Origin: Gordius albopunctatus
Lineage: Eukaryota
Direction: 5' to 3'
Length of the DNA: 64,000 nt
Assembly (NCBI GenBank): GCA_964276515.1
Contig: OZ193910.1
Span: 372,001 to 436,000, forward strand
Under the pieces are notes generated by a model. The model saw only the letters and a list, made by a program, of their open reading frames with translations, searched no databases and was not told the DNA's origin. Of the stretch, positions 1 through 64,000 are shown piece after piece. Within the stretch, counting starts at the first letter, position 1. The number at the start of each line of letters is the position of its first letter. Both the position numbers and the translations under genes were made by a program.

Positions 1-3000
1 AACGACAAAATAAATTGAACTTTGTCAGTTGCAGGGATGGTGGTAAAAGCATAAGCAAGCAACTAATCAAATAACGATATTATGACGAGACGGCTAGATT
101 TCTTTGGTTCGCCTTTGATTTTTGACTAATGAATTCAATATTTTTTGCTTCATTTTTCTTAGTCGACTACTAAGCTTAGACGGAAGTTGAAAACAGACCG
201 GGGTAGACCGTTAGTCTGAGTTAAACCACAGTACAGTTCGACCAAACAAAAGTAGGCCCTTTTTAGAACACTAATTATGACTTTAGTTTGCGTATAAAAG
301 TTAAAATTCTATGCGTTGAGAGCATAGAGACTAAATTATATCATTTAAAAGTTTAGAATTCTTATAACCATCCTATTAAGTATTTTTAACATTGATCCTT
401 TATTGAAGTTAAACCTTTCGGTGTATAATAACATCATCGTAATTAATATATATTTTGCAATAGTGTTAAACATAAATAAATTCAATAGCTATTGCATCAG
501 GTTAAAAAATGGTTATATAAAGGTAATTTAACGTATGCCTTTAACAAGTAGACAATTGAAAGTTTTAACAACACTTAGATAATAAATGATTTCACAAATT
601 AAGGTTTAAGATAAAATATTGTTCCTCATGTTTCATAAATTTATAATTTTTGTAATATATTTTAATTCAAAATTACTCTAGTTTTTAATATGTATCAATG
701 AAGGATTAAAACAAAGATAATAAGAGACTATAATCAAATTGTATTTCATTTTTAACAAATACATTTGGGTATTACTTTTTAAGGCATGAATAAAATTTTA
801 TCATGAGATACTTTTTATATTTAAAATTTCTATATTATATTTAAAAATAAATTGTAAGAAAATGAAAAAGTGTTAGTAAATAATATATATAAGTCAGTTT
901 TGATAATTGTGTGAGATAAATACCACCAAAAATGATCTTATAATCAGAATCTATTTTTTTCAGTGGCATAGACAAGTGTTGCGCTAATAAAAATATTCAG
1001 TTACATTGAGATTTGATTTTAGATGAAAACTACTTATTCTAAGACTATTAACAGATAAAATTCCGTCCCCAAAGATATTTTAAAATGAAATGACATTTAA
1101 TTCATAATTATTTTTCTAAAAAACTATTTCAATTTTTAAAATAGAAGGGAAAGATGCTAATACAATTTTAGTAGGTAATAAAGATAAAATTATAATATTA
1201 TATGAGCCTCTAACGTGAATTTTTAAATTTAATTTAGTTTAGACTCCTTGTTTTTTATTGCGAGTTTTAATACTTAAAGAGAATAACATCAGTAGATATT
1301 GATGATGTTTAGATTCAACTAAGAATTAAAAATGCTCATGGTCTGTTTACTATCAGATAATCATGACATAAAGAAAATATGGTTGGCTAGAAAGTAAGCC
1401 GGCGGATGGTTTATAAATGTGCCATATAAGCCTATGTTTAAAAAAATTACGGACCGGGCTAAGAGGAGCGTGAATAGAATTAATAGGCTCCCGCTGGGGC
1501 CTGTGCCTAACTCTAGGCCGGCCCCGGCCAGCAAAATTATTTAAATAAAGTTTTTATTTTTGTATTTTAATGTATAAGAAGATGCTTATAAAATTTTGTT
1601 AATTAATTTTACATTTCTGATTTAACCAATATAAATTTTTCATTTATTCATCGAACTTCGGATTTTTTAATAATGAGCTTTAAATTTTTAATAAGGTTGA
1701 AAATTAATTAAAAATTAATTTTTGTAATATAAATTTAGCCTTTCATAGTGTTTTTAATTATAAGTAATTTTATTGTTTAATATGTTTTAATTTAAATTAA
1801 GTTTTAAAATAATAACGTATAATTTGTCCCTCACATGCACTTGGTTGGCTATTGCCAAATAAAATAATTATAAAATAGGTATCAAATAAGAGATTTTTGC
1901 GATTTGGACTACTCTTTAAATCAACTTTTTATAATAAACGTTAGGTAATCATCCCTTTATGAAACATTCTTTTTTATTATTAGAAGCATGTCTCATATTA
2001 AAGTTAAGTTAAAAGTAAAAAATTAATTAAACTATTATCAGAAGCTGGCTTGAATAACTATTAATAGTTGAATCTATTTTTTGTATGCTACGTTTATTAT
2101 GTGGATGGTAGTCGTAATACAGACAGATGACTTAGATTACCAAATATCTTTATGAAACTGCAAATGAATTTAGACATATTATATATAATTTATCTTAAAT
2201 TATAATAAAAAAATCTAATTTTTAGGGTTTTCAAAAATCCTTTTAGTCTAGAATAATATCAATCCTAAAAGCAATTGGAATTATAAGATCCGTCTAGTCT
2301 TTATAAAAAGAACTCTCTGTAATACCTACTATCTTTTGTGCAATCTCTTATTAGTTACATCTAGGAGTCATTTATAGCAATAGCGTCCTTCATCAGACTT
2401 AGTCTTGTTAAAAGGGCTGGATTTTATTTGGTTGGCCTTTCTTTGGTCTTCATTTTAAATTTTGACCAAGCCTAGAGGTCGTCTAAGAAGCACAAACCCA
2501 AAAACCTTTGGCCTCTTCATGTTTGGAATAAATAACTAAGCCGTTAAACACTAATCCGGATTACTCACAAATTATGATTTTAATTAATTAATATTATATA
2601 ATAATTAAATTAGTTTAAATATAAGGGGTATATAATATTTATAAAAATACGTTTTTATGCTAATCCACAAGTTAAATCATTATTTTTATCGGCTCATCAG
2701 GGCAATTAAAAAGCAAATACTGTTTATAAAATTTTTTATGGAACATCCTATTTTATCTAAATGATAATATATTATGTTTAGATAGAAAACTTAGTTTTAA
2801 ATCAAAATTATAAAGAGTTTACAACTTTAAAGTTCATAGCCATTACGTTAGCTTATAAATTGGGAGGGGGGCAAAATAAAAATTTGTTAGCATTTTTACA
2901 CTTAATAGTGTAACAGTAGTAATGATTTACTATTTCAAATTTGCAAAAATAAATTTCCAGTGAAATTTACAACTCTGAAGCAAAGAGTGAGATGATATAT

Positions 3001-4717
3001 TGCATAAAACACACAATTAAACTATCATTAAAAACAAATATGATATTCTAAAACTTTTAAACATAAAATTTTTCGGATTCCATAATTGTCATTTGACCTT
3101 TTTAATGACAAAGGTCACTGACTTTGCAACAATTTTTAGTGTATTTTAATTGTTTAAAGTGTATATAGTTTGGATAAAATTTCAAATATTTGCCTGGAGT
3201 AATTTAAAAAAAGAGCAATCAAAACAATTTTAACAAATTAAAAAGAAAACTTGTATTTTATGCAATTTTTACTATTAATAAAATGATTTATATAAGAGTG
3301 AATGTAATTTGAAGTAATTTTTCTATTTAATCCGGCGAAATTGACTATCAATATTTCAAAAGATTCAGGTCTACCAAGATTTTATAATCAATAAAAAATT
3401 ATAAAATAATTGAGATAATTATTTCAAAAATATTATATCAAATTTTTTCCAAAAATTTTATCAGTGAAACGAAAGACGAATTATGCATACAATAATATTT
3501 ACCATAGGTGTATGTACATTTGCCTTGGGGTCATAAAAGTTGTAGTAGGGAAAGTCTTTGTTTTTCCATCTTCATAAAAATATGTTTTTCCTCCGAAATA
3601 ATAAATCTAACGCCAGTTATTTATAGCCGATCTTCTATTGTTTTTCTACTTTGTGGTGGCGACATCTACTTCTACAACCTGTCACACACACATCTATATA
3701 TTTCCCACGACTTTAAAACACTGCATACATCCCCCCCCGAGCTTTGTTTCTCCCGTTATTTTAATTTTTACCGTGCTCTATAAACAGAGGTTGGGGGCAA
3801 AAATATCTAGCATTCAATAAAATTCCAAACTTTGACGGAATTTCATGATGATCGTACATTAGTGCTAAAATAATTTTTACAAAAATTTTTATAGAAGAGG
3901 CTATTTAAAAAGAATGGATGAATAGTGCAGCGAATTAGAAAGGATTCAACATTTATCAATTATAATTTTAGAAAGGTGATGATTATAAGAGGAAGAGTAA
4001 TGAAAATAAGGGAGTTGTGTGGTCGAATGTTTAGGGGGGTTAGTCGCTTGACAATATTTATGTCTCATTCTGTGGTGGGTGGTAATACATACATAGGGAC
4101 AAAAAGGCAGGGACGTGTATGCGACAAAATGTAAAGAGAGGTATCCATCATGTTAGTCAACTCTAATACCTTAAGTTTTTATTATTACGTTTAACAACCA
4201 AGTCAGTCCCATTCCTTTGTGCCAATATAATCATGAGCAAAGTGCATCTTGATCCCCTTTTTTATTTCTAATTAAAAAGCCTTTATAAGCTTAAAACAAA
4301 AAGACATCTTGGTTTAATACAAAGATCTAGGGCATTATCATTTAAAACGGGCCAAATATCGGTACATGCGAGCCTGGCGGAAAGAGTAGAGACCTTAAAA
4401 GGGTGATAAAATCACCTTATATTTTTGATTACTATAACCGTAGTGTGTCAAAACTAGGGTTTTCTCAATATTGCAATTATAAGTTGCTGCACCAAAAATG
4501 CTATCAAATAAGTGAACGTGTGTATCGGGGGGGGGGGGGGGGGGCAGAAAGGGGCGCCTGCCCCCTCTAATTCCAATGTTAGCTGCGCTCATTAGTGTGA
4601 GGTTTATATTAGAGGTCTGGATGGGCAAAAAAGTTAGGTTGCGATCCGGCTAATACTATTGTATAATCTTAATAATCCTTAAGACGTCAACATTGCTAAA
4701 CATTGAGCTAGGCGTTT

Positions 4718-4875
4718 AGCATGGGCGGCCAGGATGGAGGCAATAATGATCTAGGGGGAGGGGCAAAATGATAATTTTCAGTAATTTTAGCCATAATTAT
4801 ATTCAATTTATAAGATTTTTGGATTAAAAGGGGGGGGGCAGCCACCCCTCCCTGACCTCCAGGCTACAACCTTGG
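4718..4875. mobile_element. Short hAT-type MITE (CATGGGCG..-ended family; related copies at ~21562-21724 and ~43948-44019)
   Basis: Shares the internal segment GGCAATAATGAT..GGAGGGGCAAAATGA and G/C-run ends with 21562-21724, which ends in ...CTACGCCCATG. Confidence 0.5.
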
Positions 4876-5609
4876 CAATTAGGCTTTAATAGTATAAATG
4901 TCATTTACCTGGTGGTCATTGTTGCTCAAGATGACGAGATTCATCACTTTCAAATCACATAAGGTGTGATAAAAATTTAGATTTAATTCTTAATTTAAAC
5001 TTTAATCTTGTCAAAAAAATTTCTATCTTTGTTTTAAAAACATAAAATTATATAATGTTATGAGTTGATTGACGTTGGCCATAAATAAAAATTTAGCTGA
5101 TCCTTATTAAATTTATCAAAAGTATGTATTTTAGAGAAATGTTATTGTTACAATTATAACTGAATTTTATTATAAATTATTCTCATATGTTTTTATACTA
5201 AATAATCATTATTAAAAATTATCCTCGCAAAGCAAAGTATGAACTGGTCATGATTGAATTTTAGTTTTGATTTTCAAATTTTATACATCAAAATTTAATC
5301 TTAGCCTCAATATGAGGCTAGCGCAAAAATGAATATTACAAAATTGGTGAGGAAAATGATAAATTTTGATACATTTTTAATTTTGTAATTTTTCCCCACT
5401 TAATCACCAGCTCTCTGGCCCTTTTAAAATATCCAACGTCATCCTAACTATCGGTATATGTATGATAGATATCAGAGAAGAGAAAAGCCCGGCCCACGTG
5501 TCAGGCCGAGCATCGGTCGTAAATTAAGATTTTCAAGTAGGCTCGGGCGGGCACCATAACAAGATTCGGGCGATTCAAACTCATTTATATTTTTGAATTA
5601 ATGTATTAT

Positions 5610-6630
5610 TTTTTTAAGGCTATAGAGGTTTATATCCAAATAATTGTGTCATGCTAAAATATATTAAATTAATGAGCTGGCATCGAGCCATGGATTGAGA
5701 TTGTATTAGATTTTACAATTTCCATGCTGATTTTCTGCTTGATCTAAAAGAATTCTTTGAGATCGTGTGTAATGGAGGTTTTTATATTTTGATATTTGTT
5801 TGAAAGAATTGGCTGCCCTCGGGACCTAAATTACCGAAGGTCGTAGCTACTACTGTGACAAAAATGATATTGCTGAGGTATTTGTATTTTTCTACTTTCT
5901 TTCTCTCAGTAAAAGAGATGAGGTCGGGAGAGGTGTTAGATTTGGCAAATATATCCACCTTAATGAAGTCCCAACAAGTGGTTAGGCCACGAGCTCACGG
6001 GATGATTGTTACGCCATCGGGTCTTTTACCGTCGGTAGAGTTTAGGCCTATGGGTTCCTCTGAGTTAGAAAAGCCGGCTTTTTTCCAAAAATTCCCCGAT
6101 TACTTTATTTATTGTGGTATGACGGGGATGTCGCCCCTTGCTGCATTGGCAGTGTAAAAGATGAGGCCGTTTGCTAGACCGGATGTAACCCTAGGTTTTA
6201 ACTTGTTAAGGCCTCACCCATTCGTAACCCCCGGAGGGTCCTAATTGAAGTGAAGATTTCCCAAAAGATTGTCCGAAGAGAGGTAAGCTACGGAACGTGC
6301 TATCAGTGGTAAATCCCATTCCTTTTGGGTGGTTCCATTTGGGTAAGCTGAGGAATCTAGTTTGAGGTCTACCCAGGCCTGAGGGGTGCTGTCGAGGTGC
6401 GGGTCTTGGGTGTGAGTAAGTTGTTCGATTAGCTAATCCATTGATAAACAGGATGAAATCAACCCTGCAAGTGAAATTAAATTGGCGGGGGGGGGGGTCG
6501 GATGCCTATATCATTACCCTTGGAGGGAAGGGTGGCTTGGTGCCATTGGAGAGGGCTAAATTTATTTTAAGGCTTAATTTGTTTTCGTGTATTATTTTGC
6601 CACCTTATTATTTGATTATCCCATATCTGT
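5610..6630 (-). mobile_element. Degenerate 3' fragment of a CRE-like (RLE) non-LTR retrotransposon
   Basis: Minus-strand translation gives DGKRPDGVTIIP*ARGLTTCWDF, AERKKVEKYKYL..FVTVVATTFGNLGPE and IKQKISMEIVKSN, the same PD-(D/E)xK endonuclease motifs as 46747-47913. Boundaries are approximate. Confidence 0.75.
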
Positions 6631-8019
6631 AAAGTCAAGTTATTAACCAAAAAACCGCAAATTAAAATATGTTTTGCACAAAATATAATGCTTCTAATTA
6701 AAAAAATTTATTTAGGGCCGGCAAGATCTAATAATTTAGGCATGACCGGGCCGATACCTAAAATGGTTCGGGCGGGCAACTAAGTTAAAAATGGATCGTG
6801 CAGGGTTCGCGGAGATATTTTTGATAATATAATGAACTTTCCTAAGCAAAATTCCCTCATTATAGATGATAACCCTCTTTAATGACTACTATTAAAAAGC
6901 TAGTATAACACGGGGCTCGTCCTCTTGAACCCCGACCCCAGCCCGTTAAATATAGACCTTTCTATACTTAGAATCTTATGGAAGCAGTTCATTCGCTATG
7001 CTATTTAAGCAGTTATGAAAAAATAGCTTAAATTGAGGCTACGTCAAGCTTATACATGTTGGCTTAATTGAAAATCAGCAAAAAGTGGTTAAAATGCGAG
7101 GCTATTGCCCAAAGGTCGGTTGGCGTTTATAGTTTAGGCTGATGTAAGCAGAATTGTAGTTTGCGCTTATAAGTTAAAAGATTGGCGCTTATAAAAATTT
7201 ATTTTGGGCGCAAAAATAAAAACTGCCATTTGCTTGTTTTAAAGTTTTGCATTATGACCAAAAAATTTTTTAGTACTTTTAATAAAAAGACAACCTGTAG
7301 GGATTTTACAATACATTAAATAATGTTTTATGCATATACTAAATTATTAGGAGTATATTTATATCGTCGATAGTGTTCTTCCTCGTCAAGAGTTAGGTAA
7401 TTAAAAGTGTTTTCTGAAAATTCTATGTACAACGTTTTGATTCTTTCGCATTTCCAAGGGCCTGTTATAACCCTTACCTTCTGGCTGTGTTTTGTAATTC
7501 GAAACGTATTTGTTTCTTTGACATATATTCCCGCGCCAAGTTAAATTTATAGTCCGTCACTTTCAAGGGTGCTGATTCCTTTGATGACATTTTTATTCCT
7601 TTCTCTGCTTTTCGGAGCAACTCTAGCCTGTCGGGGTTCTAGAATTCTGGATTTTCGATAACCCTTTTACGTCGTTAGTCGACTTTTTCTAGCCCACCGC
7701 TTGCTCTATTTCTTAACGCATTCCTAATAGGGTGCGTGACCTTCGGTAGCATCAAAATGACAACAACAAGCTATACACGCTTCAAACAGAAATTTATAGG
7801 TATCAGCCGGGGCACAAAAATAAAATTTGGGATCGGGCGATGTTGGAAATATTAAGCCAATGAAGAAGCAATTTATTTACAGAGTCATAAGATTTCATTA
7901 TATAATAAACCAAAGTTGGACAGGACAGGACGTACAGGACGGGACAGTCAAAAATGAGCGCATAGAAATAAAATTACACTTATTGTATTTAAACAGACCC
8001 CTATATCGCTTTGGCAAAA

Positions 8020-8410
8020 ACAATAATAAAATGAGACCTGATGGACAGACCCTCATCCCATGGGCAAAAGGTCTATGCCTAGCTTGGGACTACACTTGTC
8101 CAGAAAACAAAGACGCCCTTGTTCATTCTGAAAGATTAAAGTCCGCTAAATACGCAGAACTTAATTCCTCACTGCTTTTCTCCCCTATAGTGACCACTAC
8201 CCTTACAACAATAGGTCCTAAAACCCAAGCCCTTCTGAAAGAATTGGGACGCCGTATAGCAGCCAATATCCTTGACAATAGGGAAACCTTTCTCATCAAA
8301 CAGAAAATCGGAATCATTATTTGTCATTTCAACGCTATCGCAATTTTCGAATGTTTACCTTGCATATGATTTTTATAGTTGTTTATAGTTGTAATATTTG
8401 TATTAACGAA
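8020..8410 (+). mobile_element. CRE-like RLE 3' fragment
   Basis: MRPDGQTLIPWAKGLCLAWDYTC..SERLKSAKY..IKQKIGIII, in the 3' part of ORF 7827-8369. Confidence 0.8.
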
Positions 8411-8414
8411 AGAT

Positions 8415-8756
8415 CTTCTTCTTCTTCTTTCTATGACTGCTTGTCACCTAGGCTGGTGGTCCGTCATTTCAGCATTCGTTTCCATTTGTTTCTATGTTTA
8501 CATAGATCTTTCTTTATCTTGTGGACTTTCATATCATGCCGTATTTTATGAATCCAGGTAAGCTTGGGTCTTCCTCTCTTTCGTTTTCCTGCGAAATTTA
8601 TCATCTCGATTTTCTTTCCTACGTAGCTATCGTCCCTTCTTTCGACATGGCCATACCATCTTAGTCTATTTGTTAAGAGCTTTGTCGCAATTGATGTAGT
8701 ACCCAAAATTCTTCTTATTTCTTCATTTCGCCTATGGTCCTTTTTGCTTACCATCG
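8415..8756 (-). mobile_element. 5'-truncated RTE LINE 3' end with (GAA)n tail
   Basis: RLRWYGHVERR..GKRKRGRPKLTW C-terminal motif; TCTTCTTCTTCTTC tail at 8415-8431. Confidence 0.85.
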
Positions 8757-9060
8757 TATTATTATACTGTTATGTTCGGTATTCCTAGTGCATACAATTT
8801 GTATATTGAACATATGACCAATTTTGAATTACATTTAAATTGAGTACGCCACTTCTAGTCAAAAGAAATAATGGACAAAATCCTTATAACCAATCAAAAC
8901 AAATTTGTGCTCGTACGACATAACATATAAATTTCGAAAACCAATTATATTATTGCTTTTATTAGCGTTCATTTCAAATTTTACCAATTCACCTTTTAAT
9001 TTGTAAATTGTGCAATCTCCTCTGTTGGAACATCTATTCTGATTATGCCTGGAAATACCC

Positions 9061-9741
9061 AAATTAGGCAATCTGCTTGCCCAAATATGAATTTACTTGA
9101 TTCATTGTTTATATTGTTATAGCATCATCTTTATATGTTGTTCGTACACCGATACCAAATATGCAATTTCCAAGATTGTCTGAAACCTCTCAAATTAGGC
9201 AATCTGCTTGCCCAAGTATGAATTTACTTGATTAATAGTTTAAATTGTTATAGCATCATCTTTATATGTTGTTGATACACCCATATCAAATGTGCAATTT
9301 CCAAGATTATCTGAAACCTCTCAAATTAAGCAATCTGCTCGCCCAAGTATGAATTTACTTGATTCATTGTTTATATTATTATAGCATCATCTTTATATGT
9401 TGTTCGTACACCCATACCAAATGTGCAATATCCAAGATTGTTTGAACCTCTCAAATTAGGCAATCTGCTTGTCCAAGTATGAATTTTCTTGATTAATAGT
9501 TTAAATTGTTATAGAATCATCTTTATATGTTGTTGGTACACCCATATCAAATGTGCAATTTCCAAGATTGTCTGGAACCTCTCAAATTAGGCAATCTGCT
9601 TGCCCAAGTATGAATTTACTTGATTCATTGTTTATATTATTATAGCATCATCTTTATATGTTGTTTGTACACCCATACCAAATGTGCAATTTCCAAGATT
9701 GTCTGGAACCTCTCAAATTAGTCAATCTGCTTGCCCAAGTA
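9061..9741. repeat. Tandem array of ~5.2 x 131-bp units
   Basis: AAATTA(G/A)GCAATCTGC recurs at 9061, 9192, 9323, 9453, 9584 and 9715. Confidence 0.95.
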
Positions 9742-10063
9742 TATTGATAGTTCATCTATGTTATTATATTTTTCTAGCCTCTTCTTCATCTACCATAAGT
9801 TCTCTTACCTCAAGTGATAAAATAATTATTTTAAATGTTTCATATTAATATTTTAAAAGGTCCTTCAATTGAAGATGCACTAATTTTTGTTGATGCTACC
9901 AATCAGATGGAAACTGTTCATTGTGGTATATATCACATAAATAAGTTTTATTTTATTTTTAGAACAAACTCACATTTATATTCAATCCTAAAAAGGAGGA
10001 TCAATCCTTTATTACTCTTCTTACCTGTATGTTAAGAACAGGAAGATGCCCAAAAAAGTTTAT

Positions 10064-10403
10064 TACAAGTGCTTTTACAATTTGTGTTTTTAATATATTT
10101 TGAACATTTTTTAATAAAAAATCACGTTTGATTTGATTTATTTTAAGGTATATGATGTCAAGAGGTAAAACTCTAAAATAACCAAAATAAAAATGGGGGT
10201 CCAGAAAATCGTTAATAAGTTTTGTAACGTTGATTAGATTCATATCAAAATTTATACCATCAATCTTAAGACCTTTATAAACACATGTTTAAAATTTGAA
10301 AGGTTTACAAAAAACTTTAAAAGTTATAAGATGTTAAAAAATGGGGTCAAATATACCCCACGAATGCTCTCGCGTTCGGGATTTTCAGGAGTGCTCTCGA
10401 GGG
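10064..10403 (-). mobile_element. End of a piggyBac-like non-autonomous element (same family as 45351-45925)
   Basis: Reverse complement reads TTAA|CCCTCGAGAGCACTCCTGAAAATCCCGAACGCGAGAGCATTC, matching 45347 onward over ~330 bp. Confidence 0.75.
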
Positions 10404-10949
10404 TTAAAAGGACCATATTAAACCAAGCTAAATCTAAAACTGCTTATATGATTTTAAATTATAATACTATGGGGTTTCTCACACCCCTTAAGTACTCTTA
10501 AGGGTTTTTAAAATACTAAAAAAAGTTATTTATTAAACTATCTACGAACGTCGGAGAATTATCCCGCGAATATATCGCGAACTAAACAAAATATAAATTA
10601 TCAGGGAGTAAAAATTTTTTTTATATCTTCGTATAGGGGGATCATCATTATTTTTTATTTATTTAGCTTGATTATTTTACTTCTCCGGCAATAAGCAATA
10701 AAAATCGTCTTAACTATATCGTAACTCATCATAAATAGGAGTAAAAATTACGCGTATGTGTTTGGGGGACGTATATATAAGTTATCGCTTAACACACGTA
10801 AGGGGGTGGCACAGGGTTAATAAATACAATTAAAAATTCTTAAAAATTTTGATTATTATCTTGCAACTTATCTTTTATTCAGAATACTTTTTGTGGACCC
10901 ATATTTTGTTTTGTATAATTCACTATTTATTTTTATTGCCCAATATAAT

Positions 10950-11460
10950 GTTAAAAAACTATATAGAATTACATTTTATTATGTGCTTGCACAAACTTAC
11001 GTTTATCCATTTATAATCTAGTTATTAGTATGGCTATAGACGTGTTAAATTGGAAAAATATATGTTGTTAAAATTTATTATATAATTGCATATACTCATT
11101 AATTAATCGCAAAATTAACTTTATTCACTTATAATATAGGTATTAGTATGGCTATAGACTTTATGTTAAATTAGGAAACTATATATTATTACAATTTATT
11201 ATATGCTTGCAGTTGCATATATTGAGTAACTAATCACAAACTTACCTTTATTAATCTATAATATAGGTATTAGTATGGCTACAGACATTTTCATGTTAAT
11301 GCATGGAATATAAGACTATATATTATTACAATGTATTATTTGCTTGCATATATTCATTAACTAATCACTAAGTTACGTTTATCCAGTTATAATATAGGTT
11401 TTAGTATGGCCATAGACGTTTTTATGTTAGCGCATTTATTAGAGAACTATATTGTATTAC
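10950..11460. repeat. Degenerate tandem repeat, ~4 units of ~120-130 bp
   Basis: TTAGTATGGC(T/C)A(T/C)AGAC recurs near 11025, 11143, 11270 and 11401. Confidence 0.8.
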
Positions 11461-11556
11461 AATATATGCTATCCTTTATATATTATGCAATATACTATTG
11501 AGTATTTATTAATTTAAACATATATTTAATATATATAATTATTATAATTTATATTT

Positions 11557-11603
11557 TAACACTACCTACGACGGTCCCAAGTCCGTGTGCAAAAAGTGGA
11601 GGG
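11557..11603 (+). ncRNA. Twister ribozyme core (P1-less) at the RTE 5' end
   Basis: T^AA-CACT(P2)-AC(T2)..ACGG(P4)-TCCCAAGT(L4)-CCGT(P4)..AGTG(P2)-GAGGG; colinear with the canonical rice twister sequence as I recall it. Confidence 0.85.
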
Positions 11604-12826
11604 TTGGCGTCAGGTCGGAAACCGGCTCTAAAAATCAACTCCAAAATTTATGATAGTTTCAAACGAGATTTTACAAGAAAAGGCTAGGGCGTCCTCCACA
11701 AACTACGCGCACTGCATACCCTGCCCGTGCAATGTGAAAAATACACTAGGGTTACTGCCCAACTCACAACGAAGGCGGTTAAGGAAACTAGTTGTGGAAA
11801 GAATGCGAATTACGTGCTGGAATGTGGGAACGTTGACGGGGAAGAGCATCGAGGTCGCACAGATGTTAAAAAGAAGAAAGGTACACATCGCCTGCTTACA
11901 AGAGACGAGGTGGAACGGAACGAAAGCTCGGGAATTAGGAGAAGGATACAAGCTTTTCTACAGTGGGTCACCAAATCGTAGAAACGGGGTCGGTATCGTT
12001 CTAAGCGAATCGTTCAAGGACAAGGTGGTGGAAGTCAAACGTTGTTCCGACAGGCTAATGTGGGTGAAGATTGCGGATCAATGGGGTCTCCTAACCGTTA
12101 TGTGCGCGTATGCTCCCCAAATTGGGTGTTCGGAATCAGAGAAAGACATATTCTTCGAATCATTGGAAAAGGAAATACAAGGAATCCGACAGGAAGAAAG
12201 GCTAATTATTGGGGCCGAGTTCAACGCTCACGTAGGGAAAGATCGCCTCGGGTATGAACGCAATCATGGAGGCTATGGGCATGGTCTGAAGAACAAAGAA
12301 GGGGAAAAACTTCTCCAAGTATCCCAAGCATATGACATGGCGATCGTTAACACCTATTTTCAAAAGCGCGAAGATCATATTGTTACCTATAGAAGTGGGA
12401 AGCATTTTAGTCAAATCGACTATTTGCTTATACGGCGAAAGGACTTATGGAGTATCAAAGATTGCAAAGTAATACCGGGAGAAGAAATCGCCAAGCAACA
12501 TCGTCCCCTTGTTATGGATCTTGACAGAAGAGTATTTCCCGAAAGAAGAAAGGTATATGAACCTCGAATTCGATACGAAAGGCTAAAGGATACGTCGACG
12601 AACGAAGAATACCATCAAAAAGCCTCCTCACTCTTGGGTGCAAGGAAGTTGCAAAGGGACGTAGACGAAGATTGGGAAACGCTATCTAAGGACATTAAGG
12701 AAACAGCGATTCGTGTTCTAGGACAGACCAAAGGAGGCAAAGCTATGAATAGGGAACTATGGTGGTGGGATCAATCGGTTAAAGATTTCATCGAAATAAA
12801 GAAAAATCTATATAGACGGTGGCATA

Positions 12827-13102
12827 TGTAGTGTAGCCGCATTCAAGGTTGCAATTTGAATACACGCGTTTTTCCTATACTTGAGCGCGGTCACAGATAT
12901 TTGAATATACGCTTAGCCATTTGAATATACCTTAGTTTACACCGTACTTTATCTCTTATTTGATTACTACTTTTATATATGTCCTTCGCTATGTGTATAA
13001 AAAGCCTTATCCACCTAATAAAAGAGTCTCTGTTTCTTGATGTAGTCTCTTGGTTTAGAATCTGAGTTTAGCGTTATCTCCCTTGGCCACCACTTCGTTA
13101 CA
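12827..13102 (+). repeat. 5' LTR
   Basis: Direct repeat of 16974-17249 with 3 mismatches counted by eye. Confidence 0.97.
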
Positions 13103-13168
13103 TTTGGCGACGAGGATAAACACTTCTACACCTAATATACTCTGTTATTGTTCTAGTTATCAATTAAG

Positions 13169-16100
13169 ATGACGGAGAAGAAGCCGGACATTGGGTCAAA
13201 ATCCGAATTAGATTCTGGATATTCTCTTGATAGGGTTAGAGATATACCATCTTATGATGCAACTAAAAATATTGATGATTATCTTTATCATGTAGAATTA
13301 ATTTTTCGCCTTAGAAATATTACGGGAGATTTTAGAAAAATAGTTTTATTGTCGTACATCGTAAGTTTACATTTGAGTAAAATTAGAAGTCAAATATATC
13401 CTAAGGATGTGGATAGAGTTACTTATGAGGAAATTAAAGAATCTTTGATAAGGATATATTCAGATAAAAATTCAATTTACCATTACAGAGAAATATTATT
13501 TAAATCGTAGAGAACTAATGAGAGTATAATAGATTTTTCAATAAAACTCAAAAATATTATAAATCGGTGCAAATATAATTTACCCACTGATGAAATTTTA
13601 CGTGATATATTTATCCTATGGGTCAATTTACCTAGGTTAAATATTGAATTAAGGGCCAAATACCCCTTAGGTAACATAAAGTTTGATGAAACGGTAAATC
13701 TTGCGCTGGCTCTTTCATCAATTGAAGGTGAAACGTCCAACGAATTGGAGATAAATAAAGTACGACAGGATAAAACATTCGGGATTAGGAATAATAATTC
13801 TAATACTTTTTCTAAAACCGTTCCTAATTTTAGCACTTTTAGGAACAGGAAAGTAGTATGTTATAGGTGTGGGAGAGCGAATCATCTTGCCCGAGACTGC
13901 TGGTCGAATCCTCCTTTTCCGCAAAGAAACATATCCGCTTTAAAAAACAAAGACGAGATAACGAAAGCGGAGATTGATGTTTTGATCAATGAGAGACCAT
14001 ATACGTTTCAATTCCATACGGGTGCCGCTTGCACAGTTATAGATGAACCAACATGGCGTAGCATAGGTAAGCCACCCCTAACACCGGGTTCGGAGATATA
14101 TGGTTATGGCAAAACCAAAATTCAAACTTTTGGGAAATGCAATGCCAAGGTAGAAGTTAAAAAAAATATCACATGTCATAGATGCACATGTTATTAAAGG
14201 TAAAGGAAATTTGATTTTCGGCATCCCTCATATCATTAAATATAAATTATCACTTCCACCAATCATTAAATTAAATGTTATTTCCGATGAAAAAAAATAT
14301 TTAACGGAAGACGATATTTTTAAACAGTTCCCAACAGTTTTTAGTCAAAAATTGGGTAAAGTTAAAGACCTTAAAGTCGTGATTGAGGTGGAAAAAACAG
14401 CATGTCCCATAAGCTACACGGCGAGGCGGGTACCATTTACCATGCGTCAAGCTATCGAAAAAGAATTGAAACGTTTAGAAAGTGAAGGGGTTATTAGAAA
14501 AATCGATCCAACAATAACTCCAATCAAATGGGCAACACCTACGGTTAACATAAGGAAGAAATCCGGTGACGTCCGTATATGTGGTGATTTCAGAGTGACA
14601 TTAAATAAATATCTATCAAAGGACAACGATCTTCTCCCAACGTTCAAGGACGTCGCGAGTGAAATATCGGGTGGTATTTACCGTCGAATATTTTCGATCA
14701 TAGACTTAAAAGATGTTTTTTTGCAATTACAAGTTTCGGAGGAAAGTTCAAAATTGTTGAACATAGCCACACATATAGGGTATTTTCAATATTTAAGGCT
14801 TCCTTTTGGTTTAACAACAGCGCCAATAATCTTTCACCGTTATATGAGAAACTTGCTCAAAGGCTTAAAAGGCGTAAGTGTTTTTATGGATGATATTATA
14901 ATAAGTGGGAAAAACAAGGAAGACCATAATAAAAATTTACTAGAAACACTAAATTTAATTAGAAAGGCAGGATTAACAACGTCCCTAAACAAATTTCAAT
15001 TGTTCAAAAAATCTGTTAAATTTTTGGGTCATACGATAGATGCAAGTGGCATTCACCATAGTGAAGATAAGATGGAGTCGATTAAAAAATTTAAAGAACC
15101 AACTAATCGCAAAGAATTAAAATCATTCCTGGGTCTAGTTAACTACCTTGAAAGTTTTATTCCAAATTTGCAATCTAAAAGTTCAGTTTTGTATAAATTA
15201 ACATCTACTAAAGTCAAATGGAATTGGACTATAACAGAAAAACAAGCATTTAACAATATAAAAAACTTAATCTCAACAGATAAAACAATAATTCCATATC
15301 AAAATAATATACCTATTATAATCTCATGCGACGCTTCTGAAACAGGTTTAGGAGCAGTTATCTCACATAAATTTTTTAATGGACATGAAAGACCGATTGC
15401 TTTCGCCTCTCAGGCACTTAGTCCAGCTGAACGTAATTACTCGGTTATTGACCGAGAAGCTGCCGCAATCATGTTTGCTATACAAAAATTTCACGAATAC
15501 ATTTACGGTAGGAAATTTACATTAATTACAGACCACTGCCCATTGGAAAGGATTTTCGGTCCTAATAGGGATTTGAGTAAAGTAACAAATAATCGTTTAG
15601 TCAGATGGGCGACGAAACTTATGCACTATAATTTTGATATTAAATATATGCCGGGATCATGGAATAAATGTGCCGACGCTTTATCAAGATTAATGCCAGT
15701 TTCAAATTATTCTGATCCGGAAGAGGAGTTTGAAGATAAACTAATTAAATTAAATCTAATTGATGAATTAACAATTAATAGAAAAACTTTGATTAATGAA
15801 ACTTTAAAAGACGATATTCTTAAAGAAGTTGTTAAATTATTTCAAAATAATTGGCAAGGAGATATTTCTAATGATAAAGTTAAAAAATATTTGGATTTGA
15901 AGAATTATATATCATTGGAAGATAACCTACTATATTTCAATGATAGAATTATCATTCCTTCTGGTTTAAAGTCACAAATTTTAAAAATACTAATTAATGG
16001 GCACCCTGGGATTGGAGCGATGAAATCATCAGCGAGATACTATGTTTATTGGACCAACATGGACAATGATATAGAGGAATATGTAAATGGTTGTAATAAT

Positions 16101-16961
16101 TGCCAAGAAGGTAGGCCTTTAACGAAAGAAGTACCAATGTCCATCTGGAATATTCCCAACAAACCATGGGAAAGGATTCACATTGATTTGGCGGGGCCAA
16201 TATCAAATAATTATTGGTTGGTTTGTATTGATGCCCTCACTAAATGGCCGGAAGTTATGGTTATAAAACAAATCAACACGTCTAACATTATTTATAATTT
16301 ACGAGTTTTATTCTGCAGATTTGGGCTTCCTCGTTATATAGTTAGTGACAATGGTCCTCAATTCACATCATATGAATTTACAACTTTCTGCAAAATAAAT
16401 GGAATACGACATTTTCGAGGCGCACCGTACCACCCTAGAACAAACGGTCTAGCAGAAATATATATGCGGACCATAAAGAGCAAATTTTTTGCGGGGAGGA
16501 GATAAGGCCTGAACGATCGTGAAAATTTATTACAAGTTTTATTTAATATGCGAACGACGGTAAATACCACCACGGGTATTAGTCCGGGGGAAGGTATGTT
16601 CAATAGAAGACTTCGAACAACTCTTGATCAATTAAAATGGACACGAAAGGAGAAAATCAGTGATTCCGTTTGGAAACAAAAGTATTACAGGAACCGGGGC
16701 CTGGAATACCGTGATTTTGCTCCAAATCAAAAAGTTTGGGTAAAAAATGACAGATCTCCAGGGTGGAGAGAAGGTCAAGTCCTTACAAAAAACAGTTACT
16801 TGACCTATCTAGTACAACTGGGTGACAAAACTCAAATAAAACACCCCGACCATATGAGAGCAGTCAAACGACCAGATCCAGCAGCGATTTCAGAAGACAA
16901 TATACTTCCTTATAAAAGAGTATCAGTGCCAACTGTCAGATATCCTCAAGGTTCCGCTTAA
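13169..16961 (+). pseudogene. Gypsy gag-pol (CCHC knuckle, protease, RT, RNase H, integrase), disrupted
   Basis: CYRCGRANHLARDC; protease HTGA (catalytic D replaced); LPFGL..FMDD; CDAS..DREA..TDH; GHPG..C..C and SDNGPQF..YHPRTNGLAE. Stops at 13508 and 16503; frameshift in the A-run at ~14160. Confidence 0.92.
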
Positions 16962-16973
16962 TGGGAGGAGAAG

Positions 16974-17249
16974 TGTAGTGTAGCAGCATTCAAGGTTGCA
17001 ATTTGAATACACGCGTTTTTCCTATACTTGAGCGCGGTCACAGATATTTGAATATACGCTTAGCCATTTGAATATACCTTAGTTTACACCGTACTTTATC
17101 TCTTATTTGATTACTACTTTTATATATGTCCTTCGCTATGTGTATAAAAAGCCTTATCCACCTAATAAAACAGTCACTGTTTCTTGATGTAGTCTCTTGG
17201 TTTAGAATCTGAGTTTAGCGTTATCTCCCTTGGCCACCACTTCGTTACA
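16974..17249 (+). repeat. 3' LTR
   Basis: Direct repeat of 12827-13102. Confidence 0.97.
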
Positions 17250-19519
17250 GCATAAATCAAAAAAGTCGGAGGATTATCAAGAGTACAGGGACGCAAAGAG
17301 GGCCGCAAAAAAGGCCGTTGCAAAAGCGAAGAATGCTGCGTACACCGAGATGGCAAACAAACTGGATCCTAAAGGGGGCGATAGGCTTATGTACAAATTG
17401 GCCAAGATAAGGGAGAAGAAAAGTCGAGATGTCGGAGTTCTTAAAATAGTCAAAATCGAGAAGGGTCAAACCTTATTCAAGCCGAAGGAAGTGATGGAAA
17501 GGTGGAAATGATATTTTAAGAAACTTATGAATATTGCAAATGACAAGGATTCCCTTCCCGAAATCGAGCCAAATATAAGTATGGTCGAACTCTTTCAGAA
17601 GGATGAAGTTAGGACACAAATGAACAAGATGCAAAAAGGAAAAGCAAATGGCCCAGATGGAATACCTATGGAAACATTGCTCGGATGTCGTGAAGAAGGA
17701 GTCACCACCATGACGAACCTCCTTAACAAGATATAGGTAGAAGAGCGAATCCCTAATCAATGGAGAGCAAGCACGATTATACCCTTATTCAAAGGAAAAG
17801 GAGACCCTCAGGACTGCGGTAATTACAGAGGTATCAAGCTAACTTGCCACTCCTTGAAGCTTTTGGAAAGGATCTTAGTAACAAGGCTGAAAAACGAGGT
17901 GGAAATATCGGCTAATCAATTCGGATTCGTGGCCGGCAAATCCACAATCGACCCAATCTTCGCCCTAAGACAAATGATGGATAAGTATGGTGAAAAGAGG
18001 AAAGACCTACATATGGTTTTTATCGACTTGGAGAAAGCTTATGACACGGTCCCCCGCGATTTAATATGGTGGTGCCTGAGGAAACAAAATATCCCTGACG
18101 CATATATACGGCTTATGAAAAATATCTATGAATCCTCGAACTCTTGCGTTAGGACGACAGTTGGAGACTCTAAACCTTTTCTGGTTAATATTGGATTACA
18201 TCAAGGCTCTGCTTTAAGTCCCTTTTTATTTAATATAATTATAGACACGATAACGAGGGACTTTCAAAAGCCATCGCCATGGTGTATGCTATATGCCGAT
18301 GATATAGTACTATGCGAGGAAACAAGGGAGAAGGTATTCGAAGAAGCAGAAAAGTGGTCAAAGCGCTTAGCTGGATATGGTTTAAAGGTCAATGATCGAA
18401 AAACGGTATACATGGAAATGAACGGTACAAGCACCCCATCGCTGGATGACCACCTAAAATACCCAAAAGTAGACAGGTTTAATTACCTCGGCTCTATGCT
18501 ACATCAAGAGGGAGGTTGCGCAACTGAAATCAATGCCCGGATTCAAAAAGGATGGCTTAAATGGCAAAGTGTATCCGGTGTAATGTGCGACAAGAAAATG
18601 CCAATATGGTTGAAGAGCAAAGCTTACAAATCCATCGTAAGACCGGTGTTACTCTATGGAAGTGAAACATGGGCATTAAACACCACGGAAGGAAAGTTAT
18701 TACAAGCCACGGAGATGAGAATGATACGGTGGAGCTTGGGGTATACTAAGCTCGACCATATGACGAATGACTTTCTCATGACAAAAATGGGTATTCAACC
18801 TATGGCGGACATGATTAACGAAAATCGGCTTAGGTGGTATGGGCATATACTAAGAAGGGACCCGGATGACGTAAATCGAAAAGTGCTAGACATGAAAATA
18901 CCGGGGAAGAGAGGAAGAAGACGACCCCGTGTCACGTGGAAAAGGCAAGTCGATAAAGTTATGGAAACTAAAGAGATTCGTCAAGACATGGCACTAACCC
19001 GGTCAAGATGGAAGAGACTCATCAAAACAAACCCCACCAATGTGGAACCAAATAACTGATAAAGAAGAAGAAGAAGATTATAATTTATATTTTATATTAT
19101 TTTATTTATTTACGATTTTGTATCTAGTTTGGAAATGTGTTATTTATTATGTCCATTAGTGATTATGGGTCCGAATCAAATTTGATTATAATGATTTCTC
19201 TCATAAATTTAAATACGTGCAATTTAAAGTATAATGCTGAATATAATTGATGATGGTAACAATAGACTTAGTCTATTAAGAAGCTTTAGCCAGGGTTAAT
19301 AAAGTGTCTTAATTTTCTCAATTATGTAACTAAGTCAACCATAAGCGAACGTATTATTAAGTCTATTTATAGTTGACAAAAACAGTGAATTTGATACAAA
19401 TGTTATAATTTGCTAGAACAATCACATTTAATTTTCTATACTTCAAATTTATTTGTAGTCTTTGTTTGCACTTTCTATAGAAAATTTCATCTTTATGAAT
19501 TAATTCATATCTTTATATT

Positions 19520-19790
19520 GTCAATGAGATGTCGTGTCCCGCTAAATCTTTGAAAAGTTTGTGTATTAAAGTTTTTTAAAAATATAAAAATTTGCCATTT
19601 GGATTTTTTAACACTTTTTTTAATAAAACAAGAAAAATTTTTATTAAGTATGTATTTTTTTAAAAAGTCGAGACGAGACGAGATCGAGATTTTTCTAGAC
19701 CGAGACGAGATCGAGATTTTCATTATCGCTCCCGAGACGAGACGAGATTTTGTTTTCGAGATCGAGACGAAACGAGATCGAAACACTAGT
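19520..19790. mobile_element. DNA-transposon/MITE end with CGAGA subterminal repeats
   Basis: Multiple CGAGACGAGATCGAGA motifs ending in ..AAACACTA. Confidence 0.55.
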
Positions 19791-19857
19791 TAATTGTGTG
19801 TCAAATTTTCCTCCATTTTGAAGTGCCACTGGTATATTTTAACCATGTAATTTTGCC

Positions 19858-20476
19858 TTCTTCTTCTTTATCAGTTATTTGGTCTCAGATTGGTGGAGTT
19901 TGTTTTGATAAGTTTCTTCCATCTTGACCGGGTGAGTGCCATGCCTTGACTAATCTCTTTAGTTTCCATAACTTTATCGACTTGCCCTTTCCACATGACA
20001 CGGGGTCGTCCTCTTCCTCTCTTCCCCGCCACCTTCATGTCCAGTACTTTTCGATTTACGTCATCCGTGTCCCTTCTTAGTATATGCCCATACCACCTTA
20101 GCCGATTTTCGTTAATCATGTCCGCCATAGGTTGAATACCCATTTTTGTAATGAGAAAGTCATTTATTTAGTATACCCCAAGGTCCAACGTATCATTCTC
20201 ATCTCTGTGGCTTGTAAATACTTTTCTTCCGTCGTGTTTAATGCCCATGTCACTTCCATAGAGTAACATTTGTCTTAGGATGGATTTGTAAGCTTTGCTC
20301 TTCAACCATATTGTCATTTTATTGACGCACATTAAACCGGATGTACTTCGCTGAAGGCATCATTTTTGGATCCGGGCATTAACTTCGGTTGCCCAACTTT
20401 CCTCTTGATGTAGCATCGAGCCGAGGTAAGCAAACCTGTTTACTTTTGGGTACTTTGGATGGTCATCCAGCGATGG
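19858..20476 (-). mobile_element. 5'-truncated degenerate RTE copy (same family as 11559-19076)
   Basis: Reverse complement matches ~18435-19076; (GAA)n tail; frameshifts. Confidence 0.92.
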
Positions 20477-20481
20477 TTAGA

Positions 20482-21148
20482 TTAGAGCACTGCACGGGTG
20501 ACCCGAAACCCGACCCAACCCCACCCGAGGTAATATTCCTTCGGGTCGTGTCGGGTTTAAAATTTAAAAAGGCTTTCGGGTTGGGTTCGGGTTGAAAATT
20601 TTTATATGCTTTTGGTTCGGATTAGATTAGAGCACTGCACGGGTGACCCGAAATCCGACCCAACCCCACCCGATGTAAATTTTTTGGGGTCGGGTTCGGG
20701 TTTAAAATTTAAAAATGCCTTCGGGTCGGGTTCGGGTTAAAAAAATTTTTAAAGCTTTTTAAAAAATGATCAAATTTTCTTCTTTCATTTCCGCACAATT
20801 GCCACAACACAAAATTGCTTGATAATTAAGAAGACAGACTCATTTTAATTTAGCAAAAGTTTAGGAATATCTGCATTTTCAATGGTACCCACTGACTAAT
20901 GAATGGCTTGATAAGTGGGATACTTTGGGTGAAATGAACTAGAAAACTTTTCTGAATTAGAATCTACCCTTTTCTAATGCTCTCACTTCTGGCAAACATG
21001 TTATAAAATGTTGTTAAATCTGTTTTTGTTTTTTTGGATATAACATTTTGTTGCCATTTAAAACCATCAAAATCAATTTTTACACCAATCACTTTTTTAA
21101 CTTTCGGGTCGGGTTCGGGTTTAAAAAAAGTGACTTTGCAGGGCTCTA
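20482..21148. mobile_element. hAT-type MITE with duplicated left end; a further partial copy at ~21750-21920
   Basis: TAGAGCACTGCA...TGCAGGGCTCTA inverted termini; repeated TTCGGGTCGGGTTCGGGTT motifs; 20477-20620 is duplicated at 20622 onward. Confidence 0.7.
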
Positions 21149-21920
21149 GGTTGGATTTAAAGTGTCGGGTCAAAGGTTATGAATCTTACATTGCAGAATA
21201 CACGGGACATATCTTTAAAAATAATGCTATTATGTATAATACTTTTAATTAACATCGGAATTCATAATTGAAGATCATTCATCAAGTTAATTTAAATTCC
21301 TTTTGTTTTTTTAAATCTGATTGTTTTAATTTGAACGCAAATTTAAATTTGACTCGTGAAAGGTAAAATATATCAACAAAATAATATTTTTAAATTGTAT
21401 TTAAATAGTGTGAAGTGGTAGTTCATTATTAAAAATATGTATTCATAAAAAAAATAAGATTATGTTTAAATGTTTTAAATGATTCATTTGCAAAACTCTG
21501 TGGAATTGATTAGTTTCATAAATCGCACTTTAATTTGTTGATTAAATTTTAAAAAAAACCCTCATGGGAAAAGCCAGGAAATTGAAATTAAAGGGGGGGG
21601 GCAATAATGATTAAGTAAGGAGGGGCAAAATGACCATTTTTTAATTCTCGCCACAATTTGATAAAATATCTAAGATTTTTTAAGTTTAGAGGGGGGCTGC
21701 CGCCACTCCCTGCCTACGCCCATGCACACCGCAATTTTTTTTAATCTCGCGTAGGATACCAAAATTTAAACACGTTCGGAATGGATTCGGTTAAAATATT
21801 TTTAAACTTTCGGGTCGGGTTGAAAAATTTAAAATGCTCTCGGGTCGGATCCGGGTTAAAAATTTTAAAAAAATTTCGGGTCGGATTTGGGTTGAAAAAA
21901 AGTGACTTTGCAGTTCTCTA

Positions 21921-22550
21921 CCTTATTCCTAACCGTAGCCCTGCCGCAGTTGCTTCCAACCTGTGGACATATATTCAAGGCACCCCCTAGACTGCCTTAA
22001 AAACAAATATAAATATGCAAGGCACACACAAATAAATTTACTGATTCAGACTGCCCTTTAAAAGGCCAACGTTGCATCTGTTCTAGAGCCTTCTGAACCC
22101 TCTTTGGAAGGAAGAATGCGGCCTGACCGCTCAACTCTCTACCCCTGGCGAAATGGGCTACTCCTTTAATGGGATTTCACCTGTATACACATTTTCGCCT
22201 CTCCAATCAAAATTAAAATGCTCTTACTCTTGCAAAGGACCGCAAGACAGCCAAATACCAGCTCTTCCCAAGCCAAAATTTTCGGCTCCTGCTCAGGGTC
22301 GGACCAAACGCGATTGATTTTTTTGAAGAAATCGGCAGACGTTGCTTAATTTCCAAGCATTGTGGTGCTAACTTTTTACAAGCAAAGAGTTAGCATCATT
22401 ATTGCAAAATACAATTTTAAATCCCTGGGCCGCTTCTCGAGGATGATAACTGTAATGCCCTCGAGCTCTAATTTATAGTTATTATATATAAATTTATATA
22501 CTGCGTCGATTTTTATGTTTATAACTTCTAATAAATCAATCGAAATAAAA
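21921..22550 (+). mobile_element. Degenerate CRE-like RLE 3' fragment
   Basis: SVLEPSEPSLEGRMRPD..PW..WDFTCI, with stops and frameshifts. Confidence 0.8.
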
Positions 22551-23534
22551 AATTAATATAAGGCAATGGAAGATAAATTCAAAATAATTGCTTGTAAAAT
22601 AGCCAGATTCTAGGGGTTCAGGTTAACAAGGATAATTTAGATATAAAAAGAAAATTAATTTTTTAGCCCCATAGATTACTTAATTATATATAGTCATCAA
22701 TAATAATAAATATAATTAGTTTAAATAAGGTTAAAAAAGCATTTTTACACCTTTAGTCTCATTTATCAAAATTCTAGAGGTTTTGGAAAAAACTAAAATT
22801 ATTGTTTAAGCATAAAATTTTTTATCATAATCATTTGTCATATGACAGAATGGAATCAAAAGGTCAATATCAGTAGACCTGTGTAATTAGAGACCTGAAA
22901 AATAACTCACTTTAGGCACTGAAGAACATTGAATTGCACTGTCTTTTTAAGATGATTTACTTAAAAAACACTGATAATTAGAGTAAAATTATAAGTTATA
23001 AAATTTTACTTCTTTTATAAAAACTAATGCTAATCCTTTTTTAATAAACTTTTATTTCAAAATAGTTGAAAGGTGTAAAACTACTTTTAGGGTATGTTGA
23101 AAAAGCCTCTAAAAAAATAATTATTGTAAATGAATCGACATTAAAGGTGAGCAGGTAAATTAGTTTGTTCTTAAGGTTAGCAAACATAGAGAGAGTTAGA
23201 ATCATGAAGTAGAAAGGAATCTAGATAAGTAATTAATTATACAATAATATGGTTCTATAAACCAAAAATATATATTATTAACATTAAATGAAATTATTTG
23301 ATAAAGTCAGTTATTAATTTATAAAAAAATACAAGTTATCAAATTAAATTTTTATATAATTTTGAAGTAAAACATTTTTAATCATAGAAAATTTAACTAT
23401 ACCTTTATTCTAATAATAAATTTTACCCGAGAATTGTACAAACTATCTAATATATAAGTATGCAAGCATTTATTTGGGAAAATTTAATACACACGTTACA
23501 TTTTTCTAAATTAAAATTTATGGTAATATATAAT

Positions 23535-24135
23535 TTATTTCCAAAATCGATAGAAAGTATCATAATAATAATCAGCCACAGAAGACATACTATAGAATTC
23601 TTCTGGACTAGGGGCTAGATAATAATCATCAGGAAGTGTATTAAAAAGTTTTCTATCATAGAGATGACCAGTTTTCCAACCTTCAATATCCTTCATAATT
23701 TTTTCCTCTTCAATAAGCTTTTGCTTTAAAAATCTTAAGAATCTAAATTTCAATATAAAAATTTATGAGGCAACAATATAATAGCAAATAAATAATGATA
23801 TTTGTGGCACTAACACTCTGTCATGCTCTGCAGATATTAATGGCATTAATCCAACTTTGACATCATTATTGTCCATTACAACTTTGCTATTAATATCAAA
23901 TTATTAGGAATAGCAAATTAGGCTCACCTCCTAAACTCTCTATTCTTTTTAAACATATATAATCCAGCAGCTTGGCTTATGATATAAACACCGAATAATG
24001 CCCAGCCTATTTTATCACATATAAATTATTTTTAAAAAACTTACCGCTATACTTTTTAACACGCGGTTGACGGGAAAATTGTATTAAACGATAGCCACCT
24101 TCAGGAGGCAAGTCCTGCTTGTAGGCTATAACCAT
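23535..24135 (-). CDS. NDUFA13: NADH dehydrogenase 1 alpha subcomplex subunit 13 (GRIM-19), 4 exons, 149 aa
   Basis: Exons 24135-24045, 24006-23928, 23886-23815 and 23742-23535 with GT-AG introns give MVIAYKQDLPPEGGY..TM..KKNREFR..LMPLISAEHDR..EEEKIMKDIEGWKTG. Confidence 0.93.
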
Positions 24136-24219
24136 ATGACAATGACTGTCTATAAATTATTTTCAAATTGTAGCGGACCATAAGAATTGTACCAAAATAA
24201 ATAGTAACAACATTATACT

Positions 24220-24788
24220 TAGTGATGGGAAAACGCTTAGCACTAGCGCGCTTAGCATCTCCCCGCTGATGGGAATAGCCTATTAAATAAGATATGTCTA
24301 CTAGCACATAGTCACTTTAAAAGCTATAAGCTATAGGATATGGGAGGTTTGAGGCGCTAAAGCTATGGGAGATGGGAGGTTTGAGGCGCTAAAGCTATAG
24401 CCGATTGCACTTAAATGCGCTAGAGAGAATAATAATTTCAATGAAAACAATAGAGTATAATATGAACTTGTGCGTACTCACCCTTGTTATTGTAATTTAA
24501 TATCTAATAAACAATTAAAAAAATTATTCTCAATGTTAGCGCCGTGCTATAGGTCAAGCGCATTTAAGTACAATCGGGTATAGCTTTAGCGCCTCAAACC
24601 TCCCATCTCCTATAGCTCATAGTACCTCAAACCTCCCATCTCCCATAGCTTTAGCGCCTCAAATTTTAAACCACTTATCTCCTTTAGCTTATAACACTTA
24701 AAGTGACTATGTGCTAGTAGACATAGCGGCATGTGGTTGCTATGTGCTATAGCTTTAGCTCCTTAAAAATGCTATTTCCCCATCACTA
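24220..24788. mobile_element. hAT MITE with internal inverted and 31-bp tandem repeats
   Basis: TIR TAGTGATGGG / CCCATCACTA; perfect 8-bp TSD ATTATACT (24212-24219 / 24789-24796). Confidence 0.92.
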
Positions 24789-25187
24789 ATTATACTTGTG
24801 AGGTTTTATAACTAAAAAGTCATAGTCAAACCTTCAAGCATTATACAGAATTAAGCAATGATCTTAAACATACGTCCAATTGTATAATATCCTATTTAAA
24901 ATCAAAAATCATCGTCAGGACAATGCGTCAAAAATGACAAATATAAAAGTATAATTTTACTAATTACGAGTATTATTGACCAGAACCAGATCAACATATC
25001 TATAACAGCTAAATTTGCGGAAAGAGCTTCTGTAATATTGCTTAAACCAACTGCTATCTTAAATATTTCAGAAAACAGGGGACATACTAATATTATTTTG
25101 ATAATAAACGATTACACTACAAATATTTGAAAAACCTAGGAATTTGGTTGTTGTATTTAATGCTAGATTTTTGCAAAATATTCTTCT

Positions 25188-25518
25188 ATACTAAGCTCGA
25201 CCATATGACGAATGACTTTCTCATGACAAAAATGGGTATTCAACCTATGGCGGACATGATTAACGAAAATCGGCTAAGGTGGTATGGGCATATACTAAGA
25301 AAGGACCCGGATGACGTAAATCGAAAAGTGCTAGACATGAAAATACCGGGGAAGATAGGAAGAGGACGACCCCGTGTCACGTGGAAAAGGCAAGTCGATA
25401 AAGTTATGGAAACTAAAGAGATTCGTCAAGACATGGCACTAACCCGGTCAAGATGGAAGAGACTCATCAAAACAAACCCCACAAATGTGGGACCAAATAA
25501 CTGATAAAGAAGAAGAAG
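25188..25518 (+). mobile_element. 5'-truncated RTE copy
   Basis: Near-identical to 18744-19076; (GAA)n tail; TSD ATTCTTCT (25180-25187 / 25519-25526). Confidence 0.95.
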
Positions 25519-26073
25519 ATTCTTCTTTGTCAAAATATCTTAAAAATATACTTTAAAATGAATGATTAGATAACATGTTTACATTCGGAACTCACGCAAT
25601 TAAAAACTTACCGAAGCAAACACATTAAAATTCTGTTTATAAATATTTTATTTTAACTTTTCATATCTCATGTCTCACCTTTCTTATTGAGCACCACTTA
25701 AAAACTTTAGCTTCGCATTTTTTATTGATACCCCGTTTGTCATGTCGAAGATGCGTGGGTATAAGCTATAAGAAACCAGCACTGCTTTCTCGTTAGTTGG
25801 TATATCATTTCATCTATCAAATCAATTGTAATATACGCTAGAGTTTCATCAAACTAGATAAAGCTTTCCATTTGTTCTTAAGCGATGAAAATTAGCCTAG
25901 GGATCTATGGATTACACGACAACATATTTTTACAAAGACGATTATATGCATTTGGTAATTTACACATGAGGTTGAATTTTAATAAAACATCATTATCGAG
26001 TGTAATCATTTTGTTCCTACAATAAGCGATTTAGTATTTATTATAGATTTACAGTAAAGCATATTTATTTTAA

Positions 26074-26547
26074 TCTTATATGTAAAAATGAAACTATATG
26101 TGTATGTATGTGTGTATGCCGCCACCAATTTTGGAAAACTACCCGACCGATTTGGCTCAAAATTTCATAGTGTATTCCTGATACTCCGGAGCATGTTTTA
26201 AGATTTGTTTGAGACAAATCAGTCCAGTAGTTTTCGAGAACGGTTTAGTGACTGATACTCAACTTTTTGAAAAACTACCAGACCGATTTGGCTCAAAATT
26301 TTACAGTTTATTCCTGGCACTCCGCAGCATGTTTTAAGATTTGTTCGAGCAAAATCTGCACAGTAGTTTTTGAGTATTTGTACGCGTTTCACTGTATACG
26401 AAAATAGAACAATAGAAGTAAAACATATAGACATCAAACTTTATTTTTACTTCAATCACCGCTTTATCATCATATATGCCCTAAAATTCCAACATATTTT
26501 GATACACCCGGGTAAATGGCAAAACAACGTTTGCCGGGCTCATCTAG
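26074..26547 (+). mobile_element. Non-autonomous Helitron-like element
   Basis: A|TC start, (GTAT)n microsatellite, duplicated GACCGATTTGGCTCAAAATTT, 3' hairpin GGCAAA-ACAACG-TTTGCC, CTAG|T end. Confidence 0.8.
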
Positions 26548-26599
26548 TAGGTTTATATTTAGAAGAATAAGTTACAACTCAAAGCGTTATATTTGGTGT

Positions 26600-27161
26600 G
26601 TTGTCCTAAGAGGTCTTGTGAGAATCTTATTCTTACTCCTCCTCCGAAGATGCCCATGCAATAATATTATATTTTTTCTTTTTATAAGACGACTTGCCGT
26701 ACTGAAGGTGCGTTCATTCATGGCGGTGACGGTTGGAATCGACAAAAATAAGAGCCAATTATGTTAAATTTGATAGCACAGGTTAAGGTTCATTTCACCA
26801 TAAAATCACTTTTAATGAATATTCTATAATTTTAAATTTAATCCGATATGGGTGTCAATTTCGTTAAGGTCTTTAATCTTTTATCTGTTTTATTATGCGG
26901 AAAATATAAAAAAATTAAAATTTCCTTTCCTATTCCTTTTATGATGTTAAAATCCTAGATTTTTGTTCAAATAAATATTTATCTTTAAGCTGCTATAAAG
27001 TGCATTCATTTGTTCCTATATTTAAAATTTTCAAAGTCAAGCAAATATAAATTATTTTAATTATCTAGGCCCAAGCCCGGCCCGCATTTATACTGCTTTC
27101 CCGCCATGGCCTGCGGGTAGGGCTTGGACCTGCAATTTGGTTCGGCCCGTGCAGGTCTTTA
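26600..27161 (-). mobile_element. Degenerate hAT remnant
   Basis: Minus strand encodes LSIPTVTAMNERTFSTASR (hAT dimerisation motif); terminus TAAAGACCTGCACGGGCC resembles the TIR at 55000. Confidence 0.55.
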
Positions 27162-27414
27162 ATATAGGGTAAACATGGTAATTAGTTTGATAAATATCGA
27201 ACGGTGACAAATGGGACCACAACTTTAACTTTTTTTAGTTAAATTTTTACTAGTTATATTCGTTAAAGAATTTAATTTTTTATAACTTATATGGAGCAGA
27301 TGTAAACGGTCTAAGCCAGCCGCTGGTTTAATTAGTCATTTTGACCTCCTTTAGATTCAAACTAGCGCTTGCTAGCCCGGAAGTTCTAAATGCAGTCCTA
27401 CAATAACCTGACTT

Positions 27415-29629
27415 TATTAAATAAAAAGAATCAGGCGATTAATTGCTTTTACTGCGAGGTATGTTTATCATTAAGAATATATATAGAAAACTCTTATATT
27501 ATATAAGTAAGTGCTGCTGGAACAATAAATATTCTAATTCAAGGTAACTCTCATCGCGTTATTCTTTTTCTCTCAACCGTCTGCGTTTACCTATCAATCA
27601 TCTTTCGAGGTAAATTAACTTTAAGTTTATTAGATCAACTACCAATATTCCCCCTTAAAAAAATAAACTATTATAATTGTAGGATAAACATTTTTGTGGA
27701 GTGGTTAGTTCTTCCAAATCTAGTGTTGTTAAACAGGTAGAGTCTTCCTTCTATTCTTGTTTCGACCTACGCTGGTTTAAGCCTATCAATTAATATAGTT
27801 TCCTACTTGTTTCCTCTTATCATTTTAAAATCCGTCTCTTTCCGCTTTAATACCTTAAAAGGCCCAAAATAATCTGACGATCGATTATTACATTTGTTTT
27901 CAACGTCAATTCAAACCAAAATGTGCTATAGAATTTGATTCTAAAATTGGTAAATGATCATCTGCCTTAAAAAAAGACCACTAAATTTCTCTATTTAGTC
28001 CTATATTTAATATTAAAGATGTTTGACTTTATATATTAATATCACTCATATTTGCTGCTTGTAAATCGAATTTATTACTATAACCTTTGTTTTTGTTGTT
28101 GGAGGAATTACACTAATTTGTGCTTAGGTTTAAATTAAATATCGTCGGTCTGATATTTTTTCATAAACGTAGAAAATGCGATGACTTTTTATTTGGCCAG
28201 ATATAGCTATCATCTTTACTGGTTGGCCTGCCTTTTAAACTTAGTCCATTAAACGGTTACACACATTTATTCGCATTTGACTCAAAAGAGTTATGGTATC
28301 AACACCATGATCTAATAGGTGCTTGACAATATGTGATGCTTTCCTGGGGTTGACCCATTTATCCTAGCCGTGAGTTCTTTGTGATTATCATTGAGGTTTG
28401 TGTTATGTATGGTATTAAGAAAATTTGATTCAACCAGAGTGATGCCGTCTGTCGTTTCCGCCAATTTGTCAAATTAAGTATCCTCGGTAATAGGTTATTA
28501 GGGGAGTGAGCTTATATGGTAATTAGTCGAGCCAAAGCTCCTTAAAAATCTTGTTTATTAAGAATATATATTCTTAATAAGCTCTCCACGTACTTTAAAA
28601 GTTGTGATACTGATAGGGTCTTATCGCCTCAACCGCTGAAAACTCCATTACTCTTGATTTTTCAGACTTACCGATCCTCTGAATAAGTGTGTGGTGTTTT
28701 CCCCGCTTACTTATTTTTATTCATCTATTTTTATAGTTCCTTTTACTCAAAAACGTTTCCCCCACACACACATATACGCATAAATTGTAATGAATCATTT
28801 TATGTTATAAATAGATCGTTATTTTTATTACCATCACCTTTAGAAATATCATGGCATCACCGTGATTGAGCAATAATTAATATCATATACCTCGCGATCA
28901 CTCGTTGATTTTTTAAATTAATAAATAAACTATTTTCTTTTTGGTGGAAAATAAAAAAGGGAAAATGTAACATTTATAGAAACAAGAAATTTTATCGCGC
29001 GCTCGCGTATACATTTTATCGCGTATAATTCCGTCGCGTCATGAAAATAAATAAATAAATAAATATTATTATTAATAGTTGGGGGATATAAAAAGTGTAT
29101 GCTTGAGTTTTTGGAATGGTTGGTCGGGCAGTTAAAGTCATCCACCTCATCCGCGACTGGTGGCTTCCAGGATTTATCCAAATGGTCCTAAGGAGATAAT
29201 TTTTTTTAGCTCGGAACACGGCTTCTGCCTAAGCCAGCCAGATTTTAACATTCTTTTGATAAAACGTGGTTATTCTCACCTGAATAGCTGTTTCTATATC
29301 ATGTTAATCGGTAAGTTCAAAAACCAATTAATAAAATTTAGATAAAATTAATTGTCATACGAGCGATAATTAATTTATAAATTTGTTCAGTTAAAAATTT
29401 AGTGTCGCTAGTTATAAAGAATTTGGTGATTAATTGAATTGCGACGTATTTCTAACAGGGAGAATATATATTAAAAACATGTATATTATAAAAGTAAGTG
29501 CTGTTAAAACAATATACAATTAAATTCAAGGTAAATCTCATACGTGATTCTTTTTCTTCCAACAGTCTAAAATTCGCTACCAATTGTCTTTCCAGGTAAA
29601 TGGATTGTAGGTTTATTAGCTCATCTACA
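27415..29629 (-). mobile_element. Old, internally deleted Gypsy element with two diverged LTRs
   Basis: Diverged direct repeats at ~27415-27643 and ~29411-29629; PPT AAGGGGGAATAT; gag-like FYQKNVKIWLA*AEAVFRAK (~29270-29200); integrase tail YFGPFKVLKR..IDRLKPA (~27870-27770). Confidence 0.75.
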
Positions 29630-30067
29630 AAAATATATTTTATATTTTAGCCTCTTGCAGCTAACCATTTTGATGTGAAATTTTTAAAATCTACGTCATA
29701 TTGCTATAGCTCTAAGCTTCTTAGCTTTAGTTTTTCAATTCCTAACCATTTTTACGATTTTTGCAAACATTTTAATGTTAAATTGTAAAAATCAACTACT
29801 CTCAATACCCGCTTAGCTATATTAATCTTATTAGTGTCTAATATGTATAAAATTTAATATTTCTATTACGTCTAATTTTGCAAAAATTTTTACTAAACTT
29901 TAAATATTTTTTTATATGTACCAGAATGCAAGGCATTGTTTAAACATATGTTTTAGGTTTGGTTATTTTTCATTGGTCAAGGTCATTATTTGGCCTTGAG
30001 TGGAATGAACAAATTACTTCACTAATCAATCATTTTCTAATCATAATACTTTTCAATTTAATGTAAA

Positions 30068-33000
30068 ATGGGTGGAACAGTCAGTGCTGGCAAAAGCAAT
30101 GACGAGTTGGTAGAAAATCTTTGCAAAGCTAATTTGATTAAAAAACCAGAAATTGAAAGAGCTTTCCGCCTAGTAGATCGAGCATATTTTTTCCCTAAAT
30201 TATATGAAGAAATCGCTTACAAGGATGTAGCTTGGAAACATTGTATATATCACATTTCTGCTCCATGTATATATGCAGAAGTTTTAAATGCCCTAGAAAT
30301 TCATCATAATCATTCTTTTTTAAATATAGGAAGTGGTAGTGGCTATCTATCTACATTAGTTGGCATTTTACTAGGTAATCAAATTATTTATTTTTAAGGG
30401 TAATTAATATAGTTCTCAATTTTTATGCTTGTTATGTTGTTTCTAGGCATTAATGGGGTTAATAATGGTATAGAAATATATCCAAAACTTGTAGAATTTT
30501 CAATGAAAAATGTTGAAACGTTTTGTAATAATATATTGAACAGACAATATTCATATGGCTCAGTAAACCACATAAAGGAAGATTCAAAATCAATTGATGT
30601 TCATCAGCACCAAAAAATAGTTACAGACATTGCAGCCAAACAGCATTATTTGCCAACATGTTATCATGGAAATACAGTAATGCAAGATTCTATAACAATA
30701 GATAATTGGGATTCAGACTTGTTAATTCACTTTTGTTACCCAAAATTCATTACAGCTGACATAATTAATGTACTCAATATGATAAATTTGACACCTAAAG
30801 AACAAGATTCAACTATGTTACTCAATTATGACAGAATATATTGTGGGGCATCTTTAACACCAGGCACTCATTGGGTTGAAAAAATGAAGCAGCTTTTAAA
30901 TATTGATGGAATTTTGGTTTTACCCCTTAATGATCAGGTAATTCAAGTTTGATATTAAAATATTATATTTGAAACTAAATTACCACAAAACTAAATATTA
31001 AATGTCTATAATGTGTTGCTCTTAAAGTATTTTATTTGTTTGAAGAATTCAATAATAGGCCAATTATTATTTTGCTCAATAATTACACTGGTCAACAAAT
31101 AATATACTTGTGAAATTAACCTGCGAACTATTTGCAGATGCTATAGAGTTTTTCACTGTGAACACAAATATGTTTTTAGTTTTTTCCCTATACGTCTAGT
31201 TTTTTAAATATTCGCTGTCAAAGTTGCCATAAAAGCGATTTTAGCGTTTTTCAAACGTCAATAATTTGCAAATTAGTCGGTAAAAATGTTGTTTAATAGA
31301 TTTAATTCGTAGATATATGGGAGAGGAACGTATTAACAATTTTTGGATCCTAGCACATTTACTTTTTAAATTCGATACAAAATTAACTATCCCTATCTTT
31401 TACATTCACAAATTAGAGCAGACTGAGGGCGCCCTCCCTTCTCTTCAACACTAGGAATTAAGTGCGTGTTGTTGTTTTGGTAATAGTAGTAGTAGAGTAG
31501 ATAAACAACAACATAAACAACAACACGCACTTAATTCCTAAAAGTGCTAGGATAAAAAAATTGTTAATACATTCCTATCCCATATATCTACGAATTAAAT
31601 CTAGACTAATTTGCAAGTTGTTTGAAAAACGCTAAAATCGGGTTTTATCAACTTTGACAGCGAATATCTAAAAAAACTTGAAGTATAGGGGAAAAACTAA
31701 AAAGATATTTGTGTTCACAGTGAAAAACTCTACCAGAATCTGCAAACAGTTTGCCGGTTAATTTTTCTTGTTGAACCGTGTTATTAATCATTTTTAAAGC
31801 AATTTATTTTTACAAAATATTAATATTATTAAATTTAAAAAACTTAGTTGATTAAAATAAGGAGAAACGGAATTTCTGATTGGTCAAATGAAACAATTAT
31901 GGCTGCATCATTTGCACCACTTTTACTTCCACAAGGGCAGGAAAATAATTGTGATTCAATAATTTTGAAAAGTGTACAAACATTTTTCTCCACAAGATTT
32001 CCACCAAAATTATATGATACTTGCAAATATGCCACAAGAAAGTTTATATGGAATTTGTTAAGATCAAGATGCACAAACCAAGTGAGTTTTATTAAGACTA
32101 TATATATTTTAAAAATTATTGCAAATTACCAAGAAAGTTTATTTTAAGATACCTTTGAATTTTATTTTTCCAAAATATAAGTTTTTGGCGTTCTCTATGC
32201 CCCGTCACTAGGAAAGTTTTTTTTAATTTTCACTCAAAATTAGTATAGAAATTGATACTCTTGTGGGGCTATTTTTAATAATTTTTGTAATGATATTAGT
32301 GTTGTAAAAAGGGCTGGGTTTTGCTTGGTCTGTTTATGTTTAGTCAACCTCTAGATTTGGTCGCAACTTGAAAAAGAGACCAGAAGCGATCGTTAGTCTT
32401 AGCTAAACATCAAGAGGCTAAAGGTTTTTTGGCCTGTGTTTACAACACTAAATCATCATATGTTATCAATACCTTAATTTATGATTGCTTTCTCAATTCT
32501 ATATGTAATATATTTGAAAAAAGTCTATTAGCCCTAAAATCTCTATTGTGGTCTGCATGCAAAAACATTTATATATATGAATTAAAATTATATGCTGCAG
32601 CAGGCTCTCAGCGAGGAGGTCTTTTTAAATTGGTAACAAACTGAAAAAAGTACCTGGCTTATCTTTAATTCTTCTAATTTCTGTGAAATAATTTTATTGT
32701 AAATCAATATTTTTATATATTTTTAACCTTCTTTTAATAAAAAACATTTGCTTTTTAAAATTTGTATTAGCTATTAAACATAGCATAACATCGATTATAA
32801 GTATTCATTGGGATAGTGAATTGCACATATTTTTAAACTACTCTTCCAAATGAATGATTTATTGCACAAACCTAAAAAAGGCTTTAATAAACTTATATTT
32901 AAAAGTTGGGAAGTATTCCTATATTGGTGGTGTTAAGTTTTTGAACATTTTAATAATGCGGTTCGATATACCCCATAAGCTTGCTTAGGATTGAGATTTT

Positions 33001-33256
33001 CATAACTCCTTTCGAGCGTTAACCTTAAAGCCCTACAACTTTACCTAACCGTTCGTTATTTAGCGCTCTTTTCTAATTTGTTTGTGTTAAAATGCAGAAC
33101 CTGGAGTCCGAGGAACACGGAATTAATGAATCAATCGATGGTTGTTCATGTAATACTTTAAGATGGTATTATACGCGAAAATATATACTCGATCAAATGA
33201 TGAATTGCCTTCCCCTTCCCAAATCAATTCGTCAAAATCTTAAGTTTTCATCTTAA
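30068..33256 (+). CDS. PCMTD1: Protein-L-isoaspartate O-methyltransferase domain-containing protein (PCMTD1/2-like), 4 exons, ~396 aa
   Basis: Exons 30068-30374, 30447-30937, 31848-32081 and 33098-33256. Motifs MGGTVSAGKSNDELVENL, FLNIGSGSGYLS, YDRIYCGA, BC-box-like PPKLYDTCKYATR and Cul-box LPLPKSIRQNL. Confidence 0.92.
31086..31780. mobile_element. Tc1/mariner-like fold-back MITE in PCMTD intron 2
   Basis: TA|CACTGGTCAACAA...TTGTTGAACCGTG termini; long inverted arms (e.g. TTCACTGTGAACACAAATAT / ATATTTGTGTTCACAGTGAA; TAGGAATTAAGTGCGTGTTGTTG / CAACAACACGCACTTAATTCCTA). Confidence 0.8.
32297..32450. mobile_element. Small hAT-type MITE in PCMTD intron 3 (relatives at ~80-272 and ~2400-2552)
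   Basis: TIR TAGTGTTGTAAA / TTTACAACACTA. Confidence 0.7.
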
Positions 33257-34578
33257 GAACAGATGATCCATTTCGCAAAAATGTTTTCCAATTACTCAAT
33301 ATACCTCCTCCTATTTATATTGTAAGCATTCCCCTGGCTCCGAAAACCTTTTTGTCACCTCAATGCTCTTTGTTTACTATTATCATCACCCAAAACAAAC
33401 ATAGACTACTCAACAATTGTATTTCCTTTACCTTATAAAACAGTCGCGATTGAACCAAATTTTTATAGATATGAAATAGCAATATTTATCCTTCAAATCT
33501 ATTTATTATTATTTACAATTACACATATAATGCGGGCATGTATTGTTCACGTCATTTATTTATATTTATATAAGTGATTGGATTCTTTTCAGAATAACGT
33601 TGCCTATTTATGTATTATTTTAAAATATTTACTTAAAACTATTTTCATTTATGACAATAATGGTTTAAATAAAGTTTAATAAATTTCCAAATTTTATTAC
33701 TGATTTACAACTGTTCTTATAAAAAAAATTAAAACGAACGCTATAGTACTTAAAGGATATATATATTGATTCGAGTGCTCCCAGTTTTTTAAAATTAGAC
33801 AATATTAGAATTCTAATTTTTTTAATCCTATCTCCGTGCCCCTTGGCATAGGAATTAGGCAATGATATATTTAATATATGAAATATTTGGTTTGAGGCTT
33901 AACAAAAAGCAGACAACAGGGGCGGGCCGGCCCTTTGGCCAAGTCGAAAGATTGAGTTTTTAATTATTTCCTTATAAATTGGGACAGTAGTCATTTAGCT
34001 AAACTCATTAAGATAATTATTTCATCATTTAATATATGCTTTGCACCTTTCTAATTTTACCTATAAAAAATATCATTTAATCTGAGATTTCTTTTTGAGA
34101 ATTATCAAATAACTACGCACTTAATCTAGTAAAAATGCTCGTTAAATAGAAAAAGAAAAATATTCATTTGCTCGGATTTTTATTAAATTGTAAAAAACTA
34201 ATATTATGTTAGAAATAAACATAAATAATAAGATTTAAAAATTAATAGGCAAATCTTTGTGAATTAGTAAGCATGTAATTATTGCAAGAAAGGAGTGTAT
34301 ATAACTATAGGTTTTTAATGTCACATTTGCAATAGAGTAATAAAATGTATTTCTAGATAACTATTATATTCATATCATTTTTTATGTACATCAAACATAA
34401 TTTGTAAATTTTTTCTAATATTATAAGATTCAATTAGCTTTATATTCAAATTTTATGACAGTAACATTCATAAAATATTTTTGGATGAGCTTTAGTTTGT
34501 CTAAAGCCTCATGTTAAATATTTACCAAATTTGGGTTTGGCAAAAAAAAATATTCTAAACTTATTCCTTAAACACATA

Positions 34579-34625
34579 TAACACTACCAACGACGGTCCC
34601 AAGTCCGTGTGAAAAAAGTGGAGGG
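34579..34625 (+). ncRNA. Twister ribozyme core (P1-less) at the RTE 5' end
   Basis: T^AACACTACCAACGACGGTCCCAAGTCCGTGTGAAAAAAGTGGAGGG; P2, P4, T1 and T2 pairings are all possible. Confidence 0.85.
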
Positions 34626-37600
34626 TTGGCGTCAGGTCGGAAGCCGGCTGTAAAAAGCAACTCCAAACACCATGGCAGCTTCAAATACGAACTTATACCA
34701 GAATGCTAGGGCGTCCTCCCCAAACGACGCGCATTGCATCATCCACCCGTGCAATGTGAAAAGTATACAAGGGTCACCGCCTCACTCACAACGTAGGCGG
34801 TTAAGGAACCTAGTTGCCGAACGGACAAGAGTGGCTAGCTGGAATGTTGGCACGCTGACGGGGAAGAGCATCGAGGTTGCGCAGATGCTAAAAAGACGAA
34901 GGATACACATAGCGTGTCTACAAGAAACACGGTGGCATGGAACAAAAGCCAGGGAGCTAGGAGATGGTTACAAGCTGTGCTACTCGGGTTCCCCATCACG
35001 GAAGAACGGGGTCGGTATAGTGCTTAGCGATTCCTTTAAGGACAAGGTAGTCGAAGTCAAACGATGCTCGGATAGATTGATGTGCATAAAGCTGGCGGAT
35101 CAAGGCGGCCTTGTCAATGTTATTTGTGCGTATTCGCCCCAGGTTGGATGTTCCGAAAACGAGAAGGACGAATTCTATGAGAAGCTCGAAGAAGAAATAC
35201 GCTACGTGAAGCCTGACGAGAATCTCATCATCGGAGCAGACTTTAATGGGCACGTTGGGAAAGAAAGGGGCGTGTACGAACGAAATCACGGCGGGCATGG
35301 CTATGGAGTGAAAAATAAAGAGGGAGAGAAGTTACTACAGATGGCGCAAGCTTACGATATGGCCATTGTGAATACCTTCTTTCAGAAACGTACCGAACAT
35401 ATAGCGACGTACAGTAGTGGAAATCACCTTACACAGGTCGACTACATATTAGTGAAGCGCATAAATTTGTGGCAAGTTAAAGATTGCAAGGTTATACCGG
35501 GGGAAGAAATCGCCAAACAACATCGGCCAGTTGTCCTCGATATAGCAAGAAAGATTTTTCCCGTAAGGAGAAAAGTCTACACACCAAGGACAAAGTGCGA
35601 AAAGCTTAAGGATGATCATGCAAATGAAATGTTTCACACTCGAGCAACTCCGCTCTTGAAGGTTGCAGGCTTGGAGGGCGACATTAACAAAAGGTGGGGC
35701 ACCGTTGCAAATGTTCTAAAGGAAACGGCCTTACAAATATTGGGACGAACTAAGGGCGGCAGAGCTCACAAGCGTGAACTATGGTGGTGGAATGACTCGG
35801 TCAAAGAGGTTATAGAAGAAAAGAAGACGTTGTACCTACGATGGTACAAAACGAAGAAAGGAGAAGACTACGAGGCATATCGTGAAGCGAAACGCAAAGC
35901 TAAGATAGCGGTCGCGATAGCGAAGAACAACGCTTACACCGAGATGGCAAACAAGCTCGATACCAAGGGCGGCGACATAGTCATGTATAAACTCGCAAAG
36001 ATCAGGGAGAAAAAAAGTCGAGATGTCGGGACACTTAAAGTCATTAAAAGCGAAGAGGGACGAACGTTGTGCAAACCGAAGGAAGTCATCAAAAGATGGA
36101 AAGATTATTTCCAAAATATGATGAACAAAACAAATGATAGAAGACCGCTAGAGAGGGTGGAACCGAACTCGAACTTGGTTTTACCATTTCAGGCTTATGA
36201 AATAGGAGCACAACTAACGAAGATGCGGAAAGGGAAAGCGCTAGGTCCCGATGATCTACCGATCGAAGCATGGCTTGGGTGCAAAGGAGAAGGAATCGAC
36301 ATAATGACAGGCCTATTTAACGCTATGCTGTATGAGAGTCGTATCCCTGACCAATGGAGGGAAAGTACGATCATACCCATATACAAAGGTAAAGGAGACA
36401 CGCAGGAATGTGGCAACTTTAGAGGTATCAAGTTGACCTGCCACTCACTAAAACTACTAGAAAGGGTGCTAGTGAAAAGGCTCAATGACGAAGTTTGTCT
36501 CTCGCCCAATCAGTTTGGATTTGTGGCCGGTAAATCAACGATGGACCCAATCTTTGCGTTGAAGCAGACGATGGAAAAATATGGCGACATAAGAAAGAAA
36601 TTACACATGGTCTTCATCGATTTAGAAAAGGCCTACGATACGGTTCCGAGAGACTTAATATGGTGGTCCCTTAGAGCCAGAAATATACCCGAAGGATATG
36701 TTCGACTTATCAAGGAAATGTATAATGGCGCGGTTGCATCTGTTAGGACTACCGTAGGAGTAACGAAACCCTTCCGAATAATGATCGGACTACATCAAGG
36801 ATCAGCGTTAAGCCCATTCTTGTTTAATCTAATTATGGATACAATAACAAAGGACTTGCACAAGCCAGCCCCTTGGACTATGCTATATGCCGACGATATT
36901 GTCCTATGCGATGAAACAAGAGAAGGGGTTTTTCATCAGGCGAAAAAATGGTCAGAACGTTTCTCGGAATTCGGGTTAAAGGTCAGCGAGAAGAAAACGG
37001 TTTACATGCAAACGATGGGCGGTAGTCCGCAAATGCACAAAATTGAAGGTCCAAGGTACACGGAGGTTGATAAGTTCACATATCTTGGCTCGCTATTACA
37101 TCAAGAGGGAGGATGTACCGCCGAAGTCCATTCTCGGATCAAGAAAGCATGGCTCAAGTGGCGCAGCATCTCCGGTGTCATGTGTGACAAAAAGATACCA
37201 ATTTGGTTGAAAAGCAAGGCGTACAAAACCATCGTGCGTCCGGTCTTGCTTTACGGGAGCGAAACATGGGCTGTAACCAGCGCGGAGGAGAAACTCTTGC
37301 AAGTCACGGAAATGAGAATGGTGCGATGGAGCTTAGGCTACACCAAGCTGGATCGCATGACGAACGAATCCTTGATGGCAAAGATGGGTATACAAGCGAC
37401 GAAGAACCTCTTAAGAGAAAATCGACTGCGGTGGTACGGCCATGTATTACGAAGAGACGAAGACGATGTCACACGCCGAACGCTGGAGATGGACGTGCCT
37501 GGAAGAAGAGGAAGGGGCAGACCACGTGCCACCTGGAAACGACTGGTCGAAAAGGATATGGACGTCAAACAGATGGAAATTGGGATGGCATTCACACGAC

Positions 37601-37664
37601 TCAGATGGAAGAGGCTGCTGAAAACGTACCCCACGTCTGTGGGATTTTCAACACGATAAAGAAG
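34581..37664 (+). mobile_element. Intact full-length RTE LINE
   Basis: Perfect 18-19 bp TSD ATTCCTTAAACACATATA(A) (34563-34580 / 37665-37682); short GAAG tail; uninterrupted ORF. Confidence 0.97.
34672..37659 (+). CDS. RTE ORF: AP endonuclease + reverse transcriptase, 995 aa
   Basis: WNVGTL, CLQETRW, GADFN, DYIL, QHRPV (APE); FIDLEKAYD, GLHQGSALSP, YADD, YLG (RT); RLRWYGH..RGRGRP. Confidence 0.97.
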   Translation: MAASNTNLYQNARASSPNDAHCIIHPCNVKSIQGSPPHSQRRRLRNLVAERTRVASWNVGTLTGKSIEVAQMLKRRRIHIACLQETRWHGTKARELGDGYKLCYSGSPSRKNGVGIVLSDSFKDKVVEVKRCSDRLMCIKLADQGGLVNVICAYSPQVGCSENEKDEFYEKLEEEIRYVKPDENLIIGADFNGHVGKERGVYERNHGGHGYGVKNKEGEKLLQMAQAYDMAIVNTFFQKRTEHIATYSSGNHLTQVDYILVKRINLWQVKDCKVIPGEEIAKQHRPVVLDIARKIFPVRRKVYTPRTKCEKLKDDHANEMFHTRATPLLKVAGLEGDINKRWGTVANVLKETALQILGRTKGGRAHKRELWWWNDSVKEVIEEKKTLYLRWYKTKKGEDYEAYREAKRKAKIAVAIAKNNAYTEMANKLDTKGGDIVMYKLAKIREKKSRDVGTLKVIKSEEGRTLCKPKEVIKRWKDYFQNMMNKTNDRRPLERVEPNSNLVLPFQAYEIGAQLTKMRKGKALGPDDLPIEAWLGCKGEGIDIMTGLFNAMLYESRIPDQWRESTIIPIYKGKGDTQECGNFRGIKLTCHSLKLLERVLVKRLNDEVCLSPNQFGFVAGKSTMDPIFALKQTMEKYGDIRKKLHMVFIDLEKAYDTVPRDLIWWSLRARNIPEGYVRLIKEMYNGAVASVRTTVGVTKPFRIMIGLHQGSALSPFLFNLIMDTITKDLHKPAPWTMLYADDIVLCDETREGVFHQAKKWSERFSEFGLKVSEKKTVYMQTMGGSPQMHKIEGPRYTEVDKFTYLGSLLHQEGGCTAEVHSRIKKAWLKWRSISGVMCDKKIPIWLKSKAYKTIVRPVLLYGSETWAVTSAEEKLLQVTEMRMVRWSLGYTKLDRMTNESLMAKMGIQATKNLLRENRLRWYGHVLRRDEDDVTRRTLEMDVPGRRGRGRPRATWKRLVEKDMDVKQMEIGMAFTRLRWKRLLKTYPTSVGFSTR

Positions 37665-37692
37665 ATTCCTTAAACACATATAAATTAAAATA

Positions 37693-39295
37693 CAGTGGCG
37701 AAGCTAGAGGGGCCGGCCCCCCCCCCCCCAAGAGCAAAAACCGGGTCCATGGGCCCCCAAAGCGAAAAATTAAGAAACAATATAAAGATTATTATTATTG
37801 TTTCTGAATAAAAGTTTTAATTATAATATTACAAATAAAAATAAAGATGCTGTATAAGACAATAAAGGGTGAAAAATTTTATTATTTTGATTAAAATAAT
37901 TTTAACTATCCCAATAATTTCATGTTCACGCGAAAGATCGTTCTCATTGCTAAAACGGATTAAAACATATCTTCGTTCCACGATTGGACAAGATAGTTTA
38001 TCTTCCTTAGCTTTATTGAGCTTCGAAGATGACTTTACAAATGTTATTCCCCCGGATGATATTATAAATTCGTTTGCAACATAAAGTAAAAGGCGTAATG
38101 ATCTACTATTAAAGGACTAATTTTAATATTTAATGAAAAATTATCTGGGTTTTTAAACTTGTTTTAAACTCTTTAACACTTTCAAATTATATTAAAATAT
38201 TATTAAATTTACGAAAATTCCATCCTGTATTCAATTTTATTGTTTAACATACCTTGACTATTTTTATATACCACATGAACATATAAAGCCAATAGTTTTC
38301 CAAAAAATAGTTTGTACATCATTTTTTCCCCTTATCATAAGTTTGATAAATTAATATTAATGACCAATTCCTAAATTTTATACAATTGTTAACGCATCAA
38401 AACTTTCGAGGGATAAAAATCCTAAAAAAAATCATTATGTTTTTTTTTAAACGCTAAGTTGTTCTGTGAATCTCACATCTTTAATTTCATCTAAAATTAT
38501 TAAATAAAATTTTGATTCATTTAATTTTGACAGAATATTTTTAAGGTTCATTTAGCCGTTAAATTTATTAGTTCATTTTAATTTTAGGTAGTGTAAAGGG
38601 GGGGGGTTGTGCAAATATATCTATAATATCAACGGGCAAGAACTTCTAAATTCTAATTTTAATTTCATAATTAACTTTTTTTATATTTTATGTTATAATT
38701 GCGCCTTTTGAGGATCTAACTTAAAAAAAGGCTTGAATGTTCTCATTGTTTCCTGATATAAAGGCTGCCTGATAATGCTGCCAATATTGCATATGTAAAA
38801 TTATAATTTTTAATATATGGCCATGATTTTTTGGGGTTGTGGCAATAAAATGTTTGTATAAAAACTTTGTTGTATAGTTTTTTTTAACTATTTGCATTAT
38901 TTTTCCCCGTTCCACTTTGTACATTTACAATTCATTTATACAAAACTTATTATACCATGTGAAATTTTCTATATTGTTTAAACTACATCACTTCACTTTG
39001 TTTTATTTAAGAATAAATTTTATTTATTTTATGCCCTATAAACATGAGGGGACATATTAGTGTGATGTTAATAAAAAAATACACTAAATAGTAACGGGAT
39101 TTTAAGTTTGTCCAAGGTTTATGAGAGAAAAAATTTTCAATTGGATTTGAACCATGGTCGTATTTGGGTTTTGTACCGGGGGGGGGCAAAACATAAATAT
39201 TTTTATTCTTAAGGGTGTGGGTAGGAATTTACTTTTGCCCCCCCTATATTTGACCAGCTAAGCCCCCCAAGGCGAAGAGGCTAGCTAAGCCACTG
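37693..39295 (+). mobile_element. Non-autonomous hAT element with transposase C-terminal remnant
   Basis: TIR CAGTGGCGAAGCTAG / CTAGCTAAGCCACTG; TSD TTAAAATA / TTAAATTA; LTIPIISCSRERSFSLLKRIKTYLRST at 37869-38084. Confidence 0.85.
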
Positions 39296-39518
39296 TTAAA
39301 TTATACCTAAAGATGGTAATAAACAAATTGTTTGCTTAATTAATATTATTTGGCGGATTATGCTCATATGTTTTATGTATTTATTATCAAGATTTAGGAT
39401 TCATAACAATTAAAATTTGGTTCCCCCTTCCCAAAAAAATAGCAAAATTAAGTTGGACAAAATTTGACCAAAAATGTACTGAAATGTATAGCATTTAAAA
39501 ATCATATGATAATATTTC

Positions 39519-42500
39519 ATGCCTCCAACAATTCAGACGTCTAACGAAAGAATCGATAGAAAAAGCAGAGGTGGAACCGATAAAAGGTTAATAGATTTTT
39601 AATTTTTTAAGTTTAGGTGTGTATATATAGATCTGATTTATTGGTTAAAGTAAAATATACTAATGCTTTACCAGATGTTCCTTTTGAACCAAAATTTCTA
39701 AAGTATCCATTCGATTCAAAAAGGTATCAATACAATTAACACATTTATATACAAATTAAGGTTTGTAAAGTATTGTCCAACCTCTTTGGAAAAAAATTAT
39801 AAATTTGATATTATCACTGAACATGACTTAGGTGTTCACATAGATTTAATTGACCCTGACACTTATAAAATAGATAAAAATGGTAAATTACTTGTCAAAT
39901 ATATACATTAGTTAAATTAGCTAATTTAGATCCTGCTGATGAAAAATTACTTGAGGATGATTCAATTGTTCCCGTGGATAATAAACGTGCAACTAGACAT
40001 GCCAAAGCTGTCCCATGGCTACGACGTACTGAATATATTTCAACTGAATATAATAGATATACGCAGTCATCTGAAAAGGTTGAAAGCAAGTAAGAAATTA
40101 TCAGTTATTTTGACATAAAAAACTATGAGGCATATAAATTATTGTAATTATTTTTAAAAAATTTAGTTATTTAATACAATGCTTAAAAATATAATAGGAT
40201 TGGTTACAGAATTAAAAACATAATTAAAGATGATGATGTGTATAAAGATCGTGAAAGTCAAGTTAAAGCCATTGATCAAAGTTTTGAAGCTGTTAAAGAA
40301 AAAGTTAGTCCATTTTATTTTTATCAAATTCCAAGTAAATTTTATTATGCCATTTTGAGATTAGTATTTAACTAAAATAAATAATTTATTCATAAAAATA
40401 TAGGCTACAGTACATTACAGTAAACCCAATGTGCATGCTGTGGAAGAATTACCACTTTATCCAGATTTCAAATTGTGGAGACACCCATGTGCTCAAGTTA
40501 TATTTGATTCCGATCCTTCTCCCGGAGGTCAATTGCCAAAAAACATCCAAGAAGAACTTATGTCCCAAGCAATGATTAGGTACAAAGTTTTGCAAAGTCA
40601 TAAATTATATTAAGTTCTTAAAATAACTTGCGAACATTAGACTTTGTTTTTATTTTTCATTCTTATTTCTTCTATAAATTTTGCAACTGCATTAATTTGC
40701 TCTGACTTTAAATGTGCACCCCCAAAATAGGACTAGGTTATTTTATGACTTTATTACCTCCTTACAAATTTTTATTAGTTGATGGAAATGGCAAGTTCTG
40801 TGTTTATGATTTCTCAATTTACATAGCTTGATGTTACAGAAGAGTCTGAAAATGCAATCTATTTTTTTTGCATTTTGTGATTATTTTTTTTAACTCTGAA
40901 AGGGTGGAATATTTTTAAAAGGGATATTTTTAATAAATCCTATTTTAAGGAATTTACAAATTACTTCTTATATTTCATATATCAATAGGCAAAATAAAAT
41001 TTATACCCTATTTGAAAAAATAAAATGTAAAATACGAGATCTCAATCAAAATTATATTACTCTTTCTTTGAATATGAAATTTTTAAACTTGCTAAGCAGT
41101 CGATAATTTGGTTAAAAAAATTGATTTGTATTTTCATCTTGATAAAATGCATGTAAAATTTCAAATGTAACCATTAAGGGGTATGATGGATGAAAGTGGT
41201 AATCAATTTGTAGCCTATTTTTTGCCGACTGAAGACACATTGGAACAATTGAAAAAGGATTTTATCGAAGATATGGATTACACAGAAAGCCAGAAGTAAT
41301 ATTTTATCGGAAGAATCTCATTTTAAATATTTTAATAAATATGCTCAAAATTTGCAGAAATAATCATTTTAAAGTAAATTTTTATCAACTTAGCCGCTAG
41401 CTCAAGTATAGAGTAATTTAAAGGAGAAATGTTATAGCAATGTTAATATCTAATTTTGCAAACAGCGAAATTCTTCAAAGCTAAACAACAATGAATTTTA
41501 ACTTTTTTATAGTTTTGCGAAAGGAAATTTTAGTACAAAAATACCTAACAAATGAAATAAAAACATTCAGATATTGCAAGCGAAGTATATTCACAAAAAT
41601 TAATACCGATTTTCTATTTTATAAAAAAAAGATTTGAGATTATCATGGAATAGCAAAAAAAATTTCCCCTATTCTAACTTTTTTATATTAGTTACACATA
41701 CAAAATGGCCCGTGAATACAATTGGAATGTTAAAAACAAGCTGTCCAAAGGCTACGAGGAGAACTACTTTTTCGTGCTCCGACCCGAAGGAGCATTTTAC
41801 AACGAATTGGAAACGAGGTAAAGTGCTTCCGCGCAATACCAAACGCCATCTTGCTTTTTTTGTTTTTACTAGACAATAATTTATAAGCAAAACTATAAGA
41901 ATAAATATCACAGCTAGATTAAAATAAATCTATCTTATCATGTGTTTTGCCCGATAAAAGTTATAATTATTAAAAAATAGTTACATTGGTGGATTATCAA
42001 TTAAGGGTTATTGGGCCCACCATCGTAAATTATATGATCAGTCTTAATATAATAAAGCAAATCATTATATTTTTTATTAATTCTATATCTAATTTTGTTT
42101 ATTTTGGCTCTCTTAGGGTTCGGTTGAGTAAGCGTAGATTGATGCAGGGCCAACAAAGTCAAGTAAATCGTACCAAATTAGCGGTGAAGTATAGACCCTT
42201 CAACGAAAACGAGATTCGTTCTCAGGTTTTATCATTCATACTTAATTATCTGTAATTATATAATTTTATTAATATTTTGTTTTTGAGAAAATTAATACGA
42301 TACTATTTTGCTGATATAAATATGAGAATATTAACTATTATTAATACCGTCCTTCTGCTCAAAATCCTCACAATTTTCTGGGGGAATTTAAGCGGGATCT
42401 ATTAATATCGAATTATTTAGAGAGGGCAGCAGTCAAAGTTTAATTTTTCGGGGGAAAAACTACTTTGGGTGGAAACTCTTTATCTTTCATAGTTTTAGTT

Positions 42501-43259
42501 TAGTTAACACGATCTAACTATATGTTGTAATATTTGTCAACGTTGCGTGAAGAATGTGCGCTTGTCCCAAGTGCTGCCTCAAGAACCTGGGGAGCCCCCA
42601 GGAACGGCACCTGCCCACCCCGACCCAGATCAGGTTGACTTAAATTCAGAAACTGGCTCAGAACAGAGCTCTCCTCAACCCCATGCCGGTAAAATTAAAT
42701 TTTCGACTCTGGGGTCTCCAGGGACCCCAGATCTCTCTTAAGAACGTCCTGGTAATGATGATTAAGATGCCATTATGTTGAAAGTCAAAAAATTTAGGAA
42801 CTTTTTCATTTATGTGACCAAATTATTGTGTCAAGTATTTTATTCGTTTTCGCCAGTATAATATCTATATAGGATCAATTTAAAATTTGGTTTTTCTAAT
42901 ATAGACTAGTGGCCTTTTATTTTTCTTGAAATTGTACTTCAGTCGAGATCAATATTTTTTATATATAAATCTAAGAGTCAAAAACATGATTAAGTATAAA
43001 TTTAAAATTTATGGAACTATTTTTCAAAATTAAGTATTAAAATAAATTAAAATTAAGCAGTTAATTAACTCCTTTTTCAATTTGTACCGAAAATTATTTG
43101 ATATTAATTTATAACTCCTTAGCTGAGCAGCAGCAATACAATTCGGACGGAGATTCTATTCAAGATGGCGACCCTCATGGTGATAGTGTCGTTCAAAACG
43201 TCGTGCCAGCTGACGAAGATGAAATATTTGGGAGCGATGAATACGATGATTCAGAATGA
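39519..43259 (+). CDS. PAF1: RNA polymerase II-associated factor 1 homolog, ~11 exons
   Basis: Exons 39519-39586, 39631-39723, 39761-39882, 39921-40089, 40198-40303, 40404-40579, 41179-41295, 41692-41817, 42117-42225, 42553-42688 (least certain) and 43123-43259. Motifs [65 protein letters not shown]. Confidence 0.95.
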
Positions 43260-45350
43260 AACCGATCAAACACATTTATATTAACGATTTAAAAGCATAT
43301 TTATTTTACAAATCTGTAAATATTTTTATGTTTGTTTGATGAAATGCATATCTCAAATAATTTAAAATTAAATATATTAAAAATTTCCAAAACCATAGGG
43401 TATTCATTGAATATTCTGGCATCATTCATAATTATCTTTTGTTCATAAACTATAAAAAAGGATTTTCACTCATTGAAGCGTTATTATTTCCGAATTTGCC
43501 ATATAAATGCCTAGTTTTTTTTAAAAATTATTTAGCCATAATAAACGAAACTAATGGATTGATCAGCTCTTTTGAGAGAAGAACATCGTGTTGTTATATA
43601 TTTTAAAAATGAAATTAAAAGGCCAAAATTGAGTGAATTGATCACTGATTAATTGAATTATATGCCATTTATTATTTAAATATTATTTTGATTTTTTTGT
43701 TAATAATTATGTTATCTTTTATGTTTTAATTTAGCCATCTAAAATGTGAGTTATAATAATAATTAAATTTGTTTTATTAGCTAATACAGCTATTGTGAAG
43801 CTAAGTGATATTGAACCTTATTGGATTCAACTTTGTTTTTTATTAGTGTTGAGAAAGCTTAACAATTATTATTATCATATTTGTACTGCATTTGTAGTAT
43901 CCAAATTTATTTTATGTTTGTGAATCCTTTTAAACATCTTTGACAACATGGGCGGTGGCAGGAAGGGGGCTGCTCCTCAAAAATGCCCCGCTCTAAATTC
44001 AATCCTCGCTACGCCCATGCTTGATGCAAATAATTGATATATAAATGGATGATGATGATGATGAGTTATGTTTGTTTTGTGCCATCATAACAACACCTAT
44101 TTATGACGAAAACTTTCTTAATTTTTACTCCAACTAAAGGATAAAGCTGCTCAGCTTCTTTACATGTTCGTTATTATGCCTATTTGATATCCTTTTATTT
44201 GGTGAAGAAGGGAAGCTTTGCTAACAAATTTTGATAATATTATTACGTTAACATCTACTCATTTAAAGGACGAAATTCCGCCCTCACCTCCCCACTTTTT
44301 TCCTTGCTATAGAATTCACTTCTTTTAATACCAATTCTACACTCTGTGGGGGCCTGGCAGCAACACTAAATAGCAACAATACTTATAAATTATAATACCT
44401 ACCTATTCGGTTAGTAACTCACATATACCACAACAGTTACCACATTATCCAACTGGCCCTCGTTATTATTTCATGATGTATACTTTTAGTAACATCGATT
44501 TGAATATTGGCATCCAATAATTTTATTTCAGTTGTTGCCTCACGCTCTGGTTCCTCTAATAAATAGGCAATGGTTTTTTTGAAGAAATCAGTAAAAGCTC
44601 TCTGAAATGTAATAGAAATTTCACCTCCTTTTTACTCAGGTAATAACTTGGGATTTTATTTCTAAGATACAACTTTAAATCCTTTGCCGACTCTTGGGGT
44701 GTTTTAGACGATATTGATACATAGACTAGATAGACTCTCATGTCATATGTTTCACATGGTAAATTGTGTGTTAAAATTTTCTCAATTTTGAAGACAACAA
44801 CTGGTGTATTTCAACCATGTCATTTTGCGCTATAACAGACAATTTACCTTCCTCACTAGTTAATATAAATTAATATTATTCGAAATATAGATGGCGCTAA
44901 ACAAACTTTCATCACAGTTTTTATATTTTTATAATTTTTAGAATTTTGTTTTTGATATATGCCCGTTCAATATTTTTTATTTACCCTTTTGAAAGTATTT
45001 AATTTACAAAAATTACTAATATCTATATAATCATTACTTTATCATGTTATCATCAAAATGGAAAAAATGTTACACATATTATGCATTGATTAGCAGTCTA
45101 TCTAGTCTAGGAATATACTACCTACCGACTCATCGTACTTTACAAATACTAAAACAGTTTAAACATTATATAACTGGCCCTCGTATATATTTTATGATGT
45201 ATACTTCTTAGTCTTGACTTGATAATGACTGCTAGTTGGGGTAGTCTTATTAGTTGTATAGGATTGTAAAAATTTTACCGTCAATGAATTCCATTTCCAT
45301 GCCTCCAAACGAGGAAATGAACCCGCAACTGGTGTCAAAATTTTTATTAA

Positions 45351-45925
45351 CCCTGGAGAGTATTCCTGAAAATCCCGAACGCGAGAGTATTCGTGGGGTA
45401 TAACTTTACCACACTGTTTAACTTCTTATAACTTTCAAAGTTTTATTTTAAAACCTTTAAAATTTTAAACATGGGTTTATAAAGGTCTTAAGATCGCTGG
45501 TATAAATTTTGATATAAATCTAATCAACATTACACCCCATTTTTATTTTGTTTATTTTAGAGCTTCCCCTCATTTTACTTCTTGATATCATATACCTTAA
45601 AATAAATCAAAACAAAAGTGATTTTTTTATTAAAAGAATGTTCAAAATGTATTAAAAACACAAATTGTAAAGGATATCATCAAACAAAAAAAATACATAC
45701 ATTTTTTCCAACAGAAAAAAACTTACGTAAGAGCATTCGTGGGGTAAAATTTACCCCACGAGCCAAAAAAGCTTCTATATTTAAAAAGTATTAAGCCAAA
45801 ACCTATGAAATTTTTACCTTACCTAGTTCTTGATAAAATATTAAGCTACTGAAAAGTCCAAATTTATTAGACTTAAATTATAATTTGCGTGGGGTATCAA
45901 AATATCCCACGAATACTCTCGCGGG
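45351..45925 (+). mobile_element. piggyBac-like MITE
   Basis: TTAA on both sides (45347-45350 / 45926-45929); TIR CCC(TG/GC)GAGAGTATTC; internal repeats GAGAG(T/C)ATTCGTGGGGTA. Confidence 0.88.
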
Positions 45926-46709
45926 TTAATAAAAAGTGTTAATAATCGCTTAATTATCACACATATATTATTAAAAATCAAATTCTTTCCATTTTCAATG
46001 TCTTTGCTCGCCCCTCTTTTAAAAACTTTAACTCGGGAGCTTTCTTCCCTAACATCGAACACGATATGAATCTAAATTTAAAGTATAAAAATTGTAGGAG
46101 ATCTTAATTCGTCCCTAAGTAACGAAAAACACAATTTAGCTTACTCTATGGGATAGACCAATAGAAATGGTAAAATTCTTAAAAAGTCTGCAGTAAAATC
46201 TCTCAAACTTCATAAATCCCCAATTCACCTAAACTCTTACAATCTCTCTTCACCATAATCTGGATTCCCCAAGCATGGTCCGGTTTGCTTAGAAAAATAT
46301 ACACAAAATGAGATCTTTCTATTTCTCACAGTTATAGAGGTATAACTATAATGGATAATATATTTCAAATTTTTATAAAGATCATATATACACCGGTTTA
46401 CCACTATATCAATAATAACTTATAGACCGACCGCGGCTTTTTGCAAGTCCAAAACAACAACTGAACACATTCTAACTAGAGATGGCGATATAGGGTAATT
46501 TCCGGGGAAAATTGGAAAATTCCCAGGGGAAATTTTAAATTTCCCTATAGTTTTCCTGATATCATCTATTATGTTTTTACAATGTGATTCTAATATGCCT
46601 CGAGGCTATTTTTTAAATTAATATTGGCGCTTTAATCATCTAGATCCATTATAATAATATATTCAATTAAGTAATTACATTTACATATCATGTTTCGTTA
46701 ATAATAATT

Positions 46710-48017
46710 CTCTTCTTTAAAAACCAAATTAGACATTTTTAAATCTATGCCATCTCATCATTCTTTTTATATTATAAAAAATTATTACAACATTAGCAAA
46801 ATTTTATTCTGCTTCCGCTCTACGCAAGCTTTTTTATTTAAAGAAGTTTTACAGGACTATGAAAACTTTTTTAAATCCACTCTTGAATCAATTTTAAATA
46901 TTTCCTTTAACACCAATACTTGGCTTCAAGCCACACTTCCCACAAAATCCGGTGGCCTTGGTATTCGCTCCCCATCTGCGATTTCCCTAGCCGCCTTTAT
47001 TTCTTCCTCTCTATCTTTTAAACATCATATCAACGACCTTGTCCCATTCCCACTTAATCCCTCCATAAATCAAGCCCTATCCTTATGGAATGAGAACGTC
47101 AATGTAGGAGCTAATATACCACAATCATACGCTCAAAAAGATTTGGATGCAAGCTTGGTGTCGCGGTCCGTTGCTTACCTTCTCTCGACATGCGACGCCA
47201 AACAGCATTGCAACCTTAGGTCATTGGCTTTCGACCAATCCGGACATGAATGGCTTGAAGCTTACCCTAGTAAGTTTTCGGGTATGTTTTTGGAGAATCC
47301 TACCCTCTCCTACAATAAAGCCCTCCGCTTGGGCTGTAAATACACGTCCTCATACCCCTGCCGGCTTTGTAATTCACTTGTAGATGAGGAAGCACGTCAC
47401 CCTCTGCATTGTAAATTTAACAAAAGCCGGTATGGTAGGCACCAAAAAATAAATACACTACTTCAAGCTGCCCTCAAACGGGCAAAAGTCCCTTCGATCC
47501 TTGAACCTTCAGATCCCTCTCTCGAAGGGCGGATGCGCCCGGACGGTTCGTCCCTTATCCCATGGGACAAAGGCCTTTTCTTAAAATGGGACTACACCTG
47601 TATAGACCTTTTTGCCCCCTCCAACGATACTCACGACCCCCTTGGATCGGCGGAGCATCGGAAATCCTTAAAATATTCAGCTTTATCCCAAAACTCGATT
47701 TTTATTCCTATCGTCTCATCGTGCTCAGGGACATTTGGGAAGAGCGCTTTAATTTTTTTTAAAGAACTCAATAAACGCTCCTCCCCTTGTAAAATATCGA
47801 ATAGTTTTTTCCTACGACAATCAATTGCCATCGCGATCGCTAAATCTAATTTTTATTCTTTGATGGATTCAATGCCCATTCTCAAAGATGAAGAAACGGA
47901 TATTGAGTTTTAATCATTTTTTTTATATAAATTTTTTCGTTCTTGTATCTTTTTATTAATTCCACTCAATATTTAATACTTTTTATTTAATAAAGCATGT
48001 CAATTTAAAAAAAAAAA
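46710..48017 (+). mobile_element. 5'-truncated CRE-like LINE with poly(A) tail and ~92-95 bp TSD
   Basis: ORF 46747-47913 with QATLPTKSGGLGIR, CCHC (CRLC..HPLHC) and RPDG..WDYTC..AEHRKSLKY; flanks 46615-46709 and 48015-48109 are identical except for one base. Confidence 0.93.
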
Positions 48018-48221
48018 TTAATATTGGCGCTTTAATCATCTAGATCCATTATAATAATATATTCAATTAAGTAATTACATTTACATATCATGTTTTGTTA
48101 ATAATAATTAATATATGTATGTATTGAAAATAAAAAAACTTACAAAGGTCTATTCTATATAGCTAAAATACGAACTTCAAAGGTGAGTTTACAAAATATC
48201 TACTAATATCTTACTAAATAC

Positions 48222-50887
48222 TAGTGTTGTGATGGGCGCGCTAAATAGCGCGTCCTAGGTAGAGATGTAAAGTTGCTATTATGCTCCAACCTACCATATG
48301 TGCTTGGAGGAATAAGCTCTGTCATCAAGAGGGCTAAAATGCTTAAGAGGTTCCAGTTGTAACAGCAAATACAAACTCAAGCAGAAGGAATGAGGCGGGA
48401 TGAAGGACTTTAAATAAAAGTAGTTTTGTGCGAGCAATCGCTGATAGCAAGCTGCTCATCCATTTCGCTCAACGAATGTCTTAATTAATTATGTGATATA
48501 TCGCAATTAATCTGCTCAGCAAATGTATTGGAATGGTGGAAAATGAATGAGACACGCTTTCCGACACTCACTAAAATGGCTAGAGACTATTTAGGGCAGT
48601 CCATGGCAGGAAATATTTTTACAGCTAGAAGAAATGGTTTGTCCTCAAATACGATTACCCAAATTATGTGTGTAAAGTCTTGGGGAAATGTTAATTTAAA
48701 ATAATATTAGTTGTAATTTATGTGTATTTTTGGTGACATTTAATAAAATAATAATGCTGATTTGGTGTCAATACTTTAATTTGAACTAGAAATAGATATA
48801 TGTAAATAAATTAAAAATATTTTTGCCATGTTTTAAACAATAAATTCCAAAATCTTTTGCCAAAAAAATATTAAATTTTAACCTGGCTTAAAAGACCATA
48901 TTAAAAATGTCAAAAAATTTATTAGCATTTGGGTGAGACAGAAAATTAAAAAATATATAATGCCAAAAATTTTCATGTATAAAAAAATTTTTTAATATCA
49001 TTAAGCTATTTTAGCCATATATAAAGAATATTCTATAAAGCGAAATTTCCCACTTTTTATAAAACTTTGCATTGTGACCTGGACTAAAAATATTATTAAA
49101 TATAAATTTAGAAACATTAAGTCATATTTAGAATGTCAAAAAAAATATTTATACAATAAAATATAATTTCGCCATTTATAAAAAATAAATTTTTAAAAAT
49201 CATTTTAGATATATATAATTATATTCGAAAAAAATTATAGTTCGTACCTTTAATAAAATTTTAACATTGACACCTGTTCTTAAAAACGATAAAATATAAA
49301 GTTAAACCATATTAAAATTGTCAAACAGATTATTACCACCTGGGTGAGACAGAAAATTAAAAAATTTATAATTAAATAATTTTTTTTTAATTTTTGGCAT
49401 GTATAAAAAATAAATTATAAGATCATTAACAAAAAATTTGATCTTAAAAAATTTTTACCCCCCCCCCTTTAGGAAATCCGACTTACGCCTATTCAAATAG
49501 CCACAATAATTGTTGAAAAACAGAATGTACTGTGTTAAAAGTAAGGACGCTTTAATGAGAACATTATGTTATGATGAGCAGTTTAGATAAACTGCTTGCT
49601 CATAGCATTTGCTCATATGAAATAGGTTATTCAATTTATAATGCTGCTCAGGCACACAGCTCTATACATGAGTTACTTTTTGCTACTACCCCTTCGCCTA
49701 TCGAGCATTGTCATCTAGTACATCAACAGCCTCATGAGTAGAATAGGATACACAGTGCGTGTGAGGGGGCAGAGCTCACAGTGAGCAATGCTCATTGGAG
49801 CAAATCACCATCACTAGTCCTAGGGTGTGCTAAGGGGGTATTATAGTCTTAAAAAAAAGAGCCGCACCCACATTGTTAGTCTCCTTTTCTGGTGAAGACA
49901 TTGAGTGCGGGTGTGTTAAATACGGACCATTAGCTAGTCTATTATTTTTTCATAGAGACCCGATGGACCCTTAGATATATGCTAAGGGGGTGTTATTAGC
50001 TAGTTGTTATTGTCATCATCATCAACACGATGTGTGCTGTTGTTGTGCCTGCAGTGAAGTCAAACTTGTTAATCTCTAAGCTATCTTCCTATGTCCTATC
50101 TATAAAGTGTACTAATATTAAAGTAAAGACTTTGCTAAGCTAATACGAAACGATTACCTGACAGGACATTCAACTTTTATTATAACAATTAGGCCAGGGA
50201 CGTACGCAGGGTTGTATAAATTTTTTTGGGGGGGGAGGTATAAGGGGAAGGGAGGGTTACAATATCAAATAAACTTTATCTAAGCTTGGTGTTTTTGTTA
50301 TGCCCCTCCAAAAATATAATGTTATTAAGCCCTTGTAATTATTACACAAATTATAAATTATTTTTATCTTTCGACTAATTTTTATCTGTAACAAGTAAAA
50401 GCACAGCAAACATTCGATTTCAAAAAAAAATTATTTTTATCCAAAAAAACTCCTCCTTCAAAAAATCATTCGTATATGAGTGTCTTAAAGTCTTTGATGT
50501 AACTAAACTATAATATTTTCCCCCATTTAATTTAGTAATTAATCAAAAAAACTTCTCAGTCCCGTCCCCCCTCCCCCTCATTTACGCCACTGATTTATTC
50601 ACGATGTTGCTATTTTAAGTTAAAAAAAGTAAATAGTACAAAGAACCCCTCATGCCTCCTTATTTGTTTCATCAATGTGATGGTTAATGTGATGGCACAT
50701 GTGGCGGTTCTATTTTCTACAATTTAGGAGCATGGGGGGGGGGGGAGGGAATTAGTAAGAAAAAAGGGGGACCTTACAGTAGGCAAGAAGCGCGTCTTAC
50801 GATGCACCTTTATAAGGGTGTGCCCTCTTAGTCTCTTTCTTTCTATTGAGGCGTGGGTGTAAAATGGCGCCCCGCATAACATCACTA
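48222..50887. mobile_element. Non-autonomous hAT element C inserted in hAT A
   Basis: Termini TAGTGTTGTGATG / CATAACATCACTA; perfect TSD CTAAATAC (48214-48221 / 50888-50895). Confidence 0.85.
48260..49816 (+). mobile_element. hAT element D inserted in element C
   Basis: Termini TAGAGATG / CATCACTA; perfect TSD GTCCTAGG (48252-48259 / 49817-49824); remnant VLEWWKMNETRFPTLTKMARDYL at ~48525-48595. Confidence 0.85.
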
Positions 50888-52014
50888 CTAAATACAGGTT
50901 CCAACCATCATACAGGGGAATATATATGTGAAGAAATTAGCAACAAAATACAACAAATTGGCAGAGAAAAACTAATTGCTGTGGTTACTGATAATGCAGC
51001 TAACATCGAAAAAGCATGGGAACTTTTAAAAGCAAATTACAGTGCACTTGATTGTTTTGGGTGTGCAGCGCATGGCTTAAATTTACTCATCAAGGACATT
51101 TGTTCCAAAAATAAAGAGATCCGCCGTTTAATTAATAAAGCTAAAAATATAATAAAATATATAAAACGTAATTCAATTCTTATGGCTATATTGAAAGAGA
51201 AACAATTGTTAAAAGGAAACACACTTTCACTCAAAGTTCCAGGCCTTACTAGATGGGTGGGGTTGTCATAATGCTTGATAGCCTAATATCAAATAAAGCA
51301 GTTCTTCAAAAAATAGCTACTAGTGAAAGCTTTGAAAACAAAGATAAAAGAAAAACCTTGTTAAATAACGAAAATTTCTGGGATTCGCTTCTGTCCATAA
51401 GGCCCATCTTACGCATTATTTATTCAAAAATTCTGCAGGTAGAGGGAGACAGAGAAATAATATCACTAATTTAACTAAAAAAGGGAGCTTTTTTGTTGTC
51501 AGGACCTACACTTGGCCGCCTATATGCTCGATCCACGTTTTTGTGGGAAAGATTTGTGTGACAAGCAAGTGGCCAAAGCTTTAAAATGTATTTCTCGTTT
51601 GTGCGGCAATATGGAACTTCACCTTGGAAAGGTGATGGGGAATTTAGCAGAATTTCGATGAAAATAAGGGATATGGGGAGAGGCAACGATTTGGGCTAGT
51701 GTTGATTACACGACCCCATTAGCATGATGGAAAGGGATGTGCCTAAATCAAGCGATCAGTCCGCTTGCAATCAGATTATTCTCATTGCCACCTTCAAGTG
51801 CCGCTTCGGAAAGATATGGTCGAATTTTGGCAACGTACACACCAAACTAAGGAACAAATTAGCAAATGATAAAATAGGCAAAATTGTGGCCATAAGACAC
51901 AATTTACACCTTATCAATCGAATAAACACACCGGAACCGGATTATAATGTAATATTATCTTCGGATTCCATAGATGAAGATTTAGAAGAAATTAAATCAG
52001 CAGATACTGAATAA
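50888..52014 (+). pseudogene. hAT transposase remnant of element A
   Basis: HHTGEYI..VVTDNAANI..CAAHGLNL..LTRW, then frameshifted AAYMLDPRF and WSNFGNVHTKLRNKL. Confidence 0.9.
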
Positions 52015-52066
52015 TTTTAATCTGTTTATATACATAAGTAACATAAACTTTTTAGATTCACTCACT

Positions 52067-54660
52067 TTTTTTTCCTATAGCTGTTTGTCACATTTAGTGG
52101 TCAGCTCCTTCAAGTAGGTTCTCCATGTATTCCTGCACTTACACCAGCTTCGCTTTAGCTCGTACCTTCTCAAGTCCATATCAATTTTATGCTTCTATGT
52201 CAGTTTAGGCCTCCCTCTCTTTCGCTTACCTTCGACTTGCACTTTCTTGATACGATTTGCCAAGTGACTTTCCTCCCGTCTCTCCAAATGGCCATACCAT
52301 CTCAATCTTCTTACCACCAACTTTCTCTGCATCGGAACTACATTTAGTTTATCCCTTATGTCTTGATTCCTTATATGGTCCTTTTTGCTTATTCTCAAGA
52401 TCCATCTCAACATTCGCATCTCCATTGTAGCAAGCTTTGCTCCTCTTCTGCCTTAATTGTCCAGGTTTCCACTCCATACAATACCGACTCAAAGCATACA
52501 TATTCTGTTTTATCTCGGTTGACCCTAAGTCTTTTGCTTTCAATTCGTTCCATCCATACTTTTACCTGCTCTGCTAATTCCACGTTTGAGCCTGCGCACA
52601 GGACGATATCATCCGCAAAGAGCATTGCCCAACGTTTCAGGTTCTTCGTTATCGAATCCATTATTGTTATTCAGAGCAATGGACTTAGGGCCGATCCTTG
52701 ATGCACACCGACATTTAGACTGAATCCCTTTGATGTACCACTGGATTTCCGTACTTTGTTTTTTGAGTTTCTATACATATCCTTTATTAATATTATATAA
52801 GCCTCGGGTACACCATTGGAACTCAAGCTATCCCATATCAACTGCCTTGGCACTTTATCGAAAGCTTTCTCAAGATCGATGAAACACATATGAAGATCCT
52901 TTTGTTTTTCCTTATATACTTCCATAAGTCTCCTAAGACCATGTATTGCATCTGAAGTCGACTTTCCAGGCATGAACCCAAATTGTCGTTCATCTATTGA
53001 TATTATTTTTCGGAGTCTAGCTTTTATGACCTTTTCCCACACCTTCATTACGTGACTCGTTAACTTTATCCCTCGATAGTTGTTCCATTCTTGTAAATCT
53101 CCCTTCATTTTATAGATAGGTATAACATAGCTTTCCCTCCACTCATCCGGCATTGTTAAACAGCTTTGCAAGTAGATGTACACCTAAGGGCCCTAGCATT
53201 TTAAAAGCTTCCATAGGTATATTATCAGGTCCCACCGCTCTGACCATGGTCATCTTTTTAAGCATCTGGTAAACCTCTTCTTCTGTCACTTCTAACTCTG
53301 GGTCATATTCATAGTTCTTGCTTTCGCAGTGGTCCGAAAACCTATTTTCATTGTTTAATAATTCTTTATAATATTCTTCCCAACGATCTATGATTTGATG
53401 GTCCAGAGTTTGACTGATGCTTTCCTTGCTCTTTATAGATTTCACGTTCACCACACATCCTTTGAGTTCCTTGCTCTGTTCTTTGCGATTTTGTAGATCA
53501 TTATTTACGCTTCTTTATTTGTTAATTTGGCATTCAAAATTTCGTAGATCTAGGTTTTAGCCTTGGCTACACAACGTTTTACTTCATTTTTAGCTTTCAC
53601 ATATGCCAATCGTGTTTCTTCATTTCGCCTTTAAAACCCATCACAACAAGTCTATGCTGGGCTGCAATAGCCTCACCTGGTATCACCTTACAATCTCGTA
53701 CATTCCTTAATTTTTTTCTTGATATTAGGAGGAAGTCAATCTGCGAAGATCAATTTCCACTTTTGTACGTTATTAGGTGATTTGCATTCTTTTTGAAGAA
53801 AGTATTTGTGATGGCCAAATCAAAGGCAACGGCTATTTTCAATATTTCGTCGCCTTCATAGTTTCTCACTCCGTAGCCATTTCCACTATGGTACCGTTCG
53901 AATCCTTCTCTTGTTTTGCCTGCCTGACTATTCATATCTGCTCCAATTATAACTATCTTGGCTCTGGGTATTATTCGCAGCATTTCGTCTAATTCTTCCG
54001 AAATTCCTCCTTTTCTTCATCTGTGCATCATGTTTGCGGAGCATATCCGGAAACTACATTAATCATTTGACCTTCTATGCATAGTTTCAGCATCATGAGT
54101 CGCCCACTTTTTCTTTGTACCTCAATGACTTTATCTTGCAGATGTGAGGCTAGCATGATTGCCAGCCATTTTTATTCGTTTCAAGGCCATTGAAGTAAAG
54201 TTTATAGCCTTCACCTATCATCCTTGCTTCTGCGCCTTTCCATCTTGTTTCCTGTATACACGCTATATCAAAACGTCGTTTGATGAGGGTGTCAGCAACT
54301 TCTCGGCATTTGGCAGTCATCGTTCCAACATTTAGCGAGCCCACTCTCAATCTCGTCCTTAGCAAACTAGTTTCTTTAACTACATCCGTTTGCGGAAGAT
54401 GTAGTGACCCTTGTTGATATTTCACATGATACGGGCGCCTACCATGCGCGTCGTTTACGGAGGACGCCCTAGCGCTTTCATTATTAAGAACTTTCATAGC
54501 ACTTGGATCAGGGGTGACGCTCGGCTATCCAGGCCTGACAGCCGTGTTGACGATGTGAGATATTTTTAAACTTTGAAATAAATGCCGGAGGAGGTGGAAT
54601 CGAACCAGCACCCTTGAGCTTCAAAGTCTAAAGTTATACCCACTACACCACCACGCCCCA
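52067..54660 (-). mobile_element. RTE LINE (degenerate, internally deleted) with tRNA-derived 5' head and oligo(A) tail
   Basis: 17-bp TSD TTTTAGATTCACTCACT (52050-52066 / 54661-54677); APE and RT fragments (LNVGTM, CIQETRW, FIDLEKAFD, GVHQGSALSP, FADD, RLRWYGH). Confidence 0.93.
54584..54660 (-). promoter_or_regulatory. tRNA-derived (Gln-like) Pol III promoter head of the RTE
   Basis: A box TGGTGTAGTGG, CTTTGAA anticodon-like loop, B box GGTTCGATTCC; acceptor and anticodon stems pair poorly. Confidence 0.85.
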
Positions 54661-54999
54661 TTTTAGATTCACTCACTAATATAATCTAATCGTTTGTTAT
54701 AAATTTTTTAATAAATCTTTTTTAAATCGATGTTAAATGTGTTTTTTTAAGTGTTTGTGTCGTTTTTTTGAGTTGCTGATTCACCCAACATAGTTCTATT
54801 TCAAAATTTTTCCTTATTTTCCCATAATTTCCCTTATTTTCCCATAAATTCCCTTATTTTCCTAATATTTTCCCTTGGAAATTTCCCAAAGACTTGCATT
54901 TGGGAAAATATGACATCTCTAACTCTAACCCTTAAGAACTTAATTGACATTTTTTATAAAGCAAACCAGTCTACTCCTGACATTTTTTACATTCATAAA

Positions 55000-57900
55000 T
55001 AGAGACCTGCACGGCCTAAAAGGCCGCCCCGCGAGCCGGGCTTTAGGTTTAAAAAATATAAACGGGCCGGGCCTGGACGGGCCATTCAATTCCCTCACGG
55101 GCTTGTGCCGGGCCTAGATTAAACTGAGGCCCGCTAAAAGCCCGTTGCAAAATAGTATTAACATCATGCGGATTTTTTCTAAATAATATTTTTAAAATTA
55201 CATTTGTTTCAGATCAAGGGGCCAATATCGTAAGTGCTCTACAAAATTATAGACGACTGGACTGTAAGGCTCACCAGATAAATAATATCATTAAAGGGGC
55301 TTTTGATGAATTATTTTTGGAAGAAAATGCTCCAGATGTCTTGAACATGATAAATGACACTAAAACTCTAGTACGGTACTTTAAGCAAAGTGGCTTAAAT
55401 ATAAATCTAAGCCATTGTTTATATCAAGATGTAGCTGTTAGGTGGAATTCTAAAATGAATCTTTTGGAAAGTGTTAATAATATGTTGGATGAAGTTGAAG
55501 AGATTTTAACAAAAAGGAATGAAACATTTATGTTGTTTAATATAAACAAACCTTTGCTAAAATCCACTATTGAGTTATTGAGGCCTTTTAAAGAAGCAAG
55601 CATAAAATTAGAGGCGGACTCAAAATCCACTATGCTTTATGTATTTTTATGGAAATTGAAATTGAAATTAATTTTTTTTTTTAATATTAAAAAGTTTATT
55701 TGTTAAAAATCCGTCGACAGTAATGTAATATAAATACATAAAATATAAAAGACAAAATGCGTCAAATAAAATAATACACTATTCTAATATATCATCATCG
55801 AGGGGATCTTCCAAAATTGGCCAAGAATCCGCGAACGATTTAAAATTGTACTTGGCTATAAGAATACCAAGTCGTTGTTTAAGTAAAAAGGATACCGAAT
55901 GTTTAGACGGGGGAGAACGTCTTCCTACCTCTTTAAAAAAGGCTAAGGCCTGTTTGCCAAAGGTGCCTCAATACGAAGCGACCAATGGAATAAAAATATT
56001 TGAGGATAATAGGGCTTTGTATTTATTAGCTTTCCGCCCCTCTGCGACAGCTAAGGAATCATTGTTGTAGTTAGAGGGGGCAAATAGGTCAATACACGTG
56101 AAGTCCCATTTAAGGTGAAGACCATTGCTCCATGGGACTAAAGAAGATCCATCAGGACGCATACGTCCCTCCAAGGAGGGGTCCGATGGCTCCAAGATGG
56201 ATGGGATATTTGCTATCTTCAATGCACTTTGAATTAAGGTATTGGCCTTATTGTGCCTAACATATTTAAATTTGTTTGCCAGGCAGTGTAAGGGATGCCT
56301 GGCTTGTTCGTCTACGAGTATGCTGCAATTTCGCCAAATAAATGGCTTCGAAAATTTTACCCCTAGCCTGAGAGCTATGGAGTACGAAAGTTCCGAGTCC
56401 TCCAGCATCATCCCGGTGAGAGACCTTGGGTAGACCTCTAGCCATTCCTGACCTGAGCCATCAAACAAAAACGACCTTAAATTAGAACACTGACTTGCAT
56501 CGCTACTCGAAATTAGATAATCAACGGAGCGCAACACAATTCCGGCATCCCAATCTTTTTGTCGTGAGGTTTGTGGCAAAGGTGTTCCGGGATTGGTATT
56601 GTTTTCCCAAATAGCTAAAGCAATGGGTAAAAGCGGGTCCTTCTTTAACAGGATACAACTTAAAAATGGTATCTTGTACCGATTTGTAAGATGAAATAAA
56701 CGAGACTAGAGATATTGCGGCAGTTGAGCGAATCCCTAAACCACCCGATTTCGTTGGTAGGGAAGCTTGTAACCAGCTATGAGTATTGAACTTTATATTT
56801 AAAATAGATTGTAAAATAGATTTAATATTCTGTTCGAAGAGGTTTAAAATTTCCGAGTATAAAAAAGCACTTGAAGAGCGAAAACAGTGTTGAATTTTTG
56901 AAATATTAAAATAGTTTTTCATTATGTAAAAAGCGTGGTGTGAAGGCAAACACTTTAAGAGATCTAATTTTGAGTTTAAAATAGAGAGATTTTTCTCCAA
57001 ATAAGTTGCGAGTCCAACTCTACCACCTATAGGCGATCCAAGATGGCACATAGCGTCTTTCTCGATTGCTAAAAAAGGGGTAATGTGTGGATATAATGAG
57101 TAATCAGGGGGTTGAAAGATCTCACATTTGGTCTCGTTTAGTTTTAGTTTTAAAATTGGTTCGAAATCCTTTATAATTTTGATGGCTTTAAAAACTTCGC
57201 GAGGATGACCACAAAGGGTGGCATCGTCCAAGTACCAAATATTAAGTGTTAGGTCGCATTCGTGCGATATTTTTTCCACTAAACATTGGATGCCTGAGCA
57301 AGACAATGGCGGACCCAATGGGTCACCTTGTTGGATACCTTCAGATGAATTTATTTTAAAATCCCCAAATCTTAAAAAGGATGTTGAGCCATAACTTAAT
57401 AAGATGTAGTTATGGAACTCCGGGAATTTCTCGAGAAAATTTTCGATAAGGACATCTCTACGAATTCTATTAAAAGCGTTGGCAAAGTCTAGTTTGACCA
57501 TGCAATGATCCGATGGTATGCCTTCGAGGGCTAGCCTAGCGGCATGACTAGCAGCTTCGCAGCCACCCTTTATTCCAAAACCTAATTGATGTGGACTTAG
57601 GTTAGTGGAAAGGATCGGTTTGATTTTATTACATATTATTTTAGAAATAATCCTCCTAAAAACTCCCCCAATAGCGATAGGTCTTAGTGAATTGTCTGGC
57701 TTCTTAATCGCTATCAATTTGGCGCCAAACAAAATAGGTATTATTTCATGAGGCACGTCCCCATTGACAATGAGATTGCATAACGATGTTATGGCCTTTA
57801 GGAGGCATGTTGAGTTTAGGTTATTAATTTTAAGTAAATCTTGGAGATATACAGGGCGGATTCCGTCTAGGCCGGCTGCAGAATCTAGGGGAAATGAGTT

Positions 57901-60417
57901 AATGGCTTCAGCGACCTCGGGGGAATCTAAGGATATGTTGGATTTAGAGTATGGATATTTATCTAAGGATGACGAAGGAGGATGCTTTAGTATAAGCTGG
58001 TTGTAAGTTTCCTGTGTGCTTGGGGCGATTGTATCGTTGCCATAAAACACCCTCAGAGCTCCCTTTGGATTAAAATGATTAATTTTGCTGGATACAAGCT
58101 TAGCAGTATGTTTCAAAGATGATGCAAAAGCAGGTTTTGTCTGGGAAGGGCATAAGAGTGTACAGGTGTCAAAAGTAGGAATGGAGTCTTTTATTTGTTT
58201 AGATAGGTGGTTTAAGTCTTCGGGCGGCCTGATAAAGAGAATGTGGTATGAGAATTTAGGGATTTTGTCCCAATTAGCAAGGTTCTTCGGATCATTAGTT
58301 ATGGACGTTATCAGATTTATAATAAATTGTTGGACGGCCAGTCTTGCCCCTCTAGGAATTCTAGATAACGTCTTAGGAAAGGAGAGAGTAAGGAAGGAAT
58401 TACTCCATGAAAAATCTGGAGGTGTAATATTTGGTGGCAAGCTGTAATCATTAAAATTAAGGGCATGACTGTCTTCAACTTCTGCTTGATTATCCTCTTC
58501 ATTTGCTATTAAAGGGGATGTTTGTTCTCCAATATCACTTATAATAGTTATAGGGGGAATTGCACTTACTGGTGGTGCTTTTTGGCCAGAATATTTACAT
58601 CTTGCTGACGTTGGGCCATGTAAAAAAAGAGGAAATTTTTATTTATTCCAATGATTCTCTTACAAGAGGGGCAAAGTACTTTAAGGTTAACCATGAGAAT
58701 ATTTTAAAGCATATTATTCTGTAAACTTTAAAGCTAAATTACTGAATAAATAAATTCCAGTTGGACAATGGCTACATTGTGCAGAATATTTTAAGTATGC
58801 ATCATTTAGTTTATGTTATGATAATCATTTCATCAAAAAAATATTTATACTTGCAATTGTTATATAGGCATGGATAATAGAATATTTATTAATCTTTTAA
58901 AGCTGGTTATATATGTTCAAGATTAATCAGGCTGCTTAAACTATGATATCTCTTAAATTGGAATTAGTGGATGGATATAAAAGAATAGATATTGGGATAT
59001 AGATGATTGTTATATGAAGTTGTGCAATGAATTGTCTTTGATGTATGCTTGATTGTAAAGATAGGTTAATTTTATTTCCCGTCGTAATTGAAAATTTAGT
59101 TTTTCCTTTCAAATCAGCTGATTGTTCTTTTCCATCATAAAAATAAGTAATTCTGCCATTATCAGCATTAAAATCTGAGTAATTTTATAAAAAATATAAT
59201 TTGCACTTATAATCATTAATTACATATATAGGTTTTTCGCTCAGTGATAATTCGCATTTTCGGAAGACACTGAACATTACTTTTTAGTTTTTGTGATTTC
59301 AATATCAAGTGCCTCTTTCGGGATAGTTTTATTAAATATCCAAATACAAGAGCAAGTGTCTTTTGAGAAAAATAAGTGCGTTTATATAATCGCGCATTAA
59401 TTGAATAAACAATTAAATTTAGTGTTGAGTCCTCGAGGTGTTTGTGATTGGTCAATTAACGTCGCGAGGTAATGGACGCAACGCTACACCTCCAAATCTA
59501 AAAAGTAAAAATAGGGTTTGTTTCAAAAAGAAGGGTATGGAATAATATCAAAAATTAAAATGATTGACAAGTAATGTATATTCAAATTTGATGGAAAATG
59601 ATGGATTTTCGGACAATCAAATTAGAAATATTAAAAATAAAATTAAAGAATTGATTAATAAAAAATAGAATCCATTCCTTGCATAGAATGGCTACGGCGC
59701 TTCACCCCAAATTTAAACACATGAAAATGGCTACTACTCAAGAGAAAAGGGAGACTTATGAAGAAATAAAAAGTCTTATAGATCGCGATGATTTTACTCA
59801 ATCAGTTAGTTCTTCCGAAAATACAGAAAATGACAATAGTATGTCTCAAGGTAAGATTTTAAATTTTAAGACAAAATTTTAGTAATATTTTAGCTAAAAA
59901 ATCTAAATGCGTATTTTCGGAATTGGAGGATAATGAAAGCATACCTTCATCAACAAATGAATTTAATCAATATCTTGAGGAATATGTAGATCCTGAATGT
60001 TTTGATCTTATAAAATGGTGGAAAGCCAAAGAAGCGAAGTAAATGTTATTAATATCAATTCAACCTTAAATTAGGTATCCAAAACTATCTCATTTAGCAT
60101 ATAAAGTTTTATGTATTCCTGCCACAAGTGCCACTAGTGAAAGAAAATTTTCAACTGCAGGTCGATTTATTGAAGAAAGAAGAACTCGCTTGAGACCCGA
60201 GATAATTGATGATTTATTATTTTTACATGATTATTATTAATATTTGTAATATATAGATATATTGATTTATTTTAATAAAAATTAGCAAACTAAAAGATTT
60301 TGTATACAGGCCCGGGGCTATCACCTTTAATTTTTACGGGCCCGGACCGGGCCCGGGCTTTGCAATTAATTAGCGGGCCGGGCCGAATGACCTAAACAGG
60401 CCCGTTGCAGGTCTCTA
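55000..60417 (+). mobile_element. hAT element B (hobo/Hermes-like transposase, N-terminus missing), interrupted by a CRE LINE
   Basis: TIR TAGAGACCTGCA / TGCAGGTCTCTA; perfect TSD TTCATAAA (54992-54999 / 60418-60425); DQGANI..CKAH..VRWNS, HRMATALHP, WWK..YPKL..IPATSATSERKFS. Confidence 0.93.
55672..59500 (-). mobile_element. Near full-length CRE-like LINE (ZnF-RT-CCHC-RLE), frameshifted
   Basis: ATG at 58694 starts CPSC..HGP..RCKYSG; RT LDFANAFN..GIQQGDPLGP..WYLDD; RLE RPDG..WDFTC; poly(A) at 55672-55682. The 5' boundary is uncertain. Confidence 0.9.
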
Positions 60418-61799
60418 TTCATAAAGCCTTCAACTCCCTTTCTCACCTATACATATGGGAATCCTGATGCCTCATTATTATCCCCAAAAAATCATCAGAC
60501 TTATCTTCTACTATAAAGCTATAAAGACATAGAGGTGGTCGTCAAACATCGCACCACCGCTCCAACCCTATCAAAGTCAATTCAGGAGTTAGGCAGGGGT
60601 GTCCACTCTCACCTCTCCTATTCATAACTGCCATGGACCTCATAATAAAGAGATCGACACTGCCATTTGACGTAATCAACTTGGGTTAACAAAAAAATCA
60701 TCCCTTCTATTCGCAGACGATCTATGCATAGTCTCCGACTCGATCTTCAGAACTCAGAACTTCATGACAGCTTCACCACGGAGACCCAGAAAGCAGGTCT
60801 GACGATCAATTCTAACAAATCCAATATTTTCAGTCATGGTACCTCATTAATTGAACCCCGTTCTCATTAGTAATACTCAAGTCTCCATCTCAGATTGAGT
60901 AGAATATTTAGGAGTCACTCTCCCCCCTGACACACACTCCCTTCTAGACACCTCTAATGAAATAAATAAGGACCTATCAATTATACTCGTGATACTTTAT
61001 ATGGAAAGTGCATTAACTGGCTTTACCATTCGCCTCCGTCTGTTCAAAACCACAATTTTACCTATTCTACTCTATGGATGTGAAACATGGTCACTCAAAG
61101 GCCTAACCCTGAAAACTGCCCAAACAAAACTCAACAAACTGCTGATGATAGTCTGTAATATTTTATACCCAGAGGTAATTAGCAACGTTAATCCCTGGAC
61201 CCTTTTTAAAATCCCTCCCATCATATAATTATTTTTAAGAAATGAAATTTTTTGCCACATCAGACTAAACGGAGTGGTTTAAACATGTGTCTGAGATCGA
61301 TTTTATGGAGACTCCTTCAACTAAGAAAACTTAAATTCAGAGGATCCTGGATCTACAGAATTTTTCAATAACTCCGCTCCTTAAATCATTATTGGAGTAC
61401 AGCAGATGTTCATTTTCTACGTTTTAAAGATACGAGCTATATTAATTAACGCGTGTAAGATCAAAAGAAGTATGTGGCACATTTTAGGTAATAAAACAAT
61501 CGACGAACTTGCAATTATTGTATAAAGAAAGAAGGGGGGGGGGATCGAATAAGTATGTATGAGATACATTGTGTTACAACTCTTGTGTGTATAGAAGCGC
61601 GGGGGAGGGGGGGGGTTGCGGAAATCCGTAAATTTTGTATAGGGGACATGGGGGATGGGGAGAATTTAAGTATACGAGTATATACGGATAGGACAGGGGA
61701 GAATCCATATATACGACTACTCCTCATAATGCAAGACAGGAGGGAGTGGAAAGCCTTCTTATCCTTCTCAATTATTTTACTAAAGTATTAAACCATTTC

Positions 61800-61935
61800 T
61801 TTATATTTACATATACTAACAGACTAACCTCCTAACAAATCGTGGCCCGAGATGCACCGCTTAGGTTTCAGATGGGACTCGCGGGTTTAGCAAAGCTCTT
61901 GAATGTCATCGGGCAAATACATACATACTTACTTA
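61800..61935 (+). mobile_element. Possible LINE/SINE 3' end with stem-loop and (ATAC)n tail
   Basis: GCCCGA...TCGGGC inverted pair followed by AAATACATACATACTTACTT. Confidence 0.4.
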
Positions 61936-62166
61936 TAAATGTATAACATTTAAAATTTTTAAAGTTATCTGTGATTTAGACAGTTTCTGGCTCTTATAGC
62001 CATCTTAATTCCCAAAACATTGCTAGATAGAGTTTCAAAATTTATTGTTTTGTCCTATCAAGAACTTAGAGAATTACAAAGAGTGGCTAAAAAGGTGTTA
62101 TAAAATTGAAAATATAAAGAACGGATATATAATGATGTAGCCAAAAAAGTTAAGAAATTATTGAAA

Positions 62167-63289
62167 TTAAGCCAGAGCTGTAATTTCAAATTTGACTGTG
62201 AAGGGTTTGGTTCCTTTAGGATATACTTGGCACTTTTCAAAATAATAAGTGTAAACATCAACGCCCGTCTTGGACATACAAATGACATCACCATATTTTT
62301 TGCTGGATTTATCAAACATTTGAGCTCTGGTCGATTTGGGAAAGCATTTCAAATCGTCCCATTTTTTATCGGCTAAAAACAGAATTTGATTTATTTATTA
62401 AACCAAAATAAATGTGTGTTTACTCGTATCAGGAATGATGATGTGGTAGAATTCAGCTTTAAATAGAGGTAAGGGCTGAACAAAATCCCCAAAAAATGGA
62501 ATCACTGGTGTAATAGTGTATCTTAAAATGATGGTCGAATTGGTGACAGATCCAACGTTAAATGTCATATTGGACATCTATATTAATTTGTAAAATTAAA
62601 CTTTAAAGGTTTATTAGTTTTATACTTTTCTTTCGATGAAGTCTCTGTTTTCTAACAAATTCCTGATTGCCACATCTCTCAACGTGTGCCCGAAATGTAT
62701 TGATATTTGGTTGTTGGGAAGTCTTTGCATAGTTATATTTTGGATTCTTTCGTCCACCACTTTTATTAAAAATTAAAGTTTTAAATAAGTTATTTTTTGC
62801 ATAAAAAACTATTTTTTGTAAAATTAAAATTATAAAAGTTTAAACCTATAACTACACTTTTCTCTTCAGATGCAGCCCGTTCATTTAAGCGTACCACCTT
62901 AAGTTCTTTTTCTTCACAATCTCCCATTATTGACTTGGTAATGCTTATGATATCTTTATGACTCACAAACGATTTCACATAATAATCTTGCGCCTTTTCA
63001 ATTTAAATTACAAAAATAAGTCTATAAATAATCCGTACTTTTGAACATTTAATTGCCAAGTGATGATGGACGTTATCATCAAGATTGCGTTCTAGCAAAC
63101 TTTTTTCGTTCAAATCACCTATATGAATACAAAAAATTAAATATAAATCATTAAATTCAAGTTTGGAGGCCTAAATATGAATTTACCAGGCAGAAAAATT
63201 TGATCTTGCTGATCCGTTGGAAAAACTTTGACTAAATAAGAGGCACTAATATTGGATGGAAATCGAAATCGTTGGAATCTAGCTGTCAC
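62167..63289 (-). CDS. Uncharacterised multi-exon protein gene (3' six exons, >=274 aa; 5' end not located)
   Basis: Exons 63289-63187, 63118-63039, 62993-62846, 62759-62626, 62577-62424 and 62372-62167; all GT-AG, phases consistent, no internal stops. Confidence 0.75.
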
Positions 63290-63435
63290 CTAATATGTAT
63301 CATACTTGTTTACCCATTTACATCTTTACATTTTATTTATTTTTATAAATCAGTGGAAATAGTCAAGGCTAGTAAAGACCTGGTCTGAGTTGAAAATTAA
63401 AAAAAAAATTTGTCGAGCTCGGGTTTAAAAAAAGT

Positions 63436-64000
63436 TTTGATGAGGAAACGATTAGCATTAGCACCTCCCCTCTGATGGGAATAGCCTATTAAATATGCTA
63501 TGTCTACTAGCACATAGTTACTTAAAGCGCTATAAGCTATAGGAGATGGGAGGTTTGAGCCGCTAAAGCTATGGGAGATGGGAGGTTTGAGGTGCTAAAG
63601 CTATGGGAGATGGGAGGTTTGAGGTGCTATGAGCTATAGGAGATGGGAGGTTTGAGGGCTAAAGTATAGCCGATAGCACTTAAAAGCGCTAGAGCTATAG
63701 CACGGCGCCAACATTGATAATAATAATTTCAATGAAAACAATAGAGTATAATATGAACTTGTGCGTACTCACCCATGTTATTGTATTTTAATATCTAATA
63801 ATCAATTAAAAATTATTCTCAATGTTAGCGCCGTGCTATAGCTCTAGCGCATTTAAGTGCTATCGGCTATAGCTTAAGCGCCTCAAACCTCCCATCTCCT
63901 ATAGCTTATAGCACTTAAAGTGACTATGCGCTAGTAGACATAGCCGCATATGGGTGCTATGTGCTATAGCTTTAGCTCCTTAAAAACCCTATTTCCCCAT
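63436..64000. mobile_element. Second copy of the 24220-24788 hAT MITE, running off the window
   Basis: Shares CTGATGGGAATAGCCTATTAAAT, the 31-bp GCTAT(A/G)GGAGATGGGAGGTTTGAGG repeats and the central segment. Confidence 0.92.

What the first reader, a model, noticed from the sequence alone, without database searches (positions are those of the whole stretch)
34579..34625. Intact RTE retrotransposon begins at the cleavage site of a twister ribozyme
Seen: the element's first bases read T^AA CACT AC CAACG ACGG TCCCAAGT CCGT GTGAAAAA AGTG GAGGG. Established: this is colinear with the rice twister as I recall it (U^AA CACU GC CAAUG CCGG UCCCAAGC CCGG AUAAA AGUG GAGGG). Two paired changes are compensatory: P4 C-G to A-U, and pseudoknot T2 G-C to A-U. 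The catalytic A after the cut and the G after P2 are kept. The TSD-defined 5' boundary falls within one base of the U^A cut. Inference: the element may lack its own promoter and cut its 5' end out of host read-through transcripts. Twister-RTE coupling has been reported in Schistosoma, so the principle is known. This copy has an intact ORF and a perfect TSD, so it is a good test case.
Basis: partly seen in the sequence, partly recalled or inferred. Interest (0 to 1): 0.9.

Follow-up and report, generated by a model that had tools for sequence, protein, structure and literature searches.

The report
Twister ribozyme heading an RTE retrotransposon
A full-length jumping gene begins exactly where a built-in "twister" RNA motif is predicted to cut itself, which likely lets it free its RNA from host transcripts; the same arrangement is already published for a blood-fluke element, so this is a clean further example, not a new principle.

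Summary
Confirmed. A twister-type motif (Rfam twister-P1, E 4e-8, but 42.8 bits against a 67.2 cut-off) starts at 34580. It heads a 3.1-kb LINE with an open 995-aa APE-RT frame and a perfect 19-nt target-site duplication. P2, P4, both pseudoknots and both catalytic bases are present. P1 is broken because its 5' strand is host DNA.

A second family in the window (11558) has the same head at its own boundary. The two heads match at 48 of 50 nt, while four-fold sites match at 88 of 242. In three sequencing runs, 25-45 contigs per position leave the element at 34579 or 34580 into unrelated flanks. Twister-headed relatives also turned up beside fish-like and plant-like proteins.

Likely mechanism: host read-through, self-cleavage at U^A, cap-free translation, target-primed insertion. 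This copy lies about 1.3 kb behind a same-strand host gene. Cleavage and transcription were not tested.

The mechanism is published for Perere-3 (PMC8501958) and asserted for the RTE superfamily (PMC7761336). This scan has already found it on short RTE derivatives in other genomes.

The parts
34563..34581 (+). Target-site duplication, 5' copy (19 nt). Its last two A's are also the first two bases after the predicted cut; it supplies U-1 and the 5' strand of P1.
   Evidence: sequence
34579..34580 (+). Predicted cleavage step U^A; A34580 corresponds to the general-acid adenine
   Evidence: Rfam alignment; contig loose ends at 34579 and 34580; role of A7 and G45 from PMC5408937 passages
34580..34629 (+). 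Twister core without P3/P5: P2 34582-85/34617-20, T2 34586-87/34603-04, P4 34593-96/34605-08, L4 34597-34604, general-base G34621, T1 guanines 34623-25, orphan P1 3' strand 34626-29
34635..34649 (+). Predicted hairpin in the 5' UTR, kept in family B (34630-34658: 26 of 29 nt identical)
   Evidence: folding z-scores not significant
34672..37659 (+). Single ORF, 995 aa from the first in-frame ATG: APE endonuclease (PF03372) plus reverse transcriptase (PF00078)
37657..37664 (+). Stop codon and very short AAG-repeat tail; no separate 3' UTR
37665..37683 (+). Target-site duplication, 3' copy
11558..19076 (+). Sister family B: same twister at its 5' boundary (Rfam 11553-11607, 37.9 bits, E 1.1e-4), 18-nt duplication 11541-11558 / 19077-19094, about 67% amino-acid identity to A, two in-frame stops, split by an LTR element at 12827-17249
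30068..33256 (+). Upstream host gene, PCMTD1-like, same strand; candidate source of read-through RNA. The last exon 33077-33256 is assigned by eye only; AATAAA at 33668 and 33678.
   Evidence: last exon has no Pfam hit

Best explanation
This is a full-length RTE-type LINE whose first 50 bases form a twister ribozyme core that is predicted to cut the element's RNA out of host read-through transcripts at U34579^A34580. Shown: the motif, its position at the family's 5' boundary, its conservation, the single APE-RT frame and the target-site duplication. Inferred steps: (1) RNA polymerase II runs into the element from flanking DNA, here likely past the end of the PCMTD1-like gene. (2) P2, P4 and the two pseudoknots fold, and the RNA cuts itself, leaving a 5'-OH AAC start; P1 would not be needed. 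(3) The uncapped RNA is translated from AUG 34672, as reporter data show for Perere-3. (4) The endonuclease nicks at TT|A sites, the RT copies to the cut end, and the new flank supplies a fresh N-1 and P1 5' strand, so any transcribed copy could re-launch.
For: Rfam hit with all core pairs. Loose contig ends before 34579 / 34580: X1 29/43, X4 33/44, X6 25/45, with flank agreement 0.45-0.49, meaning unrelated flanks. Summed depth in X1 rises from 472 upstream to over 1e6 at the bin holding 34580. Family B starts at the same step with its own duplication. The A and B heads match at 48 of 50 nt, against about 70% in the ORF and 88 of 242 four-fold sites. The same head lies upstream of RTE-type frames in 5 of 9 pattern-found loci. 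Same-strand host gene ends about 1.3 kb upstream. Perere-3 variants cleave in vitro and in yeast, and cleavage drives reporter translation (PMC8501958). Imperfect P1 and any N-1 are tolerated in high-throughput assays (PMC11662667).
Against: No cleavage assay and no RNA reads. The score is 24 bits under Rfam's cut-off, and P1 has 2 of 4 pairs. A plain fold of 34540-34700 does not give the twister as its minimum-energy structure (pseudoknots cannot be modelled, z +1.1). An internal promoter starting at the same base would also give a sharp boundary. High head identity between A and B could reflect a recent 5'-end swap rather than selection. Only 24 of 533 loose-end rows were shown, so the full spread of starts is unseen; X2 also showed 3 starts at 34590. 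X1 may be the source sample, X4 and X6 are one study, and the 80% setting pools families A, B and derivatives. Related RTEs lack the twister (element C; L001, L003), so it is not required by the clade.
Confidence: 0.82

Rival explanations
1. The element has an internal Pol II promoter that starts at or just before 34580. The twister fold is kept mainly as a 5'-end structure (protection, translation or RT binding), with cleavage incidental.
For: Sharp 5' ends are also expected from internal promoters (general LINE knowledge). P1 is broken. No promoter test was possible; the only scan available is for bacterial promoters.
Against: The boundary falls on the chemical cut site in two families and many insertions. 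Catalytic A and G and both pseudoknots are kept with compensatory changes. Flanks upstream share nothing. Perere-3 variants cleave.
Confidence: 0.12
2. The mechanism is right for the family, but this particular copy is an inactive passenger (not transcribed, weak ribozyme or damaged protein). Not exclusive of the best explanation.
For: Private substitutions near the 5' end, two non-synonymous. P1 2 of 4 pairs.
Against: 3-kb open frame, catalytic motifs present, perfect duplication. Same-strand gene just upstream. P1 defects are tolerated.
Confidence: 0.35
3. The twister likeness is chance or a decayed relic with no role.
For: Below Rfam's gathering score. My loose descriptor gives 8 window hits against a shuffle mean of 2.3, so it is not specific by itself.
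Against: E 4e-8. Two copies in the window, both at element boundaries. 48 of 50 conserved while synonymous sites are nearly saturated.
Confidence: 0.02

Closest known systems
T-variant twister ribozymes at the 5' end of Perere-3 (RTE clade), Schistosoma mansoni; Liu et al. 2021, PMC8501958 (read: abstract, introduction, results, discussion; not methods part 2 or supplements)
   Same: Twister at the 5' end of a single-ORF APE-RT element; duplication next to the cut; host flank supplies the P1 5' strand; the P1 3' strand reads UUGG in both; cut leaves 5'-AA.
   Different: Different RTE lineage: 28% identity over 111 APE columns to the Perere-3-like locus L033. The ribozyme here has no P3 (5 nt in its place), a longer A-rich J4/2, and A-U pairs in T2 and P4. 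UTR 92 nt against about 112-147 nt. AAG tail rather than GTAA.
Twister at the 5' end of RTE-superfamily retrotransposons, one sentence in a 2020 review, PMC7761336 (passages read; cited there as 'in preparation')
   Same: States that truncated but catalytically competent twisters are conserved at RTE 5' ends and process the RNA from upstream transcripts.
   Different: No data, families or hosts given in the passage; my searches found no follow-up paper.
Rfam RF03160 twister-P1; the Oryza sativa P1-type twister lacking P3 and P5 (PMC5408937, passages read)
   Same: Same core, same P3-less build, catalytic A and G in place.
   Different: P1 not formed; score below the curated cut-off. The rice sequence itself was not retrieved.
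HDV-like ribozymes at the 5' ends of R2, RTE, Ingi and other LINEs (Eickbush 2010; Ruminski 2011; seen only as cited in PMC8501958, PMC5786205, PMC7761336)
   Same: Self-cleavage from a co-transcript defines the 5' end and is linked to translation.
   Different: Unrelated ribozyme fold; R2 is site-specific, this element is not.

Membership tests
Twister ribozyme, canonical type P1 (RF03160) | Reaches Rfam gathering score | tested here: not met
   42.8 bits against 67.2; so not filed as a curated member
Twister ribozyme, canonical type P1 (RF03160) | P1 stem closed | tested here: not met
   2 of 4 pairs in A, 1 of 4 in B; reported dispensable
T-variant twister (Liu 2021: core kept, up to four P1 mismatches, 2A type) | N^AA at the cut, with A after the cut and G after P2 | tested here: met
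   U34579, A34580, A34581, G34621
T-variant twister (Liu 2021: core kept, up to four P1 mismatches, 2A type) | P2, P4, pseudoknots T1 and T2, loop L4 | tested here: met
   P2 4/4, P4 4/4, T2 2/2, L4 UCCCAAGU, GGG for T1
T-variant twister (Liu 2021: core kept, up to four P1 mismatches, 2A type) | Target-site duplication adjacent to the cut | tested here: met
   for A and B
T-variant twister (Liu 2021: core kept, up to four P1 mismatches, 2A type) | Self-cleavage at the predicted bond | not testable with these tools
   needs an in vitro assay
RTE-clade LINE | One ORF with APE then RT, no ORF1, about 3 kb | tested here: met
RTE-clade LINE | Short 3' end with tandem repeats and variable-length duplication | tested here: met
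   AAG tail in A and B, 19 and 18 nt duplications
RTE-clade LINE | RT phylogeny with labelled RTE references | tested here: inconclusive
   Homologues at 40-46% in fish, nematodes, moths and plants carry no clade label. Tree was on the APE domain only, 25 rows. Atlas name 'craniofacial development protein 2-like'; its link to RTE is recalled.
Perere-3 family | High sequence identity to Perere-3 | tested here: not met
   28% to Perere-3-like L033 over 111 columns; L033 assigned by eye from Table 1 of PMC8501958

The most novel reading that the evidence does not exclude
The 5' head of RTE LINEs is a swappable expression module. The twister heads RTE lineages across animals and plants, far beyond Perere-3. 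Sister families in one genome replace it with a tRNA-like promoter head (element C). The endonuclease's liking for T|A steps rebuilds the U of the U^AA cut site at each new insertion, coupling target choice to ribozyme re-launch.
Probability: 0.3. Interest if true: 0.55.

Novelty: new member of a known kind. Interest (0 to 1): 0.3.

Why it matters
It gives a compact, P3-less natural twister on a near-intact LINE, in a lineage distant from Perere-3, with a second family and a twister-free sister family in the same 64 kb. That is a ready test set for whether promoter-less LINEs rely on self-cleavage and how an uncapped 5'-OH RNA is translated. It also supplies data for a claim that my searches found in print only as one sentence: twisters head RTE elements generally. 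Standard Rfam annotation misses such heads because P1 is host-derived.

Tried and rejected
No whole genome is held, so copies could not be counted or aligned; contig ends were used instead. No RNA holder listed; says nothing on expression. Viral contigs: 0 pattern matches, 0 relatives. Rfam on 20 of 31 metagenome loci: 0 hits; most lack a 5' end. L001 and L003 again gave no ribozyme at E up to 10, and their true 5' ends are not established. Idea that the orphan GGGUUG strand re-pairs downstream after cleavage: it appears in the single-sequence fold (z +0.3), but RNAalifold on 10 sequences gave no consensus pair; not supported. Excess of T at -1: share of starts at 34579 is 0.40, 0.43 and 0.36 against 0.28 expected, p 0.02, 0.005 and 0.11; weak, and confounded by aligner end effects and non-independent runs. 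Element C as a Pol III-adapted LINE: T4 runs 5 against a shuffle mean of 5.5, no depletion; ARAGORN finds no tRNA. Bacterial promoter scan is not applicable. The supplement of PMC11662667 could not be read; it may hold a tested sequence close to this one. Supplements of PMC8501958 were not opened and list T-variants from other organisms. Literature searches found no data paper on twister-RTE coupling beyond Perere-3; the library lacks most subscription papers. The host taxon was not determined.

Full report
Observation. The sequence at 34579-34625 is as reported. Rfam's default scan of the window finds nothing. A permissive scan gives twister-P1 (RF03160) at 34575-34629, 42.8 bits, E 4.2e-8 on 601 nt and E 4.4e-6 on all 64 kb; the gathering score is 67.2. 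Counting pairs directly gives P2 4 of 4, P4 4 of 4, T2 2 of 2, loop L4 UCCCAAGU, then GA and GGG for the general base and T1. P3 is replaced by 5 nt, as in the rice ribozyme (PMC5408937, passages). P1 has 2 of 4 pairs, because its 5' strand is host DNA.

The element. A perfect 19-nt direct repeat lies at 34563-34581 and 37665-37683. It overlaps the first two A's after the predicted cut, so the boundary is uncertain by two bases from this copy alone. Between the repeats is one open frame, 995 aa from ATG 34672, with APE endonuclease and RT domains and their motifs. It ends in a stop codon and a short AAG tail. The closest database proteins are 40-46% identical; named ones come from fish, nematodes, moths and plants. 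The anatomy is that of an RTE-clade LINE; no labelled RTE reference was in my tree, so clade membership by phylogeny is inconclusive. At four positions among the rows shown, 97% or more of run X1's depth reads another base, two changing a residue. The copy is open but not proven competent.

The boundary is a family property. Contigs of four runs were laid on 34450-35050 at 80% likeness. In X1 the summed depth is 472 over the upstream flank and above 1e6 from the bin holding 34580; the tool warns that this is not a copy number. Loose ends before 34579 / 34580 number 29/43 (X1), 33/44 (X4) and 25/45 (X6), with flank agreement of 0.45-0.49, which means many unrelated insertion sites. A start at 34579 is what a flank ending in T gives. 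X2 showed 1 at 34579 and 3 at 34590. Limits: 24 of 533 rows were shown, X1 holds this exact flank and may be the source, X4 and X6 are one study, and families are pooled.

A replicate in the window. A second twister lies at 11553-11607. It heads family B, 11558-19076, with its own 18-nt duplication ending on the first A after the cut. B is about 67% identical to A in protein, has two stops, and is split by an LTR element. The heads match at 48 of 50 nt, against about 70% in the ORF and 88 of 242 four-fold sites. This is what selection on the ribozyme predicts, though a recent swap of 5' ends could also give it.

Breadth. A pattern scan of bacterial assemblies gave 9 loci, presumably eukaryotic contaminant contigs (inference). 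Rfam calls a twister in 6 of 9, and 5 of 9 have an RTE-type frame downstream on the same strand. Only L037, L038 and L040 keep the full 5' half; L033, L036 and L039 are clipped. The pattern demanded the RTE-like 3' strand, so this is a biased sample. On an APE tree of 25 rows, L037 groups with two fish proteins (100/99). L038 and L039 fall in a group that includes the plant proteins and L002-L004 (97/94). L033, Perere-3-like by eye against Table 1 of PMC8501958, is distant at 28%. Against universality: L001 and L003 show no twister, and element C in this window has another head.

Host context. A PCMTD1-like gene lies on the same strand from 30068, with a weakly matched third exon near 31848. 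A likely last exon ends at 33256, assigned by eye from its resemblance to homologue C-termini, with AATAAA at 33668 and 33678. The element starts about 0.9 kb after these signals and about 1.3 kb after the stop. Paf1 begins at 39519. Read-through into this copy is therefore plausible, not shown.

Mechanism. Most likely (0.82), host Pol II read-through carries the element, the core folds without needing P1, and the RNA cuts at U34579^A34580. The uncapped RNA is translated from AUG 34672, and target-primed reverse transcription copies it to the cut end. All three full-length RTE-type insertions in the window have TT|A at the start of their duplication. The new flank supplies N-1 and the P1 5' strand. 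Support from print: Perere-3 variants cleave in vitro and in yeast, and cleavage drives reporter translation (PMC8501958). P1 defects, any base at -1 and variable L2 lengths are tolerated in high-throughput tests (PMC11662667, section 32 read). Rivals are an internal promoter with a structural role for the fold (0.12), chance (0.02), and, not exclusively, that this copy is inactive (0.35).

Novelty. Liu et al. 2021 describe this arrangement in full for Perere-3. A 2020 review states that truncated but active twisters are conserved at the 5' ends of RTE-superfamily elements, as work in preparation (PMC7761336). Eight searches found no data paper beyond Perere-3. Earlier notes of this scan report twister-headed short RTE derivatives in other genomes; none matched this sequence. 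What is added here is a distant lineage, a minimal P3-less ribozyme on a near-intact element, and population-level boundary evidence. Verdict: real, new member of a known kind, interest 0.3.

Noticed in passing
window 54660-52067, minus strand: Third full-length RTE-type element (C), decayed, with a perfect 17-nt duplication (54677-54661 / 52066-52050). It has no twister; it starts with a tRNA-like head (A-box and B-box motifs by eye; ARAGORN negative). The head is multi-copy in run X1, with 17 contigs leaving at 54659 into unrelated flanks; more contigs leave at 54558-54567 with other heads. No depletion of T4 runs. [quoted passage not shown]
   Followed up: partly
window 54503-54566: A 60-nt piece of element C's 5' UTR has the highest depth, and 77-117 contigs (X4, X1) join it to sequence resembling C's 3' end: likely an abundant bipartite SINE-like derivative.
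   Followed up: no
window 34597-34638: Depth over the twister is 2-10 times that over the ORF start, and many contigs skip from 34609-34667 to 34700-34885: likely internally deleted twister-headed derivatives.
   Followed up: no
window 12827-17249: Gypsy-like LTR retrotransposon inside element B: 276-nt LTRs 99% identical, 5-nt duplication, zinc knuckle, RT, RNase H and integrase domains, frames interrupted.
   Followed up: partly
window 34563, 11541, 54677: All three RTE-type insertions have TT|A at the first base of the duplication; A and B also have a T|A step at the ribozyme cut.
   Followed up: partly
window 19857-20476, 25187-25519, 8446-8748: 3'-end fragments of RTE-type elements (two close to family B), showing 5'-truncated copies also occur.
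   Followed up: no
window 23538-23762 (-), 39519-42252 (+), 37866-38084, 48489-48704, 50816-51271, 56521-58638 (-): Host exons of GRIM-19 and Paf1, hAT transposase remnants, and an RT frame of another LINE type.
   Followed up: no
window 24293-24727 and 63438-63944: Two related long inverted-repeat elements (MITE-like); their sub-threshold MIR4240 matches are likely just hairpin hits.
   Followed up: no
L001:1-420: RTE relative with a long GC-rich 5' region and the same downstream UTR motifs as elements A-C but no Rfam ribozyme hit; may carry an unmodelled head.
   Followed up: partly

Follow-up and report, generated by a model that had tools for sequence, protein, structure and literature searches.

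A decayed RTE-like LINE in Gordius albopunctatus carries a tRNA-like head where related elements carry a twister ribozyme

Results

A single 2.6-kb insertion with a tRNA-derived head

The window analysed here is a stretch of 64,000 nt from the genome of Gordius albopunctatus (contig OZ193910.1, positions 372,001 to 436,000). On its minus strand, from 54677 to 52050, lies one insertion of 2.6 kb with an exact 17-bp target-site duplication (TSD) at both ends. In element order, its parts are:

54661–54677, minus strand: 5' copy of the 17-bp TSD, an exact repeat of 52050–52066
54583–54659, minus strand: tRNA-derived head, with an A box at 54640–54650 and a B box at 54596–54606
54546–54582, minus strand: T/A-rich spacer, its T run interrupted (TATTT at 54576–54580)
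54522–54545, minus strand: conserved RTE 5' UTR motif, placed behind the twister ribozyme in relatives
54503–54506, minus strand: breakpoint at which a short form leaves the UTR for an RTE 3' tail (from contig loose ends)
53633–54497, minus strand: broken APE endonuclease region, with the AUG at 54497–54495, homologous to residues 3–291 of the intact relative P0003
52497–53627, minus strand: broken linker and reverse transcriptase (RT) region (RVT_1, E 5.2e-33), with a deletion of ~100 aa ahead of it
52075–52487, minus strand: C-terminal coding region behind an ~83-aa deletion, its last 50 nt like the tail of the short form
52067–52073, minus strand: oligo(A) tail (A7), read from the sequence
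52050–52066, minus strand: 3' copy of the TSD, an exact repeat of 54661–54677

Because one TSD surrounds all of these parts, the head, spacer, UTR and ORF were inserted together as a single unit. The original prediction had described just this arrangement, a tRNA-like head, a linker, an APE-RT region and an oligo(A) tail within one 17-bp TSD, and the exact TSD, both boxes and the A7 tail are all in place. It is highly improbable that the site was hit twice, once by a SINE or tRNA pseudogene and once by an RTE without a head: the abundance of both element types is the sole point in favour of such a history, against which stand the lone 17-bp TSD, with no inner tail and no second TSD, and the recurrence of the head-linker junction in further contigs, which contradicts it.

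The insertion is flanked on the plus strand by transposase-like fragments (50816–52014 and 55128–55706, with DUF659 at 50819–51268), which we take to be hAT-like. Two further RTEs lie on the same strand. One (34575–37680, here RTE_B) is headed by a twister ribozyme, has an open ORF of 995 aa, resembles Perere-3 and looks intact; the other (11553–19075, RTE_A), also a twister RTE, is split by an LTR-type retroelement, and a 276-bp repeat (12827–13102 and 16974–17249, 98.9% identical) is probably the LTR pair of the latter. Several non-LTR elements of another kind, with long RT-like ORFs, occupy 46708–47913, 55968–58638 and 7824–8369 and are presumably CRE-like. Long palindromic repeats at 24361–24615 and 63654–63881 are probably miniature inverted-repeat elements; their Rfam microRNA matches fall far below threshold.

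The head is of SINE type

Rfam matches the head to tRNA at 54586–54657 with 23 bits (E 0.017), under the gathering score of 29, and its alignment makes the head Gln-type, with the loop CUUUGAA. ARAGORN called 0 tRNA genes for the head, which by this result and the Rfam score (23 vs 29 bits) falls outside the functional tRNA genes. Its cloverleaf has decayed: about a third of the pairs are non-standard, the acceptor stem pairs poorly, and folding is no better than that of shuffles (z 0.35). Among contigs at least 80% alike, no variant in the A or B box reaches a share of 10%, and several do between the boxes. Judged by its sequence, the head is of SINE type, with boxes kept and structure decayed. 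A tRNA head with A and B boxes places it with SINE2-type elements; bipartite RTE SINEs are short and non-coding, whereas this copy measures 2.6 kb and holds coding remnants.

The coding region is a dead RTE-type ORF

The ORF begins with an AUG 86 nt behind the head and ends with a stop codon at 52075–52077. It is collinear with residues 3–1000 of P0003, a protein with Exo_endo_phos and RVT_1 domains in Pfam, and is 63% identical to it over residues 559–780, the RT region. Relative to P0003 it is dead, with 6 stops in the aligned segments and several frameshifts, and it lacks about residues 292–392 (~100 aa) and 781–863 (~83 aa). Single APE fragments gave no Pfam match. The element has a single ORF, APE then RT, with no ORF1, as well as a 17-bp TSD and a short 3' UTR with a simple A7 tail, all of which are features of RTEs. 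On this architecture and the UTR motif, it is probably an RTE-clade LINE.

Among 40 RTE-like sequences in an RT tree, the nearest to the element is P0003; the tree holds no named references from other clades, and its outgroup branch is too long for rooting. Neither a protein of the same family nor an intact ORF turned up in protein searches, and a search with the N-terminal part returned nothing at a cut-off that was too strict. The intact-ORF copy that the original prediction proposed to look for was therefore not found, the closest relative being 63% identical. A 5'-truncated RTE elsewhere in the window (8434–8751, minus strand) has 92% protein identity to P0003.

A post-ribozyme UTR motif without a known ribozyme

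The UTR motif (54545–54522) aligns with the motif behind the ribozyme position in RTE_A, RTE_B and 13 metagenome RTE loci. AGG, A and CC are invariant in 16/16 sequences of this alignment (AGG..A.CC), which bears out the earlier likening of the linker to the post-ribozyme UTR of the twister RTEs. In this copy the motif folds into a hairpin; the consensus fold of the 16 sequences is weak (3 pairs, −0.96 kcal/mol). A 15-nt part of the linker also matches 5S rRNA in 14/15 letters, which we attribute to chance, because neither box A nor box C of 5S surrounds the match and the motif aligns with RTE UTRs.

Twister-P1 matches at 11553–11607 and 34575–34629 form the 5' ends of RTE_A and RTE_B, and both ribozymes abut the TSDs of their elements. 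Between 54400 and 54800 Rfam reported no known ribozyme family at E up to 10, while the scan of the window detected both twister RTEs. Given the presence of the UTR motif and this negative result, the sequence comparison indicates that the element keeps the post-ribozyme UTR and that its tRNA head stands at the ribozyme position of its relatives.

A swap of 5' modules between related RTEs, as first proposed, agrees with this in part: the ribozyme of the relatives is missing here, but the lineages are distant. In the RT tree, of which the root is unusable, the twister RTEs of the window form a clade of their own (100/100), apart from this element and P0003, so a swap would lie between distant lineages and not between sister families.

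A twister ribozyme was present in 6 of 20 other RTE loci surveyed. The B box occurred in 0 of 23 usable upstream regions of other RTE loci, several of them short or 5'-truncated, two further loci having been dropped because their start lies outside the contig. An Rfam scan of the other RTE loci returned no tRNA heads, a weak negative, since the Rfam scan at the scale of the window missed the present head too. The exact linker pattern had 0 matches in metagenome contigs and 0 in viral contigs. Two loci, L069 (130–300) and L044 (1–60), hold RTE 5' ends with the UTR motif and a common upstream sequence, possibly another 5' module, in which Rfam, applied to L069 and not to L044, found no ribozyme family.

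The head-linker junction is multicopy

Seven sequencing runs contain the stretch, all as Logan contigs, and no RNA run is listed among them. Copies were examined in five of them (X1, X2, X3, X5 and X7, from three studies), using contigs at least 80% alike; X3, X5 and X7 come from two studies other than that of X1 and X2, one of which may be the very sample behind the window. Contigs cover the head in all five runs, and in the mappings of X1, X2, X5 and X7 the cover ends at 54665. Seventeen X1 contigs leave the element at 54659 into unrelated AT-rich flanks (agreement 0.48), giving a sharp 5' end, and the head is thus the 5' terminus of many independent insertions. Head and linker are joined in X1 record 8, X5 record 24 and X7 record 32, the second of which has a foreign flank of 1384 nt. 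The junction of head, spacer and UTR therefore exists in many copies. The original prediction had named its restriction to this locus as the sign of a single chimera, and the independent flanks of the 17 X1 contigs contradict such a restriction.

The spacer diverges among other copies at 54558 and at 54565–54566. Loose ends at 54558–54566 (58 and 63 X1 contigs) lead into a variant spacer, a T run and a tRNA-like 3' end, and those listed on the upstream side of the linker likewise show a T run and then the 3' end of a tRNA-like sequence (CGGCA). Since the loose ends at 54558–54566 finish in tRNA-like sequence again, at least one other head type, less than 80% alike to this head, appears to exist. 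None of these listed upstream ends, which number 24 per mapping, with 1243 and 407 more beyond them, reads as a twister. The best explanation is that there is more than one head and spacer variant, the window's variant being a minority.

A short form joins the linker to an RTE 3' tail

The largest class of loose ends begins at 54503, 6 nt ahead of the AUG, and comprises 119, 87, 73 and 5 contigs of X1, X2, X5 and X7, respectively, and 77 of X3. It marks a short form in which the linker is joined to an RTE 3' tail and which is present in all five runs. Compared by eye, the consensus of this form shares 22 of 30 letters with the 3' end of the element, among them a core of 9 nt that is identical throughout (52105–52097). 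X5 record 24 follows the head to 54506 and then runs for 30 letters off the element, as expected of a headed short form. Summed contig depth peaks over the linker, where it is ~2x that of the ORF in X1 and in X2, and at least 4x in X5.

The short form is probably a tRNA-headed bipartite RTE SINE, with an estimated length of about 210 nt; being non-coding, it is a further member of an already known type. The SINE-like derivative that the original prediction implied thus exists, as the loose ends at 54503 in five runs attest.

Coding copies and the head

Whether coding copies carry the head bears on a different account of the locus, in which the head belongs to the SINE only, and this copy and a few others are dead-end chimeras formed by RT template switching from LINE RNA to SINE RNA, or by DNA recombination, in the shared 80-nt UTR. 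We think this a serious rival, though less likely than not. The short form is abundant, and spacer and UTR are common to SINE and LINE. Among 4776 contig pieces, 32 were listed, and 24 of these include 31 nt or more of the ORF; 0 of the 24 reach the A or B box, and seven have 141–987 nt of upstream sequence unlike this head, stopping at 54558–54595. All of this agrees with chimera formation, as does the literature: template switching is how RTE derivatives gain heads in the published model (PMC5786205), heads have been exchanged in bird SINEs by template switching (PMC5729268), and chimeras of tRNA and LINE-1 are known as single events (PMC13174262).

Other observations point away from chimeras. 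The spacer is common on coding contigs, and four of the 24 listed (X2 records 11 and 16, X5 record 23 and X7 record 26, from three studies) extend upstream of the ORF across the whole spacer and cover the final 9–13 nt of the head, a length below the 31-letter rule for bridging. No ribozyme-bearing alternative 5' end occurs among the 24 loose ends listed per mapping. The published tRNA-L1 chimeras (PMC13174262) are mostly antisense half tRNAs, whereas the head here is full and in sense.

Summed depths are not copy numbers, and in X1 that of the head is about 0.35 M against 1.0–1.25 M at the ORF start, about a third. The head has a quarter of the summed depth of the ORF start in X2, again not a ratio of copies. 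For X5, with sums that likewise do not equal copy number, the values are about 0.01 M and 0.05–0.10 M, a fifth to a tenth. As head depth lies below that of the ORF start in all three runs, the short form alone could explain the cover of the head. The contigs are most simply read as a lineage whose long and short copies bear several tRNA-type heads, a pattern that template switching between SINE and LINE RNA in the shared UTR fits as well. A self-propagating tRNA-headed LINE is a likely candidate.

T runs and Pol III terminators

The sense strand has no T run longer than 4, as the original prediction stated, but it has five T4 runs, as well as four TVTTT motifs, one of them directly behind the head. 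The argument built on T5+ depletion did not hold: zero T5+ runs are within chance (P 0.26–0.29 against shuffles, 0.14 against 32 other RTE ORFs), and T5+ is absent in 1 of those 32. The T4+ count has P 0.09, and twister RTE_B is equally low. For T4+ or TVTTT taken together, observed/expected is 0.92 (P 0.09) and 1 of 32 other RTE ORFs is lower, the same ratio being ordinary in the twister RTEs (1.36 and 1.50). None of the three tests (T5+, T4+ and T4+ with TVTTT) reached P 0.05 (P 0.09–0.29), and the low level of terminator-like motifs in this ORF is suggestive only. Twister RTEs had been said to have T5–T6 runs; T5 runs are present, two in RTE_B and two in RTE_A, plus one in the LTR inside RTE_A, and no T6 occurs in the segments counted.

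The first T4 run (54270–54273) is private to this copy and missing from most copies, the other four runs lying outside the mapped range. Some spacer variants have a T7–T9 run behind the head. An RTE can also be T4-free without an upstream B box, as L062 (560–3349) illustrates: its ORF has 0 T4 in 2790 nt (3.3 expected), with no B box in 520 nt upstream. In mammalian cells, TTTT ended 65% and TATTT 42% of B2 transcripts according to PMC8466645; if these mammalian efficiencies apply, full-length Pol III read-through of this copy is predicted at 0.1–0.5%.

Such values bear on whether the head drives the coding RNA at all. It might be a family trait without that role, the coding RNA being made by Pol II from host promoters, as in ribozyme RTEs, and Pol III serving the short form only; the head would then either ride along or mark the 5' end by way of tRNA-processing nucleases. 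We consider this account improbable. The T4 runs, the TVTTT motifs and, in some variants, the T7–T9 run would stop Pol III, and known Pol III mobile elements span 100–1263 bp (PMC10886601). Coding contigs that end at 54558–54595 could, speculatively, reflect cutting behind the tRNA-like part. Counting against a Pol II origin are the invariant A and B boxes beside variable stems and the sharp 5' end at 54659; recognition by RNase P or Z is further disfavoured by the poorly paired acceptor stem.

Discussion

The reading that we put forward, and hold at about even confidence, is that the insertion is a defunct copy, with internal deletions, of an abundant RTE lineage without the usual 5' ribozyme, whose coding copies likely bear tRNA-derived heads as a family trait, like the short bipartite derivative, with putative use of Pol III. 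Under this reading, Pol III would start internally from the A and B boxes and so fix the 5' end of the RNA, as ribozyme cleavage of host read-through RNA does for twister RTEs. Some polymerases might read past the interrupted T run that follows the head, the uncapped coding RNA could be translated as ribozyme-cut RTE RNA is, and the encoded APE-RT would insert the RNAs of both lengths by target-primed reverse transcription. Promotion by Pol III from the head is likely for the short form and possible for the long form. RTE RNAs cut by ribozymes are translated although they lack a cap (PMC8501958 and PMC6765202), so translation of an uncapped Pol III transcript would not call for a new route. 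Kojima points out that a ribozyme would cut a head off (PMC5786205), which fits the absence of a ribozyme in this element.

A more far-reaching version holds that an autonomous RTE swapped its ribozyme for a tRNA-derived Pol III promoter, that its 3-kb coding RNA is made by Pol III and has been purged of terminators, and that the SINE arose by plain internal deletion, head first and deletion second. We regard it as tentative at best.

Several known systems share part of this arrangement. Bipartite RTE SINEs (Bov-tA, SINE2_Gav, CoeSINE4 and ManaSINE1; PMC5786205 and PMC4844689) consist of a tRNA head, a ribozyme-free piece of RTE 5' UTR and an RTE 3' end. The short form fits this description, whereas in the copy of the window the UTR and the tail are still separated by 2.4 kb of coding sequence. 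In the published order of events the head was added after internal deletion (PMC5786205), while a headed LINE would permit the reverse order. Closest in description are RTE-1_DAn and relatives (Repbase), RTE LINEs with tRNA-like sequence matching SINE2, which receive one sentence in PMC5786205 that gives neither position, orientation nor function; the name RTE-1_DAn is absent from the supplement searched, and the likeness is known by description only.

Perere-3 of Schistosoma mansoni (PMC8501958) and RTE_A and RTE_B have the same single APE-RT ORF, short UTR motif and TSD abutting the 5' module. They differ from the present element, which has no known ribozyme and carries a tRNA-type head upstream, and RTE_A and RTE_B belong to a separate clade. 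Chimeras of small RNAs and LINE-1 (PMC13174262) likewise unite a small RNA and a LINE within one TSD; those with tRNA are described there as rare, mostly half-length and antisense, and here the tRNA-type part is full-length, in sense and multicopy. In Nicotiana, RTE lineages (SolRTE) exchange their 5' ends, in an account (10.1101/2022.11.04.512097) of which the text mentions no tRNA, Pol III or ribozyme. Our literature search, with Repbase Reports and most subscription journals outside its scope, found no tRNA-headed coding RTE beyond the sentence on RTE-1_DAn.

If the chimera account were true, the copy would be an ordinary by-product of a known SINE type. RTE LINEs are the source of most SINEs with LINE-derived bodies, and a lineage whose coding copies and SINE have head, spacer and UTR in common would make the order of events testable in one genome. 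Should Pol III make the coding RNA, that RNA would exceed the known Pol III mobile elements several-fold in length while encoding protein. In that case, a ribozyme and a Pol III promoter would be interchangeable means of giving an uncapped LINE RNA a fixed 5' end.
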